Positions 1 through 64,000 of a stretch of 64,000 nucleotides of DNA are shown piece by piece; positions within the stretch are counted from its first letter, which is position 1; the number at the start of each line of letters is the position of its first letter. The notes beneath the pieces are model-generated. The model was not told the origin of the DNA and ran no database searches. It saw only the letters and a program-made list of their open reading frames with translations. Source of the DNA: Myxococcota bacterium (GTDB lineage Bacteria > Myxococcota_A > UBA796 > UBA9615 > JAKLKC01). The stretch is taken from contig JAKLKC010000012.1 in NCBI GenBank assembly GCA_023150875.1, positions 5,565 through 69,564 on the forward strand, in the 5' to 3' direction. The position numbers were made by a program, and so were the translations under genes.

Positions 1-99
1 CTGCCGGTCGCTACTTAGTGGCGCTTGGGGGCCCTCAGGCTCCTTCCCGCGGCCCTCCCGCGCCCCCCTCTCTCCCGGCCAGGCCCTCCTTCGGGTGGA

Positions 100-1365
100 T
101 CAACGCGGCGGTCTCCACCTCGCCGGCCCCCTCCCGGGGAGGGGCTCGGGCCTGCCGTTCCCCCCGCCCAACTCCACCTCGGTGGGCCGCCACCCCAGCA
201 GCGTCGCCGGGGCGTCCGGGGCGGGGGGAGGTCGCGGTGGGGCCGCCCCCGGGGCGGTGAGGGGCGCCGGTCTCCACCGGGCGAGGTCCGCGACCCGCAC
301 CTCCGGCGGGCGGTCCGCCGTCCCGGCTGGGGCGCCGATCTCCAACGGTGCCGCCACCGGCGACGGGGCGGAGCCCCGGGCGATCCGGGCCTGGGCGAAC
401 ACTTCCGCGACCCGGGTCGCCGTGGGGCGGTGGCGGGGATCCAGCGCCACGAGGAGGCCGATGGCCTCGTCCAGCACCTCCCAGGCCCCGTCGCCGAAGC
501 GCGCCGACAGGGGCTCCCGTCGCACCCGGGTCCCCTCGTCGTAGAGGCGGTCGGGGTCCAGGGCCACCTGCCGCAGGGAGGTCCGGATGGGGGCGCCCCC
601 CGCGGCGTCGTGCAGCAGGACCCCAAGGGCGAAGACGTCGGCGGCGGGGCCCACGTCGGCCTCGCCCCGGAGCTGCTCGGGCGCGGCGTACTCCGGGGTG
701 CCGACGAAGCCCCCCAGGACGGTGAGGGGCGCCCGGGGGGCGTAGTCGGCGTCCCGGGGGGCCCGGGCGATCCCGTAGTCCACGATCCGGGCGTGGAGCG
801 GCTCGAAGGACTGGATCAGGACGTTGGCGGGCTTCAGGTCCCTGTGGACGATCCCCGCGGCGTGGGCGTGGGCGAGGCCCAGGGCGAGCTGCCGGCCCAG
901 CTCCAGCGCGTCGTCGAGCCCGAGGGGCCCCCCGTAGCGCACCCGCCGGTCCAGGGTTCCCCCCGGGACCCAGTCCGTCGCCACCCAGTAGGGCGGCGGC
1001 CCGTCCACCCGCAGGTCCCGGAAGGCGACGACGTGGGGGTGGTCCAGGCGGCGCAGGACCTGCCCCTCCAGGCGCAGCCTCTCCCGCAGCACGCCGTGGG
1101 CGCGGTCCTGGTGGAGCACCTTCAGCGCCACCACCCGCCCGGCGTGGGCGGCCCCCAGGTCCACGGCGCGGTAGGTGACCCCGGCGCCCCCGGCGCCGAG
1201 CTTGCCCCGAATGGAGTACCGCTCCCCGACGACCTCCCCCGGCGCGAAGAAGCGGGGCCAGCCCCCCCGGGGGCGGGGCCGCTCGCACCCGGCACGGGGA
1301 CAGCGCCCCTCGGCCCCCACGAGGGAGGTCAGGCATGCGCTGCAGTAGTGCTGGAGATCGCTCAC
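100..1365 (-). CDS. Ser/Thr protein kinase (Hanks-type)
   Basis: Translation has GxGxxG-like 'GKLGAGGAGVTY', catalytic 'HRDLKPANVL', and 'GTPEYAAPE' activation-loop motif; 421-aa ORF. Confidence 0.85.
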   Translation of the reverse strand: MSDLQHYCSACLTSLVGAEGRCPRAGCERPRPRGGWPRFFAPGEVVGERYSIRGKLGAGGAGVTYRAVDLGAAHAGRVVALKVLHQDRAHGVLRERLRLEGQVLRRLDHPHVVAFRDLRVDGPPPYWVATDWVPGGTLDRRVRYGGPLGLDDALELGRQLALGLAHAHAAGIVHRDLKPANVLIQSFEPLHARIVDYGIARAPRDADYAPRAPLTVLGGFVGTPEYAAPEQLRGEADVGPAADVFALGVLLHDAAGGAPIRTSLRQVALDPDRLYDEGTRVRREPLSARFGDGAWEVLDEAIGLLVALDPRHRPTATRVAEVFAQARIARGSAPSPVAAPLEIGAPAGTADRPPEVRVADLARWRPAPLTAPGAAPPRPPPAPDAPATLLGWRPTEVELGGGNGRPEPLPGRGPARWRPPR

Positions 1366-1483
1366 CGCGTCCGTCCCCGGGGAGCCCCCTCGGGATCCCC
1401 CGATGGGGAGCCCCGAGGCAGCGTTCGGGCGAGCGCCCCGGGCGGTTACCGCGCCCGGCGGGCGGAGCCCCGGGGGAGGGGGA

Positions 1484-1651
1484 TCAGGCCCCGGCCTTCT
1501 CGCGCAGGAAGCGGGTGAGGGGACCCTCGAACTTCGAGAGGGCCTTGCGGTCCTTCCTGGTCAGGGCGGCGTAGGCCTCGCGGATCCGCTTGCGGGCGGC
1601 CCGCCGGGCCTTCTTGCGCTCGTCGTGGGGCAGCTTCTTGGTGTTGGCCAT
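1484..1651 (-). CDS. small basic hypothetical protein (55 aa, MANTKKLPHDERKKARRAARKR...)
   Basis: Internal ATG of the 1484..2065 ORF; Lys/Arg-rich helical peptide; rest of long ORF looks like GC-bias noise. Confidence 0.3.
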   Translation of the reverse strand: MANTKKLPHDERKKARRAARKRIREAYAALTRKDRKALSKFEGPLTRFLREKAGA

Positions 1652-1855
1652 CGGGGCTTCTCTCGTCGGCTCCCCGCGCCGGCCGGCGCTCCGGACCGGG
1701 GGGGAGGACCTGTGGGGTGTGACTGGGGCGGCCCCCACCGCCCGGGGGCACGGAGGGCGGTCGAGGTTAGGCGCGGCGAGGACTCCTGTCAATGGCGGAC
1801 CGGGTGGAAGGGAGTGTCGGTCGCGTCGTCGCCGCGGATCCCCGAGGGGCGCTGG

Positions 1856-1968
1856 GCGTGGACATCGCCGCGGCCCGCGAGGCCCGCACGAGGCCCCCGT
1901 GTCGCGGCATTGGAGGACCGCTTCTACGTCGACGCCGACGCCGCTCGGGACGCCGTGGTGCGTCGCAT
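1856..1968 (+). pseudogene. frameshifted fragment of a nucleotidyltransferase gene (paralog of CDS 3459..4031)
   Basis: nt 1856-1968 align to 3585-3700 of the NTase gene (e.g. 'gaggaccgcttctacgtcgacgcc...gacgccgtggtgcgtcg'), no intact frame. Confidence 0.45.
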
Positions 1969-2040
1969 GACCCATGGGGGCGGGAGCGGCCCGACTCCAG
2001 GGGGATGGATTCGGCGACGGTCCGTCGTCAGAATGGCCCC

Positions 2041-2727
2041 ATGAAGCCCACCGACAGCGCGGCACTCCCCGACTGGGAGAAGCTGCTCGCGGCCGAGCGC
2101 CATCTCCCGCACCTGGTCCCTGGGGCGCTCCTGGTCGGCGACACCGCGGCCGCGCCCCACGCCCGGCACCGCGCGAGCATCGACGGCGATCACGTCGTCG
2201 CCGACCTCCACGACCGTTACGACCCGGTGCTGGCCGCCCAGGAGGCTGCCGCCGGCTGGCGGACCGAGCGGGTGCGGCGCCCGGTGTCGATCCTCGGCAG
2301 CCCAGATGGCGTCTTGACCGGCATCCGCCAGTTGCGCCGGACGGCGCCGCTGGAGACCGAGGTGATCGAGGGAGTCCGGGTCCCGACCCTCGCCGAGAAT
2401 GCTCGAATCAAGGCGTGGCTCCTGGTCGTCCGGCGCACGGTGCGGGACTACCTGGACGTCGTGGTGCTCTTCGAGCGGCTCGGGCCCGTCGGTGTTGGCG
2501 CCGCCCTCGCGCGGTTCGACGACCTGTACCCCCAGCCGACGGGCGCTTCCCCGCTCGCGGAGCTGGCCGAACGATTGGCTGAGGCGCGGCCCGGCGACCT
2601 GGCCGTCGTCGATCTGCGAAGCTACAAGGGGCTCATCCCGCCCTGGAGCGACTGGGAACACGTCCGAGCGGCGGGGCGCAGGTGGGCGATGAGAGTGGCG
2701 GACCTGGTCCTGGGGAGCCCCCGATGA
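2041..2727 (+). CDS. AbiEii-like nucleotidyltransferase-fold protein (putative toxin)
   Basis: 'LLVGDTAAA...HRASIDGDHVV' resembles the GGTAL...RxSxDID motif of the AbiEii NTase family; stop TGA overlaps ATG of next gene (ATGA at 2724-2727); start choice (MKPTDS) uncertain. Confidence 0.5.
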   Translation: MKPTDSAALPDWEKLLAAERHLPHLVPGALLVGDTAAAPHARHRASIDGDHVVADLHDRYDPVLAAQEAAAGWRTERVRRPVSILGSPDGVLTGIRQLRRTAPLETEVIEGVRVPTLAENARIKAWLLVVRRTVRDYLDVVVLFERLGPVGVGAALARFDDLYPQPTGASPLAELAERLAEARPGDLAVVDLRSYKGLIPPWSDWEHVRAAGRRWAMRVADLVLGSPR

Positions 2728-3014
2728 CCGCGGGCGAGCTGGCTCGGTCGCGGGCGCTGTGGAACCGCGTGGGTCTCGACCTGGGGAGCGACGAGGTGCT
2801 CGCGCAAGTGCTCGACCGGGGCGAGCTGGCGGCCTGGCGTGAGCTGTACGCCGTCGCCCGGGAGGATCCGGAGCTGCGGCGGCGGATCGTCCGCGTCGTC
2901 CGGGAGGTCCCGCTGCCGCTCCCCCACCTCTGGCTGGCCGCGATGGCGTCCCTGGGCGAGCCCGTCGACCTGGATCTCCCGCTGCCGGTGTACGGGGAGG
3001 ACGGGGGGGTCTGA
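2724..3014 (+). CDS. small hypothetical protein (96 aa) translationally coupled to 2041..2727
   Basis: ATGA start/stop overlap; a near-identical second copy lies at 4088-4333. Confidence 0.45.
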   Translation: MTAGELARSRALWNRVGLDLGSDEVLAQVLDRGELAAWRELYAVAREDPELRRRIVRVVREVPLPLPHLWLAAMASLGEPVDLDLPLPVYGEDGGV

Positions 3015-3188
3015 AACACCGGGGCCGGAGGTCGGGTGCGGGCCGCGCGGGTCGCCGCCGAGGGGAAGGGGGGGCGGGCTGTTGGGGCGCTTCATGCTTG
3101 GGAGAATCGTCGGGTCCCGGCGGACCCGACGATTCAGGTCGGTCAGGCGTCGTTGCCCTCGACACCTCGGGTCCGTACCATGACGCCA

Positions 3189-3451
3189 TGCACTTCACCG
3201 GCGTTGAAGACACCCCGCCGGAGGTCCGCCAGGTTCTGATCGCGGGCTACCGTCGCATGACCCCAGCCCAGAAGCTGAGGCTGGTCGTCGCGCTGACTCA
3301 TGGGGTCCAGCAGGTTGCCCTGGCGCGCATCCGGGCGCAGCATCCCGGCGCGGGGGAGCACGAGTTGAAGATGCGCCTCGCCTCGCTCTGGCTGCCCGGC
3401 GACCTGATGCGCGACGTCTTCGGTTGGGATCCGGCGGTCCACGGCTACTGA
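3189..3451 (+). CDS. small hypothetical protein (87 aa) preceding the NTase gene, possible antitoxin-like partner
   Basis: ORF MHFTGVEDTPPEVRQVLIAGYRRMTPAQKLRL...; ends 8 nt before start of NTase gene 3459. Confidence 0.4.
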
Positions 3452-3458
3452 GCAGGGC

Positions 3459-4031
3459 GTGCTTGCCGAGCCCCTCGCGGTTGCGCTCCTGGTGGGAGAC
3501 GTCTTCGACGCGCTCGGGGTGCCTTGGGTCGTGGGAGGGTCTGTCGCGTCGTCGCTGCGTGGAGTCCCCCGCAGCACGCAGGACGTGGACATCGTCGCGG
3601 ACCTGCGCGGCCTGCACGTGGGCCCGTTCGTCGCGGCGCTGGAGGATCGCTTCTACGTCGATGCCGGCGCCGTCCGGGACGCCGTGGTGCGTCGTTCGTC
3701 CTTCAACCTCATCCACCTCGGTACCATGACCAAGGTGGACGTGTTCACGACGAAACCGGACCCGATGTCCCGCAGTGAGATGGGGCGGCGGCAACGCTAC
3801 GAGGCCGAGCCCGGGGTGATCCTCCCCGTCGCCAGCCCCGAGGACGTCGTGCTCCAGAAGCTCGACGGGTTCCGCAAGGGCGGCGGCGTGTCCGAACGCC
3901 AGTGGCGGGACGTGCTCGGCGTGCTGCAGGTGGGCGGACCTGGTCTCGACCACGACTACATGCGGCGTCTCGCAGGCGAGGTCGGACTTGCGGATCTGCT
4001 GGAGGACGCCCTGCGCGGCGCGGGGCCCTGA
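3459..4031 (+). CDS. nucleotidyltransferase family protein (190 aa)
   Basis: 'VVGGSVASSLRGVPRSTQDVDIVADL' = hG[GS]x9-13Dh[DE]h minimal NTase motif. Confidence 0.6.
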   Translation: MLAEPLAVALLVGDVFDALGVPWVVGGSVASSLRGVPRSTQDVDIVADLRGLHVGPFVAALEDRFYVDAGAVRDAVVRRSSFNLIHLGTMTKVDVFTTKPDPMSRSEMGRRQRYEAEPGVILPVASPEDVVLQKLDGFRKGGGVSERQWRDVLGVLQVGGPGLDHDYMRRLAGEVGLADLLEDALRGAGP

Positions 4032-4052
4032 GCCTCGCCCCCCCAACGGGCG

Positions 4053-4333
4053 ATGAGAGGGGCGGACCCGGTCCTGGGGAACCCCCGACGACCGCGGGCG
4101 AGCGGGCACCGTCGTGGGCGTTGTGGAGCCGCGTGGGTCTCGACCTGGGGAGCGACGAGGTGCTCGCCCAGGTGCTCGACCGGGGCGAGCTGGCGGCCTG
4201 GCGCGAGCTGTTCGCCGTCGCCCGGAAGTTCCCGCTGCCGCTCCCCCACCTCTGGCTGGCCGCGATGGCGTCCCCGGGCGAGCCCGTCGACCTGGATCTC
4301 CCGCTGCCGGTGTACGGGGAGGACGGGGGGATC
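4053..4333 (+). pseudogene. second copy of the tail of gene 2041..2727 plus the coupled small gene, with the ATG mutated (ATG->ACG)
   Basis: nt 4053-4333 ~ nt 2689-3000; 'ccgatgacc' of copy 1 is 'ccgacgacc' here, removing both the start of the small gene and the upstream stop. Confidence 0.45.
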
Positions 4334-4480
4334 CGACACCCATCCTCCCCCACGACGGTCCCTGACCCAGCGGCGATCAGCGTCCCTCCAGGCGCACTCG
4401 TCCTCGAATTCGCGTGGCGTGCCGACGATGCCGGGCGGCGGACGACCGGGGCCCCCGGCGCGGGGACCTGGGCGGCCCCG

Positions 4481-5191
4481 TCAGTGGGGGAGCGGGGCGG
4501 CGTCCATCCAGTCCCGGGCAAGCAGGCGGGTCCCGGTGGCGGGGGGAGGGTCGGCGTCCACCATGCGGAGGATCGCCTCGGCGACGGCGTCGGGGGTGGG
4601 CAGGGTGCCGGGATCCTCGTCGGGGTAGGCAGCCGCCCGCATCGCCGTGGCGGTGCCGCCGGGGTCGACGGCGTGTACCCGGATCCCGCCGTCCCCCAGC
4701 TCGTCGGCGAGCACCTGGGTGAGGCCCTCCACGGCGAACTTGCTGGCCGCGTAGGCGCCCCAGCAGGCCCGGCCCCTCACCCCCGCCCCCGACGACACGT
4801 TGAGCAGCACCGCCCGGCGGCTCCTCGCCAGGGCGGGCAGCAGGGACTGGATCACCCGGAAGGGGGTGGTGGCGTTGACCGCGAGCACCCGGTCCCACTC
4901 CTCGGGCGGGTAGCGATCGAGGGTCACTCGGGGGCCCAGGACGCCGGCGTTGTTCACCAGCAGGTCCAGGCCGCCCCCGTCCCGCTCCACCGCGTCCGCG
5001 AGGGCCCGCACCGTCCGCGGATCGGTGAGGTCGCCCACCAGGGCCCAGACCCCACGGGGCGCGTCGGGGACGGGGTGGCGGGAGACCGTCCACACCCTCG
5101 CGCCCCGGGCGGCCAGACGCTCCACCAGGGCCCGCCCGATCCCCGCGCCGCCGCCCGTCACCACCGCCCGCTTCGGCCCCCGCTCCGTCAT
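4481..5191 (-). CDS. short-chain dehydrogenase/reductase (SDR)
   Basis: 'VVTGGGAGIGRA' Rossmann motif, 'NNAG', 'YAASKFAV' catalytic YxxxK; start ATG at 5189-5191 within longer noise ORF. Confidence 0.8.
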   Translation of the reverse strand: MTERGPKRAVVTGGGAGIGRALVERLAARGARVWTVSRHPVPDAPRGVWALVGDLTDPRTVRALADAVERDGGGLDLLVNNAGVLGPRVTLDRYPPEEWDRVLAVNATTPFRVIQSLLPALARSRRAVLLNVSSGAGVRGRACWGAYAASKFAVEGLTQVLADELGDGGIRVHAVDPGGTATAMRAAAYPDEDPGTLPTPDAVAEAILRMVDADPPPATGTRLLARDWMDAAPLPH

Positions 5192-5311
5192 GCCCGATCC
5201 CGTGGCCCTCGCCCCGGCCCGCCGCGGTTGCGGCCGCAGGCCGGAGGTGCCAGTATAACCGGCCACCCGCCGGGGATCTGCCGGCGGCCCCCTCACCCCT
5301 CTCTGCAGCCC

Positions 5312-5896
5312 ATGTCGCACTCGATCGTCCCGGCCCCAGCTTCCTTGTTGACAGACGCGGTGGCTGGATATATCTCTGGCGCTCGCCCCGGCGCCGCGCC
5401 CCTCGCGACCGAGCCTGACGACCTCGCCTTCATGGCCCTGGCCCTGGAGGAGGCCCGTCTGGCGGAGCGGGAGGGGGAGGTACCGGTCGGGGCGGTGCTC
5501 GTCCGGAGGGGTGAGGTCATCGCCCGGGCGCGCAACCGCCGCGAGACCCATGGCGATCCGACCGCCCACGCCGAGATGCTCCTCATCCGGGAGGCGGTGG
5601 GATCGGGGACCATGGGGGGCGGGTGGAGGTTCACCGAGGTCACCCTGTACGTCACGCTGGAGCCCTGCGTGATGTGCATGGGGGCGTCCGTTCTGGCGAG
5701 GATTCCCCGACTGGTCTACGGTTGCTCCGACCCCAAGGGCGGGGCGGCGCGCACGCTCTACCAGCTCGGGAACGATCCCCGACTGAACCACCGGGTCGAG
5801 GTGGTCGGCGGGGTGAGGGGGGAGGAAGCGGGGGACCTGCTCCGCGACTTCTTCCGGCGGCTCCGGGCCCGCCCCCGCGGCGGGGCCGGACCCTAG
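5312..5896 (+). CDS. tadA: tRNA-specific adenosine deaminase TadA
   Basis: 'HAEMLLIREA' and 'TLEPCVMCMGA' zinc-binding CDA motifs; N-terminus aligns to E. coli TadA. Confidence 0.85.
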   Translation: MSHSIVPAPASLLTDAVAGYISGARPGAAPLATEPDDLAFMALALEEARLAEREGEVPVGAVLVRRGEVIARARNRRETHGDPTAHAEMLLIREAVGSGTMGGGWRFTEVTLYVTLEPCVMCMGASVLARIPRLVYGCSDPKGGAARTLYQLGNDPRLNHRVEVVGGVRGEEAGDLLRDFFRRLRARPRGGAGP

Positions 5897-5986
5897 CTCT
5901 TTGAACGATAGCGATGGCATGGCCCGCGGTGGCGGGGAGGCCCGGGTGCACAGATCGCCCGGCGCTCCGCTCCGCAGTCAAGTCGC

Positions 5987-6076
5987 GGAGAGGTGGCCGA
6001 GCGGTTGAAGGCGCCTGACTCGAAATCAGGTTTACCCGTGAGGGTAACGGGGGTTCGAATCCCTCCCTCTCCGCCA
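5987..6076 (+). tRNA. tRNA-Ser (anticodon CGA), CCA encoded
   Basis: GGAGAGG...CCTCTCC acceptor, long variable arm, anticodon loop cuCGAaa, T-loop GGTTCGAATCC. Confidence 0.85.
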
Positions 6077-6153
6077 CACGTTTCCTGCCGGCCCGGATCC
6101 CGTCCCCGAGCGCTTCCCGCCCCGGACCGGATCCCGCCGGGGCGGCTTCGTGG

Positions 6154-6244
<91 letters not shown>

Positions 6245-6502
6245 CCCCCACGGCGATCGGTCGGTGGCGAATCCAGGGGCCATCCACAGGTGCTCGCGGT
6301 CAGGAGGGATCGTCGGGTCCCGGGCGACCGGGTGCGGCGAACCCCGCCAGGTCCGGAAGGAAGCAACGGTAGTCGAATACCCGGTGTGTCCGGCCGACCC
6401 GGCGATCCCTCGTGACCGCGAGCGCCTCCCCCCGCGAGGCGTACTCCCCCTCCCCACGAACCCACCACCCGGCGCGCCCCTCCCGGCGCGTCCCCGGCGC
6501 CC

Positions 6503-8308
6503 ATGAGCTACCTGGCCATCGCGCGCAAGTGGCGGCCCCAGCGCTTCGAGGACCTGGTGGGACAGGGGCACGTCACCCGCACCCTCCAGAACGCGATCCG
6601 CATGGGGCGTGTCCACCACGCCTTCCTGTTCACCGGGGCGCGCGGGGTGGGCAAGACCTCGGCGGCGCGGATCCTCGCCAAGGCCCTCCAGTGCGAGAAC
6701 GGCCCGGCGGACAACCCTTGCAACGAGTGCGGGGCCTGCCGGGAGATCACCGCCGGATCCCACCCCGACGTCGTCGAGATCGACGCCGCCTCGAACAACC
6801 GGGTCGACGACGTCCGGGACCTCATCGAGAAGGTGCGCTACCTCCCCGCCCGGGGCAGGCGCCGCATCTACATCGTCGACGAGGTCCACATGGTGACCAC
6901 GCAGGCGTTCAACGCCCTGCTGAAGACCCTGGAGGAGCCTCCCCCCCACGTCGTCTTCATCTTCGCCACCACCGATCCCCAGAAGATCCTCGACACCGTC
7001 CTCAGCCGCTGCCAGCGCTTCGACTTCAAGATGATCCCGGTGCGGACCATCCACGAGCGGCTGAAGGAGATCTGCGCCACCGACGGGGTGAGGATCACCG
7101 ACGGGGCGCTTCTCCTGGTGGCCCGGGAGGCGGGCGGGTCGATGCGGGACGCCCAGAGCCTGCTGGACCAGGTGCTCTCCTTCGGCGAGGGGGAGCTGAC
7201 CGAGGAGCAGGTGGTCCAGACCCTGGGCTTCATCGACCGCACCCTGCTCCACGACGTGATCGAGGCCGTCGTCGTCGGCGATCCCGCCCGGGCCCTGGAC
7301 GGCGTGCGGCGGGTCCAGGAGTTCGGCTACGACGCCCGCCAGTTCGCCAAGGAGCTGCTGGAGGCGCTGCGCCACCTGATGGTCATCGCCCTCGTCCCGG
7401 ACGCCTCCCGCCTCGTGGACCTCCCCGCCGACGAGCAGCAGCGCCTGAAGGCCCTCGCCGCGGGGACCACCCCCGAGGCGATCCAGCGGCGGTTCGACCT
7501 GCTGGCGGGAGCCCTGGACGACATCGCCCGGTCGGAGACTCCGGGCATGATCCTGGAGGTCTCGGTCCTGCGCCTGGCGCGGGTGAGGCCGTACGTGCCC
7601 GTCGAGGCGCTGGTGGAGCGGCTGGTGGCCCTGGAGCGGCGCCTCGCCTCGGGCGCGGCCACCCCCGCGGCCACGGCCACCGCCCAGGCCCCCCCGACCC
7701 GGGCGTGGCGCACCGGCACCGTCCCCTCGGACCCACCGCCCCCGGCGGCGAGCCCGGCCGCCCCGCCCGCCCCGGCCCCCGCTCCGGCGGTCCGGCCCGC
7801 GGCAGTGGCGGTCGCCGAGCCGCCCGTGCCCGTCGCCCCGCCTGCCCCGGAGCCCGCCTCCGTGAGGTGCGATCCCGAGCGGTGGAAGGCGTTCCTGGCC
7901 CAGCTCAAGCCCGTGGACGCGCTGAAGTGGGCGGTGCTCAGCGAGGGGGCCTTCGTCTCGGCGGAGGGCGCCGCCCTCACGGTGGAGCTCTCGGGTCCCA
8001 AGCTGTCCCGCGCCCGCGCGTGGGCCGCCGACCGCAAGCTGCTGGACGCCGCGGCCCGGTTCTTCGGCGTCGAGGTGGCCTTCCAGTTCGTCGCCGCGGG
8101 CGCCGCCCCGGCCGCCTCCTCCGGTGGGGGGGGCTCGGCGGCGATCTCCCCGGCGGAGGAGGCCCGGCGGACCCGGCGGGCCCGCGAGGAAGCGGTGCTG
8201 GACCGCGCGGCGCGGGATCCCGCGGTGGCGCTCTTCCAGCGGGTGTTCCCGGGGACAACGTTGGAGCGCATCGTCCCCCTCGCGGAGGGGGGATCGGAGG
8301 GAGCATGA
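6503..8308 (+). CDS. dnaX: DNA polymerase III subunits gamma/tau
   Basis: N-terminus 'MSYLAIARKWRPQRFEDLVGQGHV...GARGVGKTS' typical DnaX; Pro/Ala-rich tau linker. Confidence 0.9.
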   Translation: MSYLAIARKWRPQRFEDLVGQGHVTRTLQNAIRMGRVHHAFLFTGARGVGKTSAARILAKALQCENGPADNPCNECGACREITAGSHPDVVEIDAASNNRVDDVRDLIEKVRYLPARGRRRIYIVDEVHMVTTQAFNALLKTLEEPPPHVVFIFATTDPQKILDTVLSRCQRFDFKMIPVRTIHERLKEICATDGVRITDGALLLVAREAGGSMRDAQSLLDQVLSFGEGELTEEQVVQTLGFIDRTLLHDVIEAVVVGDPARALDGVRRVQEFGYDARQFAKELLEALRHLMVIALVPDASRLVDLPADEQQRLKALAAGTTPEAIQRRFDLLAGALDDIARSETPGMILEVSVLRLARVRPYVPVEALVERLVALERRLASGAATPAATATAQAPPTRAWRTGTVPSDPPPPAASPAAPPAPAPAPAVRPAAVAVAEPPVPVAPPAPEPASVRCDPERWKAFLAQLKPVDALKWAVLSEGAFVSAEGAALTVELSGPKLSRARAWAADRKLLDAAARFFGVEVAFQFVAAGAAPAASSGGGGSAAISPAEEARRTRRAREEAVLDRAARDPAVALFQRVFPGTTLERIVPLAEGGSEGA

Positions 8309-8709
8309 GTAGCGGGGGGAAGCCAGAGTTCGATCTCCAGGGGATGCTCGGCGGGCTCCTGGGCCGCGCCCAGGAGATGAAGGACCGCATGGAGCAGGCC
8401 CAGGCCCGGGCCGCCACCAAGCGGGTCGAGGGCCAGGCGGGGGGCGGCGTGGTGCGGGTGGTGGTCACCGGCCAGATGGAGGTCAAGGAGGTCCGGATCC
8501 TCCCCCTGGCCTTCGAGTCCGGCGACGTGACCATGCTGGAGGACCTGGTGACCGCCGCGGTCAACGACGCCCTCCGGCGGGCGAAGGACGTGGTGGAGGG
8601 GGAGGCGAGCCGCGTCACCGGCGACCTGGACCCGGGCAACCTCGCCGCCATGCTGGGCGGGCTGATGGGTGGGGCGGGAGGGGACCCCGCCGGCGAAGAC
8701 GAAGGGTAG
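8305..8709 (+). CDS. ybaB: nucleoid-associated protein YbaB/EbfC
   Basis: ATGA overlap with dnaX stop; conserved dnaX-ybaB-recR order; helical ~134-aa protein. Confidence 0.8.
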   Translation: MSSGGKPEFDLQGMLGGLLGRAQEMKDRMEQAQARAATKRVEGQAGGGVVRVVVTGQMEVKEVRILPLAFESGDVTMLEDLVTAAVNDALRRAKDVVEGEASRVTGDLDPGNLAAMLGGLMGGAGGDPAGEDEG

Positions 8710-8724
8710 GGGGAGAGAGCGTCC

Positions 8725-9324
8725 ATGGCCGAAGCCGATCCAATCCGGCGGCTGATCCACCAGCTCAGCCGCCTTCCGGGCGTGGGGGAGAAGACCGCGA
8801 CCCGCCTGGCCTTCCACCTGCTCCGTGCCGACCGGGCGATCTGCCTGGACCTCGCCCGGGCGCTGGAGGAGGTCTCGGCCCAGGTGGGCCTGTGCGGGCG
8901 GTGCGCCAACCTGGCCGCCATCGATCCCTGCCCCACCTGCCGGGACGAGCGCCGCACCGACGACACGATCTGCGTGGTGGAGCGCCCCCAGGACCAGTGG
9001 GCGCTGGAGCGGGCCCCCGAGTACCGGGGCCGCTTCCACGTCCTCCACGGCGCCCTGGACCCCCTCTCGGGGATCGGCCCCGAGCAGCTCCAGATCGCCT
9101 CGCTGCTTCATCGGCTGGCTCCGGCGGCGGTCCGGGAGGTCATCCTCGCCACCAACCCCACCGTCGAGGGGGAGGCCACCGCCCTCTACCTGGCCCGCCT
9201 GCTCAAGCCCCTGGGGGTGAAGGTGACCCGGATCGCCCAGGGGGTGGCCCTGGGCTCGGAGATCGAGTACGCCGACCAGGGCACCCTATCCCGGGCCCTG
9301 GCCCACCGGCACGACTTCGGCTGA
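8725..9324 (+). CDS. recR: recombination protein RecR
   Basis: 'LPGVGEKTATRLAFHLL' HhH, C4 zinc finger 'CGRCANL...CPTC', Toprim region. Confidence 0.9.
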   Translation: MAEADPIRRLIHQLSRLPGVGEKTATRLAFHLLRADRAICLDLARALEEVSAQVGLCGRCANLAAIDPCPTCRDERRTDDTICVVERPQDQWALERAPEYRGRFHVLHGALDPLSGIGPEQLQIASLLHRLAPAAVREVILATNPTVEGEATALYLARLLKPLGVKVTRIAQGVALGSEIEYADQGTLSRALAHRHDFG

Positions 9325-11754
9325 TCGGCCCCGCAGCTCGAACACCCGCCACCCGGGCTCCGCCCTCCGGGCGGCGTCGGCGGGGGCCCGGCGGGCGAGC
9401 CTCCGCTCCATGGCGGCGAGGTCCGCCCCCCCGGGGGCGACGAGGACGGCGCGGACCCCCCGGCGGCCCAGCTCGGCAAGGGCCGAGGCGAGGGCCCGCC
9501 CCTCCGGGAGGCGGTCGCCGCGGGTCTGCGCCTCGGGATCGGGCTCGTCGCCCATCACCCCGGGCAGGATCAGGGCGTCGAGGCCACCCGGCGGCACCTC
9601 CGGGAGGCGCGTCCGCGCCGGGCGGTAGGGGTCGAGGCGCAGGGGCTCCCCCGCCACGTCGATCCGGGCGCGGCGTCCCGGCCAGCGCGTCCTCTCCGCC
9701 GCCAGGGCGAGCGCGTCCTCGTCGGTCAGGGCGACCTGGACGGGGAGTCCCGGGAAGGCGCCGGCCAGGGGCAGGGCGAGCCGCGCCCCGTCGGGCACGA
9801 CGACGACCCGCCGCGCCCCCCGCAGCGCGTCCCCCACGGCCATGCCCGCGCCCGGGGGGACGTCCACCGCCACCACGCCGTCCCGCCGAGCCACGAAGGC
9901 CCGCGTCCCGGAGGGGGACAGGGAGACCACCGCCACGCCCCGCGCCAGCCCCCCCGGAGCGGCCGCGGCCGGCGTCGAGGGCGCTCCGGCCGCGCCCGAG
10001 CCGGCGCCCGGCGTCCCCGGGACCGGAGCCGGCGGCGCGGCGAGGAGGGAGTGCCACAGCCGGGACCAGCGCCACCCCTCCTCGGCGCCGCCGCCCGCCA
10101 GCGCCACGAAAGGGCCCGCGGGCGAGGGCCGATCGACGATCCCCGCCGCGCTCCATGCGGCGTCGATCCCCACCCGGGCCACCGCCCCCGCCGCCTCGGC
10201 CCACGCGAGCCGCGCCCCCTCGGCGTCGCCGGCCTCGGCCCGAGCCCTGCCGAGGCAGTGGAAGCTCCTCCACAGGGCCGCCTCCATGCCCGCCTCCCTC
10301 GCGGCGCCCTGGGAGGCGCGGCACGCCTCCTCGGCGGACCGATCCCAGCCGGAGCCCCCGGACTGGAGGCGCGTCTCCGCCACTACCTCCGCGACCCGCG
10401 CCACCACCTCGGGCGATCCCGACCGGGAGGCCAGGTCCAACGCCCGGAGCGCCAGGGCCGGCGCGGCGTCGGGGTCGCCCCCGCCGGCCGCCCCCAGCGC
10501 CCAGCCCGCGGCCTGGAGGGCCGCGGCGTCCGGGAAGCGCGGGCCGCCGTCCGCGACCCGCGGGTGGGACTCCAGGGCGCGCCGGAACAGCCGCATCCCG
10601 AGGCGATGCCCCGACCGCTCGAGGTCCATGATCGCCCTCGCCGTCCACACCCCCGCCCGCTCCGCCTCGGAGAGCGCCGGGTCGTGGACGACCTCGGCGA
10701 GGACGTCCTCCGCCGCCGCCAGCCTCCCCGCCGCCCGTAGCGCCTCCCCCCGGCGCACCCCAAGCGAGGCCGCCCGCCCCGACTCCCCCTCCGTCCGGGC
10801 CGCGTCCGCCGCCTCGGCGTAGCGCGCCGCCGCCCCCACGGGATCCCCCTCCTCCCACTGCGCCAGGGCCAGGTTCGCCAGGAGCATCGAGCGCCGGCCG
10901 CCCTCGGGGACCCTGGCCAGCCCCTCCTCGATCACCCGCCGCCCCTCGGGATCCCCCCCGAGCACCATCGAGTGTCCGAGGGCGCCCAGGGCCTCGGGCA
11001 GCAGGGCGGCGAAGCCCTCTCCCCCGTCGTCGGCTCCGGAACGCGCCACCCTCACCGCAAGGTCCAGCAGGCGCCTCGCCCCCCCGGCGTCCGCCGCTCC
11101 CAGGGCCGCCACCCCCTGCCCGTACAGGGCCCGTGCCAGGTCCAGGGTGCCGCCGAAGCCCGGCAGCGGGGCGAGGCGCCCGCACAGGTCCCGGACGGCG
11201 CCGGACAGCACGGCGTCGCTGTCCTCGACGGCCAGGCTGGCGGCGAGGTACGCCTCCGCCACCACCCCCACCGCCGACGCCGCGCCCCTCGCCGCCACGG
11301 CGTCGGCGGCGGCGGCGGCCAGGGGCAGGGCCTCCCCGGGCCGTCCCGCCCCCACCGCCGCCCGCGCCAGGATCACCCGGATCGCGGCCCCCGCGGTGGC
11401 GTCGGGGGCGCGGTCCGCCACCGGCAGCACCGGCCGCAGGACGGCCTCGGCGTCCGACCACCGGCCGCCCTCCGCCAGCAGCCCCCCCAGGGCCGCGGCC
11501 GCCGCGAGGCGGGCGGCGTCGTCTCCGCTCGCGGCGGACTCCTCCACCGCCCGGCCGAACGCCTCCTCGGCCTCCCGGGTCCGCCCCTCCGCCAGGGCCC
11601 GCCGCCCCGCCACCAGGGCCTCCACCACGCCCGCGCCGGCTCCCCCGGGGGCATGCGGCGGGTCCTCCCCCCGGGCGGCCAGGGGCGACGTCGCGGCGAG
11701 GGCCGCGGCGAGCAGGGCGGCCATCGCCCGGGCGCGAGGAGGCGGGATCGGCAT
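9286..11754 (-). CDS. TPR-repeat protein with signal peptide (possible C-terminal CHAT-like domain)
   Basis: Ala-rich TPR-like repeats; N-terminal 'MPIPPPRARAMAALLAAALAATSPLAA'; C-terminal 'RVVVVPDGARLALPLAGAF' CHAT-like; start uncertain. Confidence 0.55.
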   Translation of the reverse strand: MPIPPPRARAMAALLAAALAATSPLAARGEDPPHAPGGAGAGVVEALVAGRRALAEGRTREAEEAFGRAVEESAASGDDAARLAAAAALGGLLAEGGRWSDAEAVLRPVLPVADRAPDATAGAAIRVILARAAVGAGRPGEALPLAAAAADAVAARGAASAVGVVAEAYLAASLAVEDSDAVLSGAVRDLCGRLAPLPGFGGTLDLARALYGQGVAALGAADAGGARRLLDLAVRVARSGADDGGEGFAALLPEALGALGHSMVLGGDPEGRRVIEEGLARVPEGGRRSMLLANLALAQWEEGDPVGAAARYAEAADAARTEGESGRAASLGVRRGEALRAAGRLAAAEDVLAEVVHDPALSEAERAGVWTARAIMDLERSGHRLGMRLFRRALESHPRVADGGPRFPDAAALQAAGWALGAAGGGDPDAAPALALRALDLASRSGSPEVVARVAEVVAETRLQSGGSGWDRSAEEACRASQGAAREAGMEAALWRSFHCLGRARAEAGDAEGARLAWAEAAGAVARVGIDAAWSAAGIVDRPSPAGPFVALAGGGAEEGWRWSRLWHSLLAAPPAPVPGTPGAGSGAAGAPSTPAAAAPGGLARGVAVVSLSPSGTRAFVARRDGVVAVDVPPGAGMAVGDALRGARRVVVVPDGARLALPLAGAFPGLPVQVALTDEDALALAAERTRWPGRRARIDVAGEPLRLDPYRPARTRLPEVPPGGLDALILPGVMGDEPDPEAQTRGDRLPEGRALASALAELGRRGVRAVLVAPGGADLAAMERRLARRAPADAARRAEPGWRVFELRGRSAEVVPVGQGPG

Positions 11755-12021
11755 CGCTGGCAAGACACTACCACCCCGCCCCGCGGCGCGCCCTCCCGCG
11801 CTCCGCCGCGGCCATCGCATCTCCGGCCGCCCCCGGGGCGCGTTGACACCGTTTTTTGGCGCGTGCTAGCGTGCCCTCGAACCCACCCGCCCGGCTCGGA
11901 CCGCGCCCCGCGCTCCCTCCGGTGGCGGGCGGTCCGGGGCGCCGACGCCCCGCGCCGCATTCCCGTAGAGCCGGCCCCTGGGGATCGCGGCCGGAGTCCC
12001 GTGGAAAGGAGACCGTTTCCC

Positions 12022-12564
12022 ATGGCCTCGAGCGCGACGGAGACCAGCGACGAGCGGCTGGTCCAGATCAACGACGAGCTATCGGCGATCCTCGAGGAGA
12101 AGCTCACCTTCCTCGCCACGGCCCTCAAGACCACCGAGAGGCTGACCCAGCAGATCGCCAGCAGCGAGCTGGACATCAAAAGGAACACGGACCTCCAGGG
12201 CCGCCTGGAGACCGACCTCGGCGCCATCGAGTCGGGCCTCGCGGGCCTGCGGGAGCGCACCGAGGCCCTCTCCGGCGATCACGACGCCCTCCAGAAGGAG
12301 AAGTACGCCCGCGAGAAGGAGATCAACCGCCTGGAGTGGGAGATCGCCGAGCGGCGCAAGGCCATCTCGAACGACCAGAGCACGATCTCCGAGATGGAGC
12401 GCGAGCTCTCGCGCCTCGACGCCGAGAACGGCCGCCTGCACAAGCAGGTGCAGGCCCTCGAGGTCCAGGTCACCCAGTTCCGCAAGGCCCGCGAGGACTA
12501 CCTCGCTCGGATCACCGCGATGAAGCGCGAGATGACCGAGTTCGCGGGTTCGAGCGAAGAGTAG
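12022..12564 (+). CDS. coiled-coil hypothetical protein
   Basis: Good RBS 'ggaaaggagacc' upstream of ATG 12022; heptad-rich translation. Confidence 0.55.
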   Translation: MASSATETSDERLVQINDELSAILEEKLTFLATALKTTERLTQQIASSELDIKRNTDLQGRLETDLGAIESGLAGLRERTEALSGDHDALQKEKYAREKEINRLEWEIAERRKAISNDQSTISEMERELSRLDAENGRLHKQVQALEVQVTQFRKAREDYLARITAMKREMTEFAGSSEE

Positions 12565-12586
12565 ACCCTCGCCCCGGGAAAGCCAC

Positions 12587-14527
12587 GTGACCCGCAAGCG
12601 CGCGCAGCCCGCTCCCAAGAGGGGCGCTTCCGAGGCCGCAGCGGCCCTCGCCTCCCCGCCGACGCGGGACACCCCCGACGCCATCGTGTCCGCGTGCGCC
12701 GGGATCCTGGCGGCCGTCCGCACGGCCGAGAACGAGCTCCGCCGCGTCGCCGATCCCTTCCTGGACCTCGCCCAGAAGCGGCGGGTGACCGAGGCGGGGC
12801 TGATCGCGGGGGGCCTGGCGTCCATGGCCGGCACCAGCGCGGCGGTGGATCGCCGCACCTTCGCGGTGGCGACGGCGGTGTCCGAGCCCGCCGGCCAGGC
12901 GGTGTCGGTCCAGGAGGTCGAGACCCTCGTCCGCCACCAGGTCCAGATGGGCCTGGAGCAGCTCGGCCGGGAGCGGAGCGCCGACCTGCGCGACGTGGTC
13001 GAGAAGTCGGTCCGGCGCGTCGCCGCAGGCCAGGAGGGGCGCCTCCTGGAGGTGCTCACCCGGAACCTGACCGAGTCCCTCCGCACCCTGGAGGCCCAGC
13101 TCGGCGATCGCCTGCACGACCTGCTCCCCGCCGCGGGCGCCCCCGTCGAGTTCTCCCCCGAGGAGCTCGAGGAGGTCCGCCCCGACGACGCCCAGGGATC
13201 CCGCCCCCGCTCCGGACACGGGACGGTGGAGGTGATCGAGGAGATCGAGGTCCAGGACACCGCCGCCCTGTCGGCGTCCCTGGACCTGGACGGCTCCGCG
13301 CCCGACGGGGTGGACGCCGCCTCGCAGGGCGCCGGAGACCCCCTACCCGCATCCCCGTGGACCGAGCAGGAGGAGGCCGCCGCGGAGGAGGAGGCCATCG
13401 CGGCCGAGAACGCGGCGGCCGACGCCGCCGGAGCGTCCGGCGCCGACGGCGGCGAGGCCGACGGCGGCGAGCCCGGCGAGCCGGAGGCCAGCGAGATCGA
13501 CGTCCGGCGCGCGTCCGGCGCCAACACGGAGCTGCTGGACGCCATCGAGGACGTCCGCACCCTGGACGTCCAGGTCGACACGTCCTTCGCCCTGGAGGGC
13601 TTCGCCGAGGTGATCAAGGGCGAAGCCATGACCGAGGACGCCGACGACCTCCCCGCCTTCGGCGAGGACGAGCCCGTGGCCTTGGGCGAGGAGGGCGCCG
13701 CCGGCGACGACGAGGCGGCGGTGGAGGTCACCATCGGCGGGGACGACGAAGGCCCGTACTCCCCCGGGGCGCTGGAGGAGGTGATCGTCTCCCTCCCGGG
13801 CGAGGCCATCGAGATCGGCGGGGGCCTGGAGGAGGTCGGGGGATTCGCCGACGGCGGGTTCGCCCCGTCCGCCGGCGACGACCCCATCGTCGTGGACCTG
13901 GGCGGTGGGGACGGGCTCGGAGAGGTCCCGAGGGAGGCCCTCCAGACCGCCGACGACCTGGCGAGCGAGGTGCGCTCCCTGGGCGGGGAGGACGAGGGCG
14001 GCGACTCCTTCGACCTCCCCCCCGCCAGCGCCGCCGCGCCCTCCCCCGAGGAGGTCGACACCGTCAACCGGTACCTGGAGCTGGCCGCGGACCTCCGGGT
14101 GCGGAAGAACTACCCCGCCGCCCTCGAGGTCTACGGGAAGGTCCTGGAGATCGATCCCCGGAGCTTCGATGCCTACGTAGGACGGGGCGTGCTCTACCTC
14201 GAGACCGCGGACCTCAAGAGGGCGGCGACGGAGTTCCGCAAGGCGCAGCACGTCGATCCCGACGCCCCCGAGGCGTACATGGGACTCGGGGAGGTCCACT
14301 TCGTCCACAAAGAGTACAGCCGCGCCGTCAAGTGCTTCTCCAAGAGCCTCTCCCTGGACGAGAACCTCGCCGACGCCTACTACAAGCGCGGGCTCAGCCA
14401 CTACCACGAGCGCGCCCACAAGAAGGCGTTCCTGGACCTGAACAAGGCCTACAAGCTCGACCCCGAGCTCCCCCACATCAAGAAGTACCTCCAGATGGTG
14501 ATGAAGCAGCTCCGGCCGGGGAGCTGA
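12587..14527 (+). CDS. acidic protein with C-terminal TPR repeats
   Basis: GTG start; very Asp/Glu-rich central region; C-terminal TPRs ('AYVGRGVLYLETADLKRAATEFRKAQHVDPD...'). Confidence 0.55.
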   Translation: MTRKRAQPAPKRGASEAAAALASPPTRDTPDAIVSACAGILAAVRTAENELRRVADPFLDLAQKRRVTEAGLIAGGLASMAGTSAAVDRRTFAVATAVSEPAGQAVSVQEVETLVRHQVQMGLEQLGRERSADLRDVVEKSVRRVAAGQEGRLLEVLTRNLTESLRTLEAQLGDRLHDLLPAAGAPVEFSPEELEEVRPDDAQGSRPRSGHGTVEVIEEIEVQDTAALSASLDLDGSAPDGVDAASQGAGDPLPASPWTEQEEAAAEEEAIAAENAAADAAGASGADGGEADGGEPGEPEASEIDVRRASGANTELLDAIEDVRTLDVQVDTSFALEGFAEVIKGEAMTEDADDLPAFGEDEPVALGEEGAAGDDEAAVEVTIGGDDEGPYSPGALEEVIVSLPGEAIEIGGGLEEVGGFADGGFAPSAGDDPIVVDLGGGDGLGEVPREALQTADDLASEVRSLGGEDEGGDSFDLPPASAAAPSPEEVDTVNRYLELAADLRVRKNYPAALEVYGKVLEIDPRSFDAYVGRGVLYLETADLKRAATEFRKAQHVDPDAPEAYMGLGEVHFVHKEYSRAVKCFSKSLSLDENLADAYYKRGLSHYHERAHKKAFLDLNKAYKLDPELPHIKKYLQMVMKQLRPGS

Positions 14528-14743
14528 CCTCGTCGTCCCGCCTCGATCCTCCGCCCCCGTCACCCGAAAGGTCCCCCGCCCGTAGGCGTCGCGGCCTCGG
14601 CGCGCCCGCCGGCCGCCCACTGAGGTCCGAGCGTGGCCCCATCTCCCTCCCGCGCACATGACAGGGATCGCTCGAAGGGTCCACGGACGCCCCGGCGCCC
14701 GGGCGCGCGGCGTCGCGATCGGACCGATCCCGGAGGTGGCGTC

Positions 14744-17212
14744 GTGCGCTGGCTCCTCACCCGCCTGCTCCTGCTCCTGATCCTCGCCACTGCCGCCGCC
14801 GCCGCGGGGGCCTGGGCGTGGTCGGGGGTCCTGGACGCCCGGATCGTCGATCGCATCGAGCGGGGGCGCGCCCTGGACGAGCCCTCGGTGGTGTGGGGCG
14901 CTCCCGTGGTGGTGCGGAAGGGGGAGTACCTCAGCATCTCCCGGGCCCGGGAGGCCCTCACCCGGGCGGGCTGGACCGAGGCCCGGGAGGTGGACGGCGA
15001 CCGCCGCTTCCACGTGTCCCGCAACGCGCTGCTCCTGGATCCTCCGGGGGACCCGCGGCTGGAGGTCCGCCTCGTCCAGGACCGCGTCACCTCCATCCGG
15101 GACGCGAAGGGCGTCGAGCGCCCCGAGTACGCGCTCCCCGCCGAGGAGATCGCCCCCCTGGTGGGCGAGGACCGCACCCGCAGGACGCCGGTGCCCCTGG
15201 CGGAGATCCCCCAGGTGGTCCAGGACGCCGTGCTCGCCATCGAGGACTCCCGCTTCCACCAGCACCCGGGCGTCGACCTGCGGTCCCTGGTCCGGGCCGC
15301 CTGGGCGGACCTGCGGGCGCGGGAGTTCGTGCAGGGCGGCTCCACCATCACCCAGCAGCTCGCCAAGAACCTCTTCCTGGCCCCCGAGAAGAAGCTCCTG
15401 CGCAAGGCCAACGAGCTGCTGATCGCCCGGGCGCTGGAGCGCCGCTACGGCAAGGACCGGATCCTGGAGCTGTACCTGAACCAGATCTACCTGGGGCAGC
15501 GGGGGGGCTTCGCCATCTACGGCGTCGAGCAGGGGGCGAGGGCCTACTTCGGGAAGACCCTGCGCCAGCTCGACCTGGCGGAGGCGGCCACCCTGGCGGG
15601 GGCGATCCAGGCCCCCAACCGGTGGGCCCCCTGGAAGCACCCCGAGGACGCCCGCCGCCGCCGAGACCAGGTCCTGGACCGCATGGTGACCACCGGGCTG
15701 GTCCCCCGGGAACGGGCCGAGACGGCCAAGGCGACGGCCCTGCACGTCAAGAAGGGGGAGGCGGTGCTGGCCCGCCGCGCCCCCTGGTTCCTGGAGCGGG
15801 TCCGCGACCTCCTCGAGGAGCGCTTCCCGGGCCCCGCCCTCGCCCGGGAGGGCTATCGGGTGGAGACCACCCTGGACCTCACCTTCCAGATCGCCGCCGA
15901 GGCGGCGGTGAAGGACGGCCTCGCCGCCCTGGAGGCGGGCTACCCCTCCCTCGCCCGGAAGGGGAGGCTGGAGGCCGGCCTCGTCTCGCTGGACCCCCGC
16001 ACCGGCGAGGTCCGCGCCTGGGTGGGGGGCCGGGACTACGGCGCCAGCCAGTTCGACCGGGTCCACCAGGCCCTCCGCCAGCCGGGATCGGCATTCAAGC
16101 CCCTGGTCCTGGCGGCGGCACTGGAGGCCGATCCCGAGGGCATCACGGGCGCCGCCACCTTCTCGGACGATCCCCTCACCGTCGAGGCGCCCGGCTCGGC
16201 GCCTTGGAGCCCCGGGAACTACGACGGCACCCACCGCGGACGGGTCACCCTCATGGAGGCCACCTGGGACAGCCGCAACCTCCCCTTCGTCCGCCTCGGG
16301 CAGCGGATCGGCCTCCCGGCGGTGGCGGCCACCGCCAGGGACATGGGGATCCGCTCCCCCGTGAAGCCGGTGCCCTCGGTGGTGCTGGGGGCCTCCGACA
16401 CTTCCCCTCTGGACCTGGCCGTCGCCTACGCCACCCTGGCGAACGGCGGCGCCCGGGTGAGCCCCTCGTGGGTGAGGGCCGTCCGCGACCCCGGCGGCGA
16501 GGCGCAGATGACGGTGGACCGGATCGCCCCCAAGCGGGTGCTCCGTCCCGACACCGCCCACCTGGTGACCGACCTGCTGCGGGGCGTGGTCCTGAGGGGG
16601 ACCGGGCGGGCCTCGTCCTCGGCGGTGAAGGTGCCCTTCGTGGGCAAGACCGGCACCACGGACCGCGCCCGGGACGCCTGGTTCGCCGGCTACTCGGCGG
16701 ACCTGGTGACGGTGGTGTGGGTGGGCTACGACGGGGAGGAGGTGGTGGGGCTGACGGGGGGACAGGCGGCCTTGCCCCTCTGGTCCCGCTACATGGCCTC
16801 CATCGGGAAGTACCTGTCTGGCCAGGACTTCTCGCCCCCGGAGGGCGTCGTCGCCGTCCCGGTGTGCCCCCGCTCCGGCCGGATCGCCCACCCCGGCTGT
16901 CCCCTCACCGTCCAGGCCGCCTTCCGGGCGGGCACCGATCCCCCGGAGTCGTGCCCGGTGCACGGGCTGGACGGGCAGGTGCTGGGGGAGGTCCCCCCCT
17001 GGCCTCCCGAGGACGCCGCCGCGGCCGCGGTGGCCATCGACGGCTCGCCGATCCCTGCAACCGCCCCGCCCGGGGACGGCGCCGCCCCGCCCTCCGCCGG
17101 AGAGGACCACCCGCGGGACCCCCTGGGCGCCCTCATCGCCCGCCGCAAGGCCGAGCGCGAGGCCCGCCGGCGGGCCCAGGAGGGGGAGGGCGCGGAGGCG
17201 GAGGGACGCTGA
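14744..17212 (+). CDS. penicillin-binding protein 1A (bifunctional transglycosylase/transpeptidase)
   Basis: GT51 motifs 'EDSRFHQHPGVD', 'GGSTITQQLAKN', 'RKANELLIARALERRYGKD'; transpeptidase region; GTG start at 14744 after RBS ggagg (ORF opens at 14633). Confidence 0.85.
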   Translation: MRWLLTRLLLLLILATAAAAAGAWAWSGVLDARIVDRIERGRALDEPSVVWGAPVVVRKGEYLSISRAREALTRAGWTEAREVDGDRRFHVSRNALLLDPPGDPRLEVRLVQDRVTSIRDAKGVERPEYALPAEEIAPLVGEDRTRRTPVPLAEIPQVVQDAVLAIEDSRFHQHPGVDLRSLVRAAWADLRAREFVQGGSTITQQLAKNLFLAPEKKLLRKANELLIARALERRYGKDRILELYLNQIYLGQRGGFAIYGVEQGARAYFGKTLRQLDLAEAATLAGAIQAPNRWAPWKHPEDARRRRDQVLDRMVTTGLVPRERAETAKATALHVKKGEAVLARRAPWFLERVRDLLEERFPGPALAREGYRVETTLDLTFQIAAEAAVKDGLAALEAGYPSLARKGRLEAGLVSLDPRTGEVRAWVGGRDYGASQFDRVHQALRQPGSAFKPLVLAAALEADPEGITGAATFSDDPLTVEAPGSAPWSPGNYDGTHRGRVTLMEATWDSRNLPFVRLGQRIGLPAVAATARDMGIRSPVKPVPSVVLGASDTSPLDLAVAYATLANGGARVSPSWVRAVRDPGGEAQMTVDRIAPKRVLRPDTAHLVTDLLRGVVLRGTGRASSSAVKVPFVGKTGTTDRARDAWFAGYSADLVTVVWVGYDGEEVVGLTGGQAALPLWSRYMASIGKYLSGQDFSPPEGVVAVPVCPRSGRIAHPGCPLTVQAAFRAGTDPPESCPVHGLDGQVLGEVPPWPPEDAAAAAVAIDGSPIPATAPPGDGAAPPSAGEDHPRDPLGALIARRKAEREARRRAQEGEGAEAEGR

Positions 17213-17240
17213 GGGCGGTCCCTCGTCCGGCGGAGCCAAG

Positions 17241-17303
17241 TCGAGTACCGAGCCCAGGACGAGCCCCCCGCGTTTCGTCACCAAGCACCCGAACGCCCGC
17301 CGT
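17241..17303. repeat. left copy of imperfect direct repeat (37-bp perfect core 17257-17293), putative attL
   Basis: 17257-17303 matches 59839-59885 with 1 mismatch; weaker identity extends to 17241/59823. Confidence 0.6.
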
Positions 17304-17427
17304 GGGGGTCATGGGGGCAATCGTCGCAGTGGATCGCCCGCGGCGATCTGCGCGTGCCCCGGCATCGAGTCGCCCCGGTGGACGCCAGGGACGACCATGA
17401 GCATACTGATGCACAGGAGGCATCGCG

Positions 17428-17676
17428 ATGGCCCCGACCCGCCGCGCCCAGATCCTGATGGACCCCGAGGAGTACGATGAGCTGGCCCGCATCGCCGAGG
17501 CCAGGATGGTCTCCGTCGCGGAGCTGATCCGCAACGCCGTGCGCGTCGTCTACCTTCGGTCCCGAGACGACCGGCTGGCGACCGTGGGGCGCATCGTGGC
17601 CATGGACCTCCCTGTAGAGCCCTGGCCGCGAACGAAAGCGGAGATCGAGGATGCCTATGACGCCGGCCTTCCTTGA
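17428..17676 (+). CDS. vapB: VapB-like antitoxin
   Basis: 82-aa ORF with RBS 'aggagg' upstream; overlaps downstream PIN gene by 26 nt. Confidence 0.6.
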   Translation: MAPTRRAQILMDPEEYDELARIAEARMVSVAELIRNAVRVVYLRSRDDRLATVGRIVAMDLPVEPWPRTKAEIEDAYDAGLP

Positions 17677-18070
17677 CTCCAACGTCTTCATCTACGCGGC
17701 CGGCGCCGACGGCCCGCTGAAGGCACCCTGCGCGGAGATCCTCCGTCGCGTGGGCGCCGGAGAACTGGACGCCAACACGAGCGTAGAGGTCGTCCAGGAA
17801 CTCCATCACGTCTTCCGCCGGCGCGGTCGGCTTGCCGACGGGGTACGCCTGGCGCGTGACGTCGTGCGCCTCTTCCCCGGGCTGTTGTCGATCACGCGGG
17901 CTGATGTGTTGAGGTCGGGAGACATCCTGATGGCGCGGCCTCAACTGTCCCCCCGGGACGCCCTCCACGCCGCGACCGCCCTGAACAACGGGATCACCAC
18001 CATCATCTCGGTGGACGCGGACTTGGAACACGTCGATGGCCTGTCAAGGCTGGATCCCGCCGGAATGTGA
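17651..18070 (+). CDS. vapC: PIN-domain toxin VapC
   Basis: 'FLDSNVFIYA...' N-terminal Asp, conserved acidic residues, 'ISVDADL' C-terminal; ~139 aa. Confidence 0.75.
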   Translation: MPMTPAFLDSNVFIYAAGADGPLKAPCAEILRRVGAGELDANTSVEVVQELHHVFRRRGRLADGVRLARDVVRLFPGLLSITRADVLRSGDILMARPQLSPRDALHAATALNNGITTIISVDADLEHVDGLSRLDPAGM

Positions 18071-18096
18071 CTCTCAGGGCGCCGCCCGAACCGTGG

Positions 18097-18180
18097 CGCC
18101 CGGGTGAGCCCCTCGTGGGTGAGGGCCGTTCGCGACCCCGGCGGCGAGGTGCGGATGACGGTGGACCGGGTCGCCCCTGA
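18097..18180 (+). pseudogene. fragment of PBP1A gene (copy of nt ~16456-16526)
   Basis: 'gcgcccgggtgagcccctcgtgggtgagggccgt.cgcgaccccggcggcgagg' near-identical to PBP1A. Confidence 0.5.
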
Positions 18181-18309
18181 TCGAGAGGGCATCGGCTTCC
18201 CACCGAGGAGGGCTGAAGGCGCTTTCGGACCGATCAGCGCTGCGCGGGGCGGGCCCTCAGTTCCCGCCCTCCATCCACCGGCAATCCGGCAGCTCGGGCC
18301 CGTGATGGC

Positions 18310-19505
18310 TCACCCGTCCCCCGAGGCCCCGCGGACAACTGCCTCGAGTGCCTCCCACGCGCCCGCCGGATCGAAGGCCCGCGCCGCATGGTCCGCGTCC
18401 AGCAGCGCATCCGGCAGGAACTCGTCGTACTTGTTGGCCGTCTTGTTCCTCACCGTCGCCGCGAGCTCGAGCGGATTCGCCGGCCCCGCCTCGACCAGCG
18501 CACGCAGGTGCTGCGCCATCCCCTCCGGCCGGACCCCGGACACTGCCAGCCCCAGCCCCATGCGCGTCACCGTGAGCCCGCGGGCCTGGAGCTGCACCTG
18601 GATCGTGTTCAGTGCGCGGTCCCCGACCCAGAGGAAGAGCAGCACTTCACTCCCGTAGGGCACGACGGCACGGCGCGCCAGGTCGTATCGGTCGAAGTTC
18701 TCGCGCCCCTCCCGCAGCAGGTCCGCTGCCCGGGCGTCGAGGAACGAGATCGGCTCCGTGGACGTGTACACCCGGTACATCTCCTTCCGCACCCCGTCGT
18801 GCACCGCCCCCCCCGTGCTCCCGAAGAACGGGACCCGCCCTCCCGGGGCTCGCACCAGGTCGAGCACCTTCCGGTCGCAGTCGACCGAGACCACCTTCCA
18901 GCGCCGCCCACCGAAGATCAGGAACATCTCCGGGTACACGGGGAAGGTGATCGGCAGCGTCCCCAGCGCCTTGCCGCCGCTCGTCAAGCGGTACTCCTCC
19001 GGCGTGACGAAGACCGCATAGAAGGTGTGGTGGTTGACCAGCCGCTCGCCCGCCAGCCCCAGCACCAGCACGCCGTCGTGCATCTGCGCGATCAGGTCGT
19101 GGCGGCCCATGCTTCGGAGCAGCTCGCCGAACATCGCCTGGCCGACGTTCGAGAACGGGCCGCCCCGGCAGAGCGCCTCCCACGCCCGGGCCGCGGAGAC
19201 TCCGCCGTGCTGGGCCACCAGCGACAGCACCTGCTGCAACAATGTCGACAGGTGGAGCATCCCCGCCGCGGGAGGCTCGTACCACCCGCGCAGCAGGAGG
19301 CGGACCGTCGCGACCGCCTGCACGAGTTCGGCGCGGAGCGCGTCCTGGGGTGATGGATCACCCGCCAGCTCTTCCTCGGTGACGTACATCCGGAGGATCG
19401 CCGGCTCACCCCGGCGGCCCGAGCGGCCGAGACGCTGTCGCAGGCTCGCGACCGACGGGGGAGCGCCGATCTGGGCCACGCTCCTCACCTGCCCGACGTC
19501 GAGGG
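18310..19505 (-). pseudogene. C-terminal remnant of an Lhr-like DEAD/DEAH helicase (truncated; no N-terminal helicase core)
   Basis: Translation starts matching at helicase motif VI 'LDVGQVRSVAQIGAPPSVASLRQRLGRSGR' and continues through the DEAD/H-associated domain; upstream part of ORF is noise. Confidence 0.55.
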
Positions 19506-20065
19506 GCGGCCGCGCCACCGGTCTGGGTGTCGCCGTTCCCTCGTGCCTGCGATCGTCAGCCGACGCAGTCTGTTGGGACGGCGTGCTCGCGCGAGGGCCC
19601 AGGGGGGCGCGCCCATGATTGGGTTCGTCGCCCTCGGCCAGCGGCTCTCCGTTGCGGTCGAGGGTGCCGTTGACGGTGTCCAGCGACCCTGCGGGGAGCA
19701 TCTCGACGCTGGTGCCGAGGGCCTCCCACTCCCCGCGGGTCCAGGAAGGCCGCTCCGCGAAGGCCCGCAGCAGCGCCGAGTGGGTGCCGTCCAAGCCCGC
19801 GATGATGGGCCCCCGCAACACCCCCCGGTACCCTCCCAGGCATCCACCCAGCACCAGCCAAGTCACACGCGAAGCTCGGACTCCGCACCGCATCGCCCCG
19901 AACGGACCCAGGTGGCCTCGCCCGGTAACAGGCACCCCAACGAGATCGCCGCGTTGTGTGTCCGATCCTCGGTCCGGCCGGCCTCGCCGGTAGGGCTCGA
20001 CGCATGGCCGCCCCCCTTCGCCCCCGGACCCACCGCGACTGGCCTCGGCTGGCGCTCGGCGTCGA

Positions 20066-20722
20066 CTACCCCATGGCCGGAACCTCGAGGGCGGCTCGGT
20101 GCAGGGTCAGGACGACCTCGGAGGCGCCCGGCGGGACTCCGTCGGCGGCCGCCCAGTGAAAGCGGGCACTCTCGACCTCGCTTACCACCCTCTTGAGCCA
20201 CGCGCGGGCGCTCGCCGAGACCGTGGGGCGCACCGACCCTTCGGCGAGCCTCGCCGCCCTCTCCGAGAAGTGGGTCCCGCCGCCGCGCTCATCGAGCATG
20301 ACGAGGGCCGGCACGACCTCGATCGCGTCGAGCGCGCCTCCCCCGAGCAGGTCCGAGATCCGGTACGGGCGCGTCCCCGAGAAGAGGGTCGGCTCCGGCT
20401 CCCCCAGCGCCTTCTTGAGCTGGATGGCGTAGCCGGCGGCCTGTGCGACGGCGGCCCCAGTCCGGTGGTGCCCGCGCCTCTTCGCCTCGACGACGAGCAG
20501 GAGCCGCCCGCGGGGGTCGTGGAGCAAGCCGTCAGGGCCGTTCTTGAACCCGCGCCCGCGAGCGCTCGCCTCGAAGCCCCACTCCGCATACCTGCCGTCC
20601 TGGTCCGTCAGCGGAATGGGTGTCAGCTCCCGCTCCTCGGCCGCGTCTCGCAGGATCCAGCGTACGCGCCCACCGGCGGGTGGTCGAAGCAGGTCCATCG
20701 TCCACTTCTGTTCCTTGAGCAT
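20066..20722 (-). CDS. restriction-endonuclease-like (HsdR N-terminal / PD-(D/E)xK) protein
   Basis: 'LHDPRGRLLLVVEAKRRG' resembles the D...hhhEaK nuclease core of HsdR_N/Mrr-type domains; ATG at 20720-20722. Confidence 0.45.
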   Translation of the reverse strand: MLKEQKWTMDLLRPPAGGRVRWILRDAAEERELTPIPLTDQDGRYAEWGFEASARGRGFKNGPDGLLHDPRGRLLLVVEAKRRGHHRTGAAVAQAAGYAIQLKKALGEPEPTLFSGTRPYRISDLLGGGALDAIEVVPALVMLDERGGGTHFSERAARLAEGSVRPTVSASARAWLKRVVSEVESARFHWAAADGVPPGASEVVLTLHRAALEVPAMG

Positions 20723-20871
20723 CGCTCGCTCCCGGGATCGCCGACATCGGGCCGGTGACGGTTCATCGTGGCACGAGGGCCGTTGGTCATGCCAACCAGG
20801 GCGACGCACCGTCGGCCCGACGAGGCATCCGCCGTCGGCGCACCGCCCGCCGAGACCTGCCAGCCTCGATA

Positions 20872-21150
20872 TGCTGGGCACCTCCGACACCTCCCCCCTG
20901 GACCTCGCCGTCGCCTACGCCACCCTGGCGAACGGCGGCGCCCGGGTGAGCCCCCCCTGCCCACCGAGGGCGAAGCGCCGGACGCGGCGGCCATCGACGG
21001 CTCGCCCGCCCCTTCCACCGCCTCGCCCGGCGGCGGCGCCGCCCCGCCATCCGCCGGGGGAGATCCCCCGCGGGATCCCCTGGCCCTCATCGCCCGCCGG
21101 AGGGCCGAGCGCGAGGCCCGGCAGCGGGGCCCAGGAGGGGTAGGGCGCGG
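20872..21150 (+). pseudogene. internally deleted copy of the PBP1A 3' end (matches 16384-16478 + 17025-17195)
   Basis: High nt identity to two PBP1A segments with ~550-nt internal deletion. Confidence 0.55.
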
Positions 21151-21201
21151 ACGAGGGCGGGCGTTGAGGCGGCCGGATGGCCCGGCGTGGGGAGGGAGAG
21201 G

Positions 21202-21405
21202 TCAGGGGACGGCGGAGTCGCCCTTCAGGTCGCCGGTGACGAGGTGGAGCAACTCGGTGGAGAGCTCGATCACCTGCTGGTGGGTGAGCCCGCTGCCCCG
21301 CAGCTCCTTGTAGAAGGAGCGGGCGAGGATCGAGCGCGCGCGGCGCCAGTCGTTGCCGGTGTACTGGGGACGCGTCTGCTGGGCCTGGGTCGCGACCTGC
21401 TTCAT
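21202..21405 (-). CDS. small hypothetical protein (67 aa)
   Basis: Strong RBS 'ggagga' 6 nt upstream of ATG; non-biased composition. Confidence 0.4.
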   Translation of the reverse strand: MKQVATQAQQTRPQYTGNDWRRARSILARSFYKELRGSGLTHQQVIELSTELLHLVTGDLKGDSAVP

Positions 21406-21595
21406 CGGAAGAGAGCCTCCTCCCCATGGGATGGGCCCGGGGTGGACCGGGAGTCGCGGCGTGCGGGTGCAGGCCCCGTGCCACGGCGGCGAACGAAAAT
21501 AGTCCAGTGATTCCGATGGTTTATGATCCAGGGGTGCGTAGCCCGCTGCGCGGTCGAGGGCCCAGGGGCGGGGCGCTGCGTAGCCGACTTCGCAC

Positions 21596-23161
21596 CTAGC
21601 CCCGGGCGAGGTCGTGGTCGTCCAGGTCGACCCGGAGGTGGCGGGCCAGGTGGGGGTGGACCCGCTGGACCTCCCGGAAGACCTGCTGGGCGACCCGCCG
21701 GTAGCTGACGTGGCCCTGTCGGGAGGAGCGCAGGGCCACGAAGTGGGCGAGGGAGCGCAGGTTCCAGGTGAAGAGCACCCGCTTGCGGAAGGCGAGGGGA
21801 ACGGCGTAGGGGGCGCACGCCGGGTGCTCGCGGCGGATCCGCTCCCAGGTCTCGTGGGAGCGCTCCATGTGGCGGCGGTAGGCGTCGCCGAGGCCCATCT
21901 CCTCCACCTCGACCGGGGTCGCGTAGCCCAGGTCGCACCCCAGATCCTGGTTGGACTGGGTGGCGATCCGGTGGCGCTGGACGTCCCGGAAGGCGCCGTA
22001 GTCCATCACCAGGTCGAAGGTGTAGGTGACGTGCTCCAGCTCCCGCAGGGGGGGATCGTGCCGGCCCCGGCGGCCCAGGTACTCGTCCAGGACCCGCCCC
22101 CGGGTCTCGGCGTCCATGGCCTCCGCCGCCCGGCGTGCCGCGCCGTAGGGAAGGTCCGAGAAGCGGTAGAGGATCGCCTCCACGAGGCGCACCTCGGCGT
22201 CGGCCTCCCACCGCACCAGGCGCACCCGGTTGCCCGCCCCCGCGTCGGAACCGAGGTCCTCGGGGAGGGCACCCGCCCCCCCTCCCGCCGCCTCCAGCCA
22301 CCCGGCGACCTCCTTCGCCATCGCCGCCTCGGTCTCCACCCGGTAGGGGCTCGCCTCGGCGTACTTGACCAGGGTGGGGATCACGTGGCGCGACTCCTCC
22401 TTCACGGACTCCCCGAGCCTCCGCACCTCGGCCAGGGGGTGGGAGAGCAGCTTGGAGATCGCCGACTCCAGCGAGCGGCCGTTGATCGTCACCCCCACGT
22501 TGGTGCAGGTGGAGGCGGGCAGGAGGTAGCGCAGCACGTCGCAGGCCTGGGCCCGGATGGCACCGTCGTGGACGGCCCGGGAGCGCCTGCCGGCGGGATC
22601 GTGGGGGGAGCGCCGCTCCAGCCACTCCCGGGCCACGGGCATCATCTCCCGGTAGCCGTCCATCAGGGCGTCGCAGTGCTCCTCCAGCAGCGCCCCCTCG
22701 GGGGTGCCCCGGAGCTCCGCCGGCCGGTGCCAGCGGTCCCGGTCGAAGACCACGTAGCGCGTGGACTTCTCGGTGAAGCTGGCCAGGCGCACGTCCTCCA
22801 GGGCCTTCGAGGCGAGGATGGACACGTCCTCGACGGCGACGTGGGCGACGGCGTGCTCGGCGACCGATCCGTGGCCGTAGCCGACGACCCACTTCTCGTG
22901 GAAGGCCCGGGCCTTGTCCCGGGCGCCGGCCAGGCCATCCCCGTCGGGCGTGGCCGGACCCGCCCCACCCACGTCCAGATCCCCCTGGCGGATCAGGCGC
23001 ACCAGGTTCCGGCGCAGGGAGTCGGGGCTCCGGCTGTAGTACGCGAAGAGCACCGCGATCACCTCCTCGGGGAGGTTCCGCAGGCAGAACACGTCGCCGT
23101 CCAGGCGGGTGACGTAGGGCGCCAGCAGGCGCGCCTCGCTCTCGGTGAAGGACTCGGTCAT
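21596..23161 (-). CDS. thyX: FAD-dependent thymidylate synthase ThyX-like (long, 521 aa)
   Basis: ThyX signature 'QRHRIATQSNQ' (RHRxxxxxS) in C-terminal half; ~2x usual ThyX length. Confidence 0.75.
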   Translation of the reverse strand: MTESFTESEARLLAPYVTRLDGDVFCLRNLPEEVIAVLFAYYSRSPDSLRRNLVRLIRQGDLDVGGAGPATPDGDGLAGARDKARAFHEKWVVGYGHGSVAEHAVAHVAVEDVSILASKALEDVRLASFTEKSTRYVVFDRDRWHRPAELRGTPEGALLEEHCDALMDGYREMMPVAREWLERRSPHDPAGRRSRAVHDGAIRAQACDVLRYLLPASTCTNVGVTINGRSLESAISKLLSHPLAEVRRLGESVKEESRHVIPTLVKYAEASPYRVETEAAMAKEVAGWLEAAGGGAGALPEDLGSDAGAGNRVRLVRWEADAEVRLVEAILYRFSDLPYGAARRAAEAMDAETRGRVLDEYLGRRGRHDPPLRELEHVTYTFDLVMDYGAFRDVQRHRIATQSNQDLGCDLGYATPVEVEEMGLGDAYRRHMERSHETWERIRREHPACAPYAVPLAFRKRVLFTWNLRSLAHFVALRSSRQGHVSYRRVAQQVFREVQRVHPHLARHLRVDLDDHDLARG

Positions 23162-23215
23162 CCCTTCCGATCCGGGCGCCGCTCGCGGGCGGCAGGTGGT
23201 TGGGGGGTGGACAGG

Positions 23216-24295
23216 CTAGAGGTAGTAGGTGAACGCCAGGCCCCCTCCGAGGGGGAACCAGTCGATCCAGTACCGCCACAGGTATGGGGCCGACACGGCG
23301 ACGGTCAGGTGCGCCCGGCCGGTAGGGCCGAGGACGATCTTCCCCCCCAGCGTCCCTTCGAAGAAGAGCGGCACCGCGGTCTCGTCGCCGGCGGTGCGGG
23401 TCGAGTAGTACTGCTCGAAGCCCATCTTCCCGTCGCTCTCGACGAAGAGATGGAAGCGCGGCGACAGGCGGAAGGCGAGGTTGAGGCCGAAGCGGAGCCG
23501 GGGCTCCAGGGGGGTGAACCGGAAGTCCCCCGCCGCCTGGAGCTGGATCTGCACGGGGGTTCCCGGCGGCGCGATCCCCAGGTGGAAGTAAGCCTCCAGG
23601 CCGAGGTCCAGGGCGGGGGCCTGCTGGTAGATCCCCCGGTCGAAGCCGAAGCGGAAGAGGCCGGCGGCGCTGACCAGCAGCCCGGTGCGGACGTCCTTGA
23701 CCAGGGCGTACCGCGCGCCCAGCTCCAGCGTCCCGCCCGAGCCGACGTCCCGGTTCGCCACCTGGGCGAAGGCGCTGAAGGAGCGCCGGAAGGCCCACTC
23801 GACCCCCGCCTCGTAGTTGAAGTAGGTGGTCGCGCCGTAGAAGAGGCTGCCGAAGGCCCGCTTTCGCGTGTTCCCCGGCAGGAACCGGTAGGGCTCGACG
23901 AAGGCCATCTCCTGGGTCCGGGCGTCCTCCACCTGCTTCGCCTGCTCGTCGGCGGCGACGTCCTCGTCGAACTCCTTCTCGACCCGCTTCCGGAGCTCCA
24001 CCGTGCGCTTCTCGATCTCGGCGCGGTACGGCGTCTCGGGATACTCCCGCAGGTAGTTCTGCCAGCCCTCGAGCTGTTCGTCCGCGGGGAGGGGCTTCAT
24101 CTCGCGCTGGAAGGCGAGGTAGAGCTCGGGGGAGTCCGCGGCGGCCTCGGAGAGGTCCTCCTCCGCGCCTCCTTCCCCTTCGACCCCCTCGTCGGGCGCG
24201 GGATCGTCCTCCTCGGCGAGGGCGGCCCCGGGGGCGAGGAGGCCCGTGCACAGGGCCAGGGCGGCGAGGCGGGAGCGGAGTGCGAACGGGCCCAT
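23216..24295 (-). CDS. outer-membrane beta-barrel protein
   Basis: Signal peptide 'MGPFALRSRLAALALCTGLLAPGAALA', alternating amphipathic strands, aromatic C-terminus '...FTYYL'. Confidence 0.55.
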   Translation of the reverse strand: MGPFALRSRLAALALCTGLLAPGAALAEEDDPAPDEGVEGEGGAEEDLSEAAADSPELYLAFQREMKPLPADEQLEGWQNYLREYPETPYRAEIEKRTVELRKRVEKEFDEDVAADEQAKQVEDARTQEMAFVEPYRFLPGNTRKRAFGSLFYGATTYFNYEAGVEWAFRRSFSAFAQVANRDVGSGGTLELGARYALVKDVRTGLLVSAAGLFRFGFDRGIYQQAPALDLGLEAYFHLGIAPPGTPVQIQLQAAGDFRFTPLEPRLRFGLNLAFRLSPRFHLFVESDGKMGFEQYYSTRTAGDETAVPLFFEGTLGGKIVLGPTGRAHLTVAVSAPYLWRYWIDWFPLGGGLAFTYYL

Positions 24296-24493
24296 AAGGG
24301 GCGACCTCCGGACGTTCAGCGGCGGCGGCGGCATGGAGCGGGACGGCCTCCCCCAGCGTCCGGGCGCGGCGGGGCCTCGCCCGCGGGGGGCCCCGATTCA
24401 ACAACAGAACGGCCGCCGGGCGCAAGGGACCGGGGTGGACCCGCATCCCCACGTCCGGGGATCGGCGAGGATCCCGTGATATACCGGGGCGGC

Positions 24494-25198
24494 ATGCGCG
24501 TCGCCATCGTCACCCCCACCTACAACGAGCGCGAGAACGTCGGGGAGCTGATCGCCCGGCTGGCCGCGGCCGTCCCCGGCGCCACCGTCGTCGTCGTGGA
24601 CGACGGCTCCCCCGACGGCACCGCCGACGCCGTCGACGAGGTCGCCCGGGAGCGCCCCGGCGTCCACCTGCTGCGGCGCCCCGGCAAGGCCGGGCTGGCC
24701 TCGGCCTACGTCACCGGCTTCCACCTCGCCCTGGCCCTGGGGGCGGAGCGGATCGTGCAGATCGACGCCGATCTCTCCCACGATCCCGCCGACGTGCCCC
24801 GCCTGCTGGCGGAGCCCGCCGACCTGGTGCTGGGCAGCCGCCACGTCCCGGGGGGCGGCACCCGGGACTGGTCCCTGCACCGGAGGATCCTGTCCCGCTT
24901 CGGCTCCGCCTACGCCCGCGCCTGCCTGGGCCTGCCCCAGCGGGACCTGACCGGCGGCTTCAAGGCCTGGCGCGCCGCCCCCCTGCGGCGCGTGCTCTCC
25001 AGGCCCCTCCTGGCCGACGGCTACGCGTTCCAGGTGGAGACCACCCAGAGGGCGGTGCGGGCGGGGTGCTCCGTCGTCGAGGTCCCTATCGTCTTCACCG
25101 AGAGGGCCCGGGGCGCCTCCAAGATGCGCCTGCCCATCGCCCTGGAGGCGGCGTTGCTGGTGCCCGCCCTCCGCCTGGCCCGCGGTGGCCCCCGGTGA
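24494..25198 (+). CDS. GT2 polyprenol-phosphate glycosyltransferase (Dpm1-like)
   Basis: 'IVTPTYNERENV', 'VVVVDDGSPDGT', 'QIDADLSHDP' GT-A motifs. Confidence 0.8.
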   Translation: MRVAIVTPTYNERENVGELIARLAAAVPGATVVVVDDGSPDGTADAVDEVARERPGVHLLRRPGKAGLASAYVTGFHLALALGAERIVQIDADLSHDPADVPRLLAEPADLVLGSRHVPGGGTRDWSLHRRILSRFGSAYARACLGLPQRDLTGGFKAWRAAPLRRVLSRPLLADGYAFQVETTQRAVRAGCSVVEVPIVFTERARGASKMRLPIALEAALLVPALRLARGGPR

Positions 25199-25295
25199 CC
25201 GCGGTCCCCCGAGGGCGCTTGCGGCCCCCCCGCCCCGGCCCCTACTCTTGGGCCGTCCCCCGGCCCTCGCCGCCACCTGTCCGCCGCGCCACCCC

Positions 25296-26055
25296 GATGG
25301 AAATCGCCCGCTACTTCCAGGAGGTCGAGCTGCTCCTGCTCCACCTGCGAGAGGAGGGTCACTCCCTCTCCTCCGAGGACCTCCAGGTGCTGGAGGCCTG
25401 GTGGGACGGGGGCGTGCCCCTCACGCCGGTGCTGGCGGGGGTCCGCAAGGGGGCGGCCCGCCTGGCCCGCCGCAAGCGCCGGCCCCGGGGGCTCCGCCTG
25501 AAGGCGGTGGGCACCGACGTCGCCCGCGAGGTCAAGAGGGCGGCGAGCCGGGGCGTGGTCTTCCCCCGGGACGACACCCCCGACGTCGTCCCTCCGCCCG
25601 GCGGTGAGATCCCGTGGGGCCTCGACGATCCCCCGGACCCCATCGCCCCCGACGGCGAGGGGGGGGGCTACGCGCCGGACGAGGGGGACGAGCGGGTCCA
25701 CGCCGCGCGGATCGCCGAGGCGCTGGCGGCCGAGGCCGCCCGGATCGCGGACACCTCCCCGGAGGCGGCGGCGTTGGTGCGCTCGGTGGCCGGCGAGGCC
25801 GCGGACCTGGGGGCCGAGAGGGCCTACGTCCGCCTGGTGGAGGTGTCCCGGGCCTTCTACGCCGCCCGCCTCGACGCCCTGGACGCGGTCCCCCGGGGGC
25901 GGCTGCTGGCGGAGTCCCGGGCCTCCCTGGGCCCGGCGGCGGCCCGCATGAAGCCCCAGGCCCTGGAGGAGACGGTGCGAGAGCTGGCCCTTCGCCGCGT
26001 GATGGCCGAGGATCCCGTCCTCGATCCCGACCGCGTCCTGGAGATCCTGCCGTGA
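25296..26055 (+). CDS. hypothetical protein, coupled to downstream AAA ATPase (possible loader/replication partner)
   Basis: Stop TGA overlaps GTG of next gene (GTGA at 26052-26055). Confidence 0.45.
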
Positions 26056-26939
26056 CCGGCCACACCCCTCCCCAGGCCCCCTGCGCCGTCCTGGCCGCCT
26101 TCGAGAACCCCCGCCCCGTCAACGCCGGCGGCCACGCCCGGGTGGACCTGCCGGTGCCCGTGAGCGCCTGCCCCGGATGCGAGGGCCAGGGGTTCCGGCG
26201 CGCCACCTTCGAGAACGGCTACGTCTACGTGCGGGACTGCGAGGGCAAGGCGGCCCTGCGCCGCGCCGAGCTGTACAACCGCTCCGGCCTGCCCGGGCGG
26301 TACGCGGAGTCGTCCCTGGAGCTGTTCCAGCCCCACCCCGTCTCGGTGGGGGCGGCGCGGGCGGTGGCGCTGGAGTTCGTCCGGGCGTGGCCGGCGGCGA
26401 AGGCGGGCGTCGTCTTCGTGGGGAGGCCCGGGGTGGGCAAGACCCACCTGCTGGCGGGGATCGTGCGCTCCCTGACCCTCGATAAAGGGGTGCCCTGCCG
26501 CTACGTGGACTTCACCCACCTGGTGAACGACCTGCGGGCCGCCATCGGCCGCCGGTCCAGCCCCGCGGAGATCGTCCGGCCCCTGGTGGAGGTGGACCTG
26601 CTGGCGGTGGACGACCTGGGGCGGGGCCTGCTGGAGACCGACTACGAGGCCTCGGTGATCGACGAGCTGGTCAGCCGGCGCTACAACGCCGACCGCGTCA
26701 CCCTCTTCGCCACCAACTTCCCCGACGACCCGGCGGCGGAGCCCTCGGCGTCGCGGCGGCGCGAGACGAACCTGAGCGAGCGGGACGTCCGCCCGCGCCC
26801 CCTGGCCGAGGTCGTGGGCGAGCGGGTGGTGTCCCGGATCCGCCAGATGTGCCGCTTCGTGGAGATCGAAGCCGAGGACTTCCGCGCCACCGCGGGTCCC
26901 CGGCCCCTGCGGGGGAGGCCGCGACCGGCGCGGGGCTGA
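26052..26939 (+). CDS. DnaC/IstB-like AAA+ ATPase with N-terminal Cys-rich region
   Basis: Walker A 'GRPGVGKTHLL', Walker B 'LLAVDDLG', 'CPGCEGQG...RDCEGKA' zinc-ribbon-like. Confidence 0.65.
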   Translation: MTGHTPPQAPCAVLAAFENPRPVNAGGHARVDLPVPVSACPGCEGQGFRRATFENGYVYVRDCEGKAALRRAELYNRSGLPGRYAESSLELFQPHPVSVGAARAVALEFVRAWPAAKAGVVFVGRPGVGKTHLLAGIVRSLTLDKGVPCRYVDFTHLVNDLRAAIGRRSSPAEIVRPLVEVDLLAVDDLGRGLLETDYEASVIDELVSRRYNADRVTLFATNFPDDPAAEPSASRRRETNLSERDVRPRPLAEVVGERVVSRIRQMCRFVEIEAEDFRATAGPRPLRGRPRPARG

Positions 26940-27044
26940 TGGGCTGGCGACACCTCCCCCCGTCGGTGGGGACGACGCCGCCCGGGGTGCGCTAGAATCC
27001 CCGCTTCGGCGCACCCCACCCCCCACCCCTCCCCGAGGACGCAG

Positions 27045-28724
27045 ATGGCCCGCGCCCACGGCGATCCCTGGCCGGAGCGGCGGCCCCCAGGCGGCTCCGC
27101 CGATCCCGACGAGACCTCCGATCCCCGTGGCCCGGGAAGGGGGTGGAGCCGCCTCCGCGCGGTGGCGCTGGTGGCCCTCGTCGTGACCCTGTTCGTGCTG
27201 GGCGTCTCGTGGATGCTGACGGCGCGCCGGGGCCAGGTGGAGGCCCTGCACCGGGTCGCCGGCAGGGCGGCCCAGGCCCGCCCAGCGGTGGAGCTGGTGG
27301 TGGAGGAGCAGGCGGTCCGGGACGGCGCGGTGGCGACGCGGATCTCGGTGGCGGACCTGGACCTCGCCGGGCGCCCCGGGGCGAGGCGCGACTTCTGGGT
27401 GGCGGGGGGGACGGCGCGGATCGGGGCGGCACGGGCGAGGGTGGTCGCCGCGCTGGCTCCCGAGGACCCCCTGGACCTTCCCTTCCTCGCCTCCCTGGCC
27501 GGGGAGGCGGAGGGGGCGGGCCAGGCCCAGTCCCTGTTGCCGGTGCGGGGCGCGCCCGGCTACCACGCCTATCGGGGGGACGAGGAGGAGCGGGTGGCCC
27601 GGGTGGAGCAGCTCGTGTGGGACGCGGTGCGTGCCGTGGCCGCGGGCACACCGTCCCCCGGGGGCTACGAGGCGTCCGTCGCCCGGGGCGAGGAGGCGGA
27701 GGTGGACCTGGTCCTCGGGGACCGGTGGATCGTGGAGGCCGACCACACGGGGCGGATCTCCGCCCGCGCCGCCCGCACGGCCGTCCCCGCGTTCGACCCG
27801 GCCCCCGTGCTCACCCGGTCCAGCCTGGAGTTCTCCGTCGCCCAGGTGGACCGCATGGTCGCCTTCGCCGGCCAGGTGGACCCCCGCGACGTCTTCTACC
27901 GGGTGACCCTGCGGGCCCGGAACCGCTCCCCCCAGGCCCTCGCGGTGGACACCTCGCTGCTCCGGCTGGTGGACTCCGGGGGGGGCCGGTGGAACCCCGA
28001 GTCCGCGGATCCGCTGGCCCTGGGCCCGGGGGCCGGCGCCTCCCTCCGCCTCGTGTTCCGGGTGCCTCCGGAGGCCGCGGGCCTGCGCCTGGAGATCCCG
28101 GGGGAGGAGATGGGCGCGGGGGAGCGGGGCCGCCCGGCGACCCTTCCCCTCCAGTCCCCGGAGCCGGGGATCGGGGACGTGGTGGCGTCGGGGCGCGTGC
28201 TCCTGGCGGTGCTGTCCGCCGATCGCCGGGTGGAGGCGGGCGAGTTCGTCTACGAGGTGGCCATCGGCGCCCTCAACCTCTCCCGGGAGCCCGTCGCCCT
28301 CGGTCCCGGCGACCTGTCCCTGGCCGATCTGCGCTGGGAGCACGCGCCGCCGGTGCGGGCGGAGGCCCTGTCGGCCGACCTCCCCCCGTTGGAGCCCCGC
28401 CGCCTCGCCGCCCGCTTCCCCGCCGGCCCCTCGGTCTTCCGCCACGACCCCACCCTCGTCATCAAGGACTCCGGGGATCCCGCCGCCCGGGAGGCGCGGG
28501 TGCGCCTCTCCCCGCCCCGCTCCTCCGAGCCCGAGGCCGTCGCCGACTACCTGGACCAGGTGGCCGCCGCCCGGCACTGGGCGTGGTCGCGGGAGCTCCT
28601 CGGCCGCAACCGCGGCCTGCTGGGCTGGCTCGGCGATCAGGAGGCCCGGCGCACCGACGCCGCCCTCCACGCCGACGCCGCCCGCCGCCTCTTCCCCGAC
28701 AGCGGCGTGTTCGGCGGGCCCTGA
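27045..28724 (+). CDS. membrane-anchored hypothetical protein
   Basis: Single N-terminal TM 'LRAVALVALVVTLFVLGVSWML'; 559 aa. Confidence 0.45.
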   Translation: MARAHGDPWPERRPPGGSADPDETSDPRGPGRGWSRLRAVALVALVVTLFVLGVSWMLTARRGQVEALHRVAGRAAQARPAVELVVEEQAVRDGAVATRISVADLDLAGRPGARRDFWVAGGTARIGAARARVVAALAPEDPLDLPFLASLAGEAEGAGQAQSLLPVRGAPGYHAYRGDEEERVARVEQLVWDAVRAVAAGTPSPGGYEASVARGEEAEVDLVLGDRWIVEADHTGRISARAARTAVPAFDPAPVLTRSSLEFSVAQVDRMVAFAGQVDPRDVFYRVTLRARNRSPQALAVDTSLLRLVDSGGGRWNPESADPLALGPGAGASLRLVFRVPPEAAGLRLEIPGEEMGAGERGRPATLPLQSPEPGIGDVVASGRVLLAVLSADRRVEAGEFVYEVAIGALNLSREPVALGPGDLSLADLRWEHAPPVRAEALSADLPPLEPRRLAARFPAGPSVFRHDPTLVIKDSGDPAAREARVRLSPPRSSEPEAVADYLDQVAAARHWAWSRELLGRNRGLLGWLGDQEARRTDAALHADAARRLFPDSGVFGGP

Positions 28725-28818
28725 CGCCGGCCCGCCGTGGCCGGCCCCTCCGGTCCGGTCCGGCCGGTCTCGCACGGTCTCACCGCCGGCCTCCCGGTCT
28801 CGCCCGGGGACGGATCTC

Positions 28819-28886
28819 GTCTCAGGATGAGACAACCAACGCGGCGCGTCCGTGTAAATACTCGAAATGGCAGGTGATTCGAGTAT
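28819..28886. promoter_or_regulatory. two adjacent palindromes (GTCTCAggaTGAGAC; ATACTCGAA-11nt-TTCGAGTAT) in an unusually AT-richer intergenic patch
   Basis: Seen directly; ~100 nt downstream of 27045..28724 and ~50 nt upstream of 28932. Confidence 0.3.
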
Positions 28887-28931
28887 CGGCCGGTCCGGCC
28901 CGGCCCTTGCTCCCTCCTCCGGGCGGAGGTG

Positions 28932-29222
28932 ATGAGCATGACCCGGATCCTCGCCGCCCTGGCCCTCGCCGCCGCCCTCGCCCCCGCCGCCGCCGCGGCC
29001 GGACCCCTCCCGGCCGGCCCGACCGCCCCCTCGGAGGGCGCCGCCCCCGAGGCCGTGGCCGGCGTGCGCGCCCCCGCGTGGGACGTGCTGCGGATCCGCC
29101 CCGAGGAGCGGGGCCGGAACGCCTGGGACTGCCAGGGCGAGTGCCAGGAGCGCCGCGACCGCCGCCGGGCGCTGCGGGTGCGGGTGGCGATGTCGGACGC
29201 GGGAGGGAGCGCCCTCCGCTGA
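28932..29222 (+). CDS. small secreted hypothetical protein
   Basis: RBS ggagg then ATG; signal peptide 'MTRILAALALAAALAPAAAAAG'. Confidence 0.4.
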   Translation: MSMTRILAALALAAALAPAAAAAGPLPAGPTAPSEGAAPEAVAGVRAPAWDVLRIRPEERGRNAWDCQGECQERRDRRRALRVRVAMSDAGGSALR

Positions 29223-29228
29223 GGCCGG

Positions 29229-30935
29229 CTATCGCCTCCGCCGCCAGAGCCACGCCCCGACGCCCCCGGCCACCGCCAGGCCCGGCACCAGGATCACCGC
29301 CACCAGGATGGTGACCATGAGCTGGGGCCCCGTGAGCGACAGGGGCTGGTGCCCCGCCTCCTTGGGCCGGATGGACAGCAGGTCCCCCTCCCGGGCGAGG
29401 TAGGACACGGCGTTCTGGAACAGGTCGGCGTTGGCGCCGAAGCCCGCCAGGGCGTTGCTGGCGAAGTCGCTGTCTCCGAAGACCGCCAGGTCCGCCCGCT
29501 GGATCGGCGCCTCCCCGGCGTCGTCTCCGGCCGGCGCGGCGGGGGCCTCTCCGCCGGGCGCGATCTCCGCCCGGGCCGCGTCCTCGGAGGGCGGTGCTCC
29601 CGCCGCTCCCTCGCCCGCCGATCCCCCCTCCGGCGCCGTCGCCGCGGCCAGCCCCGCCGCCCGCGGGTCGATGGAGGCGAGCATCGCCAGGGCGAGGGGA
29701 CCCGCGTGGTCCTTCCCCTCCGCGAAGCTCGGGTCCGGGGTCTGGAGGTCCACCTTGCCGTACGCGGCGTCGCTGCTCCGCACCAGGGAGCTGCGGAGCA
29801 CCCCCGCCGGTGCCGCCTCGGACTCCGCCAGGGACGTGGCCACCGGGAACACGGTGGCGATCCCGCTCAGCCGCTCGGTGATGTCGTGGGGGGAGTAGTC
29901 CACTCCCACGACGTAGGTGTAGTCCGCCCCGAGGCGCCCGCCGTTGGGGTCCAGCACCAGGTCCCCCCGGGACTCGATCCCGAAGCGCCGCGCCAGGTCG
30001 GCGAGGCCGTGCTCCACCCCGGGGTCCAACATCAGCAACAGGCCCCGGTTCCGGGCGAGGTGGTCCGTCAAGAGCCGCCGGTCCGACTCGGAAAACGGCT
30101 TGGTGGGGCCGGCCACCACCACCACGTCGGCGTCCTCGGGGACCTGGGGCGTCTGGAAGAGGTCCAGGGCCTTCACCTCGTAGCCCTGCTTGCGCAGGGC
30201 CTCGGCGACGTGGCTGAACCCCTGCTCCGCCGCTTCTTCCAACCCTCTCTCGCCGTGGCCGGTGGTGAAGTAGACCGTCTTCTTCCCCTCCCGGGTCACC
30301 TTGATGATGGCGTTGGTCAGGTCGCCCTCGCCGGGGGCGACCACCTTCTCCTCCCGCGTACCGGAGGCCACGAACACCGTGCCGTCCTGGACGACCCCCT
30401 TCTGCTGGGCGGCCCAGGGCGCCGCCTCGGGGTCCACCAGCTCCACCTTCAGGTGGGGGGAGAGGCGCTCGTACCGCTCCATCAGCGAGATGAAGGCGTC
30501 CCGCCCCCCCGGGGTGCCGGCCTCGCCGCCGGCCCGGAAGAAGGCGGTGACGGCGACGTCCCGGTCGAGCTTGCCCACGAGGTCCGTGGTCTGCTCGCTC
30601 AGGGTGTGGATCTTCGCCTGGGTGAGGTCCCGGCTGGCGGGATGGCGCGCGGCGACGTAGTTCGCCAGCACCACCACCCCCAGCGCCATGGAGACGGCCA
30701 GCCACGACGCCGCCTGCTTGCGGGTGGCCCGCTGCCCGCTGGCCAGGGCGATGGCCTCCCAGTCCAGCCAGATCCAGGACGCGAGGCCGAGGGCGGCCAC
30801 GACGGTGACGACGGTCCAGACGGTGTCCCCGGGGGGGCGGCCGTCGTAGTAGCCGAGTCGGAACAGCAGGGTGACGGCGGCGAGGGCGCCGACGCCGCCC
30901 GCGATCCGTCCGATGACGATCCCCGCGCGGCCCAT
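29229..30935 (-). CDS. GldG-like ABC-transporter-associated protein
   Basis: N- and C-terminal TM segments, central periplasmic domain; downstream of ABC permease/ATPase on same strand. Confidence 0.7.
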   Translation of the reverse strand: MGRAGIVIGRIAGGVGALAAVTLLFRLGYYDGRPPGDTVWTVVTVVAALGLASWIWLDWEAIALASGQRATRKQAASWLAVSMALGVVVLANYVAARHPASRDLTQAKIHTLSEQTTDLVGKLDRDVAVTAFFRAGGEAGTPGGRDAFISLMERYERLSPHLKVELVDPEAAPWAAQQKGVVQDGTVFVASGTREEKVVAPGEGDLTNAIIKVTREGKKTVYFTTGHGERGLEEAAEQGFSHVAEALRKQGYEVKALDLFQTPQVPEDADVVVVAGPTKPFSESDRRLLTDHLARNRGLLLMLDPGVEHGLADLARRFGIESRGDLVLDPNGGRLGADYTYVVGVDYSPHDITERLSGIATVFPVATSLAESEAAPAGVLRSSLVRSSDAAYGKVDLQTPDPSFAEGKDHAGPLALAMLASIDPRAAGLAAATAPEGGSAGEGAAGAPPSEDAARAEIAPGGEAPAAPAGDDAGEAPIQRADLAVFGDSDFASNALAGFGANADLFQNAVSYLAREGDLLSIRPKEAGHQPLSLTGPQLMVTILVAVILVPGLAVAGGVGAWLWRRRR

Positions 30936-30939
30936 GGCG

Positions 30940-31728
30940 CTACCTCCAGCGCAGCGCTTCGACGCGCTGCTCCGCCAGGAACAGGAAGAAGCCGATGAAG
31001 GTGCCGAAGTAGAGGACGTCGCGCGAGTCGATCACCCCCTTGCTCAGCCCCTCGAAGTGCTTGAAGAAGCTCAGGTATTCCGAGACCTGCGCCGCCCAGC
31101 CCGAGCCTCCGAACCCCCCCGCCGAGCTGGCGCTTCCCGCCTCGCCGATCACCCAGAAGACCAGGAGCAACGCGAAGGAGAGGGCGGCGGCGATGATCTG
31201 GTTCTCGGTCATCGCCGAGGCCGCGAGCCCCACGGCGAGGAAGGCGCCCCCGAGGAGGAAGACCCCGAGGTAGGTCAGCAGCATGGGGCCGGTGTCGGGG
31301 GTGCCGTAGGCGTACAGCAGGACGGGCTGGTACAGCAGCGTGAGCTGCATCGCCGCGAAGAGGCCCACGGCCCCCAGGAACTTGCCCAGGACGATCTCCC
31401 ACGAGCTCACGGGCGATGTGACCAGCAGCTCGATGGAGCGCTGCTTCCGCTCCTCGGCCAGGAGGCGCATGGTGAGGATCGGGGTGATCAGCAGCAGCAC
31501 CACGAACATGGTCTGGTGGTAGGGCCCCACCAGGTGCTCCGTCAGGTTCACCTCGCCTCCGCCGTAGGGGCTGGACGGGCCGGTGCTCGCCTCGACGTAC
31601 CAGGGCAGGAAGAAGATCGCGAAGAACCATCCCCCGAGGAACGCGTAGGCGCCCATCATCACGTAGGAGATGGGCGAGGTCAGGTAGGTCCGCAGCTCGC
31701 GGCCGGCGATGGTCAGCACGTTGCGCAC
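30940..31728 (-). CDS. ABC-2 family transporter permease (GldF-like)
   Basis: 6-TM hydrophobic profile, 262 aa. Confidence 0.75.
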   Translation of the reverse strand: MRNVLTIAGRELRTYLTSPISYVMMGAYAFLGGWFFAIFFLPWYVEASTGPSSPYGGGEVNLTEHLVGPYHQTMFVVLLLITPILTMRLLAEERKQRSIELLVTSPVSSWEIVLGKFLGAVGLFAAMQLTLLYQPVLLYAYGTPDTGPMLLTYLGVFLLGGAFLAVGLAASAMTENQIIAAALSFALLLVFWVIGEAGSASSAGGFGGSGWAAQVSEYLSFFKHFEGLSKGVIDSRDVLYFGTFIGFFLFLAEQRVEALRWR

Positions 31729-31731
31729 GGC

Positions 31732-32685
31732 TCAGCCCTCCGCCCCGGCGTCCCGGATCAGCCCGAGGAAGATGTCTTCGAGGGAGGTGGAGACGCGGTG
31801 CATGGAAAGCAGGCCGAAGCCCCCCTCCACCACCGCCCGGGCGATCCCCTCCCGGGGATCCTCGCCCAGGGCGATGTCCGCCAGGTACGCCGCCCCGCCT
31901 CCCTCCCCGAGGCCGGCGGGGCCGGGGGCGACTCCCAGGACCCCGGGGACGGCCCGGATCGCCGCCAGCACCTCCGGGGAGGGGCGGGCGACCACCACCT
32001 CCACCCCCGCGGACCCCTTCACCCGCCGCTCCAGGGCCGCGAGGGTGTCCTGGGCCACGATCCGGCCGCGGTCGATGACCAGCACCCGGTCGCAGACCTG
32101 CTGGACCTCGGGGAGGATGTGGGTGGAGAGGACCACGGTGTGCGCCCCCTTGAGCCCGCGGATCAGCTCCCGGATCTCGATGATCTGCTGGGGATCCAGT
32201 CCCTCGGTGGGCTCGTCCATGACCAGCACCTCGGGGTCGTGGACGATGGCCTGGGCGAGCCCCACCCTCTGGCGGTAGCCCTTGGAGAGGTTGCCCACCA
32301 GCCGCCCGGTGACCTGGGGGAGGCCCGCCTTGTCGATGGCCCGGTCCACGGCGGCCCGCACCCCCGCCCGGGGCACCTGCTTGATGCGGGCGGCGAAGGC
32401 GAGGAAGTCCCGCACGGTCATGTCCAGGTAGAGGGGGGGCTGCTCGGGGAGGTAGCCCAGGCGGCGCTTGGCGTCCTTGGGCTTCTCCACCACGTCGAAG
32501 CCGGCCACCCGCGCCGAGCCCCCGCTGGGACCCAGGGAGCCGGCCAGGATCCGCATGGTGGTGGTCTTCCCCGCCCCGTTCCGGCCGAGGAAGCCCAGGA
32601 TCTCCCCCTTGGTCGCCTGGAAGGTGACGTCCCGGATGGCGTCGACCTCGCCGTATCGCTTGGTGAGGTTGTTGACCTCTATCAC
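31732..32685 (-). CDS. ABC transporter ATP-binding protein (GldA-like)
   Basis: Walker A 'GRNGAGKTT', signature 'LSKGYRQR', Walker B 'LVMDEPT'; GTG start with RBS aggaga. Confidence 0.85.
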   Translation of the reverse strand: MIEVNNLTKRYGEVDAIRDVTFQATKGEILGFLGRNGAGKTTTMRILAGSLGPSGGSARVAGFDVVEKPKDAKRRLGYLPEQPPLYLDMTVRDFLAFAARIKQVPRAGVRAAVDRAIDKAGLPQVTGRLVGNLSKGYRQRVGLAQAIVHDPEVLVMDEPTEGLDPQQIIEIRELIRGLKGAHTVVLSTHILPEVQQVCDRVLVIDRGRIVAQDTLAALERRVKGSAGVEVVVARPSPEVLAAIRAVPGVLGVAPGPAGLGEGGGAAYLADIALGEDPREGIARAVVEGGFGLLSMHRVSTSLEDIFLGLIRDAGAEG

Positions 32686-33614
32686 GCCTCGATCTCCTGC
32701 GCCCGCGGCCGCCCCGCGCTTCGGGGCCGCACCAACACGCGAGCCTCCGCCCATCTTCCCCCGCGGCGCCCCCTCCCGGCCGCCCCCGTCCGCCCGGCGC
32801 CGCTCCCGGGAGCGCCGGGGGCGGCCATTCTATTCCTTCCGCCCGGGATTTCACCCCCGCCCGGCGGGACCGTGCTCCCCCGCCCGCGTCCGGGCCCGGG
32901 CCCGGGCCCGTTCAGTCCCACCTCGGGAACAAGCGGCGCGCGACCGGGGGGCCATCCCGCCCTCCGGGGAGGGCGAGGGCGGGCGCGACAGTGGGGGCCT
33001 GACCGCCGCTCCGTCGCTCACCACGCCCCGTACGGCCCCCCTTCGGGGGGTCGGCGGCGAAACGTGAGTGACTGGGTGGGCGTCGAGGTCAAGCGTCCCC
33101 GCGGTCGCGGGCCAGCCGGAGGATCTCCTCGTGGAGCCAGCGGGTGAGCTGCTCCTCGGAGGAGGATAGGACGGACAAAGCGCCGATCTCGAGGGGGGCG
33201 CCGGGTATCGGGGGAGGCCACCTGGGTCCGCTCGGGGCGATTCGGCGCGGTAGCGAGCTGCGTGTGTGAGTTGTGTGGCATCGTGTGGACGCCTGGAAGG
33301 GCATCGGGCCTGCTGCGAGCGCTCGCCGGAGGGGGGATCGGCGGGGGTGCGCCGCGGAGGTCGGGCGAGTGAGGAGGTCGGGGCATGGGGGTGGGCCTGC
33401 GTGGCGGGGAGATGATCGCACATCGATGCCCGGGCATGCCTCGTCTGGACGGGGGAGTCGCCGGGAGCGCCGCGCGCGCCGGTGCGGAGCGGCTGCACTC
33501 TTGTCTTGAAGATGACGTTCGGGGCGCATTGATACCCATAGGGAAGGATTGGCCGCCCCGGTGAAAGCGGGCGCCGCCGGTCCGGTGTCCCCGCGCGCGA
33601 CGGGAGGCAGCCGC

Positions 33615-34127
33615 ATGGAGAAGCTGAAGTTGGAGTTCCGGGTGGAGATAGCCGACTACGCCAGTCCGATGCCCGCGGCGGTCGAGGTGCGCCTGAGGCG
33701 CAAGTCGGAGGAAGAGTACCTGAAGCTGAAGAAGCCCAAGGTCACCGGGTTCGTGTGGACGTTCGAGGGTGCGATCGAGGCAGAGGAGGCGGATGTCCGC
33801 TTCATGGTCTGGTTCCGAGCCCACCGGGGAGTGCGCTACGCCGTCGACGTGCACCGACTGACCTCGGAGGGGGCCAAGGACGAACCATCGGCGAGCCCGT
33901 CGGCAGCGGGGACCGAGGTAGTCCCGGACGAGGCGTCGACGAGCCGATCGGCACCAGAGCGCAAGGAAGCGTCGACCGACGCGCCCGAGGCCGGATCCGG
34001 CGGGAAGACGCATCGCCACCACTACGAGGGCGAGGTCGCCGCTGAGGACGTCAAGGACGGAATGGTTACCTACCGTGGAGGTCTCAATGAGGTTCCCAAG
34101 GGTACTGAGGTCGGCCTGGCTCGCTAG
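33615..34127 (+). CDS. hypothetical protein
   Basis: ATG MEKLKLEF... within 33549 ORF; moderate composition. Confidence 0.35.
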   Translation: MEKLKLEFRVEIADYASPMPAAVEVRLRRKSEEEYLKLKKPKVTGFVWTFEGAIEAEEADVRFMVWFRAHRGVRYAVDVHRLTSEGAKDEPSASPSAAGTEVVPDEASTSRSAPERKEASTDAPEAGSGGKTHRHHYEGEVAAEDVKDGMVTYRGGLNEVPKGTEVGLAR

Positions 34128-35238
34128 CTCGGTGATGGTCGTGCCCGCGGCCGCGGACGCGGCCGAGCCGGAGCCGCTCCTCCAGCTCACCGGGCCGGCT
34201 GGCTTCACGTTGTCGTTCCAGGAGAAGGAGAAGATCGCGACCGTCGCCACCGGCGGTGTGTCGCGGGACGGGACTCGGGTGAAGGTGTCCCTCAGCGCGC
34301 CGCTGGACGAGGAGTCCCGCATCGCCGCCCTGGCCGACGGCGACGGGCTGGCGGCCGGGTTCAAGCTTCGCTTCGACCTGGAGTACGACTCGGCTCACCA
34401 CTGGATGTTCGGAGACGCGTCGCGATTCGAGGCGCTCGAAGAGGCCGCCTGCGAGCTGGCCTACGAGCGGAATCCCGAGAAGCCGAAGCATTGCCCTCCG
34501 GGGACCATGCGCCAGTTCCTGGCGGAGGCTGTCGCCCAGCAGCGGGCGATCGGCGTCGGAACTCCCGATGTGGTCGCCGTCGCGCGGCGGGCGGACCGAG
34601 TGCCGTTCCGCGCTGGTCCTTCGGTTGCGGTGGCATTCGACCGCAAGGACGCCTACCTGGGCGACGTCGGCATCGACCCCCGGGCGTACACCGCGTGGTC
34701 GGTGTCCGTGGGAGGACACCTCACCGTCCAGCCGACCTTCTGGCTCCTGCTCCGGGTGGACGGAGGCGTCGAGATGGGGCAGGAGCTCGAGGGGGAGTCG
34801 GTCGAGCGATGCGAGCCCGTGGCCAGCAGCGACGCGTCGGTGACGGGCACGGCGTGCGAGGACGTCCTGCTGCTGGATGCCGAGCCGAAGCCGCAGGCGA
34901 CCGCCCGGGTGGGCTTCGCGGCGGCGTTGTTCGCCCAGAAGGCGTTCGACGGAAAGCTGGGGAAGGACGTGGTCCGTGTCCTCCCCGGCGTCGAGCTGCG
35001 TGCCGGCCTCGACGAGCTCTCGACGGACGGGGACGAGGACCTCATCGCGCTCCAGGTCCTCGGCTTCGTCACGCCCGTCACCGTCGCCACGCCGGACAGC
35101 TCGCCCGCCTTCGGAGGCGCCGCGCGCTTCGGGGTGGGGCTCCGGGTGCGCTTCGCCCTGGAGGACGACGACGAGGCAGCGTGGACGCCCGGGTTCCGGG
35201 ACGCCGCGCCCATACTGGTCGTCGGCGCCACGCTCTGA
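34087..35238 (+). CDS. secreted hypothetical protein
   Basis: Signal peptide 'MRFPRVLRSAWLASSVMVVPAAADA'. Confidence 0.45.
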   Translation: MRFPRVLRSAWLASSVMVVPAAADAAEPEPLLQLTGPAGFTLSFQEKEKIATVATGGVSRDGTRVKVSLSAPLDEESRIAALADGDGLAAGFKLRFDLEYDSAHHWMFGDASRFEALEEAACELAYERNPEKPKHCPPGTMRQFLAEAVAQQRAIGVGTPDVVAVARRADRVPFRAGPSVAVAFDRKDAYLGDVGIDPRAYTAWSVSVGGHLTVQPTFWLLLRVDGGVEMGQELEGESVERCEPVASSDASVTGTACEDVLLLDAEPKPQATARVGFAAALFAQKAFDGKLGKDVVRVLPGVELRAGLDELSTDGDEDLIALQVLGFVTPVTVATPDSSPAFGGAARFGVGLRVRFALEDDDEAAWTPGFRDAAPILVVGATL

Positions 35239-35295
35239 TCCCGCAACCTCCCCCGCTTCGTTCGCCGGCGTCCGCGCAGCGCGGGCGGGTTCGCG

Positions 35296-38100
35296 TCAGC
35301 CGTCCGTAGCCGCGCCCGCCGGGGCGAGCGGCTTGGCCAGCGCCGACCAGATCCGCCACGCCTCGCGCCAGCCAGCATCGCGATCCGCCACCACCGTGCC
35401 CAGCCGGCGCCGGACGGCCTCTCGCGTGCCGGGGAGCTCCTCGACGAGCCGCGGAGCCAGATCCAGGACGACCGCCGTCGGCGCCGTGGCGAGCAGTCTA
35501 CCGAGCCGACCCTCCGGACCGTTCGCCGCCACCGCCCGCAGGAGCCCCGTCATCGACCCGGGGTCGTGGTGCCACGCCGAGACCAGCGCGTCCTGGACCC
35601 CGTCCGCCGCCGACCCCAGCACCGGGTCCAGGAACGCCTCCGCCAGTATCGGGATCGGCATGGCCTCCCACAGTGCTCGATGGAGGACGAGACCCGTGTC
35701 CGCCCTCATCGCGGCCAGGACGTGCCCCCATGCCTCGTCGTCCAGGTCCGCCAGGGGCAGGCCCCGATGGAGGAGGCTCCTCAGCTCGCCGTGCGGTGCC
35801 GGCGAGGACAGCCGGGACGGTGGACACGCGCGCCACAGCGTCGCGGCCTCCTCCGGGTCGCCGGGCCGCAGCCAGGCGTTGAGATATGTTCCCCCGACGT
35901 CGTCCCACCCCCCGCGCCAGAGCGCGGCCAGGGTCTGGTCGCGCGTGCATCCGAGCTCTTCGCACTCCGCGATCAGCTCGGTCGGCGGCAGGCCGAGCAG
36001 CACCCAGGGGTCGGGGACCTGCGCCATGCCCCCGCCGTCCAGGGCCGCCGCGGCGAAGCGGGAGACGGCGAAGACCTGCGCCGCGCCGACGAGGGCGTTG
36101 GGGATGGCGGCGGCCTTCCCCCAGCGCCGCTCCAGGCGGGCGCCGAGCCGGAACGATCCGCGGGCCCACGGGGCCAGGGTCCCCGGCTCCCCCGACTTTC
36201 CCCCTTCGTACAGGCGGACGCCCCGGAGCGCCTCGAGCAGGTCCAGACTCGGATCCGCGTCGCACCAGGGGGCGAATACGCGGGGGAGCGCGCCGAGGGC
36301 CGCCCCGTCGAGCCCCTCGGTGAGCGCGAGGGACGCCACAACGAACGACCCGAAGCCGGCGGATCGCTCCGTGTCACTGTAGGAGCCGAGGAGCGGAAGG
36401 AGACGGGGCGGCGCCCCCCCCGCGAGGTCCATGAACCGACCCTGCGCGCGGACGAGCCTGCCGCGGAGCGCCGGGTCGACGCGGGCGCCGTCCAGGACGG
36501 CCAGCCCGGCCGCCCGGAACCCTGCCTCGACCGCCGCCACGACGGACACGTCGGCGAGGCCCGCCCCGTCGGCCGCATCGAGGATCCGCTCGAGCACCGG
36601 GTGAGCCGGGTTCCCGTGGAGGGCCTGCTCCAGGGCGAGCACCACCGGCGCGTTCCACCCCGGCCTCAGGAACGCCTCGCCGATCTCCTCGGCACGCCAT
36701 TCTCCGCAACGGGCGAGCTCGTCCCGGAGCAGCCAGGCCGCCAGCCAGCCATGGCGGATCCGGTACCGGCCCCCCGAGCATCGGCCCAGCCACCGGCCGG
36801 CGACCATCAGGCGGACGACCTCACGGCCGTCCGGTCGGAGAGCTGCTCGAAGGCCTTCGACCGGGACGTGCCCGGACCGCTCCTCCGCCCGCGCCAGGAA
36901 CCGATCCACCTCCTCCCGGTCCTCGCCGGGAGCCGCCTCCGTGGGGACGAGTCCAGACCACTCGTCTGGGGTGAGCCCTTCGTCTACGAAGGATCGGGCT
37001 GCGTCCGTGGGGACGTCCGGGCTCGTGAGGAGGCGCCGCAGCATCGTCCGCGCCAGACTCGGGCCCTCCCTGCGCATCCATTCCCCGTGCAGGGCTTCCT
37101 GGGGCACCCGGGCGAAGGTGGCCTTGAGGGTCATCCTTAGCGCTTTTTCCGGCGTCTCCTCGAACGCTTCCCAGGGCACCTCGTCCAGGACGCCGCACAG
37201 CGCGAGCACGTCTCCGGGCGTGCGCAGCCCGAGGTAAGGGTTCGTGGCGACCTCCTCGGCCCTGCGCCGGGAGAAACCGCCGTCCCGAGGGAGGCGGCGT
37301 TCGACCCACTTGAGGAAGGCCGCGATCCAGGACCGCAGGGGCGGCGTCTCGACGACGCTCCAGCCCGCCCCATCGTCCCCATCCGCCGCGTCCTCGTCCC
37401 GGTCCCGCCCAGCCCGGAGCCGGAAGGAACCCGTCCGTCCCTGCGGCGATCTTCCCGGCGGCGCGAACGGCGCCGCGACGGTAATCCACGCGTCCTCGGG
37501 CAGGCTCTCGAATCGCAATGCGTCGATGCCCTCGTCCGACTCCAGGTCGACGTAGACCCACTCGCCGAGCCGTATGGCCTCGCGGGCGGCCCGCGCGTCC
37601 GGCGCGACGACGACACGCGCGGAGCGACGGGCGGCGAGCCAGCGACCCAGCAGGGTCACGCCCGCGCCGGTAGGCGCGATCCACCAGGTGGCGCCGAAGG
37701 GCCCGAGGAACCCCGTCAGCTCCGGCGGAATCCCCGGGAACAAGCTTTCGGAAGCCAGATCGATCGGTCTCGCCGCGGGGAGGTCGTCCAGGGGGACGAG
37801 CGTCGGTCGTGGCTGCCCCTGCGCGTCGAGGACCTCCCGCAGGCGTTCCTCGAGGTCCGCCGCCTCCATTTCCAGCAGACGCGCCAGGGCCGCGCCTCGC
37901 GCGGGGTTCGTCCCGAACCACCACTCGGAGTGATCCCCGCGGTCGAGCTTCCGCAGCTCGTTGCCGACGGAGCGGGGATTCATGTCGGCATTCGGCCACC
38001 CGTCTGCCGCGACGAGCCGCCGGCCGAGGGCGTCGAACGACTCCCCGGGTTGGAGCAGCTCCTTGAGCCATCCCATCGTCACCTCCGACGTCCCGAGCAT
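35296..38100 (-). CDS. large uncharacterised protein (934 aa), divergent neighbour of pVip
   Basis: Long non-Gly/Pro-biased ORF; no recognisable catalytic motifs by eye. Confidence 0.55.
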   Translation of the reverse strand: MLGTSEVTMGWLKELLQPGESFDALGRRLVAADGWPNADMNPRSVGNELRKLDRGDHSEWWFGTNPARGAALARLLEMEAADLEERLREVLDAQGQPRPTLVPLDDLPAARPIDLASESLFPGIPPELTGFLGPFGATWWIAPTGAGVTLLGRWLAARRSARVVVAPDARAAREAIRLGEWVYVDLESDEGIDALRFESLPEDAWITVAAPFAPPGRSPQGRTGSFRLRAGRDRDEDAADGDDGAGWSVVETPPLRSWIAAFLKWVERRLPRDGGFSRRRAEEVATNPYLGLRTPGDVLALCGVLDEVPWEAFEETPEKALRMTLKATFARVPQEALHGEWMRREGPSLARTMLRRLLTSPDVPTDAARSFVDEGLTPDEWSGLVPTEAAPGEDREEVDRFLARAEERSGHVPVEGLRAALRPDGREVVRLMVAGRWLGRCSGGRYRIRHGWLAAWLLRDELARCGEWRAEEIGEAFLRPGWNAPVVLALEQALHGNPAHPVLERILDAADGAGLADVSVVAAVEAGFRAAGLAVLDGARVDPALRGRLVRAQGRFMDLAGGAPPRLLPLLGSYSDTERSAGFGSFVVASLALTEGLDGAALGALPRVFAPWCDADPSLDLLEALRGVRLYEGGKSGEPGTLAPWARGSFRLGARLERRWGKAAAIPNALVGAAQVFAVSRFAAAALDGGGMAQVPDPWVLLGLPPTELIAECEELGCTRDQTLAALWRGGWDDVGGTYLNAWLRPGDPEEAATLWRACPPSRLSSPAPHGELRSLLHRGLPLADLDDEAWGHVLAAMRADTGLVLHRALWEAMPIPILAEAFLDPVLGSAADGVQDALVSAWHHDPGSMTGLLRAVAANGPEGRLGRLLATAPTAVVLDLAPRLVEELPGTREAVRRRLGTVVADRDAGWREAWRIWSALAKPLAPAGAATDG

Positions 38101-38218
38101 ATCCGGCCCCGAAGCGAGGTCAACCCGTCTGCATCGAGCACATCACGATGTGCATCATGCAAGCGGAATGCAGGCCACTCGCGCTCCGCCTCGCGAGCCT
38201 CCAAGCTGATGGCCGGAG

Positions 38219-39052
38219 GTGCCCGTGAGACCGATCGCCGCCAACTACCACCTGCTCCAACCCTGCGACGCCGCCTGCCGCTTCTGCTTCGCCACGTTCC
38301 GCGACGTCCGCGGGCGTCTGCCGCTCGCCGACGCGCTGCGCGTCCTCGACCTGCTCCGCGCGGCCGGGATCGAGAAGATCAACCTCGCCGGAGGCGAGCC
38401 GACCCTGCATCCGCGGATCGGGGACATCGTCGCCCACGCCCGCCGCATCGGGTTCGTCACCAGCATCGTCACCAACGGGTCCCGCCTCGGGGAGCTGCTG
38501 GACCACCACGCGGCCGACCTCGACTGGGTGGGCCTCTCGGTCGACTCGGCGGACGAGGCCACCGAGATCGGGATCGGCCGCGGCCGCGGCGACCACGTCC
38601 GGCGCGCCGTGGCGCTGGCGTCGCGCTGCCGGACGCTGGGGATCCGCGTCAAGCTCAACACGGTGGTCTGCGCCCTCAACTGGCGGGAGGACCTGAGCCC
38701 GCTGGTGCTCGCCGTGCGCCCCGACCGTTGGAAGATCTTCCAGGTCCTCCCCATCGCCGGCCAGAACGACGGGGCCATCGACGACCTGCTCGTCACCGCG
38801 GATCAGCTCCACGCCTTCGTCGAGCGGCACCGGGACCTCGCCCGCCGGGGCTTCCCGCCCGTGGTCGAGGACAACGACGCCATGAAGGGGTCCTACGTCA
38901 TGGTCGACCCTCTCGGACGCTTCTACGGCAACGCCACCGGCCGGCACGTATACAGCGACCCGATCCTAGATGTCGGCGTCGAGGCCGCGCTCTCGCAGGT
39001 CGGCTTCGACGCCGCGAAGTTCGACCGCCGCGGGGGGAGGTACGCGTGGTAG
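38219..39052 (+). CDS. prokaryotic viperin (pVip) radical-SAM antiviral enzyme
   Basis: Near-colinear similarity to human viperin/RSAD2: 'NYHLLQPCDAACRFCF' (CxxxCxxC), 'EKINLAGGEPTL', 'RWKIFQVL', 'MKGSYVMVD', C-terminal 'ILDVGVEAAL...GFD...RGGRYAW'. Confidence 0.9.
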   Translation: MPVRPIAANYHLLQPCDAACRFCFATFRDVRGRLPLADALRVLDLLRAAGIEKINLAGGEPTLHPRIGDIVAHARRIGFVTSIVTNGSRLGELLDHHAADLDWVGLSVDSADEATEIGIGRGRGDHVRRAVALASRCRTLGIRVKLNTVVCALNWREDLSPLVLAVRPDRWKIFQVLPIAGQNDGAIDDLLVTADQLHAFVERHRDLARRGFPPVVEDNDAMKGSYVMVDPLGRFYGNATGRHVYSDPILDVGVEAALSQVGFDAAKFDRRGGRYAW

Positions 39053-39311
39053 CGCCGGGGCCCCGGGTGGCGATCCTCGGCGGTGACGGACGCCAGTGCG
39101 GGAGGTGGGGGGGAGAGGGGATCGCCGTCCACTTCATGGCCGGCCGCGCGGGTGGCAACGGGGAGCCGAGGCGGCTGGAGGCGGCCCTGAGATCGGGGTC
39201 CATCACCCGCGTCGTGATCCTCGCGCGGTGGAACGGCCACGCGACCACCCGGCGCATTCGGCGGGTGTGCCGAACCCTGGGGGTGCCGGTCGAGGTCGTG
39301 CCGTGACGTCC

Positions 39312-41348
39312 TCAGGCCACCCCCAGCGCCTTGAACGCCGCCTGCCGCACGTCTCCGAAGAAGATCGGGTCCACCCGCTCCAGGACGTCGGGATGGACGT
39401 CCAGGATCTGGCGCTTGTTCTCGATGGGGACGAGGGCGCGGCGGGCGCCATTGTCCATGGCGACCTGGAGGGGCTCGGTCAGGGAGCGGACCGGCTTGAT
39501 GTTGCCCTGCACGCTCATGTCGCCCAGCACCAGCAGGCTCGCCTGGGGCGGGGACCGGCGCAGGATGGAGTAGGCGGCGACGAAGAAGGCGACGCCGATC
39601 TCCGCCTCCACCCGGTTGCCCAGCAGGTCGATGACCTCGACGTGCAGGTCCGACGTGTCGAGCTCCCGGGCCACGCCGAAGGGGGTCTTCTGGGCGTGGA
39701 GGTGGGCGAAGGCGCGCTGGACCGACTCCTTCATCGCCCCGCTCACGCCCCCCGCCAGCTTCAGCTTGCCGGTCCCCGACGACTGCGACACCTCCACCCG
39801 GTACAGGCCCACCGTGCCGTCCCCGCTGACCGAGGCCGTGTAGACCGTGCCCGGCGGCAGGGGGTCGGTGGAGATCAGGTCGCGCCCCCCCTGCTCGGGA
39901 ACGCCGACGAAGCGCTCCTCGCCCGTCTCGTGGTCGACATAGCTGAAGCTCGTCTGGTAGTACTCGAAGGAGCCCATCTTCTTGAGCTGCTCCTTCACCC
40001 GGCGCCGGCCCTCCAGGGCGAAGGCCAGGACCTCCTCCAGGTCCTCCTTGGAGACCTCGCCGTGGGGGTGCAGGACCTTCACCAGCCCCGACACCGTGCG
40101 CCGCACCGCCTTGCGGTCCCGGGCGTTCAGGTGGGAGCCGAGGTCGAAGTGGTGGTCCAGCGTCTCGGTGAAGTTGAGGCGGCGCAGCTCCCGCATCGCC
40201 TCGGCCAGGTAGTCCACCACGAAGCCGTAGTGGTCGGTGAAGTGTTCGTTGCGCATCTTCGGCACCTCCCACCCCGGCAGGTAGAAGTGCAGCCGGTCGA
40301 TGAACGCCATGTCGTCCCGGATCACGTCCGGCATCGGCGCGAACAGGTGTCCCGTCTGGACCATCACGTCCACCGGCTGCTGGGTGTTGCCGAACATCGC
40401 CACGCTGGCGTAACCCGACGCCTCCTCCTGGCCCCGCTGGTAGCGCCCCGACTCGCAGTAGGTCTTGAGGGTGGTCACCACCTCCTTCGGCATCTTCTGC
40501 AGGTCGGCCACCTCGTCGAAGCCCACCACGTCCCAGATCTGCACCATCCCCTTCTGGCGACCGCTCATGTGGCCGAAGAGGTTGGCCACCGTCGTCGGAC
40601 CCGTCAGCAGCGCCGCGTAGGGCGACAGCTCCTGCACCGCGTAGCTCTTGCCCGTGCCCCGCGGGCCCAGCTCCACCAGGTTGAAGTTCTGCTCGCACAG
40701 GGGCACCAGGCGCGCCAGGAAAAGCAGCTTCAGCCGCCGCGCCATCACCGTCGGCTCGTAGCCCATGCTGCGAAGGAGCAGGTCGATCCACTCGTCGGTC
40801 GTGAACCCGGCCCGCGTCCGCCGGTAGTCGTCCAGGTCGAAGGTGGCGAGCTGGATGGGGGTCAGCTTCTCGATCCAGAACGGGTACCTGCCCCGGTTCT
40901 CGTCGTCGGGCAGGAAGCGCAGGTCCACCTGAGCCCAGATCCCGCCGGTGAGCAGGCGGTCGTAGGAGCGGACGTAGTGCTCGGGCACGCGCACGTGCTG
41001 GTGGCCGAAGTTCGCCAGCTCCGCCCAGTAGTCCGAGTCTACCAGCCGCACCTTCACTTTGTCGATGAAGGTCCAGCGCCCCTTCTCCCGGACCCGGCTC
41101 TGGGCCTTCATGGACTCGTCGGGCCGGATGTAGTTCTCGGCCAGCGTGTCCTTCACCACCTGCAGCCCCATCTGGATCGCCATCTCGTCCGACGAGGCGC
41201 AGTACTTGCCGAGCAGGTACTCCAGGACGAAGACCGGGACGTTCGCCCCCACCTTCACCTTGCGGACGAGGTCCTTGCGGACCACGCGCCCCGCGAAGAG
41301 GCGGTTCACTTTGTCGTCGAGCGCGTCGCGCGTCGGGGGCACGTTCAC
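39312..41348 (-). CDS. brxL: BREX Lon-like protease BrxL
   Basis: N-terminus 'DDKVNRLFAGRVVRKDLVRKVKVGANVPVFVLEYLLGKYCASSDE' matches BrxL family; Walker A 'LGPRGTGKS'; C-terminal Lon-like domain; GTG start. Confidence 0.9.
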   Translation of the reverse strand: MNVPPTRDALDDKVNRLFAGRVVRKDLVRKVKVGANVPVFVLEYLLGKYCASSDEMAIQMGLQVVKDTLAENYIRPDESMKAQSRVREKGRWTFIDKVKVRLVDSDYWAELANFGHQHVRVPEHYVRSYDRLLTGGIWAQVDLRFLPDDENRGRYPFWIEKLTPIQLATFDLDDYRRTRAGFTTDEWIDLLLRSMGYEPTVMARRLKLLFLARLVPLCEQNFNLVELGPRGTGKSYAVQELSPYAALLTGPTTVANLFGHMSGRQKGMVQIWDVVGFDEVADLQKMPKEVVTTLKTYCESGRYQRGQEEASGYASVAMFGNTQQPVDVMVQTGHLFAPMPDVIRDDMAFIDRLHFYLPGWEVPKMRNEHFTDHYGFVVDYLAEAMRELRRLNFTETLDHHFDLGSHLNARDRKAVRRTVSGLVKVLHPHGEVSKEDLEEVLAFALEGRRRVKEQLKKMGSFEYYQTSFSYVDHETGEERFVGVPEQGGRDLISTDPLPPGTVYTASVSGDGTVGLYRVEVSQSSGTGKLKLAGGVSGAMKESVQRAFAHLHAQKTPFGVARELDTSDLHVEVIDLLGNRVEAEIGVAFFVAAYSILRRSPPQASLLVLGDMSVQGNIKPVRSLTEPLQVAMDNGARRALVPIENKRQILDVHPDVLERVDPIFFGDVRQAAFKALGVA

Positions 41349-41352
41349 GGGG

Positions 41353-43920
41353 CTACCTCAGGAGGCTCGTGGGCAGGGCGGGGGACGAGGCGAGGACCGC
41401 CCCCGAGGCCGGATCCAGGACCACCACCTTCACCGACGCCGCGTCCTCGCCGCCCAGCGTCAGGCCGACGTGGGCCTTCGCGCCCGGCCGGACCCGCAGC
41501 ACCCCCCGCTCCCGGTCGAGCTCGCCCCCGCTGACCATGCCCGCCGCGCCCACCTGCTGCTGCTCCGACAGGACCACCACCCGCAGCTCCACCGCCTCGG
41601 GCGCGAACAGCGGCGGCGCCTTCACCTCGACCTCCACCACGAAGACCCGGTTCGTGATGCGCTCGGGCAGCCCCGCCAGGACCACCTCGATCCCGCCCGT
41701 CCCCGGCGCCGGCTCCCCCGCCGGGATCCGGAAGGAGAGGACCGGGATCACCAGCTCCTGGAGGCTCGTGCTCCCGTGGTGGAAGCTCAGGTCCCCGCCG
41801 GCCTTGAACACCCCCAGGCCCGCCGGGAACACGAGCTCCAGGTCGCCGGCGTAACCGAGCTCCCCCGCCGACACCCGCACCGTCCCGGGGGGCGTCGCGC
41901 CGCCGCGGCCGATCCAGACCCGCCGGTGGAGCTCCACCGTATCGCCGCCGGGGGCGTCGGTCTTCATGTCGTCCCCCTTCCGCAGCCCGAAGAGGTGGCC
42001 GTGGTCGGCGGTCACCACGAAGTGCTCCACCCCCGCGGCCGAGAGGCGCCGGGCCGCCCGGGCGAGGTCGCCGATCACCCCCTCCATTGCCCGCCGGGCC
42101 AGGTGGTCGTCCCCTGTCTCGCCCAGGTAGTCGATCTCCGTCGACCGCACCACCACCAGGGACCGGCCCGCGACCCGCCGCCGCAGCTCGGACGCCTTGT
42201 CCTGGAGCACCCGGCTCAGGGTCAGGTCCACGACGTCGGGCACCCGCGCCTGCAGGTACCTCGTCCGCTCCGTCACCCCCGAGAGCGGCACCCCGTCCAC
42301 CAGGGCCGCCACCTTCCCCTTGTGGGCCACCACCGACAGGTTCGCGGACGCCCCCGGCAGCAGCGCCGCCATGCCCACGGGCGTGATGGTGGGCAGGGCC
42401 GCCACGGCGGGGAGCAGGTGGAGGTCCAGGGCCCCCGGGAGCTGCCGCGCGAGCTCCACCCCCATCTCGTACCGCAGCGCGTCGACCAGGAAGTACGCCA
42501 CCGGCCCTCCCCGGGTCGCCACCACGTCCGGGTGGACGCGCGCCTGGTGCAGGACCCCCGGCACGCTCCAACCCGCCCGGGCGAGGGCCGCGGTGAAGCC
42601 CCGGGCCATGTCGTGGAGCAGCCGCTCCGCGTCCCGGAGCACGACGCTGATCGCCTTCTCGAACAGGGACTCGTCGCCGACCCGCCCCCGCCACGTCTCC
42701 AGCGCCCGCTGGGCGGCGTCCACCCGGTGCCACCCGTCCTCGGCGGCGTAGCCCGCCACCCAGGTCTCCGGACCCGCCGAGGTCGGGGGCAGGCTGCCCT
42801 TCACCGCCCCGATCCGCAGGCCGAGCACGGCGACGCGCCGCGCCACCTCCCATTGCTCCTTGCGGGGGACGCGGGTGGCCTCGTCGGTCCACTCCACCCA
42901 GAAGCTCCGCTCGCGATCCTCCACCACCTCCAACGCCTCGCCGAACCGTCCCCGCTCCAGCAGCTCGGCGCACCAGGAGAGCAGGAGCCGCTCCTCGAAC
43001 TCGAAGGTGTCGATGCGCCCCAGGTCCTCCGCCCGCACCTTCGCCCTCGCCAGGTGGAACTCCTGCTCCACCTGCCGGGCCCGGGCCGCGTAGGCCGGGG
43101 CGTGGTCCCGCCGGAAGCGCCGGGCCAGCTCCCGCACCTGCTCGCGTTGGGCCTCGGTCTCTGGCGCCGGCTGCCCGGACATCGACGCGGGCGGAGGCGC
43201 CCGGAGGTCCATCCGGAACTCGCCCAGCAGGACGTAGCGGGCGAGGCGGCCGCGGGCCTGGGCCAGGGGAAGGCCGTCGTCGAGGTGCAGGCCCACCTTC
43301 GAGGCGACGAGGCGGTACAGCTCCGCGGCGGCGCCCTTCTCGGCGATCTCCGCGTCCCGGGCCTCGTCGGCGAGCCACCGGACCAGGATCTCGGAGTCGG
43401 CGGCGTCCCCGAAGATCACCTTCAGCCGCGACGCCTCGCCGCCGTCCCGCTGCGCCAGGAAGGCCACCACGTCGTCGTAGGTGGCGCGCCCTCCCTCCAG
43501 CACCTCGTCGATGACCCCGTCGGTGTAGCGCCGGCGCAGGCAGTCCCGGGCCTGTCGGGGGAAGTCCCAGTCCAGGCGGCGCCCGGCCTTCTGCAGCTCC
43601 ATGAGCACGTCCCGGGCGGGCTCGGGCAGCTCCGCGGGCACGTAGACCAGGAGGGGCGGATCGGGGGGGCCGTCCCCCGCGAAGAAGGGCTCGACGGCGT
43701 CCCGCACCGCGAACCACGAGCCCTCGAAGGTGACGAGGCGGGCCCGACCGTCGCCCAGGTCCACCTCGAAGACGTCGGGGTGCTCGTCGCTCCAGGCACA
43801 CGCGCCGGCCAGGTCGTCGAAGAAGGGCCGGAAGGCGCCGGCGGGGTCCACGACGACGGCGACACCCCGACGCAGCGCGGCGCGCACCTGCTCGGCGAGG
43901 TGGGTGTGGAAGGGGTTCAT
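41353..43920 (-). CDS. pglZ: BREX alkaline-phosphatase-superfamily protein PglZ
   Basis: 'YFLVDALRYEMGVEL', 'VVTADHGHL' PglZ motifs; ATG at 43918-43920 overlaps stop of upstream gene (ATGA). Confidence 0.9.
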   Translation of the reverse strand: MNPFHTHLAEQVRAALRRGVAVVVDPAGAFRPFFDDLAGACAWSDEHPDVFEVDLGDGRARLVTFEGSWFAVRDAVEPFFAGDGPPDPPLLVYVPAELPEPARDVLMELQKAGRRLDWDFPRQARDCLRRRYTDGVIDEVLEGGRATYDDVVAFLAQRDGGEASRLKVIFGDAADSEILVRWLADEARDAEIAEKGAAAELYRLVASKVGLHLDDGLPLAQARGRLARYVLLGEFRMDLRAPPPASMSGQPAPETEAQREQVRELARRFRRDHAPAYAARARQVEQEFHLARAKVRAEDLGRIDTFEFEERLLLSWCAELLERGRFGEALEVVEDRERSFWVEWTDEATRVPRKEQWEVARRVAVLGLRIGAVKGSLPPTSAGPETWVAGYAAEDGWHRVDAAQRALETWRGRVGDESLFEKAISVVLRDAERLLHDMARGFTAALARAGWSVPGVLHQARVHPDVVATRGGPVAYFLVDALRYEMGVELARQLPGALDLHLLPAVAALPTITPVGMAALLPGASANLSVVAHKGKVAALVDGVPLSGVTERTRYLQARVPDVVDLTLSRVLQDKASELRRRVAGRSLVVVRSTEIDYLGETGDDHLARRAMEGVIGDLARAARRLSAAGVEHFVVTADHGHLFGLRKGDDMKTDAPGGDTVELHRRVWIGRGGATPPGTVRVSAGELGYAGDLELVFPAGLGVFKAGGDLSFHHGSTSLQELVIPVLSFRIPAGEPAPGTGGIEVVLAGLPERITNRVFVVEVEVKAPPLFAPEAVELRVVVLSEQQQVGAAGMVSGGELDRERGVLRVRPGAKAHVGLTLGGEDAASVKVVVLDPASGAVLASSPALPTSLLR

Positions 43921-44915
43921 CCGGGGTCCTCGGTCGCGGGCTGGCTCTCGTCGTCCAGGATCACCAGGCGGGTGACTTGCAAGCGCCCCGTCCGGCGTCC
44001 GCCACCCGCGCGTCGGACTCCGTGGACCTCGACCCGTCGGTCGAGGGCCTCGATGGCCGTGTCGAGCAGCTCCGGCTCGAAGCCGCACGGGACCTCCAGG
44101 GCCGCATCGCCGACGTTCCGCAGCGTGAACGACAGGTTGTCGAGGTCGATCTCCCGCAGGTCCCCCGCGTAGGTCAGGACGACCTCCGAGGCGGCGGCGT
44201 CGATGGCCGCGTCGATCCGCCGATGGGCCGCGCGTGTCAGCGAGACGGGGCGCCCGCCGGCCGAAGGTCCCGACAGCTCGACCGCGTCGACCCCTCCCCG
44301 GGGGCGCGGGGCGAGGCGCTTGACTTCGGTCAGCAGCACCCGGCGGAGCCCCGCGTCGGGGACGCGCCGCGCGAGGGCGCCCTCGTCCTCGTCCGACCCC
44401 GCCCAGGCGGCCACCGTCGCGTACTTGTCCAGCGCTTCCCTCGCCGCGCCCGCGACGCTCCCCGCGTCGGCGTCCTCGCGCTCGGGAAGGCGCAGGCCGA
44501 CGCGGACGCTGCCCGGCCGCAGGCTCAGCACCTCCAGGTCGCAGGCCCGCTGGATGGCGAGGGTCGGACGGGTCGAGAGGGACCCGGTGGCGATCCACTC
44601 GGTCCCCGACTGGATCCCCTTGCGGAGCGTGTTGAGGAAGGTGGTCAGGACGCTCGTCGGCGTGGCGGGCCAGTCGATCCCGGCGCCGCGGACTCCGAGC
44701 CAGAGGGGGGCCTCCGCCTCCTCGGCCACCGCCCGCCCGGTGTACTCGCGCAGGTCGGCCTCCATCCGCCGGATCTGGTCGAGGGGCCCCTCCGACATGA
44801 CCGCGAACCAGGCGTCGCTCAGGCGGGGACGGTCCCGCTCCAGAGCGGCCAGCGACTCGTACATCCGAGCGAGCTGCTGGAGCGTGACGCGGAGCTCGGT
44901 GTCGTTGCGGATCAT
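43917..44915 (-). CDS. uncharacterised protein (332 aa) translationally coupled between an NTase-like gene and pglZ
   Basis: ATGA overlaps at both ends (44912-44915 and 43917-43920); no known motifs recognised. Confidence 0.55.
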   Translation of the reverse strand: MIRNDTELRVTLQQLARMYESLAALERDRPRLSDAWFAVMSEGPLDQIRRMEADLREYTGRAVAEEAEAPLWLGVRGAGIDWPATPTSVLTTFLNTLRKGIQSGTEWIATGSLSTRPTLAIQRACDLEVLSLRPGSVRVGLRLPEREDADAGSVAGAAREALDKYATVAAWAGSDEDEGALARRVPDAGLRRVLLTEVKRLAPRPRGGVDAVELSGPSAGGRPVSLTRAAHRRIDAAIDAAASEVVLTYAGDLREIDLDNLSFTLRNVGDAALEVPCGFEPELLDTAIEALDRRVEVHGVRRAGGGRRTGRLQVTRLVILDDESQPATEDPG

Positions 44916-45355
44916 GGCGTCACCTTCAGGATGCCCTTCGCCCGACCGTCCCGGGTGAGCTGGAAGTATTCCATGTGGCGTGCCAGCGCGGGCGTGCCTT
45001 CCGCGCCGACGAGCACGTCGAACCCGTACCTCGTCCCCACGCGCCGGCGGGAGAGGAGGTTGTACTCGAAAGGGCGCAGCTCGGACTGGAAGTCGTGGTC
45101 CGCACGGAGGGCGAGCACGAGGTCGATGTCCCCGGGATCGGGCTCGGCGGTCACGAAGCTCCCGTCGACGGCGAGCCAGGCGATGGCGGGCGTGGTCCTC
45201 GCCTCGGCCAGGAAGGCGCGCAACCTCTCCACGAGCACATGGCGACCGGGATGCCCCAGGCAGAAGCGCCCGAAGCGCTCGCGCACCTCCGCGAAGGTGC
45301 ACTCGTGCACCCCCGGAGGCAGCAGCCCGTCGGGGGTCAGCTCCGGGATCGGCAT
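44912..45355 (-). CDS. nucleotidyltransferase-like small protein (DUF-type, 'TPDGLLPPGVH' family)
   Basis: 'LAVDGSFVTAEPDPGDIDLVL' fits GSx9-13DxD NTase motif; N-terminal 'PELTPDGLLPPGVHECTFAEV' signature. Confidence 0.55.
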   Translation of the reverse strand: MPIPELTPDGLLPPGVHECTFAEVRERFGRFCLGHPGRHVLVERLRAFLAEARTTPAIAWLAVDGSFVTAEPDPGDIDLVLALRADHDFQSELRPFEYNLLSRRRVGTRYGFDVLVGAEGTPALARHMEYFQLTRDGRAKGILKVTP

Positions 45356-45482
45356 GGCGCCTCGGGGAGAAGCGGGGAGAGCTGGCGGGCGGAACGGCTC
45401 ATGCACGGTCCCCGACCGGCCTGCGGTCCGCCACATCGGGCGCACCGATCCGGGGGATGCTGCCGGAGGGCGGGAGCGCGGC

Positions 45483-45542
45483 GACGCCCCGGCGCCGCGC
45501 GGCGCGCACCAGCTCGGCGAGGTGGGTGTGGAACGGGCTCAT
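45483..45542 (-). pseudogene. remnant of a second pglZ 5' end (20 codons, MSPFHTHLAELVRAARRRG...)
   Basis: 45483-45542 ~ 43861-43920 at nt level incl. ATGA junction; similarity stops abruptly. Confidence 0.5.
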
Positions 45543-46228
45543 CCGGGGCCCTCGGCGCGGAGGCGGCCCTGGCGGCGGAGCTGCCTCGCCACCAGCGGGC
45601 ACTCGCAGGCCAGCCAGGAAAGGGGCCACGGTTCCGGCGGATCGTCCGGGTCGGTCCGCAGGCCGTGGTACCGGTCGTGGTATTCCGCACGTGCGTCACA
45701 GAAGACGGGGTCGTTGAGGCCCAGCCTCGAGATCGTCGCCTCGACCTTCGCCCGGACCTCGGCTTCCAGGTCGTCCGCCGGGGCGATCTCGAAGCTCGCC
45801 ACGTCCAGCGTGAACCAGTGGTCCTGGACCTCGAAAGGGTCCAGCACGTCCTCGTGGTCGCCCTTGTTGGTGTTCACCTGGGCGGCCGCGAGGCGGAAGT
45901 TCGACCACTCGTAGGCGAGGCGCCGGTCCCTCGACTTGGGGACGAAGTGGTCGACCGTGGCGGCTCCCGTCGCCTCGTGGATGCGCATGCCCAGGTAGCC
46001 GCACACGTTCCCGTAGCGCCGCCGGAGCTCGGGCAGCGCGCGGGTCCAGAACGTGGGGAGGTTCTCCACGGGGATGGCGTCGATGGTCGTCGCCACGACG
46101 CTCCGCTTGCGGCCTCGCCGTGGGGGACCCGAGGTATCACCGACGAGTTCACGGAGGGCTCGCTCGCCCGGGATCCTCACGAGCTCGTCGAAGTCGGCCG
46201 GTTCCTCGGCGGGATCGACGTGGATCAC
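45539..46228 (-). CDS. HNH endonuclease (PtuB-like)
   Basis: 'CGYLG...VDHFVPKS...WSNFRLAAAQVNTNK' HNH motif; GTGA overlap with upstream ATPase. Confidence 0.7.
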   Translation of the reverse strand: MIHVDPAEEPADFDELVRIPGERALRELVGDTSGPPRRGRKRSVVATTIDAIPVENLPTFWTRALPELRRRYGNVCGYLGMRIHEATGAATVDHFVPKSRDRRLAYEWSNFRLAAAQVNTNKGDHEDVLDPFEVQDHWFTLDVASFEIAPADDLEAEVRAKVEATISRLGLNDPVFCDARAEYHDRYHGLRTDPDDPPEPWPLSWLACECPLVARQLRRQGRLRAEGPG

Positions 46229-47511
46229 GCGGGCTCCGGCGGAAGGTGCTGCGACATGAAGTGCCGCCAGCGGACGAAGAAGGGGTCCATCGCCGGGAGG
46301 AGGCGGCCGAGATCGGCATCGACGTTCCGGATCCGGTCCGGGTCGGGTGAGGGCTCACGAATGAGCCGGCGGGCGGCTTCGATGGCCCTCTCCGCGTCTA
46401 CCGACGTCGCCTCGCCGAGATCGAATACGTCGGAGCGGAGCCACCGGCTCGCGTCGCCCCTCAGGTGCCACTCGTCCTTTGCGATCTGGACCATCCCGTC
46501 CACCAGGTCGAGCTTCCACAGGGCGTCCCGGGAGGGGTCGAACACGGGCTCCATCGAGGCGAGGATCAGGGGGGAATGGGTCGCCACCAGGAACTGGACG
46601 TCGGGAGCGGCGTCGTCGTGCCACCCGCGCACGGCCTCGTGGATGCCACGAAGCACCGTCCGCTGCCACCTGGGGTGGAGGTGGGTCTCGGGCTCGTCGA
46701 TGAGCACGATCAACTGGCGCGACATGGGCCTGCCCATGCTGGCGCTCTCCCGCTCGTGGGCGGACAGGGACCAGGCCAGCAGGTAGGCCAGCTTGCACAT
46801 CCGCTGCACCCCCGCCGGGGCGTATGTGATGGGGACGTCCTGGCCGTAGGGCATGGATACGGTGGGGATCGCCCGGTCGTCGTCGGGGTACGGGTACCGT
46901 GGCTCTCCCGGCCGCAAGGGTTCTCCTTCGGGGCCCAGGGCGGCCAGCAGCCTGCGGAGCAGCTCGAACCTCGGGTCCTCGCTGCGCTGCCAGAGGATCC
47001 AGTCCAGGATCAGCCCGGAGCAGATCGTCTGCTCCCGCTCCTGGCCGCCCTCGGTGATGGTCCGACGCAGGCCGTGGAAGACCTGGCGTGGGCTGAACTG
47101 GTATGCCGGTGGCGCCTCGATGTTACCGCCGTCGGGGCGCTGATAGAGGCGGTAGTTCCGAGCCGGGTCCCAGGCCGAGAACGAGCCGTCCACGCGAGCG
47201 TACAGGACGAGGCCCGGGTTCGGGGGGCGGCCCGGGGCCCGCCGCCAGGTCTGGGCTCCCGGGAGCCACTTGGAGACCGCTTGGTGGGGTCGCCGTTCCC
47301 CGTCGAAGGCGAAGGCGATCTCGGCGTCCTGCGCGTTCGGGACCGCGGGCGACTCGTGCCAGGTGCGGGTCAGGGCCCACCACCCCACATCCAGCAGGAA
47401 CGACTTCCCGAGCCCGTTGTCCCCGGTGATCAGGTTGAAGCGGCGCGCGATGGGGTCCATCACCAGCGACGCGCCGGGCCCGACCCGGGTGAGCTTCAGC
47501 TTCCTCAGCAT
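46225..47511 (-). CDS. AAA/ABC-type ATPase (PtuA/OLD-like)
   Basis: Walker A 'TGDNGLGKS', Walker B 'LIVLIDEPETHLHP', 'ATHSP'; ATG overlaps pglX stop (TGATG at 47509-47513). Confidence 0.7.
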   Translation of the reverse strand: MLRKLKLTRVGPGASLVMDPIARRFNLITGDNGLGKSFLLDVGWWALTRTWHESPAVPNAQDAEIAFAFDGERRPHQAVSKWLPGAQTWRRAPGRPPNPGLVLYARVDGSFSAWDPARNYRLYQRPDGGNIEAPPAYQFSPRQVFHGLRRTITEGGQEREQTICSGLILDWILWQRSEDPRFELLRRLLAALGPEGEPLRPGEPRYPYPDDDRAIPTVSMPYGQDVPITYAPAGVQRMCKLAYLLAWSLSAHERESASMGRPMSRQLIVLIDEPETHLHPRWQRTVLRGIHEAVRGWHDDAAPDVQFLVATHSPLILASMEPVFDPSRDALWKLDLVDGMVQIAKDEWHLRGDASRWLRSDVFDLGEATSVDAERAIEAARRLIREPSPDPDRIRNVDADLGRLLPAMDPFFVRWRHFMSQHLPPEPA

Positions 47512-50500
47512 CAGGAATCCTCGGCGGGCGGCGCCTTGGGCAGCGCCAGGTCGAGCTGGTGACTGCGCTCCTGACCGCGCCGGGGGCGCTCGGGAGCGGC
47601 TCGCGCCGGACGCCCCGGGGACCGGCGGGCCGGCGCGGGCGGCGGCGTGTGGGTGAGCTTCGCCAGGGCGTCCTTCACGGCGGGGGAGGTGCGCTCCCTC
47701 ACGAGGGACTCTACGACGTCGCCCTCGACCTCGCGGGGAGACCACCGACCGTCCTCGTCCGGGCACCAGAAGACGTCCTCCAGGCCGTGGGCGATGGCGA
47801 GGCTGCGGTCCAGGGCGCACTTCGGGACCACGCGCTCGGGCCACAGGCGCATGGCCAGGTGGGACCAGTCGTACTCGGCCTCGCAAAGGCGGGCGAAGGC
47901 GCCCTCGCACTCCTTCTGCCAGCTCCGGGTGTGGGCGAAGAGGCGGTGCAGCGGCGCGGCGTTGAGGATCACGCCGTCGTCGAGGTCCGGGTCCCACAGG
48001 GGGGCCACCCGGGCGACCTCGTCCCGGAAGGCGCGAAGCTCGTCCACGAAGGCCTCCTGCTCGGCCAGGGCGCGCCGCTGGGAGGGCGTGGGCGTGCCGC
48101 CGACCTCGGCGCGGAGGTGGGCGAGGCGCCCCTCCTCGAAGCGCAGCTTGGGCGCGACGTGGTCGTGGAGGACGCGGTGCAGGGTGTCCCGGGCGAAGCG
48201 GTGGATGTAGACCCACACGCTGTAGCTGCCCGAGGGGGTGCCCAGGCGCCAGTAGATGGGGGCCTTGCGGCGGCTCCGCGAGTAGCGCTGGACGTGCTCG
48301 GCGAAGAAGGCCCGCCTCAGCCAGGGGCGCAGGTCATCGGCGCCGGGGTCGAGGAGGGCGGTCGCCTCCCTGAGGCGCTCGTCGCCGTCGTCGCCGAAGA
48401 CCACGTCGAAGACCCGCCGGATGCACCCGAGCAGGTCGCGCTCGTGGCCGGGGTCGTCGACGAGGATCCCGTCGGTGGGGAAGGCGATGGGGTAGCCGGC
48501 GGGCGGTGCGTCCGCGGGCAGGCCGTCCTCGCCGGTCAGCATGCCCGGGGAGCAGGGGGGGAGGGGATCGAAGGGGTCGGGCTCGGGCGGTAGCGGGCGC
48601 TCGCCGGTGGCGAGGCGGATGTCGAAGCGGCCGTATGCCGTGCCCACGAGCGCGCTGACTACGGGCATCACCACCTCAGCAGCACCGAACTCGGGGGACC
48701 ACGCCGTGCTGAGTTTGCGCACATCGTCGGACGCGGTCACCCCGAACAGTTGTGCGATTTCGTCATCAATGACAGCTAACGCTTCATTGAATTTGTGGAG
48801 CTCCACCTTCCTCCGGCAATGCTCATCCGCAACAAGGCCGCGACCGACTCCAGTTCCGTAGATATGCGCAGGCATTCCACCAAACGTAGGATCCAATTCA
48901 TCCAAGCCGCGAAGAGCCCTAGCCGCGCTAATCGCTATCATACTGGCATGTTCAACGCGCTTCTTGACCTCCTCTTGTGGCCACCGCCAATTCAGCGACT
49001 TCACCAGCCCGGTCGGGAATGCGGAAGCTGTGGACCGGCTCATTACGGCCTTTCGCGTAACGGCGGCGTTCAACCATCCGACGAGATATGCATTGCTAAC
49101 GGACTCTGTGATGGAAATAACGGCGGGGCCGACAATCGACATGATGACACCCCGGGGTAGGTTCCGAACTGCAAATCCGAGCGTCGACCGGTACGAGTAC
49201 GTTGCCCCGCCCCTGTACCACCACGAAGATCCCGTTCGGCACTGCGCCGTCTGTCCATTGATGGCCATGTTCACAGCATCTAGCTCCGCTCCGTCCTGCC
49301 TTCGGTTCAGGACCAGATGGACGTCGCCGTAGAATGGCTGGAATTCGCCCCCTTTGGCATACCGTGCCCAGCACTTGGGTGATAGATCTCTGGCATTGAC
49401 TTCAGTCCAGATGCGGAGGAACCGCTCGTCGTCATGAGTCAGCGGCCCTTGACGAGCTGTTCCTGCTGCGGGTTCGAACGACTCGCTTTGTTCCCCGATC
49501 TGCGTGGATGCCAGTGCTCCACCTGTCAATACTTGATGTGCTACGCTCATGACTATTTGCCGCCGCGCCCGCCACGCTGGATCACGAGGACGACCGGCAG
49601 AAGCAGCGAGGAGGGCTTCCGCGCTTTGCCCCGGTTCGCCCGAGACCACGAATACCGAGTCTTCTGCACTTCCGGGGGCGCCGGCCAGTACAAAGTAACA
49701 GGCCCGGACTACAGCATCGTCCATGAGCCCCATTCCAGCATCGACCAGTATTGCGAAGCGATCGTTGAACTTGTGCCTCCTCCAGCGACCAAGTCTCTTG
49801 GTTGTCAGCACGCTATTGGGAGCCACAACACCGATCGGTCCATTCGTCAGTTCGGCTGCACGGTCGACAAGAGCCGCAGATGCCTCGACGTACGAGAGGG
49901 AGCGATTTCGCCTTAGAAGCAGGAATGGAGAATCGGGGAGCCTCCCAAACGGCGGATTCATCAACACCACGTCGTACCGCCCCCGGCACACGTCGATGAA
50001 CGCGAACCCCCGCGCCGCGTCCTCGGCGAACAGCCTCCTCCGGTACGCGTTCCCGGTCGTCGCCCCCTCGGCGTACTCCCTCAGCGCCTCGTAGACCTTG
50101 CCCTCGACCTCCTCCCACCGCTCCCGGTCCAGCCGCGCGTACATCGGCCCCCGGCTGAACCGCTTCTCCAGCTCCTGGCGCACCGTGTCCTCGATGCGCA
50201 GCAGGGTCCCGGCCTCGCCCGCGAGCCTCATCTCTTCGAACACCCGCCGCACCAGGGCGGCGACGTCGGGGTCCAGGCCCCAGCAGAACTCGTCCAGCAG
50301 GTCCGCCTCCCCCGGCATGGGCTCGGCGATCACCACGTTCGTCCGGGTCACGAGCGGTCGCTTCGCGCGGTCCAGGCCCAGGTCCTTCCACGCCCTCTGG
50401 GCCCGCATCCACAGCGCCAGTGCCGCGATCTGGGCGGCCCGGGGGTCGATGTCCACCCCGTACAGGTTGTGCCTCAGGACCAGCCCCGGCAGCTCCCGCC

Positions 50501-51617
50501 GCAGCGCCTCCCGCGTCGCGTAGTCCTCGCGCAGGCTCCTCCCGGTGGCCTCCGACGCCGGGGAGCCCTCGTCCTCCCACGCCTCCTCGTAGATCACCAG
50601 GAGCAGGTCGAAGGCGTAGAGCAGGAAGTGACCCGACCCGCAGGCCGGGTCCAGGATCTTCAGGTCCCGCGGGTCCTTCTTCGCCCGGAAGGGCAGGTGG
50701 ACCGGCCGCTGCTCGGGCGGGACCGTCTCGTCGGGCTCGGGCGCGGCCTCGCCCTCCGCCAGGAACACGGTGCCCGGCCGGCGCACGAGGTAGCGGCAGA
50801 GCTCCGCGAGCCGCGTCCCGCCCCGGCGCATCTCCAGCCAGGTCTGGCCGAGGGTGTTGTCGGTCAGGAACTCCACGACGTAGCGCGGGGTGAAGAACTG
50901 GTTGCGGACCGCGAGCTCCCGGCTGTCGCGGGGGGCCTGGGACTCGGCCCGCATCCGCCGCCGCTCGTCCTCGCCGTTGAAGTACTGGTAGACCCAGCCG
51001 ATGGTCTCGTCCTCGCCCCACACCTGGGCCAGCTCGGGGTCGTTCAGGACCCCCAGCAGATCCTCCAGCGCGTTGCGCCGGGGCCAGAGCAGGCTCGCGG
51101 GGTCGCGGCGGTCGAAGAGGACCCGCACCTCGCGGCCCACCTCGTCGAAGAGGCACTCCAGGTAGAGGCGGTAGGCCTCGTGGGGCCGCACCTTCAGCCC
51201 CTCGGCCAGGCCCTGGAACTCGCGGAAGCCCGACGATGCCAGGGCCCCCCTCACGCTCTCCCTCACGATCCCCCGCGCCTCCAGCATCTTCAGGGCGACG
51301 AAGCGGTTGAGGGTGGTGAAGGCGCACTCCCGGGTGAGCGCCGCCACCGCCTCGGGCGCGGTCCGGCCCTGGGCGCGGTGGTGGGCGACGGCGTCCACCA
51401 GCCTCCGCCGCACCCGGCGGGCCGCGGGGTCCTCATCGAGATGGCGCCCCGCCTCCTCCGCCACCGTGCCGTCCGGGCGGATGTCGAAGGTGCCCTCGAG
51501 CTGGGCGGCGATCTCCCCCTCGAGCAGGCGGCGGGCGGCCTGGGTGGCGCGCTGGATGCGGTTGCGGGTGTCCTTGTCCATGCCTCGGGGCCGTGGGCGC
51601 GGGGCGGCGGGGATCAT
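47511..51617 (-). CDS. pglX: BREX N6-adenine methyltransferase PglX
   Basis: 1368 aa; 'VVLMNPPFG' motif IV at ~49948-49962, 'DPACGSGHFL' motif I; position between brxC and pglZ. Confidence 0.85.
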   Translation of the reverse strand: MIPAAPRPRPRGMDKDTRNRIQRATQAARRLLEGEIAAQLEGTFDIRPDGTVAEEAGRHLDEDPAARRVRRRLVDAVAHHRAQGRTAPEAVAALTRECAFTTLNRFVALKMLEARGIVRESVRGALASSGFREFQGLAEGLKVRPHEAYRLYLECLFDEVGREVRVLFDRRDPASLLWPRRNALEDLLGVLNDPELAQVWGEDETIGWVYQYFNGEDERRRMRAESQAPRDSRELAVRNQFFTPRYVVEFLTDNTLGQTWLEMRRGGTRLAELCRYLVRRPGTVFLAEGEAAPEPDETVPPEQRPVHLPFRAKKDPRDLKILDPACGSGHFLLYAFDLLLVIYEEAWEDEGSPASEATGRSLREDYATREALRRELPGLVLRHNLYGVDIDPRAAQIAALALWMRAQRAWKDLGLDRAKRPLVTRTNVVIAEPMPGEADLLDEFCWGLDPDVAALVRRVFEEMRLAGEAGTLLRIEDTVRQELEKRFSRGPMYARLDRERWEEVEGKVYEALREYAEGATTGNAYRRRLFAEDAARGFAFIDVCRGRYDVVLMNPPFGRLPDSPFLLLRRNRSLSYVEASAALVDRAAELTNGPIGVVAPNSVLTTKRLGRWRRHKFNDRFAILVDAGMGLMDDAVVRACYFVLAGAPGSAEDSVFVVSGEPGQSAEALLAASAGRPRDPAWRARRQIVMSVAHQVLTGGALASTQIGEQSESFEPAAGTARQGPLTHDDERFLRIWTEVNARDLSPKCWARYAKGGEFQPFYGDVHLVLNRRQDGAELDAVNMAINGQTAQCRTGSSWWYRGGATYSYRSTLGFAVRNLPRGVIMSIVGPAVISITESVSNAYLVGWLNAAVTRKAVMSRSTASAFPTGLVKSLNWRWPQEEVKKRVEHASMIAISAARALRGLDELDPTFGGMPAHIYGTGVGRGLVADEHCRRKVELHKFNEALAVIDDEIAQLFGVTASDDVRKLSTAWSPEFGAAEVVMPVVSALVGTAYGRFDIRLATGERPLPPEPDPFDPLPPCSPGMLTGEDGLPADAPPAGYPIAFPTDGILVDDPGHERDLLGCIRRVFDVVFGDDGDERLREATALLDPGADDLRPWLRRAFFAEHVQRYSRSRRKAPIYWRLGTPSGSYSVWVYIHRFARDTLHRVLHDHVAPKLRFEEGRLAHLRAEVGGTPTPSQRRALAEQEAFVDELRAFRDEVARVAPLWDPDLDDGVILNAAPLHRLFAHTRSWQKECEGAFARLCEAEYDWSHLAMRLWPERVVPKCALDRSLAIAHGLEDVFWCPDEDGRWSPREVEGDVVESLVRERTSPAVKDALAKLTHTPPPAPARRSPGRPARAAPERPRRGQERSHQLDLALPKAPPAEDS

Positions 51618-51663
51618 ACCAGCCGTCCCCGACGTTGGCGCGGGCGGGGGCGCGCCGCCGACG

Positions 51664-54600
51664 CTACTGCACCCAAACCTTCTTGCCCTCCCCGATCAGC
51701 CGCTCGCACTCGTCCCGCAGGGCCTGGATCGCCGCGTCGAGCTGCTCGGGGGTCTCGACGCCCCCCGGGAAGAACGACGACACCCGCACCCGCACCACGC
51801 GGTTGCCGTCGATCATGCGGAGCATCTCCTCCGTCGCCGCCTGGAGCCGCGCCGGGCACGCCTCGGTCTCGGCGCGCACCTGGGGGATGGGGGTGGGGGG
51901 CGGCAGGGCGGTGGTGGCGGGGCCCGCGAGGGGGGCCTCCACCCGGGCCTGCTGGGCAGCGTCGAGCTGGGACCACTCCGGCGCCCCGCGCAGGCGCTCC
52001 ACGGCGGCGGCGTAGGCGGCGCGCCGGGCCTCGACGGCGGCGTCGAAGCGGGCCCGCCAGGCGGCGCCGACCTCCCGGGCGTGCTCGTCGATCCGCGGCA
52101 GCTCCCGGAAGAAGGTCTCGCGCCGCAGCAGGTCGTCCAGCTCCTCGGCCCGCGCCGCCAGGCCTTCGGGGAGGTCCGGCTCCTCCTTCAGGAACGGCCA
52201 CTGGCGGCGCACCGCGTCCCGGGCACGGGCGAGGTCCAGGAGGCGCGGCTCGGTCAGGGCGTCGTCCAGCTCGGCGGCGCGCTTGATGCCCGCCTTGATC
52301 TCCCCGCAGCTCGCGTTGAACGTGGTGATGGCGTTGTCGTCGCCGCCCGTGCGGATCACGCGGACCTGCTCCAGGGCGCGGGCCAGCACCTCGGCCCCCG
52401 GCAGGTCGTCGCGGACCAGGCGGTTGTGGACGTCCTGAAGGGCCTGCTCGTGGCGATGGACCTCGTCCTTGATGGCGCGGGCGACGACTCCCGGCTCCAG
52501 CTCGGCGATCTCCTTGCCGAACACGTCGCGGAAGTGCCCGTCCGCCTTGACCAGCTCCCCGTAGTCGACGCTGACCTTCGGCCGGAACGTCGCCTGCCGG
52601 AAGAGGTTGTTGTTGGTGAACGTCGTCCGCGCGTCGAGGGAGAGGGCGTTGTCGATCACCTGCCCCCGGGAGACCGCCTCCACCTTCCCGGCGCGCAGAA
52701 GGCTCGCCACCAGCAGGCGCACCACGTCGAAGTCCCAGCCGAAGGGCTCCTTGCCCAGCTCGTCGGCCAGCGCCCGGCCGCTCACCAGCTCGCCATAGGC
52801 CGCCTTGTGGGCGATCCGGTTCATCACCTCGGAGAGGGGACCGCCCTCGGTGCGGAACGCGGGCTTGCCCCTCGTCTCCTGGACGAGCTGGAGCTGGGAG
52901 AAGACCGGCGGGAGGCCCCGGAGGTTCTCGGTGGTCAGCAGGGCCTCCAGGTCCTTCGCGGACACCTTCGCGGCGCCGTCCGAGAAGCGGTCGAAGACCT
53001 CGGGGAGCACCCTCGCGAGCACGCCCGCGCAGGCGCGGCCCACGTCGGCGGCGCCGGCCTCGGGGTTGCGCTCGTTGCCGCGGAAGTAGACGGTGCCGGA
53101 GAGCAGGGCTTCCCGCAGGCGCCGCCTCAAGTCGTCCTGGTGGCGCTGGCGGCGGCGCTTCTCCTCGGCCACGAGGGCGGTCTCGTCCCGGGTGGTGGCG
53201 TTGCGCTCGCGTCGGGCCAGGATCTCCTGGCTGCGGAAGACCTCCTCGGTCACGCGGTCCACGGCGTCGTCCAGGCGGGCGATCCAGAAGACGGCGGTGC
53301 GCTCCTCGCGGCTGCGCTGCCGCCACTCCTCGCGCAGGCGGCCCCACTCGGCCTCGTCCGGCGCCAGGGAGACGTGGACCGGAACGTCGCCGGGGGTGAC
53401 GAGGCGGTTGTTCAGGAAGAGCCCGGCCCGGAAGGGCTTGACGTCACGCAGGAGGTGGGACGGCTGGGGCGTCCACAGCCCGTCCACCACCTCGGCGTGG
53501 ATCCGGGCGGCGTCGGCGGGCCGGAGGGAGAGCTTGCCCCGCTGGCCCTCCCAGTCGTCCTCGGCGGGCGTGGGGATCCGGTAGCCGTCCTCGCCCAGGC
53601 GGATGCGGCCCGCGGCGACGAGGGCGTCCAGGGCCGCCTTGACCTCGGGGAGCTGGGAGTCGGCGGTGACGCTCGGGTGGAGGGTGGCGGCGACGTTCTC
53701 GGCGGTGCGGGGGATCCGCTGCTCGTACTGGAGCAGGCAAACCGCCTTGGCGACGGCCTGGGCGCGGGGGTGCGGCACCTCGCGGCCGATGTCGTCGATC
53801 TTCCGGCGCACGTCGCTCGAGACGTTGCCCGAGACGAGGTCGTACACGCGATCGAGGGTGACGAGGGTCCCCTCGGGCTTCGAGGCGAGGTCCACCTCGG
53901 GGTGGATGAGGAGCTGCTGGGCGAGCTTGATGATGGTGCGGGCGGCGCCGCCGACGTGTTTGCTGGCGCCGCCCTGGGTGCGCAGGCCCGAGACGACGTT
54001 GATCACGAGGTCGATCTGGTAGGGGAGGAGGGGGTAGAGGTCGATGAAGCCCTGGTCGGTCAACTCGGGCAGGGCGACGTTGGGGGCGTGGACGCGGGTG
54101 TGGTCCACGAGGCGGCCCCGGTGCTCCCGGTGGAGGGCGCGCAGGCGGGCCTGGGCGTCGGCGTGCTTCTCGAGGACGCGGCGGCTGGTGACCTCGGAGA
54201 TGTCCGAGGGCTCCAGGTGCACCTGGAGGGGGAAGCGGTCCTTCACCTTCGGCAGCTCGATGCGCGTCTGGTCGAGGCCGCCGACCAGCTCCGAGAGGGC
54301 CTCCTGGGAGGTGACCATGACCCAGATCCGCCCGCCGCCCCGCTGGCCCAGGCGCTCGACCACGGCGCGGAGGTCCTCGAGCTTACCGCCGTCCTTGGCG
54401 ACGAACTGGCCGACCTCGTCGATGACGAAGAGCAGGTTGCGCTTTTCGGGCCGGCGCCTCGACAGCAGCTCCAGGCAGCGGTCCGCCAGCAGGGCCGGGG
54501 TGACGTCGCCCCGGCCCTTCGCCCCCTTCACCCAGGAGTCGGGGGCGTTGTAGGTGCGGGGCTCCAGGGCGTGCATGACCGCCGAGGCCCGGCCGATGGC

Positions 54601-55218
54601 GAGGGCGGGCAGGCCCTTGTCGTGGTCCCAGGCCCGGCGGTCGTGGAGCTCGGCGTACTTCGCGACGAAGGCGCCGAGGCGGCCCTCGGCCTCCAGCGTG
54701 ATCTCCAGCTCGGCCAGGTCCAGCTCCCGGGCGTAACCGAGCCGCTGGAGGAAGAGGCGGTACATGATCTCGGTGATCGACTGGTTTCCGGCGCGGATCC
54801 CCCGGTCGGTCGAGACGTCGAAGATCACCGCCTCGGTGGGGACCATCTCGTTCACCTGGCGGAGCAGGACCTCGGCCTTGTTGTCCTTGGGGACGCTGAG
54901 CCGCCGGGCGAGGAGGTCGCCCGCGCGCGCGCCGCCGCCCAGGTCGCGGTCCTCGATGGCGAGGCCTAGCATCTTGGCGAAGCTGGACTTGCCCGAGCCG
55001 AAGAAGCCCGAGATCCACACCGCGGTGCCGTCGTGGGGCTTGCGGAACGCCTCCAGGTAGGCCTCGAGGATGGCGATCTGCTGCCTCCGGATGGAGTCGG
55101 TGACGACGTACTCCGACAGCTCGTGGCGGATCCGCGCCAGGTCGTCGTCGTCGACCTTCACGACCTCCTCGATCCGGCGGTCGACGTCGCGGGCAAAGAG
55201 CTCGGCGATGCGTTCCAT
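51664..55218 (-). CDS. brxC: BREX ATPase BrxC
   Basis: 1184 aa; P-loop 'GFFGSGKSSFAK', 'LLFVIDEVGQF' Walker B; N-terminus 'MERIAELFARDVDRRIEEVVKV' typical. Confidence 0.9.
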   Translation of the reverse strand: MERIAELFARDVDRRIEEVVKVDDDDLARIRHELSEYVVTDSIRRQQIAILEAYLEAFRKPHDGTAVWISGFFGSGKSSFAKMLGLAIEDRDLGGGARAGDLLARRLSVPKDNKAEVLLRQVNEMVPTEAVIFDVSTDRGIRAGNQSITEIMYRLFLQRLGYARELDLAELEITLEAEGRLGAFVAKYAELHDRRAWDHDKGLPALAIGRASAVMHALEPRTYNAPDSWVKGAKGRGDVTPALLADRCLELLSRRRPEKRNLLFVIDEVGQFVAKDGGKLEDLRAVVERLGQRGGGRIWVMVTSQEALSELVGGLDQTRIELPKVKDRFPLQVHLEPSDISEVTSRRVLEKHADAQARLRALHREHRGRLVDHTRVHAPNVALPELTDQGFIDLYPLLPYQIDLVINVVSGLRTQGGASKHVGGAARTIIKLAQQLLIHPEVDLASKPEGTLVTLDRVYDLVSGNVSSDVRRKIDDIGREVPHPRAQAVAKAVCLLQYEQRIPRTAENVAATLHPSVTADSQLPEVKAALDALVAAGRIRLGEDGYRIPTPAEDDWEGQRGKLSLRPADAARIHAEVVDGLWTPQPSHLLRDVKPFRAGLFLNNRLVTPGDVPVHVSLAPDEAEWGRLREEWRQRSREERTAVFWIARLDDAVDRVTEEVFRSQEILARRERNATTRDETALVAEEKRRRQRHQDDLRRRLREALLSGTVYFRGNERNPEAGAADVGRACAGVLARVLPEVFDRFSDGAAKVSAKDLEALLTTENLRGLPPVFSQLQLVQETRGKPAFRTEGGPLSEVMNRIAHKAAYGELVSGRALADELGKEPFGWDFDVVRLLVASLLRAGKVEAVSRGQVIDNALSLDARTTFTNNNLFRQATFRPKVSVDYGELVKADGHFRDVFGKEIAELEPGVVARAIKDEVHRHEQALQDVHNRLVRDDLPGAEVLARALEQVRVIRTGGDDNAITTFNASCGEIKAGIKRAAELDDALTEPRLLDLARARDAVRRQWPFLKEEPDLPEGLAARAEELDDLLRRETFFRELPRIDEHAREVGAAWRARFDAAVEARRAAYAAAVERLRGAPEWSQLDAAQQARVEAPLAGPATTALPPPTPIPQVRAETEACPARLQAATEEMLRMIDGNRVVRVRVSSFFPGGVETPEQLDAAIQALRDECERLIGEGKKVWVQ

Positions 55219-55229
55219 GGCGGGTCTCC

Positions 55230-55817
55230 TCAGAAGATGCGGGGCCGGTAGTTGTGCTCGGCGTCGATCGCGCCCATGAAGCGCAGGCCGGCGGGGCCGT
55301 CGGTCTCGCCGGGGTAGAAGAGCACCGTGGGAACGGCCACCTGGCCCACGAGCTGCTCCAGAAGGGCCGAGGTGCGGTAGAGGGGGTACAGGGCGCCGGC
55401 GCGGACGAGGAGGACGACGTCCCGGAGGGGATCAGCGTCCTTCGGGACCCGGGCGGCGACGAGGCGGTCGAGGCGCTGGTACTCGGCCAGGACCGAGAAG
55501 GCGGTCTCGATCGCCAGGGGGAGGCCGGCCTCGCGCTCCGCCGCGGCGAGGGCGCCGCCCCCCAGCCCCTCGGCAGCGAGGGCGGCGGCGAGGCACTCGG
55601 CGAGGGAGATCCGGGTGACGCGCTTGCCCTTCTGGCCGAGGCGGGTGGCGAGGAGGGTGACCTCCTTGCGGAGCTCGAGCTCGTCCTCGGGCGGGTAGAC
55701 GAAGACCACGAAGGGCATGTCGTGGTAGGCGCTGATCCCCGGGCGGGGGTCCTCCTTGATCAGCGCGGGCTCGAGCCGCCCGGTCAGGCGGGCCTTCCAA
55801 GAGGGAGTGGGGGTCAA
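55230..55817 (-). CDS. brxB: BREX protein BrxB (DUF1788)
   Basis: 'VVFVYPPEDELELRKEV' BrxB N-terminal signature; inferred TTG start with RBS aggag, overlapping brxA stop (TTGA). Confidence 0.7.
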   Translation of the reverse strand: MTPTPSWKARLTGRLEPALIKEDPRPGISAYHDMPFVVFVYPPEDELELRKEVTLLATRLGQKGKRVTRISLAECLAAALAAEGLGGGALAAAEREAGLPLAIETAFSVLAEYQRLDRLVAARVPKDADPLRDVVLLVRAGALYPLYRTSALLEQLVGQVAVPTVLFYPGETDGPAGLRFMGAIDAEHNYRPRIF

Positions 55818-56602
55818 GGCGACAACTCCTCCCGCGCGAACTCCTCGGCGGACGCGCGGGGCAGGCGGAGCTCGGCGACGCTGCCGGCGACCTCGTAGCG
55901 GAGCCGGCCGAGCTGGTGGAGGCGGAACAGCTCCCGTTGCACGTCGTCGGGCCCCATGAGGTACATCCGCCAGTCCGGGGCGTGGACCAGGCGGTGGGGG
56001 TTGGGCTCCTCCCGGGCGGCGGCGTGGAGCAGGTAGAGGAAGGCGTCGTCGGGCAGGTGGTAGGGGACGAACTCCCGGGCGAGGGTCCCGGTCATCAGCC
56101 CGAAGTCCACGGCCATGCGGAGCAGGCCCGAGGCGACGCGGGAGGTGGTGGAGGGGGACCAGCGCTCCTTGATCTCCACGTCCTCGCGGTCGTGGAGGCC
56201 GTCGAGGTAGGGCGCGACGTCCTCGGTGCGGATCCGGAAGGCGCCGGCGGCGTGCTGGTCGTAGAGCCACCGCGACAGGAAGTCGCGCACCAGGAACTCG
56301 TCCCGGGTCATGTGCCACAGGAGCAGGGGGCGGAAAGTCTCGAGGGCGAGGCCGCGCCGGGCCAGCTCGACGAGGACTCGGTCGCGGCCCTCGGTGTCGA
56401 AGCGACGGTTGACGGTCTTGGCCAGGTCCCGCCACCAGTTCGCGCTGCCGGCGCCGACGGGGTCCGCGGACTTGAGGCGGTCGAGGTTCCACTTCCGGGG
56501 CCGGGAGAGGTCCCAGTGGCGGAAGAGGTCGTAGGTGGGCTCGACGAGGGCCCCCTTGATGACGGTGAACGACGAGACGACCCGGGCGCGCGCGCCGGCC
56601 AT
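55814..56602 (-). CDS. brxA: BREX protein BrxA (DUF1819)
   Basis: N-terminal 'VVSSFTVIKGALVEPTYDLF' matches BrxA 'YSSGF...' start; ATG overlaps upstream stop (TGATG). Confidence 0.7.
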   Translation of the reverse strand: MAGARARVVSSFTVIKGALVEPTYDLFRHWDLSRPRKWNLDRLKSADPVGAGSANWWRDLAKTVNRRFDTEGRDRVLVELARRGLALETFRPLLLWHMTRDEFLVRDFLSRWLYDQHAAGAFRIRTEDVAPYLDGLHDREDVEIKERWSPSTTSRVASGLLRMAVDFGLMTGTLAREFVPYHLPDDAFLYLLHAAAREEPNPHRLVHAPDWRMYLMGPDDVQRELFRLHQLGRLRYEVAGSVAELRLPRASAEEFAREELSP

Positions 56603-57156
56603 CACCCCTCCAGGCGGGCGTAGGGGATGGCGGGGGCCTCCCTCTCGCCCCGGAAGAAGCCGGCGGCGAGCAGGCCGAGGGTCTCGTCGTCGAGGGCGCA
56701 CACCCCGGGGAGGGGGACGGCGCGCCCGTCGACGGAGCGCTTGAGGTGGCGGGCCCGGGCCAGCTCGGCCTCGCCGAGGACCTCCAGGGAGCGCAGGCCG
56801 TGGAGCACGTCGCCCTGCAGCCCCGTCAGCGCGGCGAAGAAGGGCGCCCAGCGGTCGGGCTGGTCCATCCAGTCCTGGAGGTGGTCCTCGAAGACCTCCT
56901 CGACCTCGGGGGGGAGGCTGAACAGGGTGGCGCAGGCCGGGGGGTTCCAGAGCTCCCGCGTGCGGGCGCGGGCCACGGCGAGCGCGACCCGGGCCTGGGC
57001 GAACGGGGCGGTGCGAGGGAAGCTCCGCTCGTACAGGGTGCGTCCCAGCGGCCCGAGGACGCCCCGGGTGTTCCACCAGCCCAGCCGGTCCATCTCGCCG
57101 AGGCGCGCCACCACGAGGCGGAGCCGGAAGAGGCGGTCGAAGTCGATCGCGTGCAT
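56602..57156 (-). CDS. hypothetical protein (185 aa) translationally coupled upstream of brxA
   Basis: ATG at 57154-57156; stop overlaps brxA ATG; no recognised motifs. Confidence 0.5.
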   Translation of the reverse strand: MHAIDFDRLFRLRLVVARLGEMDRLGWWNTRGVLGPLGRTLYERSFPRTAPFAQARVALAVARARTRELWNPPACATLFSLPPEVEEVFEDHLQDWMDQPDRWAPFFAALTGLQGDVLHGLRSLEVLGEAELARARHLKRSVDGRAVPLPGVCALDDETLGLLAAGFFRGEREAPAIPYARLEG

Positions 57157-57625
57157 TCGAGACCCGCGGGGAGGGCGGTGGCGGCGGCCCCCGTCCCGGC
57201 GGGCGCACCCGGCGCGAGCGCGCCCGCCCGGGCGCATTCTCTCGCGTCGGCGACGGCGGGTGAAGGGGAGGGGAGCGTGGGGAGGGGCGATTGCCGGGAT
57301 CGATCCGGGATCCCCCACGGTCGGGGAAGGGGAGTCGAGGCGGTAGACCCGGCGTCCCCGAGGGTCGAGGAAGGGTGGTCTACCCCCTCGATCCGGCATG
57401 ACCCGAGGCAGCCGCAGTCAAGGCGTAGCCGGATCGCCCGCCACGGCAGAGCCAGCGCGTCGCGAGGAGCCGTGCGAGGTCGGGGTGATCCCCACCGCGG
57501 TCCCCGAGCCGCCGGACGATCATGCCAGGGCCGGCGAGGGCCAAGACGGCAGCATCCACGCATGTCATCCCTCGGTCGCGCATGTCAGGACGCGGATACC
57601 GGCTTCCGCTGGCCGCGGAAGGCCC

Positions 57626-57786
57626 TGACCACGTGCCCGAACTGTGGTCAGCTCGCCTGACCACGCCGTTGACCGCGCCGTGCCAGCCCGTTGACCGCGC
57701 GCTGACCCCGCTCCGCCCCGCCGCCGACCACGCCCCGAGGGGTCGCTGACCACGTCCGGGAGCCTCCGCCGCGTCCATGTGGTCAG
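57626..57786. promoter_or_regulatory. array of GCTGACCAC[AG] repeats (3 direct, 2 inverted) plus 2x GTTGACCGCGC
   Basis: CTGACCACG at 57625, 57657, 57746; inverted GTGGTCAGC at 57644 and 57780; between BREX operon 5' end and recombinase gene. Confidence 0.4.
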
Positions 57787-58312
57787 CGGATCTGCTGGCC
57801 CGGCGCGGGGTTGGCTGGCTACCGTCAGAGGCAACGACGGGCGCTGGATCCACCCCGGGCCCTCGTTGTCCCTGGACCGTCGGCGCAGCCAACTGCGCGC
57901 CGCCGGTCGGAGGCGAGATGATGCCCGCCGCCGCCGACGCGCCCGCCATCTCCGACGGCACCCCGCGCCCGTTCGGGGGCAATGATCCCGACGACGGCGC
58001 ATTGACGTGGCCCGTCGCGGCGGCCGTCGGCGCCTGCCCGTCCTGCGATCTGACGGCGCCGGACGCTGCCAACGGTGCCGTCGGCGTCGGCATGGGACCG
58101 AACAGCGGCCAGGCGGCATGCACCGTTCGCGGCACCCGTCCTCGCGTCCCGACGGTGGGTCTCCGCCTGACCGCGACGGGGCCCCCCTCGTTCCGGGCGT
58201 GGGCGTCCTGCCTGACCCTCGGCGACCTGGAGGACGTGCTGCGGAAGGCGGTCGCGTAGGCGGCGACGTTACGTCAAGTTCTCGGCGTCCCACCCCATCT
58301 GGAGCCTCCGCC

Positions 58313-60082
58313 ATGCCCATCGTCGGAGCCGCCTACCTGCGGTGCAGCGACCCCCGCCAGGACAAGAGCATCGAGCAGCAGCGAGAGGAGATCCTCCGCC
58401 GCGCCGAGGCCGACGGCGTCGTGATCCCGCCCGAGAACTGGTTCGTGGACGAGGGCCTCAGCGGGCGCTCGACACGGAAGCGCCGCGCCTATCTGGATCT
58501 CATCCGCGTGGCCGAGGTCCAGCGCGACGCCCGCACCGAAAAGCGCCGCGCCCAACCCCAGCGCATCGACCGGCTCTACGTCTGGGCCTTCAGTCGCCTC
58601 GCCCGCAACATGTTCGATGCCCTCCGCGCCTTGGCGGCACTCGACGAGGCCGACATCGACGTGGTCTCGCTCACCGAGCCCGATGCCGGGGATCGCTCCT
58701 TCCGGAAGCTGATCCGGCCAATCCTGGCATGGCTCGCCGAGAGGTACAGCGAGGAGTTGTCCCGCAACGTCCAGCGCGGCATGCGGTCCCAGGCCGAGCG
58801 GGGTTTCTGGCAGTACGGGAACCCGCCCTACGGTTACGCGCTCGAGGAGGGCCGGCTCGTCGTCACCGACGAGACCCGCGCCGACTTCGAGACCGTCCGG
58901 CGCGTCTTCGCGGTCTACCTCGAAGGCCGAGACGGGGCGAAGCGTCTCGCCGAGAGACTCACCGCCGAGAGCATCCGGCCGCCCTCGCGGCGCGATTGCC
59001 CGCGCGATCGGCTCGGCTACGCCTGGCGCCCCAAGCACGTCCTCCAGATCCTTCGAAACCCGGTGTACTGCGGCCACATCGTCCACGACGGCGAGGTCGT
59101 CGCCCGCGGGGTCCACGAGGCCGCGGTGTCCGACGAGGACTTCGCCCGGGTCGCGGCGCTCCGAAAGCTCAAGGAGCGCGTCAAGCTCGACGGAATCGGG
59201 AACGGCCACCACCCGATCCACATCGGCGAGCGCGGGCTGTTCACCCCCTGGCTCCGCTGCGGCTCCTGTAGCGGGCGCATCCGCGTCACCGTCGGCGGGC
59301 GCTCGGGGAAGGCCGACTACTTCTACTACTCATGCGCCTCCCGCGCCGAGAACAAGGCCACCTGTCCCGGCCTGTCCATCCGGACCGAGAAGCTGGACGA
59401 GGCGGTCCTCGCCTACATCCACGACCACGTCCTGTCCCCCGTCAACGTCCAGGCCCTCATCGATCGGTCCCTCGCCGATCTGGCCGAGCAGCCCGACGAC
59501 ATCGCCCAGCAGCGCGCCGCGATTGAAGCGACCATCGCCGAGCTGGACCGCCGTATCCGCCTCGTCGGCCACCAAGTCCTGGACGGCATCCTGGCCCCGT
59601 CCGACGCGAAGGCGCTCAACGCCCCGCTGCTCGCCCAGCGCGAGACCGCCCAGCTCCGGCTCGCCTCCCTGCCGCAGCGGCGCGAGTTGCCCACCGTCGT
59701 CGACTGCGACCGCTTCCGCGCGGCCGTGCTGGAGGCGTGGACGGCGAAGCCCCTCGACGACCGCCGCGCCGCGCTGGACCGTCTGCTCGACCGGATCACC
59801 CTCGGCGAAGCCGGCGCCCATATCGAGTACCGCGCGAAGGACGAGCCCCCCGCGTTTCGTCACCAAGCACCCGAAGGCCCGCCGTACACCCCCATGTCCG
59901 CGCGGGTGCCGTCGGGGTCGTTCCAGGTGGGATCGGGGTCGGCGGCGTCTCGGAGGGGGGAGGTGGGGCGGAGGTGCCAGTCGTCGTTGTCGGGGTCGCC
60001 GTCGGGAGTGGCGGTCACGAAGGCGGGGTCCACCGAGAGGTTGCCGTCGGTGCCCGTCCAGGGGCGGATGGCGCCGTCGTAG
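58313..60082 (+). CDS. large serine recombinase (integrase)
   Basis: 'AAYLRCSDPRQ' catalytic Ser region, 'VWAFSRLARN', recombinase domain, zinc ribbon 'CGSCSGR...CASRAENKATC', coiled-coil; ORF reads through the repeat so true C-terminus is uncertain. Confidence 0.8.
   Translation: MPIVGAAYLRCSDPRQDKSIEQQREEILRRAEADGVVIPPENWFVDEGLSGRSTRKRRAYLDLIRVAEVQRDARTEKRRAQPQRIDRLYVWAFSRLARNMFDALRALAALDEADIDVVSLTEPDAGDRSFRKLIRPILAWLAERYSEELSRNVQRGMRSQAERGFWQYGNPPYGYALEEGRLVVTDETRADFETVRRVFAVYLEGRDGAKRLAERLTAESIRPPSRRDCPRDRLGYAWRPKHVLQILRNPVYCGHIVHDGEVVARGVHEAAVSDEDFARVAALRKLKERVKLDGIGNGHHPIHIGERGLFTPWLRCGSCSGRIRVTVGGRSGKADYFYYSCASRAENKATCPGLSIRTEKLDEAVLAYIHDHVLSPVNVQALIDRSLADLAEQPDDIAQQRAAIEATIAELDRRIRLVGHQVLDGILAPSDAKALNAPLLAQRETAQLRLASLPQRRELPTVVDCDRFRAAVLEAWTAKPLDDRRAALDRLLDRITLGEAGAHIEYRAKDEPPAFRHQAPEGPPYTPMSARVPSGSFQVGSGSAASRRGEVGRRCQSSLSGSPSGVAVTKAGSTERLPSVPVQGRMAPS
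59823..59885. repeat. right copy of imperfect direct repeat (perfect core 59839-59875), putative attR
   Basis: See 17241..17303; covers the last 8 codons + stop of gene 59860..61527. Confidence 0.6.
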
Positions 60083-61527
60083 TCGGTGGGGTCGTTGTCG
60101 AAGACGTCGTTGAAGGCCACGGTGGAGAGGTCGTTGGTGCCGTAGATGCCCGCGCCGCCGGTGTTGCGCCACACGACGTTGCCCCGGAGATCGGGGGAGT
60201 TGCTGGCCCGCACCAGGACGCCGCCGCCCTGGCCGCCGGGGCAGTCGTTCCAGGCGATGACGTTGTGGAAGAGGGCCGGCGACGCCTCGCCCTCGTAGAA
60301 GGCGATCCCGCCGCCGAAGGCGTTGGCCTCGTTGGCCGCGATCACGTTGTTCTCCACCACCAGGGCCACCGAGTTGTGGACCTCGATCCCGCCGCCCTGG
60401 CCCCCCTGGGTGGCGTCCACGTCGTAGGCGGAGTTCCCGTAGATCACGTTGTGGACGATGTGGTCCGAGGAGCCGGCCAGCCAGATCCCGCCACCGTCCC
60501 CCGCCGTGTTGAAGCGGATGACGTTGCCCTCCACCAGGCAGGAGGAGGAGCGGACGAAGATCGCCCCGCCGTCGTTGCCCTCCTCCACTCCCCCCCAACC
60601 CGCGTCGTTGCCCTCGATGAGGTTCCCCAGGATCGAGGGCGCTCCCGAGCGGACGAAGATCGCCCCGCCCTGGGCGAAGTCGATGGCCGCGTTGGAGGAG
60701 ATCACGTTGCCCTCGATGACCGGCGAGGCGGAGTCGACGTGGATCCCGCCCCCCTCCACCGCCGCGCCGTTCGTCAGGGTGAAGCCGGAGATCTGCGAGG
60801 CCGAGCCCTCGCCGCTGGCGAAGGTGACGACCGAGCCCGCGCCCCCGCCGTCGATGAAGGTGTCCGGGGGGCCGGTCACCGCCTCCACCCGGACCGCCGC
60901 GCCCCGGAAGTCCACGTTCTCGTAGTAGGTCCCCTGGAAGACCCGCACCAGGGAGCATCCCACCGCGGCGGCGTGGTCCAATCCCCCCTGCACCGTCGCG
61001 AACGGGCGGGTGAGGGTGCCCTCGTAAGGAGCCGTGGCCACCTGGTTCACGTAGGTCGGGCAGTCGTCCAGGCAGTCCACCAGCCCGTCGCCGTCGTCGT
61101 CCCAACCCTCGTCCACCGCGCCGTCGCAGTCGTCGTCCACGGAGTTGCACTGCTCGCTCGCCGACGGATGGATGGAGGCGTCCGAGTCGTCGCAGTCGCC
61201 CCCCTCCAACGTCCAGCCGTCCCCGTCGTCGTCCGTGCCCGAGGGGGTGGTGTCGTCGTCCGTGGGGGCGGTGTCGTCGTCGGGCGTGGTGTCGTCGTCC
61301 GGCGGGGTGGTGTCGTCGTCGGGCGTGGTGTCGTCGTCGGGCGGCGTGGTGTCGTCGTCCCCCGCCGAGTCGTCGTCGGCGGGGGTGGTGTCGTCGTCCA
61401 CCGGCGCCGAGTCGTCGTCGGAGCCCCCACCGCCCAGCAGCGGGTCCTCGTCCCAGTCGGAGCACCCCCCGACCAGGAGGGCGAGCAGCGGCGGGAGGGC
61501 CGCCCGGACGTAGCGTGCAAGGTGCAT
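59860..61527 (-). CDS. putative lipoprotein with parallel beta-helix repeats and acidic DDDTTPP tandem repeat
   Basis: Signal/lipobox 'LLALLVGGCS'; repeated 'GGxIxVxxSSxxVxGNVI' beta-helix units; C-terminus ...GGPSGAW lies in the repeat. Confidence 0.65.
   Translation of the reverse strand: MHLARYVRAALPPLLALLVGGCSDWDEDPLLGGGGSDDDSAPVDDDTTPADDDSAGDDDTTPPDDDTTPDDDTTPPDDDTTPDDDTAPTDDDTTPSGTDDDGDGWTLEGGDCDDSDASIHPSASEQCNSVDDDCDGAVDEGWDDDGDGLVDCLDDCPTYVNQVATAPYEGTLTRPFATVQGGLDHAAAVGCSLVRVFQGTYYENVDFRGAAVRVEAVTGPPDTFIDGGGAGSVVTFASGEGSASQISGFTLTNGAAVEGGGIHVDSASPVIEGNVISSNAAIDFAQGGAIFVRSGAPSILGNLIEGNDAGWGGVEEGNDGGAIFVRSSSCLVEGNVIRFNTAGDGGGIWLAGSSDHIVHNVIYGNSAYDVDATQGGQGGGIEVHNSVALVVENNVIAANEANAFGGGIAFYEGEASPALFHNVIAWNDCPGGQGGGVLVRASNSPDLRGNVVWRNTGGAGIYGTNDLSTVAFNDVFDNDPTDYDGAIRPWTGTDGNLSVDPAFVTATPDGDPDNDDWHLRPTSPLRDAADPDPTWNDPDGTRADMGVYGGPSGAW
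61230..61440. repeat. in-frame tandem ~21-bp repeats (gtcgtcgtc-rich) encoding (DDDTTPP)n
   Basis: Visible periodic 'ggtggtgtcgtcgtcgggcg' units. Confidence 0.5.
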
Positions 61528-61549
61528 GATCCCGCGCCCCGCCACCGGC

Positions 61550-63463
61550 TCACGAGGCCAGCACGAAGTTGTTCAGGACGGCGACCAGCACCCCCATGAT
61601 GGACACGCCGGCGATGATGCCCGAGGCCAGGGGCACGAGGTAGGCGTCGGCGGTCTTGGGAGAGCCCTTCGACCAGAAGTGGGCCACCACGGCGCCCAGG
61701 AACATCGAGAGGGGGTACTGGAAGGGCAGGATCAGCCCGAGGCCGAGGCCCGTGGCCGAGGGCAGCCACTTGCGGGCCTTGGGGAGGAGCTGCTCCAGGG
61801 CCACCATCGCCGCTCCAAGCCCCAGGCCCCAGAAGATCGCCTGGCGGTGCATGGGGTGCATGTTGTCCAGGCCCAGCTTGAAGACCTCGGCGACCGCCTT
61901 CCACGCCTGCGCCGCCGGGGCGGGGAACGCCGGTGCCGATCCCCCGACTCCCGTGAGCACCGTCGCGTCGGGCACCAGCAGATAGAAGCCCGTGACCGTC
62001 GCCGCCGTCCCGGCGAAGATCCCCATGAACTGGGCGACGAACTGGCGGCGGGGGTTGGCGCCCAGCAGGTAGCCGCTCTTGAGGTCGTTGAGCAGGTCGG
62101 CGGCGGAGCCGGCCGAGCTCGCGGTGATCCCCGCGGTCATCAGGTTGGCGGTGGTCGACTGGGGGATCAGCACTCCGTAGGTGAGCTGCATGATCTTGCC
62201 CATCGCGCCCACGGGCGTGATGTCCGACTCGCCCGTCGCCCGGCAGGCCACCAGGGCCAGCAGGAACGTCAGCAGGACCGCCAGGACGCCGTAGTGCGCG
62301 GGCACGTCGAAGAACGCGAACGCCACGCCCACCACCGCCGCCCCCGCGATGACCGTGCCCCAGGCGAACCAGGACATCGGGACCTCGGTGCGGCGGACGA
62401 GGTCGCTGTCACCCCCCGCGCCGCCCGCTCCCCCCGCGAGCCCCCGGAAGGCGCGGGCGATGGTGCGCCACTGGAGCGCGAACGAGAGCAGCCCCGAGCT
62501 CACCATGATGGGCACGCCCAGCCACAGCCCGATCTCCTTCCACGCCTTCCAGGGCTCGGTGGCGGCGCGGACCTCCTGCCCCGTGGCGGCGCTGGTCCAC
62601 AGGGACTCGTAGGCCACGGGACCGGCGACGTACACGAGGAGCAGGCCGCCCAGCATCATGTAGATCGTCACCCTCAGCCCCACCAGGGCGCCGGCGGCGA
62701 TCATGATGGGGTTGTGGTCCAGGACCATGGTCCAGTGGGAGGGCTCGTTGGCCACGGCCTTCCCCCCCTCCAGGTGCGTCCCCCTGGCCGGCAGGCCCAC
62801 GAGGTCGAAGATCGGCGAGTCCGCGGGGAGCAGGGGGGCCCGGCCGTCGGCGGTCTTCCGGACCTGAAGGTCGATGAGGAGGGGGAACAGCGCACCGGCG
62901 AACCCCGACACCGCCAGCGCCCGGGCCTTCCGGATCGCCTCGCTCCCCTCGGAGTAGAGGGACTGGAGGGTCACCGCCGCCGCCGTCCCCGAAGGGAACT
63001 TCAGGCGCTCCTTGTTGATGAGGTTGCGCTTCATCGGGATAGCGAGCACCGTGCCCAGCGCCGCCAGGAAGACCGTCCACGCCGTGAGCACCGGCCAGGG
63101 CAGGTGCTGTCCCTGGGGGTGCTCCGGGGTGACCGACAGCATCAGCAGCGCCGCGATCGCCGAGATCATCGTGCCGCCCGTCGAGTAGCCCGCCGCCGAG
63201 GCCGTGGACTGCATGCAGTTGGTCTCGAGGATCGTCATGGGGGTCTTCGCCACCCCGATCCCCAGCAGCAGGTTCCAGATCCCGTAGGAGAGGATGCAGG
63301 CGGTGATGGCGACGCCGAGGCCCCACCCCGTCTTGAGGCCCACGTACAGGTTGGTGAAGGCGAGCAGGAATCCCAGGGCCGAGCCCATCAGCACGGCCCG
63401 GACCGTGAGCTGGGGCACGTCCTCGCCCCGGTAGATCCGGGCGTACCACTCCTCCTCGGTCAT
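61550..63463 (-). CDS. OPT-family oligopeptide transporter
   Basis: Multi-TM translation 'LTVRAVLMGSALGFLLAFTNLYVGLKTGWGLG' typical OPT N-terminus; start (MTEEEW vs upstream MPDRR at 63628) uncertain. Confidence 0.7.
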   Translation of the reverse strand: MTEEEWYARIYRGEDVPQLTVRAVLMGSALGFLLAFTNLYVGLKTGWGLGVAITACILSYGIWNLLLGIGVAKTPMTILETNCMQSTASAAGYSTGGTMISAIAALLMLSVTPEHPQGQHLPWPVLTAWTVFLAALGTVLAIPMKRNLINKERLKFPSGTAAAVTLQSLYSEGSEAIRKARALAVSGFAGALFPLLIDLQVRKTADGRAPLLPADSPIFDLVGLPARGTHLEGGKAVANEPSHWTMVLDHNPIMIAAGALVGLRVTIYMMLGGLLLVYVAGPVAYESLWTSAATGQEVRAATEPWKAWKEIGLWLGVPIMVSSGLLSFALQWRTIARAFRGLAGGAGGAGGDSDLVRRTEVPMSWFAWGTVIAGAAVVGVAFAFFDVPAHYGVLAVLLTFLLALVACRATGESDITPVGAMGKIMQLTYGVLIPQSTTANLMTAGITASSAGSAADLLNDLKSGYLLGANPRRQFVAQFMGIFAGTAATVTGFYLLVPDATVLTGVGGSAPAFPAPAAQAWKAVAEVFKLGLDNMHPMHRQAIFWGLGLGAAMVALEQLLPKARKWLPSATGLGLGLILPFQYPLSMFLGAVVAHFWSKGSPKTADAYLVPLASGIIAGVSIMGVLVAVLNNFVLAS

Positions 63464-63837
63464 CTCCAGGACCTGGTCGGGGGGAATGGCGAGGGGGCGG
63501 CTCCGCTCCACCTCGTCGGGGGTGGAGGGCGGGCGCTGGAACAGGGGCGCGGGCCGGGGCGGCGGGCCGGGCGCCCGGGAGGAGGCGGTGGCGACCTTCG
63601 GAGAGTGAGGGGGGCGGCGGTCGGGCATGGGGGGCTCCGGCGCGGCCGGGCGGGTCCGCGCTCGGTGGGGGTCAGTCTGGGGAGGGGATGATGCCGGAAC
63701 CGAAACGGAAAGGACACCGCGGGGCGGCGAAGCTTCCGTCCCGGGGCCTTCGGGGGACACCGCGGGGCGGGACGTACCGCCGGGGGCGCATCGGCCGGGT
63801 GGAGGGGCGGGAGGTGTCGGGCCCGGGCCTCGAGGAT

Positions 63838-64000
63838 CAGCCGTTACCGCGCTCGCTGTAGGTCCCGCCGTACTGCTCCCAGGTGGGGATCGACGGCCAG
63901 GCGCTCGAAGAGTCGGGCCTCTTGAAGTTGTTCTCCATGAACGTCTTCGCCAGGGCGGTCGCGGTGGCGCGGGCCTCGGCGAGGCTGGACGCGGAGATCC
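63838..64000 (-). CDS. 3' end of an unidentified gene (partial, runs off window)
   Basis: Open frame to window edge with stop at 63838-63840; not identifiable. Confidence 0.2.

What the first reader, a model, noticed from the sequence alone, without database searches (positions are those of the whole stretch)
48650..49950. In-frame lower-GC mosaic segment inside pglX (motif IV through the target-recognition region)
From just downstream of the NPPFG codons (~49950) to ~48650 the local GC falls to roughly mid-50s %, against ~70% elsewhere (e.g. 'atttcgtcatcaatgacagctaacgcttcattgaatttgtggagc'), while the 1368-aa frame stays open. This is the signature of a horizontally exchanged catalytic/TRD module, i.e. 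a specificity swap of the BREX methyltransferase.
Basis: seen in the sequence. Interest (0 to 1): 0.6.

Follow-up and report, generated by a model that had tools for sequence, protein, structure and literature searches.

The report
Foreign specificity cassette inside BREX pglX
A 1.3-kb block in the middle of a phage-defence methyltransferase gene (BREX pglX) has foreign base composition and covers exactly the DNA-reading part of the enzyme, so it is most likely a swapped-in specificity module; this kind of swap is expected for such enzymes, and the same boundaries recur in related pglX genes.

Summary
pglX (47511-51581, minus strand) has third-codon-position GC (GC3) of 0.61 in codons 554-986 (window 49958-48660) and 0.97 elsewhere. 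The log-likelihood ratio is 152, against at most 11 in 200 codon shuffles. Codon adaptation is 0.20 inside the block and about 0.8 outside. The 5' edge falls on the N codon of NPPFG (motif IV). The 3' edge lies about 9 codons before the conserved GRFD motif. The block encodes the methyltransferase fold after motif IV, the hinge, the target-recognition domain (TRD) and the helical spacer, which together hold the known base-reading elements of PglX. The frame is open, family-invariant residues are kept, and the structure model is confident.

I found no donor: the best non-self match among 1.84 billion representative proteins is 40% identical. Relatives show the mechanism directly. L020 and L026 are about 90% identical in DNA up to NPPFG and again from GRWD, and unalignable in between. 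In 48 of 54 pairs with closely related backbones, identity breaks right after NPPFG.

The dip is also family-wide: the middle part has lower GC3 than both flanks in 68 of 71 loci. The window is therefore an extreme, sharp case of a general cassette architecture. I found no silent cassette copies or flanking repeats in the window. An independent assembly is identical.

Verdict: a real feature, a new member of a known kind, of moderate interest.

The parts
47511..51581 (-). pglX (brxX), the BREX type-1 N6-adenine methyltransferase. It is 1356 aa from M13; the longest ORF starts at 51617.
   Evidence: PADLOC PglX model matched over the full length, 1192 bits. Pfam Eco57I and MmeI_Mtase matched. 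100% identical to an NCBI Myxococcota PglX record. The structure model matches solved PglX/BrxX structures, E about 1e-40.
49959..51581 (-). Native 5' backbone: the N-terminal helical domain and the methyltransferase fold up to strand beta-4. GC3 is 0.99.
   Evidence: It is 55-76% identical to the nearest homologs.
50625..50651 (-). Motif I (DPACGSGHF), the SAM-binding loop, located in the native backbone.
   Evidence: Read from the sequence. These columns are invariant in alignment A1.
49944..49958 (-). 5' junction, which is motif IV NPPFG (AAT CCG CCG TTT GGG). The GC3 changepoint falls on the N codon.
   Evidence: ATG AAT CCG CCG TTY GG is nearly invariant at DNA level across 72 loci.
48660..49958 (-). 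Foreign specificity cassette, codons 554-986 (433 aa). GC is 0.587, GC3 is 0.61 and codon adaptation is 0.20.
   Evidence: It is only 23-37% identical to homologs whose flanks are 44-76% identical. The best non-self hit in 1.84e9 representatives is 40% identical.
49491..49958 (-). First part of the cassette (approximate limits): the methyltransferase fold after motif IV plus the hinge. It corresponds to BrxX residues ~508-665 and includes the loop that reads the last base of the site in E. coli (BrxX 587-601).
   Evidence: Mapping NPPF554 = BrxX NPPY508 (PMC11842806). Model secondary structure. pLDDT is 82-92 at first and 60-68 in the hinge and subdomain region.
48978..49490 (-). Second part of the cassette (approximate limits): the target-recognition domain.
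   Evidence: HMMER aligns residues 716-839 to BrxX 673-795, which is the TRD. pLDDT is 91-98. The family-conserved scaffold residues are kept (R732, F733, K755, G756, G757).
48660..48977 (-). Third part of the cassette (approximate limits): the helical spacer after the TRD.
   Evidence: Long helices at model residues 713-733, 759-788 and 810-825. They correspond to the spacer helices of Salmonella PglX, residues 850-960 (PMC11341690).
48621..48632 (-). 3' anchor motif GRFD. The GC3 changepoint lies about 9 codons upstream of it.
   Evidence: The same motif marks the 3' edge of swaps and GC3 dips in relatives.
47514..48659 (-). Native 3' backbone: the conserved C-terminal domain. GC3 is 0.96.
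   Evidence: It is 44-69% identical to homologs.
51664..55218 (-). brxC (context). GC3 is 0.98.
   Evidence: PADLOC BrxC, 1576 bits. GC3.
55230..55850 (-). brxB (context; the start coordinate is approximate).
   Evidence: PADLOC BrxB, E 5e-50.
55814..56596 (-). brxA (context; the start coordinate is approximate).
   Evidence: PADLOC BrxA, E 3e-82.
41353..43920 (-). pglZ (context). GC3 is 0.97.
   Evidence: PADLOC PglZ, 791 bits. Gene limits taken from the Logan gene calls.
39312..41348 (-). brxL (context). GC3 is 0.97.
   Evidence: PADLOC BrxL, 952 bits.

Best explanation
Codons 554-986 of pglX (window 49958-48660) are a specificity cassette of foreign origin. It replaced the resident equivalent by a double crossover between an incoming, diverged pglX-type allele and the resident gene.

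The two crossovers resolved at the conserved sequences that bracket the variable part of the family. The 5' one is ATG AAT CCG CCG TTY GG, which encodes M-NPPFG (motif IV). The 3' one is the S-x-x-x-G-x-x-x-GR(F/W)D block. The piece that was swapped encodes everything in PglX known to touch the recognition bases: the methyltransferase loop after motif IV, the hinge, the TRD and the spacer helices. [quoted passage not shown]

PglX reads the site for both host methylation and phage exclusion. One such event would therefore retarget the whole BREX system to a new 6-bp motif without breaking the link between self-marking and defence.

Shown here: the compositional discontinuity, its limits, its domain content, and the same exchange with the same limits in relatives. 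Inferred: that the event happened in this lineage, that it was recent (no amelioration is visible), the direction of transfer, and that the motif changed.
For: - **Discontinuity.** The GC3 step is sharp, 0.97 to 0.61 and back, with a log-likelihood ratio of 152 against at most 11 in shuffles.
- **Codon usage.** Codon adaptation is 0.20 in the block and 0.78-0.82 in the flanks.
- **Native neighbours.** All other BREX genes have GC3 of 0.90-0.98.
- **Family boundaries.** The junctions coincide with the points where family conservation stops (right after NPPFG) and resumes (G992/G996, the GRFD block).
- **Domain content.** The domain mapping comes, with PMC11842806 and PMC11341690.
- **Intact protein.** The protein looks functional. 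The frame is open and all family-invariant residues are kept. The model has pLDDT 86.5 overall and 91-98 in the TRD.
- **Direct precedent.** L020 and L026 are about 0.9 identical in DNA up to NPPFG, 0.3-0.45 across the block, and 0.8-0.96 from GRWDVR onward.
- **Recurrent 5' break.** In 48 of 54 pairs with close backbones, identity breaks immediately after NPPFG.
- **Recurrent composition step.** The GC3 changepoint falls exactly on the N codon of NPPFG in 7 of 40 strong-signal genes.
- **Shared cassettes.** The same cassette occurs on different backbones: L026/P0029 have N 62%, M 89%, C 80% (N = 5' backbone, M = middle cassette, C = 3' backbone), and L006/P0029 have N 56%, M 80%, C 57%.
- **Independent assembly.** A Logan contig is 100% identical across both junctions.
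Against: - No donor and no pre-swap sister allele exists in any searched collection. The cassette's best match is 40% identical. The backbone's best match is 76% identical. The event therefore cannot be reconstructed for this gene.
- The lower GC3 of the middle part is nearly universal in the family, 68 of 71 loci, including low-GC hosts. Some general force, and not only one recent transfer, contributes to low GC3 in this region.
- The conserved anchors are short, about 17 nt at the 5' side. That is marginal for RecA-dependent recombination. The recurrent junctions may therefore reflect selection for functional chimeras and not a mechanistic hotspot.
- Both assemblies come from the same read set.
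Confidence: 0.8

Rival explanations
1. In-situ evolution without foreign DNA. The variable region evolves fast under diversifying selection, with AT-biased mutation and weak selection or weak gene conversion at silent sites, so its GC3 decays where it stands.
For: The dip is family-wide and always in the AT direction, in 68 of 71 loci with a median of 0.17. It scales with host GC3 (r = 0.65, slope 0.79). In many loci it is broad and extends into other poorly conserved stretches.
Against: In the window the step is codon-sharp on both sides. GC3 falls by 0.36 in 433 codons while adjacent codons stay at 0.97-0.99. Silent sites should not follow protein-domain limits in this way. L020 and L026 have backbones only about 10% diverged in DNA yet cassettes that cannot be aligned, so replacement does occur. 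Identical or near-identical cassettes sit on backbones that are 56-62% identical.
Confidence: 0.08
2. Gene conversion from a second pglX-like or Eco57I-type methyltransferase gene elsewhere in the same genome. The donor is then intragenomic and lies outside the 64-kb window.
For: Several of the cassette's best matches are short Eco57I-family proteins of 319-741 aa, which could be stand-alone methyltransferases or gene fragments. Only 64 kb of the genome is visible.
Against: No similar sequence exists in the rest of the window. A resident donor with GC3 of 0.61 would itself have to be foreign in a genome with GC3 of 0.9-0.98. No exact or near match to the cassette other than this gene exists in the 15-billion-protein collection, which includes this MAG.
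Confidence: 0.05
3. Metagenome assembly chimera. Reads from two organisms were joined at conserved pglX motifs.
For: The source is a MAG. The junctions lie at the most conserved DNA stretches of the family.
Against: An independent Logan assembly gives an 11.7-kb contig that is 100% identical across both junctions. A chimera would need two in-frame joins that return to the same backbone. The same mosaic pattern occurs in isolate and complete genomes: Desulfosarcina variabilis, Filomicrobium insigne, Brevundimonas bacteroides, Novosphingobium hassiacum and Bordetella tumulicola.
Confidence: 0.03
4. Programmed variation: an invertible shufflon of pglX cassettes, or a diversity-generating retroelement acting on the TRD.
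For: From memory, not checked here: Goldfarb et al. 2015 described some type-1 BREX loci with a second partial pglX and a recombinase, which suggests cassette switching.
Against: There are no inverted or direct repeats at the junctions. No second copy of any part of the cassette exists in the 64 kb by blastn or tblastx. I did not specifically search the window for recombinase or reverse-transcriptase genes; none is called within the BREX operon. A 1.3-kb block with a different composition is not what retroelement mutagenesis produces.
Confidence: 0.02

Closest known systems
E. coli HS BrxX and Salmonella PglX, the type-1 BREX methyltransferases (PDB 9EWZ, 8ZEK, 8C45, 8Q56)
   Same: The four-part architecture is the same, with about 1150 aligned columns and TM 0.62-0.65. 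Motifs I and IV are present, and the operon has the same partners. In those enzymes the TRD plus one methyltransferase loop after NPPY determine the 6-bp site, and the TRD is the most variable part (PMC11842806, PMC11341690). These elements fall inside the cassette found here.
   Different: Sequence identity is only about 20%. The published work changed specificity by point mutations. It does not describe natural whole-cassette replacement, compositional mosaicism or preferred junctions, as far as the held literature shows.
Hypervariable central TRD region of Type III mod genes in Haemophilus and Neisseria (PMC1557822)
   Same: The gene has conserved 5' and 3' parts and an unalignable central block thought to be the TRD. 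There are mosaic alleles with recombination break-points next to the variable block, and exchange across species.
   Different: It is a different methyltransferase class (beta, Type III). It is phase-variable through repeat tracts. No within-gene compositional step was reported in the passages read.
TRD shuffling and 'domain movement' in Type I hsdS and Type IIG/III methyltransferases of Helicobacter pylori (PMC3077401, PMC3575425, PMC3983042)
   Same: Recognition domains behave as mobile units that move between alleles by recombination at conserved flanks and so change methylation specificity.
   Different: Those cases occur within one species and at high DNA identity. Here the cassette differs from its host gene by 0.36 in GC3, which implies a distant donor. 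It also carries part of the catalytic fold, not only the TRD. I listed these papers from a search and did not read them in detail.
MmeI-family Type IIL enzymes (PDB 5HR4)
   Same: The methyltransferase-plus-TRD fold is homologous (rank 45-46). Pfam MmeI_Mtase matches. Specificity is set by TRD residues.
   Different: MmeI has a nuclease domain and lacks the BREX-specific N- and C-terminal domains. It is not part of a BREX operon.

Membership tests
BREX type-1 PglX/BrxX methyltransferase | Gamma-class N6-adenine methyltransferase motifs I (GxG) and IV (NPPY/F) | tested here: met
   DPACGSGHF is at residues 323-331 and NPPFG at 554-558. Pfam Eco57I and MmeI_Mtase score above their cut-offs.
BREX type-1 PglX/BrxX methyltransferase | Full-length similarity to PglX profiles and to the solved PglX/BrxX fold, including the BREX-specific N- and C-terminal domains | tested here: met
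   PADLOC PglX model matches residues 13-1320, 1192 bits. Foldseek to 8Q56, 8C45 and 9EWZ gives E about 1e-40 over about 1150 columns.
BREX type-1 PglX/BrxX methyltransferase | Operon with brxA, brxB, brxC, pglZ and brxL | tested here: met
   All five genes were found on the same strand. A Septu pair and two small ORFs are inserted between pglX and pglZ.
BREX type-1 PglX/BrxX methyltransferase | Methylates a non-palindromic 6-bp site and is required for phage exclusion | not testable with these tools
   This needs methylome data or expression experiments.
Recombinant (mosaic) methyltransferase allele with an exchanged recognition module | Sharp compositional or codon-usage discontinuity inside an intact reading frame | tested here: met
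Recombinant (mosaic) methyltransferase allele with an exchanged recognition module | The discontinuity coincides with the limits of the recognition module | tested here: met
   The block runs from NPPFG to just before GRFD. It contains the post-motif-IV loop, the TRD and the spacer.
Recombinant (mosaic) methyltransferase allele with an exchanged recognition module | Close relatives with the same backbone but a different module, or the same module on a different backbone | tested here: inconclusive
   This is met in the family (L020/L026; L026/P0029; 54 pairs). It is not met for this gene itself, because its nearest backbone relative is only 76% identical.
Recombinant (mosaic) methyltransferase allele with an exchanged recognition module | Identifiable donor lineage | tested here: not met
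   The best non-self cassette match is 40% identical in 1.84e9 representatives, 37% in the word-indexed search, and at most 30% in plasmids and phages.
Recombinant (mosaic) methyltransferase allele with an exchanged recognition module | Changed recognition sequence | not testable with these tools
   This needs SMRT or nanopore motif calling.
Phase-variable pglX shufflon (invertible cassettes) | A second partial pglX copy, inverted repeats at the junctions, and an adjacent site-specific recombinase | tested here: not met
   No repeats at the junctions. No second copy in the 64 kb. No recombinase is called in the operon. I did not run a dedicated recombinase search of the rest of the window.

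The most novel reading that the evidence does not exclude
PglX genes across bacteria may be built as a conserved chassis carrying a replaceable specificity cassette. The cassette has a fixed 5' anchor, the DNA-level-conserved M-NPPFG codons. It has a small set of alternative 3' anchors: GR(F/W)D, GILVDDPGH and RYSKSRRKAPIYW. The cassette pool may also form a separate evolutionary compartment that is AT-richer than its host in nearly every genome (68 of 71, including hosts at 38-45% GC). It would then behave like accessory DNA embedded inside a single gene. If so, nature has already mapped the junctions at which BREX specificity can be re-engineered by cassette exchange. The systematic AT shift would also need its own explanation, such as residence on mobile elements, constant turnover, or weak selection or gene conversion at silent sites.
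Probability: 0.4. Interest if true: 0.55.

Novelty: new member of a known kind. Interest (0 to 1): 0.4.

Why it matters
For this genome, the result says that the BREX system was very probably retargeted to a new motif by a single recombination event, and it gives the exact limits of the exchanged piece.

More generally, the recurrent natural junctions suggest where PglX chimeras are likely to fold and work. These junctions lie right after NPPFG at the 5' side and at GR(F/W)D or two further conserved motifs at the 3' side. This is useful because published loop-swap attempts between E. coli and E. fergusonii BrxX lost defence (PMC11842806).

The family-wide AT shift of the cassette is a small unexplained regularity about how defence specificity modules circulate.

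None of this overturns current understanding. TRD variability in PglX and TRD exchange in other methyltransferases are already established.

Tried and rejected
- **Donor search.** I searched for a donor in four ways: a word-indexed search of 5.8e9 proteins, an exhaustive HMMER search of 1.84e9 representatives, plasmids and phages. Nothing exceeded 40% identity.
- **Sister allele.** The full-length protein search found nothing with a backbone more than 76% identical.
- **Silent cassettes and repeats.** I looked in the window for silent cassettes, flanking repeats and inverted repeats. Only chance-level matches appeared.
- **Antisense ORF.** The ORF at 49434-49916 (160 aa) inside the block has no Pfam match, and its codon-position GC is not gene-like. 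I treat it as spurious.
- **RNA families.** An Rfam scan of 38-60 kb found nothing.
- **Cross-phylum example.** L004 (Planctomycetaceae) and L030 (Bacteroidota) share M at 81% against N and C at 61%. At DNA level the similar stretch has fuzzy limits and extends past the cassette. I do not use it as a clean example.
- **Pool-mean model.** I considered that cassette GC3 reverts to a common pool mean. The regression has slope 0.79 and intercept about 0, with no crossover in low-GC hosts. I rejected this model.
- **Literature.** Goldfarb et al. 2015 is not held, so its statement about pglX cassettes with recombinases is cited from memory only.
Full report
**1. The observation**

The window has 73.4% GC. 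In 300-nt windows the mean is 0.734 and the SD is 0.043. The only long excursion below 0.64 is at 48601-50101, where GC is 0.60 and the minimum of 0.553 is at 48701.

The region lies inside a minus-strand ORF at 47511-51617. The ORF has 1368 codons from the first ATG. Homologs and the NCBI record begin at M13, which gives 1356 aa.

The drop sits almost entirely in third codon positions. A two-changepoint maximum-likelihood fit places the block at codons 554-986, which is window 49958-48660. GC3 is 0.61 inside and 0.97 outside, and the log-likelihood ratio is 151.9. Two hundred shuffles of the gene's codons never exceed 11.1.

Codon adaptation was measured against 14 other genes of the window. 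It is 0.82 and 0.78 in the two flanks of pglX and 0.20 in the block. The reference genes range from 0.73 to 0.85.

**2. What the gene is**

The ORF is the PglX/BrxX methyltransferase of a complete type-1 BREX operon, all on the minus strand:

| Gene | Window coordinates |
|---|---|
| brxA | about 55814-56596 |
| brxB | about 55230-55850 |
| brxC | 51664-55218 |
| pglX | 47511-51581 |
| PtuA (Septu, inserted) | 46225-47514 |
| PtuB (Septu, inserted) | 45539-46228 |
| DUF6932 gene (inserted) | 44912-45355 |
| 332-aa ORF (inserted) | 43917-44915 |
| pglZ | 41353-43920 |
| brxL | 39312-41348 |

The sequence is 100% identical to a PglX annotated in a Myxococcota MAG. Every other BREX gene has GC3 of 0.90-0.98. 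The flanks of pglX are therefore native in composition and the block is not.

**3. What the block encodes**

The 5' changepoint falls on the N codon of NPPFG (motif IV; AAT CCG CCG TTT GGG at 49944-49958). The 3' changepoint lies about 9 codons before the conserved GRFD motif at 48621-48632.

HMMER alignment to the solved E. coli BrxX gives three reference points:
- NPPF554 corresponds to NPPY508.
- Residues 716-839 correspond to BrxX 673-795.
- Residue 1045 corresponds to BrxX 993.

The published BrxX domains are the methyltransferase domain at 211-650, the TRD at 651-837, and the C-terminal domain from 838. A methyltransferase loop at 587-601 reads the sixth base (PMC11842806). [quoted passage not shown] The engineered specificity changes lie in residues 684-838 plus the loop at 591-600 (PMC11341690).

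The block therefore carries the methyltransferase fold after motif IV, the hinge, the whole TRD and most of the helical spacer. That is every element known to contact the recognition bases. [quoted passage not shown]

An AlphaFold2 model of residues 170-1368 has pLDDT 86.5 and pTM 0.81, with pLDDT 91-98 across the TRD. Its best structural matches are the solved PglX/BrxX structures, with E about 1e-40, about 1150 aligned columns and TM 0.62-0.65. All family-invariant and nearly invariant residues inside the block are present. The protein looks functional.

**4. Where the block came from**

I could not find a donor. The word-indexed search of 5.8 billion proteins gave six hits, the best at 37% identity. 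An exhaustive HMMER scan of 1.84 billion cluster representatives gave 40% as the best non-self identity. Plasmid and phage collections gave at most 30%.

Against the nearest full-length homologs, the 5' backbone (N) is 55-76% identical, the 3' backbone (C) is 44-69% identical, and the block (M) is 23-37% identical. No pre-swap sister allele exists in public data. The event cannot be reconstructed for this gene.

**5. Evidence from relatives**

An alignment of 41 homologs shows that conservation stops immediately after NPPFG and resumes at the G-x-x-x-GR(F/W)D block. I fetched 80 pglX loci from GTDB species-representative genomes and analysed their DNA.

*(a) Direct swaps.* L020 and L026 are 0.83-0.97 identical in DNA up to the NPPFG codons. 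They are at 0.30-0.47, which is random level, for about 435 codons. They are at 0.81-0.96 again from GRWDVR onward.

*(b) Break positions in close pairs.* I took 54 protein pairs whose N parts are at least 82% identical but whose middle parts are at most 50% identical.
- The identity break falls 5-8 residues after the N of NPPFG in 48 of 54 pairs.
- The 3' break falls at GR(F/W)D (within −8 to +15 residues) in 16 of 48 pairs.
- It falls at about +53, the GILVDDPGH motif, in 4 pairs.
- It falls at about +74 to +118 residues, mostly at or just before the RYSKSRRKAPIYW motif, in 26 pairs.

The pairs are not independent, because several proteins recur.

*(c) Shared cassettes.* The same cassette sits on different backbones. 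L026/P0029 have N 62%, M 89%, C 80%. L006/P0029 have N 56%, M 80%, C 57%.

*(d) Compositional changepoints.* Among 40 genes with a strong GC3 signal, the 5' changepoint is exactly on the N codon of NPPFG in 7, including the window. It is within 15 codons in 13. Measured from the start of the conserved C part, the 3' changepoint is within 15 codons in 9 of the 40. Counting all loci listed relative to GR(F/W)D, about a dozen lie within roughly 15-18 codons of the motif.

*(e) DNA-level conservation of the 5' anchor.* The 17 nt ATG AAT CCG CCG TTY GG are nearly invariant across hosts with GC3 from 0.40 to 0.97. The N codon is AAT in 51 of 72 loci.

Together these results show that the block seen in the window is the family's natural unit of exchange and that the window uses the commonest pair of boundaries.

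**6. A family-wide regularity that changes the reading**

In 71 non-redundant loci, the middle part has lower GC3 than both flanks in 68. The median deficit is 0.17 and the Wilcoxon p is 2e-13. Neighbouring BREX genes match the pglX flanks, with a mean difference of −0.02. This holds even in hosts at 38-45% GC.

Cassette GC3 tracks host GC3 with r = 0.65, slope 0.79 and intercept about 0. This argues against simple reversion to a common pool mean.

The dip by itself is therefore not peculiar to this genome. The window stands out for its depth: its deficit of 0.36 is exceeded in only 4 loci. It also stands out for its razor-sharp edges.

The sub-gene pattern resembles the well-known tendency of accessory and recently acquired DNA to be AT-richer than the core genome. 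That tendency is established knowledge cited from memory. I cannot say which of the following causes the pattern: constant turnover, residence on mobile elements, or weak selection or gene conversion at silent sites in a region that rarely recombines homologously.

**7. Rivals**

- **Assembly chimera.** An independent Logan assembly of SRR17665588 gives an 11.7-kb contig 100% identical to window 40084-51836, across both junctions. The same mosaic occurs in isolate and complete genomes. I rate this unlikely, although read-level confirmation is still missing.
- **In-situ decay.** This cannot give codon-sharp edges at silent sites. It is also contradicted by L020/L026. It may still contribute to the family-wide background.
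- **Programmed switching.** There are no repeats at the junctions, no second copy in the 64 kb, and no recombinase called in the operon. I did not run a dedicated recombinase or reverse-transcriptase search of the rest of the window.
- **Intragenomic donor.** A donor outside the window cannot be excluded, but it would itself be foreign in composition.

**8. Mechanism**

The most likely mechanism is allelic replacement of the specificity cassette. An incoming diverged pglX-type allele underwent a double crossover with the resident gene. The crossovers resolved at, or were selected to lie at, the conserved anchors.

PglX supplies site recognition for both methylation and exclusion (PMC11341690, PMC11842806). 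The swap would therefore retarget the whole system in one step.

The lack of amelioration suggests the event is recent on the timescale of silent-site change. This is an inference. From the block's GC1, GC2 and GC3 of 0.64, 0.51 and 0.61, the donor genome would be roughly 55-60% GC. This is also an inference.

**9. Comparison with what is known**

TRD variability in PglX is documented (PMC11842806, PMC9009780). Exchange of recognition modules at conserved flanks is well established for Type III mod (PMC1557822) and for Type I and IIG systems in H. pylori (PMC3077401, PMC3575425, PMC3983042).

In the held literature I found no description of three things for pglX: natural cassette replacement, its preferred junctions, or the compositional step.

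I therefore file this finding as a new member of a known kind. The family-wide junction map and the AT shift are modest additions that deserve a proper survey.

**10. Verdict**

Confidence in the cassette-replacement explanation is 0.8. Interest is 0.4.

Noticed in passing
window 43917-47514 (minus strand): A Septu pair is inserted inside the BREX operon between pglX and pglZ: PtuA at 46225-47514 and PtuB at 45539-46228. With it are a DUF6932/PDC-M63A gene (44912-45355) and an unannotated 332-aa ORF (43917-44915). Their codon adaptation of 0.64-0.71 is slightly below the window's 0.73-0.85, which suggests an older separate acquisition.
   Followed up: partly
L031 about 7670-8700 (Myxococcota bacterium MAG.430, JAKLKE010000022.1): This is the closest genome-collection relative of the backbone (N 72%, C 70%). 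It also has a low-GC middle stretch (GC 0.55-0.63), but the reading frame shifts inside it. The 658-aa and 809-aa ORFs overlap in different frames. It could be a pseudogene, an assembly error or a phase switch.
   Followed up: partly
L002-L081, pglX middle parts: The middle part of pglX is AT-shifted at silent sites relative to its own flanks and neighbouring BREX genes in 68 of 71 genomes, whatever the host GC. The cause is not explained.
   Followed up: partly
L002-L081, NPPFG codons: The asparagine of NPPFG is encoded by AAT in 51 of 72 loci, including hosts with GC3 above 0.8 where AAC would be expected. Either the junction lies just upstream of this codon, or the DNA sequence itself is under constraint.
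   Followed up: no
window 56602-57399 (minus strand): A 265-aa ORF upstream of brxA has only a weak BrxE match (E 1e-6) and no Pfam hit. It partly overlaps the longer ORF that contains brxA, in another frame.
   Followed up: no
window 14251-14551: This is the only other low-GC excursion in the window (GC 0.64). It spans the gap between two plus-strand ORFs (12536-14527 and 14624-17212) and is probably an intergenic or promoter region.
   Followed up: no
window 5987-6244: Two adjacent tRNA-Ser genes, with anticodons CGA and GGA.
   Followed up: no
window 49434-49916 (plus strand): A 160-aa antisense ORF lies inside the cassette. It has no Pfam match and its codon-position GC is not gene-like, so it is probably spurious.
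   Followed up: yes

Follow-up and report, generated by a model that had tools for sequence, protein, structure and literature searches.

The window analysed here, a 64,000-nucleotide stretch of a Myxococcota bacterium genome, contains nine copies of a short word, five exact and four with one mismatch, within 162 bp (57625-57786) between a BREX operon and a gene for a large serine recombinase (LSR). We find that this array is real, non-random and helically phased, and comparison of related loci shows that it belongs to the LSR module, in which a short open reading frame (orfA) precedes the LSR gene, and not to BREX. Our preferred reading, which we hold with moderate confidence, is that the sites form an operator-type array that would control orfA-LSR expression in a mobile defence island. 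In keeping with this, multiple phased and selectively maintained sites lie upstream of the recombinase operon and are conserved together with it; among the module genes searched, no cognate DNA-binding regulator was identified.

Layout and statistics of the repeat array

The features of the array and of the module that it precedes are as follows, with positions given in the window.

57625..57651, no strand: inverted pair IR1, CTGACCAC-N11-GTGGTCAG (sites 1 and 2), forming the left boundary of both the array and the module common to the related strain L097
57657..57753, plus strand: six direct sites (sites 3-8, at 57657, 57669, 57691, 57702, 57724 and 57746), with an 11.0-bp period together with site 1
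57746..57787, no strand: inverted pair IR2, GCTGACCACGT-N21-ATGTGGTCAGC (sites 8 and 9), with GGAG in the spacer and ATG 57777 in the right arm
57791..57911, plus strand: ~120-nt imperfect palindrome or hairpin that separates the array from the orfA start, with the orfA ribosome binding site (RBS) GGAGG (57909-57913) at its 3' base
57918..58259, plus strand: short orfA, 113 aa, with GGAGG as RBS; an independent gene caller gives the same 113-aa ORF
58313..60082, plus strand: LSR gene, 589 aa, with Resolvase, Recombinase and Zn_ribbon_recom domains, located at the island's right end
59823..59886, no strand: right island junction (attR, P arm), 100% identical to L097 from 59876 onward

A first-pass annotation of this sequence had reported five copies of a motif in ~160 bp, three direct and two inverted, and two copies of GTTGACCGCGC at 57668 and 57690. 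All of these are present, the former as exact CTGACCAC at 57625(+), 57644(-), 57657(+), 57746(+) and 57779(-). Four one-mismatch copies (TTGACCGC at 57669 and again at 57691, CTGACCCC at 57702 and CCGACCAC at 57724) complete the array, in which seven sites are direct and two inverted. We count the sites at 57669 and 57724 as true members because the orthologous arrays in L097 and L098 read CTGACC at both positions.

The word is enriched over background. Exact CTGACCAC occurs seven times in the window against 2.35 expected, a count that none of 100 shuffles reached, and five of the seven copies are packed into 162 bp, with just two elsewhere in the 64 kb. In 300 first-order Markov simulations, the maximum number of copies per 200 bp was two for the exact 8-mer, of which we observed five, and four for the degenerate word YTGACCVC, of which we observed eight. 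The CTGACC hexamer is at background in the window as a whole (49 copies versus 51 expected), indicating that the signal is purely local and positional. The seven plus-strand sites are spaced 32, 12, 22, 11, 22 and 22 bp apart, which corresponds to an 11.0-bp period (R = 0.98), and Tandem Repeats Finder likewise detects periods of 11 and 22 bp in the array.

The two inverted pairs span 27 bp (IR1) and 42 bp (IR2), most sites of the array are direct, and the recombinase gene starts 530 bp away. An invertible promoter switch bounded by IR1 and IR2 was rejected: seven independent assemblies of the window strain are 100% collinear and identical, the shared arms are ~10 bp long, and the word also occurs in direct orientation between them. 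When folded as RNA, IR1 gives -14.4 kcal/mol (z = -2.1) and IR2 gives -27 kcal/mol (z = -3.4), and the palindrome at 57791-57911 reaches -83.3 kcal/mol (z = -4.6), a stability that none of 200 shuffles attained. The ATG at 57777 is in frame with orfA, and a start at this codon would possibly yield a product of 160 aa. A 12-nt string, GGAGCCTCCGCC, precedes both this ATG and the LSR ATG at 58313 (57759-57778 and 58301-58320); it may be a chance occurrence or a duplicated translation-initiation context.

As judged by codon-position GC, the stretch from 57157 to 58312 is non-coding up to about 57850. Consensus scans of 57000-58500 for sigma-70-like promoters and for terminators detected none, and a manual search for sigma-54 and ECF-type promoters gave nothing convincing. 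A tRNA search found none nearby, and Rfam returned only one meaningless sub-threshold miRNA match. On the brxE-proximal side of the array there is an inverted repeat at 57335-57391 (27-nt arms, 78% complementary, 3-nt loop), in a stretch that is absent from L097.

A function of the iteron or partition type would also be compatible with the geometry of the direct repeats, and the first-pass annotation had called the array iteron-like. Under such a reading, the sites would serve to maintain the island as an excised circle, either as a replication origin or as a centromere-like (par) site. The direct repeats, with their periods of 11, 21 and 22 bp and their inverted companions, recall origins of the pSC101 or P1 type, and the seven direct sites exceed the at least three direct repeats at a period of ~22 bp that define an iteron array, although only about 8 bp per unit are conserved. 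The label is thus fair as a description of geometry. Against it, the GC content is 0.68-0.82 in every 120-nt window of 57160-58300 (73% for the 64-kb window), a range that leaves no AT-rich unwinding region. The word was also rejected as a DnaA box (TGTGGTCAG versus TGTGGACAA), since only two of the nine sites agree at seven of nine positions and the word of a sister family, CTGACCGG, is incompatible. Further evidence on this reading comes from the gene neighbourhoods of related arrays, which are described below.

The recombinase module and the island that it borders

As first noted, the array lies between the start of the BREX operon and the recombinase gene. Its nearest BREX gene is brxE (57156..56602, minus strand; BrxE model NF033447, 125.9 bits), the first gene of a minus-strand, type 1-like cluster that comprises brxE, brxA, brxB, brxC, pglX, a Septu-type PtuA ATPase gene, pglZ and brxL and extends down to 39312. 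The Septu-type ATPase gene (PADLOC E = 8e-141) is accompanied by a DUF6932 gene, and the two occupy 44912-48216 on the minus strand, inside BREX between pglX and pglZ. The array is located 470-630 bp from the brxE ATG, inside a divergent region of 1.15 kb.

Members of the orfA family are ~155-165 aa long, lie directly upstream of nearly all related LSR genes, and end ~50 bp before the LSR start. Virtually every locus preserves their C-terminal ~40 residues, RPRVPxVG..T..G.PS..AWASCLxLGDLE.AL.KAVA. In the window, only these C-terminal ~40 aa (RPRVPTVG...WASCLTLGDLE..LRKAVA) match the family, and the N-terminal domain is missing. No match to orfA was found in Pfam, NCBIfam, PADLOC, PHROG or PDB sequences. 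At 50% identity, the family falls into only 35 clusters among 1.84 billion representatives, several of them short forms that consist of the C-terminal part only, and a single-sequence AlphaFold model has a pLDDT of 45, too low to be of use. We regard the family as previously undescribed, and as a candidate directionality factor or cofactor of the recombinase.

Identity of the LSR itself to phage LSRs in GenBank does not exceed 26%, and the nearest NCBIfam models, XisF and CcrA/B, both score far below their cut-offs. Homologues at 50-85% identity are numerous in metagenome-assembled genomes (MAGs) of Myxococcota, often in several copies per MAG and often at contig ends. Single MAGs can carry at least eight diverged copies of the LSR module (66-92% DNA identity), for example L005, L020, L024, L027, L032, L047, L064 and L071, all from one MAG. 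Among such multi-copy modules, homology stops at the LSR stop codon, and many of the copies lie at contig ends. Domain and family searches recognised no HTH or other DNA-binding domain in the array-orfA-LSR module.

The LSR gene and a MopE/beta-helix gene on the minus strand (59860..61545) overlap at their 3' ends, and the same overlap is found in L081, whose LSR is 85% identical, in the P0004 contig and in L045. L097 represents a closely related strain, with flanking genes that are 98% identical at the protein level, and allows the island to be delimited. To the left, the chromosome is common to the window and L097 up to ~33038, and to the right it is common again from 59876. Between these flanks, the window has 26.8 kb with BREX and Septu (33039-59886) versus 9.4 kb in L097 (1593-10958), where the cargo is a type I Cas operon (Cas3/GSU0053/GSU0054) with toxin-antitoxin genes and no BREX. 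Because L097 has different cargo between the same flanks, BREX is exchangeable cargo of an LSR-borne island, and the two strains, each with a related array-orfA-LSR module beside the cargo, differ by a swap of defence-island cargo at the LSR insertion site in the 3' end of the MopE/beta-helix gene. Only the chromosomal flanks and the orfA-LSR module are common to the window and L097, and no regulator gene is shared between the two islands.

This strain comparison places the crossover at ~59876-59886, so that the array is 2.1 kb inside the island. Exact CTGACCAC is absent from the junction regions and att arms of the window, L081 and L097. An LSR att site, which would be an imperfect palindrome of ~40-50 bp at the boundary, was rejected as an identity for the array on account of this distance, of the att arms without the word, and of L081, which is inserted at the same site and has no array.

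Several other observations concern the island boundaries. The LSR 3' end and P arm (59823-59885) recur as a 63-bp direct repeat of 93.7% identity at 17241-17303, and this second copy may mark an older, larger, second or outer island boundary. It is followed at 17304 by GGGGGTCATGGGGGCAATCG, a string also present at the corresponding place in L081 (~1978), and then by an RHH-PIN toxin-antitoxin pair at 17428-18067. Near the left edge of the variable region (33034-33064) lies a conserved GC-rich hairpin motif, GGCCCNCCTTCGGGGGGTCGGCGGCGAAACG, that is also present inside the L081 island (3866-3896). Logan assemblies of the window strain break at or near the array and attR, at 57593, 57652, 57863 and 59867 (the ends of L093, L095, L096 and L090), which may reflect strain variants that co-occur in the samples.

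The cargo swap bears directly on the proposal of the first-pass annotation that the array controls BREX transcription, in which case it would be an operator or enhancer of the divergent operon brxE-brxL. Its place in the divergent region upstream of brxE is consistent with this role. The reverse complement of the word core, GGTCAG, also has the NNNNAN shape that we know from BREX methylation motifs, and motifs of such a type have been reported (PMC9122589). However, although GGTCAG might be the methylation motif of this BREX system, such a motif fails to explain an array that occurs without BREX and a hexamer that is at background elsewhere. L097 carries the orthologous array beside its Cas operon, where the left neighbour is Cas_GSU0053 and not BrxE, and the first repeat is the exact point at which homology to the window sets in. 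Arrays of the CTGACC type in L026 and L030 likewise adjoin other, non-BREX cargo. Between the brxE start codon and the near end of the array there are 470 bp, whereas BrxR, where characterised, has one 25-bp pseudo-palindrome at -51 to -27 as its site (PMC9122589), and domain and family searches of the neighbouring genes found no WYL/BrxR regulator gene in the region. We therefore consider a BREX operator very improbable, and annotation should not assign the array to BREX control.

Conservation of the array and arrays in other subfamilies

With the short orfA as query, two relatives at 76-81% identity were found, L097 and L098, and both contigs carry the array upstream of short orfA and LSR. 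L098 retains all nine sites at the same spacing. L097 retains the nine positions, with three sites mutated, and its LSR is truncated. The non-coding array and the next 120 nt are 85-93% identical to the two orthologues (88-93% for the palindrome at 57791-57911), compared with 87-89% for orfA coding DNA and 76% for the 5' part of the LSR gene in L097. The 49 pairs of the hairpin are largely retained in both, without compensatory changes. Relative to the window, substitutions in cores versus spacers number 3/72 versus 9/104 in L098 and 7/72 versus 17/104 in L097. The cores in this three-member family thus have about half the substitution rate of the spacers, a difference that is not significant alone and that has the same direction as in the L026 family described next.

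Searches among 80 related LSR loci revealed no DNA homology to 57160-58137, and exact CTGACCAC is not enriched in any of them; each subfamily has a word of its own or no array. In L026, L030, L014 and L031, five direct repeats of GCTGACCG (CTGACCG) lie at exactly 21-bp steps from -518 to -434, and a CTGACC-N9-GGTCAG pair at -352/-337 is found just before the short-orfA RBS. Among the direct repeats of the L026 family, 18 of 18 core columns are invariant versus 19 of 54 spacer columns (Fisher p = 5e-7). This contrast bears the signature of short protein-binding sites and shows purifying selection on the cores. L025, L032, L038 and L041 have seven to eight copies of a different word, ACAGCNGTTGCCGC, at the same position before the LSR module, with spacings of 13, 21, 22, 33, 21, 42 and 21 bp and with whole 21-bp units gained or lost between loci; the 13- and 22-bp steps indicate that this array is not a coding repeat. 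Further arrays of their own are present in L029 and L015. In all three families checked (those of the window, L026 and L025), the repeat word is confined to the array. A metagenome scan for CTGACCAC-N9-13-GTGGTCAG-N3-8-CTGACCAC was uninformative, as its eight matches were seven low-GC satellite-like sequences and one GC-rich palindrome at a contig end.

These comparisons help in judging whether the array is a functionless relic, a local duplication of GC-rich sequence at the place from which the orfA N-terminal part and an HTH gene have disappeared. The window orfA does lack the N-terminal domain of its family, and there is no HTH gene. The individual mutated sites in L097, with its truncated LSR, and the 11- and 22-bp duplication seen by Tandem Repeats Finder would fit as well. 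The strong selection on cores alone in the sister L026 family argues against decay, as does the nine-site layout shared by the three orthologues, in which the degenerate window copies at 57669 and 57724 read CTGACC in both of the others. Conservation of the non-coding block equals or exceeds that of the neighbouring coding DNA, and independent LSR subfamilies have arrays at the same position. We thus judge a relic to be improbable.

The same neighbourhoods bear on the replication or partition reading raised above. The arrays of the L025 type, as true 21-bp tandem units with copy-number variation, are in its favour. However, there is no rep, primase or par gene beside the array in the window, in L097 or in other families, and the island genes that were examined encode no Rep, primase or Par domain. 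The left neighbours of the arrays differ (BrxE, Cas, proteins of unknown type), and in the CTGACC families 6-9 bp per unit are constrained, fewer than in a Rep iteron. An origin or par site is therefore quite unlikely, and of the earlier iteron-like description only the geometry stands, in view of the missing rep gene, AT-rich region and DnaA boxes.

The closest LSR, that of L081, has no array upstream. Instead, L081 carries a divergent XRE-type HTH gene, a 213-aa gene and a full-length orfA. We searched the 1.8 kb upstream of every LSR for HTH homologues, using as queries the L047 type, which is co-directional, and the L081 and L099 types, which are divergent. An HTH homologue is present in 31 of 52 array-less loci versus none of the 12 array-bearing loci (the window, L097 and ten others); these 12 represent about five lineages only, so that the mutual exclusivity is suggestive rather than strong (roughly p = 0.03 with relatedness taken into account). 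The pattern fits two alternative control designs for the same operon, one with an array and one with an HTH gene. In L099, which has the HTH design, the corresponding space holds a TTGACG-N18-TACATT promoter and a palindromic operator-like sequence. Four copies of GACCACGCC upstream of the L047 LSR were rejected as an array, being a coding Thr-Pro repeat in an XRE-type HTH gene. Since most LSR modules have no array, the arrays are dispensable for recombination.

Models of function and comparison with known systems

The operator-type array that we favour would work as follows. A sequence-specific protein would read the ~8-bp word CTGACCAC, about one major-groove contact, and would dock as dimers at IR1 and IR2. 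It would bind cooperatively on one helix face along the seven direct sites, with their 11- and 22-bp steps, and its binding would set how strongly transcription or translation of the orfA-LSR operon is initiated. This would in turn determine the timing of island excision and mobility. Layered control is hinted at by the placement of IR2 around GGAG and an in-frame ATG, and by the 120-nt palindrome that ends at the orfA RBS. Because array-bearing modules have no module HTH gene, the regulator would not be module-encoded. As the module contains no recognisable DNA-binding protein, the host or a co-resident element probably provides the binder in trans. We infer the operator role from the pattern and conservation of the sites, and the direction of regulation, the identity of the binder and the choice between DNA-level and RNA-level action have the same standing. 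The strong hairpins are compatible with a role at the RNA level instead of the DNA level.

The first-pass annotation had also suggested integrase or excision control. This broader idea fits all of the associations found; its binder was not recognised among the module genes. A more specific form of it would make the sites accessory (arm-type or res-like) sites, on which the LSR, or orfA as directionality factor, assembles to control excision versus integration. The array lies inside the recombination module beside orfA-LSR, and the motif differs between LSR subfamilies, both of which are compatible with such a role. The mix of sites also resembles res subsites, the inverted recombinase-binding motifs that serine resolvases need right beside their gene, although here most sites are direct and the gene lies 530 bp off. 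In addition, inverted pairs with phased direct repeats resemble arrays of the Xis/Cox/RdfS type (PMC11963761). The 2.1 kb between the array and the crossover argues against this reading, and the same distance would separate it from attP in the excised circle. The att arms lack CTGACCAC, and the L081 LSR acts at the same insertion site with no array. To our knowledge, large serine recombinases need no accessory DNA sites. Finally, the universally conserved part of orfA is the same C-terminal 40 aa, whereas the repeat word varies. We consider accessory sites unlikely. A wider version, in which the array would be an accessory nucleoprotein platform where orfA, the LSR or a trans factor from a helper or co-resident island licenses excision of this family of defence islands, we hold to be just as unlikely. 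If it were true, it would give serine integrases their first described control region of the arm-type or trans-sensing kind, and it would explain the loss of the module's own repressor gene in array-bearing modules.

Returning to the operator reading, its interest lies in the recombinases concerned. LSRs are valued as genome-engineering tools and are thought to need two short att sites and, for excision, a directionality factor. The LSR family described here has a conserved partner, orfA, and several of its lineages also maintain a phased array in place of a module-encoded repressor. This suggests a layer of regulation that governs the timing of movement between Myxococcota strains for islands with BREX, Septu, CRISPR-Cas or toxin-antitoxin genes. 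We know of no repeat arrays described upstream of large serine recombinase operons, and found none in the literature searched.

Among regulated BREX systems, the BrxR (WYL) operator of an Acinetobacter type I BREX is a 25-bp pseudo-palindrome that overlaps the -35 box, with brxR adjacent, and is part of a predicted extended stem-loop (PMC9122589). Like that operator, the array is upstream of a BREX operon and near predicted stem-loops. Unlike it, the array has nine short sites and no brxR, and it travels with the recombinase module, not with BREX.

As a mobile element, the island resembles SCCmec-type elements (Ccr) and the Vibrio cholerae PLE, in which an LSR at one island end is reported to be combined with exchangeable anti-phage cargo (PMC11470126, PMC9410903). 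It differs from both in the low identity of its LSR to phage LSRs (at most 26%) and in its undescribed orfA partner. We know of no upstream repeat arrays reported for SCCmec-type elements or PLE.

Theta plasmids such as pSC101, P1 and RK2 carry direct repeats at about two helical turns together with inverted copies near a gene start. The array shares these features. It differs from such iterons in having no rep gene, AT-rich region or DnaA boxes, and in a constrained core of 6-9 bp.

The boxes of P2 Cox and 186 Apl are multi-site operators of excision modules. Likewise, RdfS of ICEMlSymR7A binds both attP and its own promoter (PMC11963761). As in these systems, the array presents several phased sites upstream of an int/xis-type operon. 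In the Cox, Apl and RdfS systems, a small oligomerising protein couples transcription control to excision. Those systems use tyrosine integrases and a module-encoded wHTH directionality factor, whereas the module described here has a large serine recombinase and no recognisable DNA-binding protein, and its array, unlike theirs, is 2.1 kb from the crossover. In proposed function and in layout, the array most closely resembles the multi-site operators of excision modules (Cox/Apl, RdfS), and in geometry it resembles plasmid iterons with companion inverted repeats.
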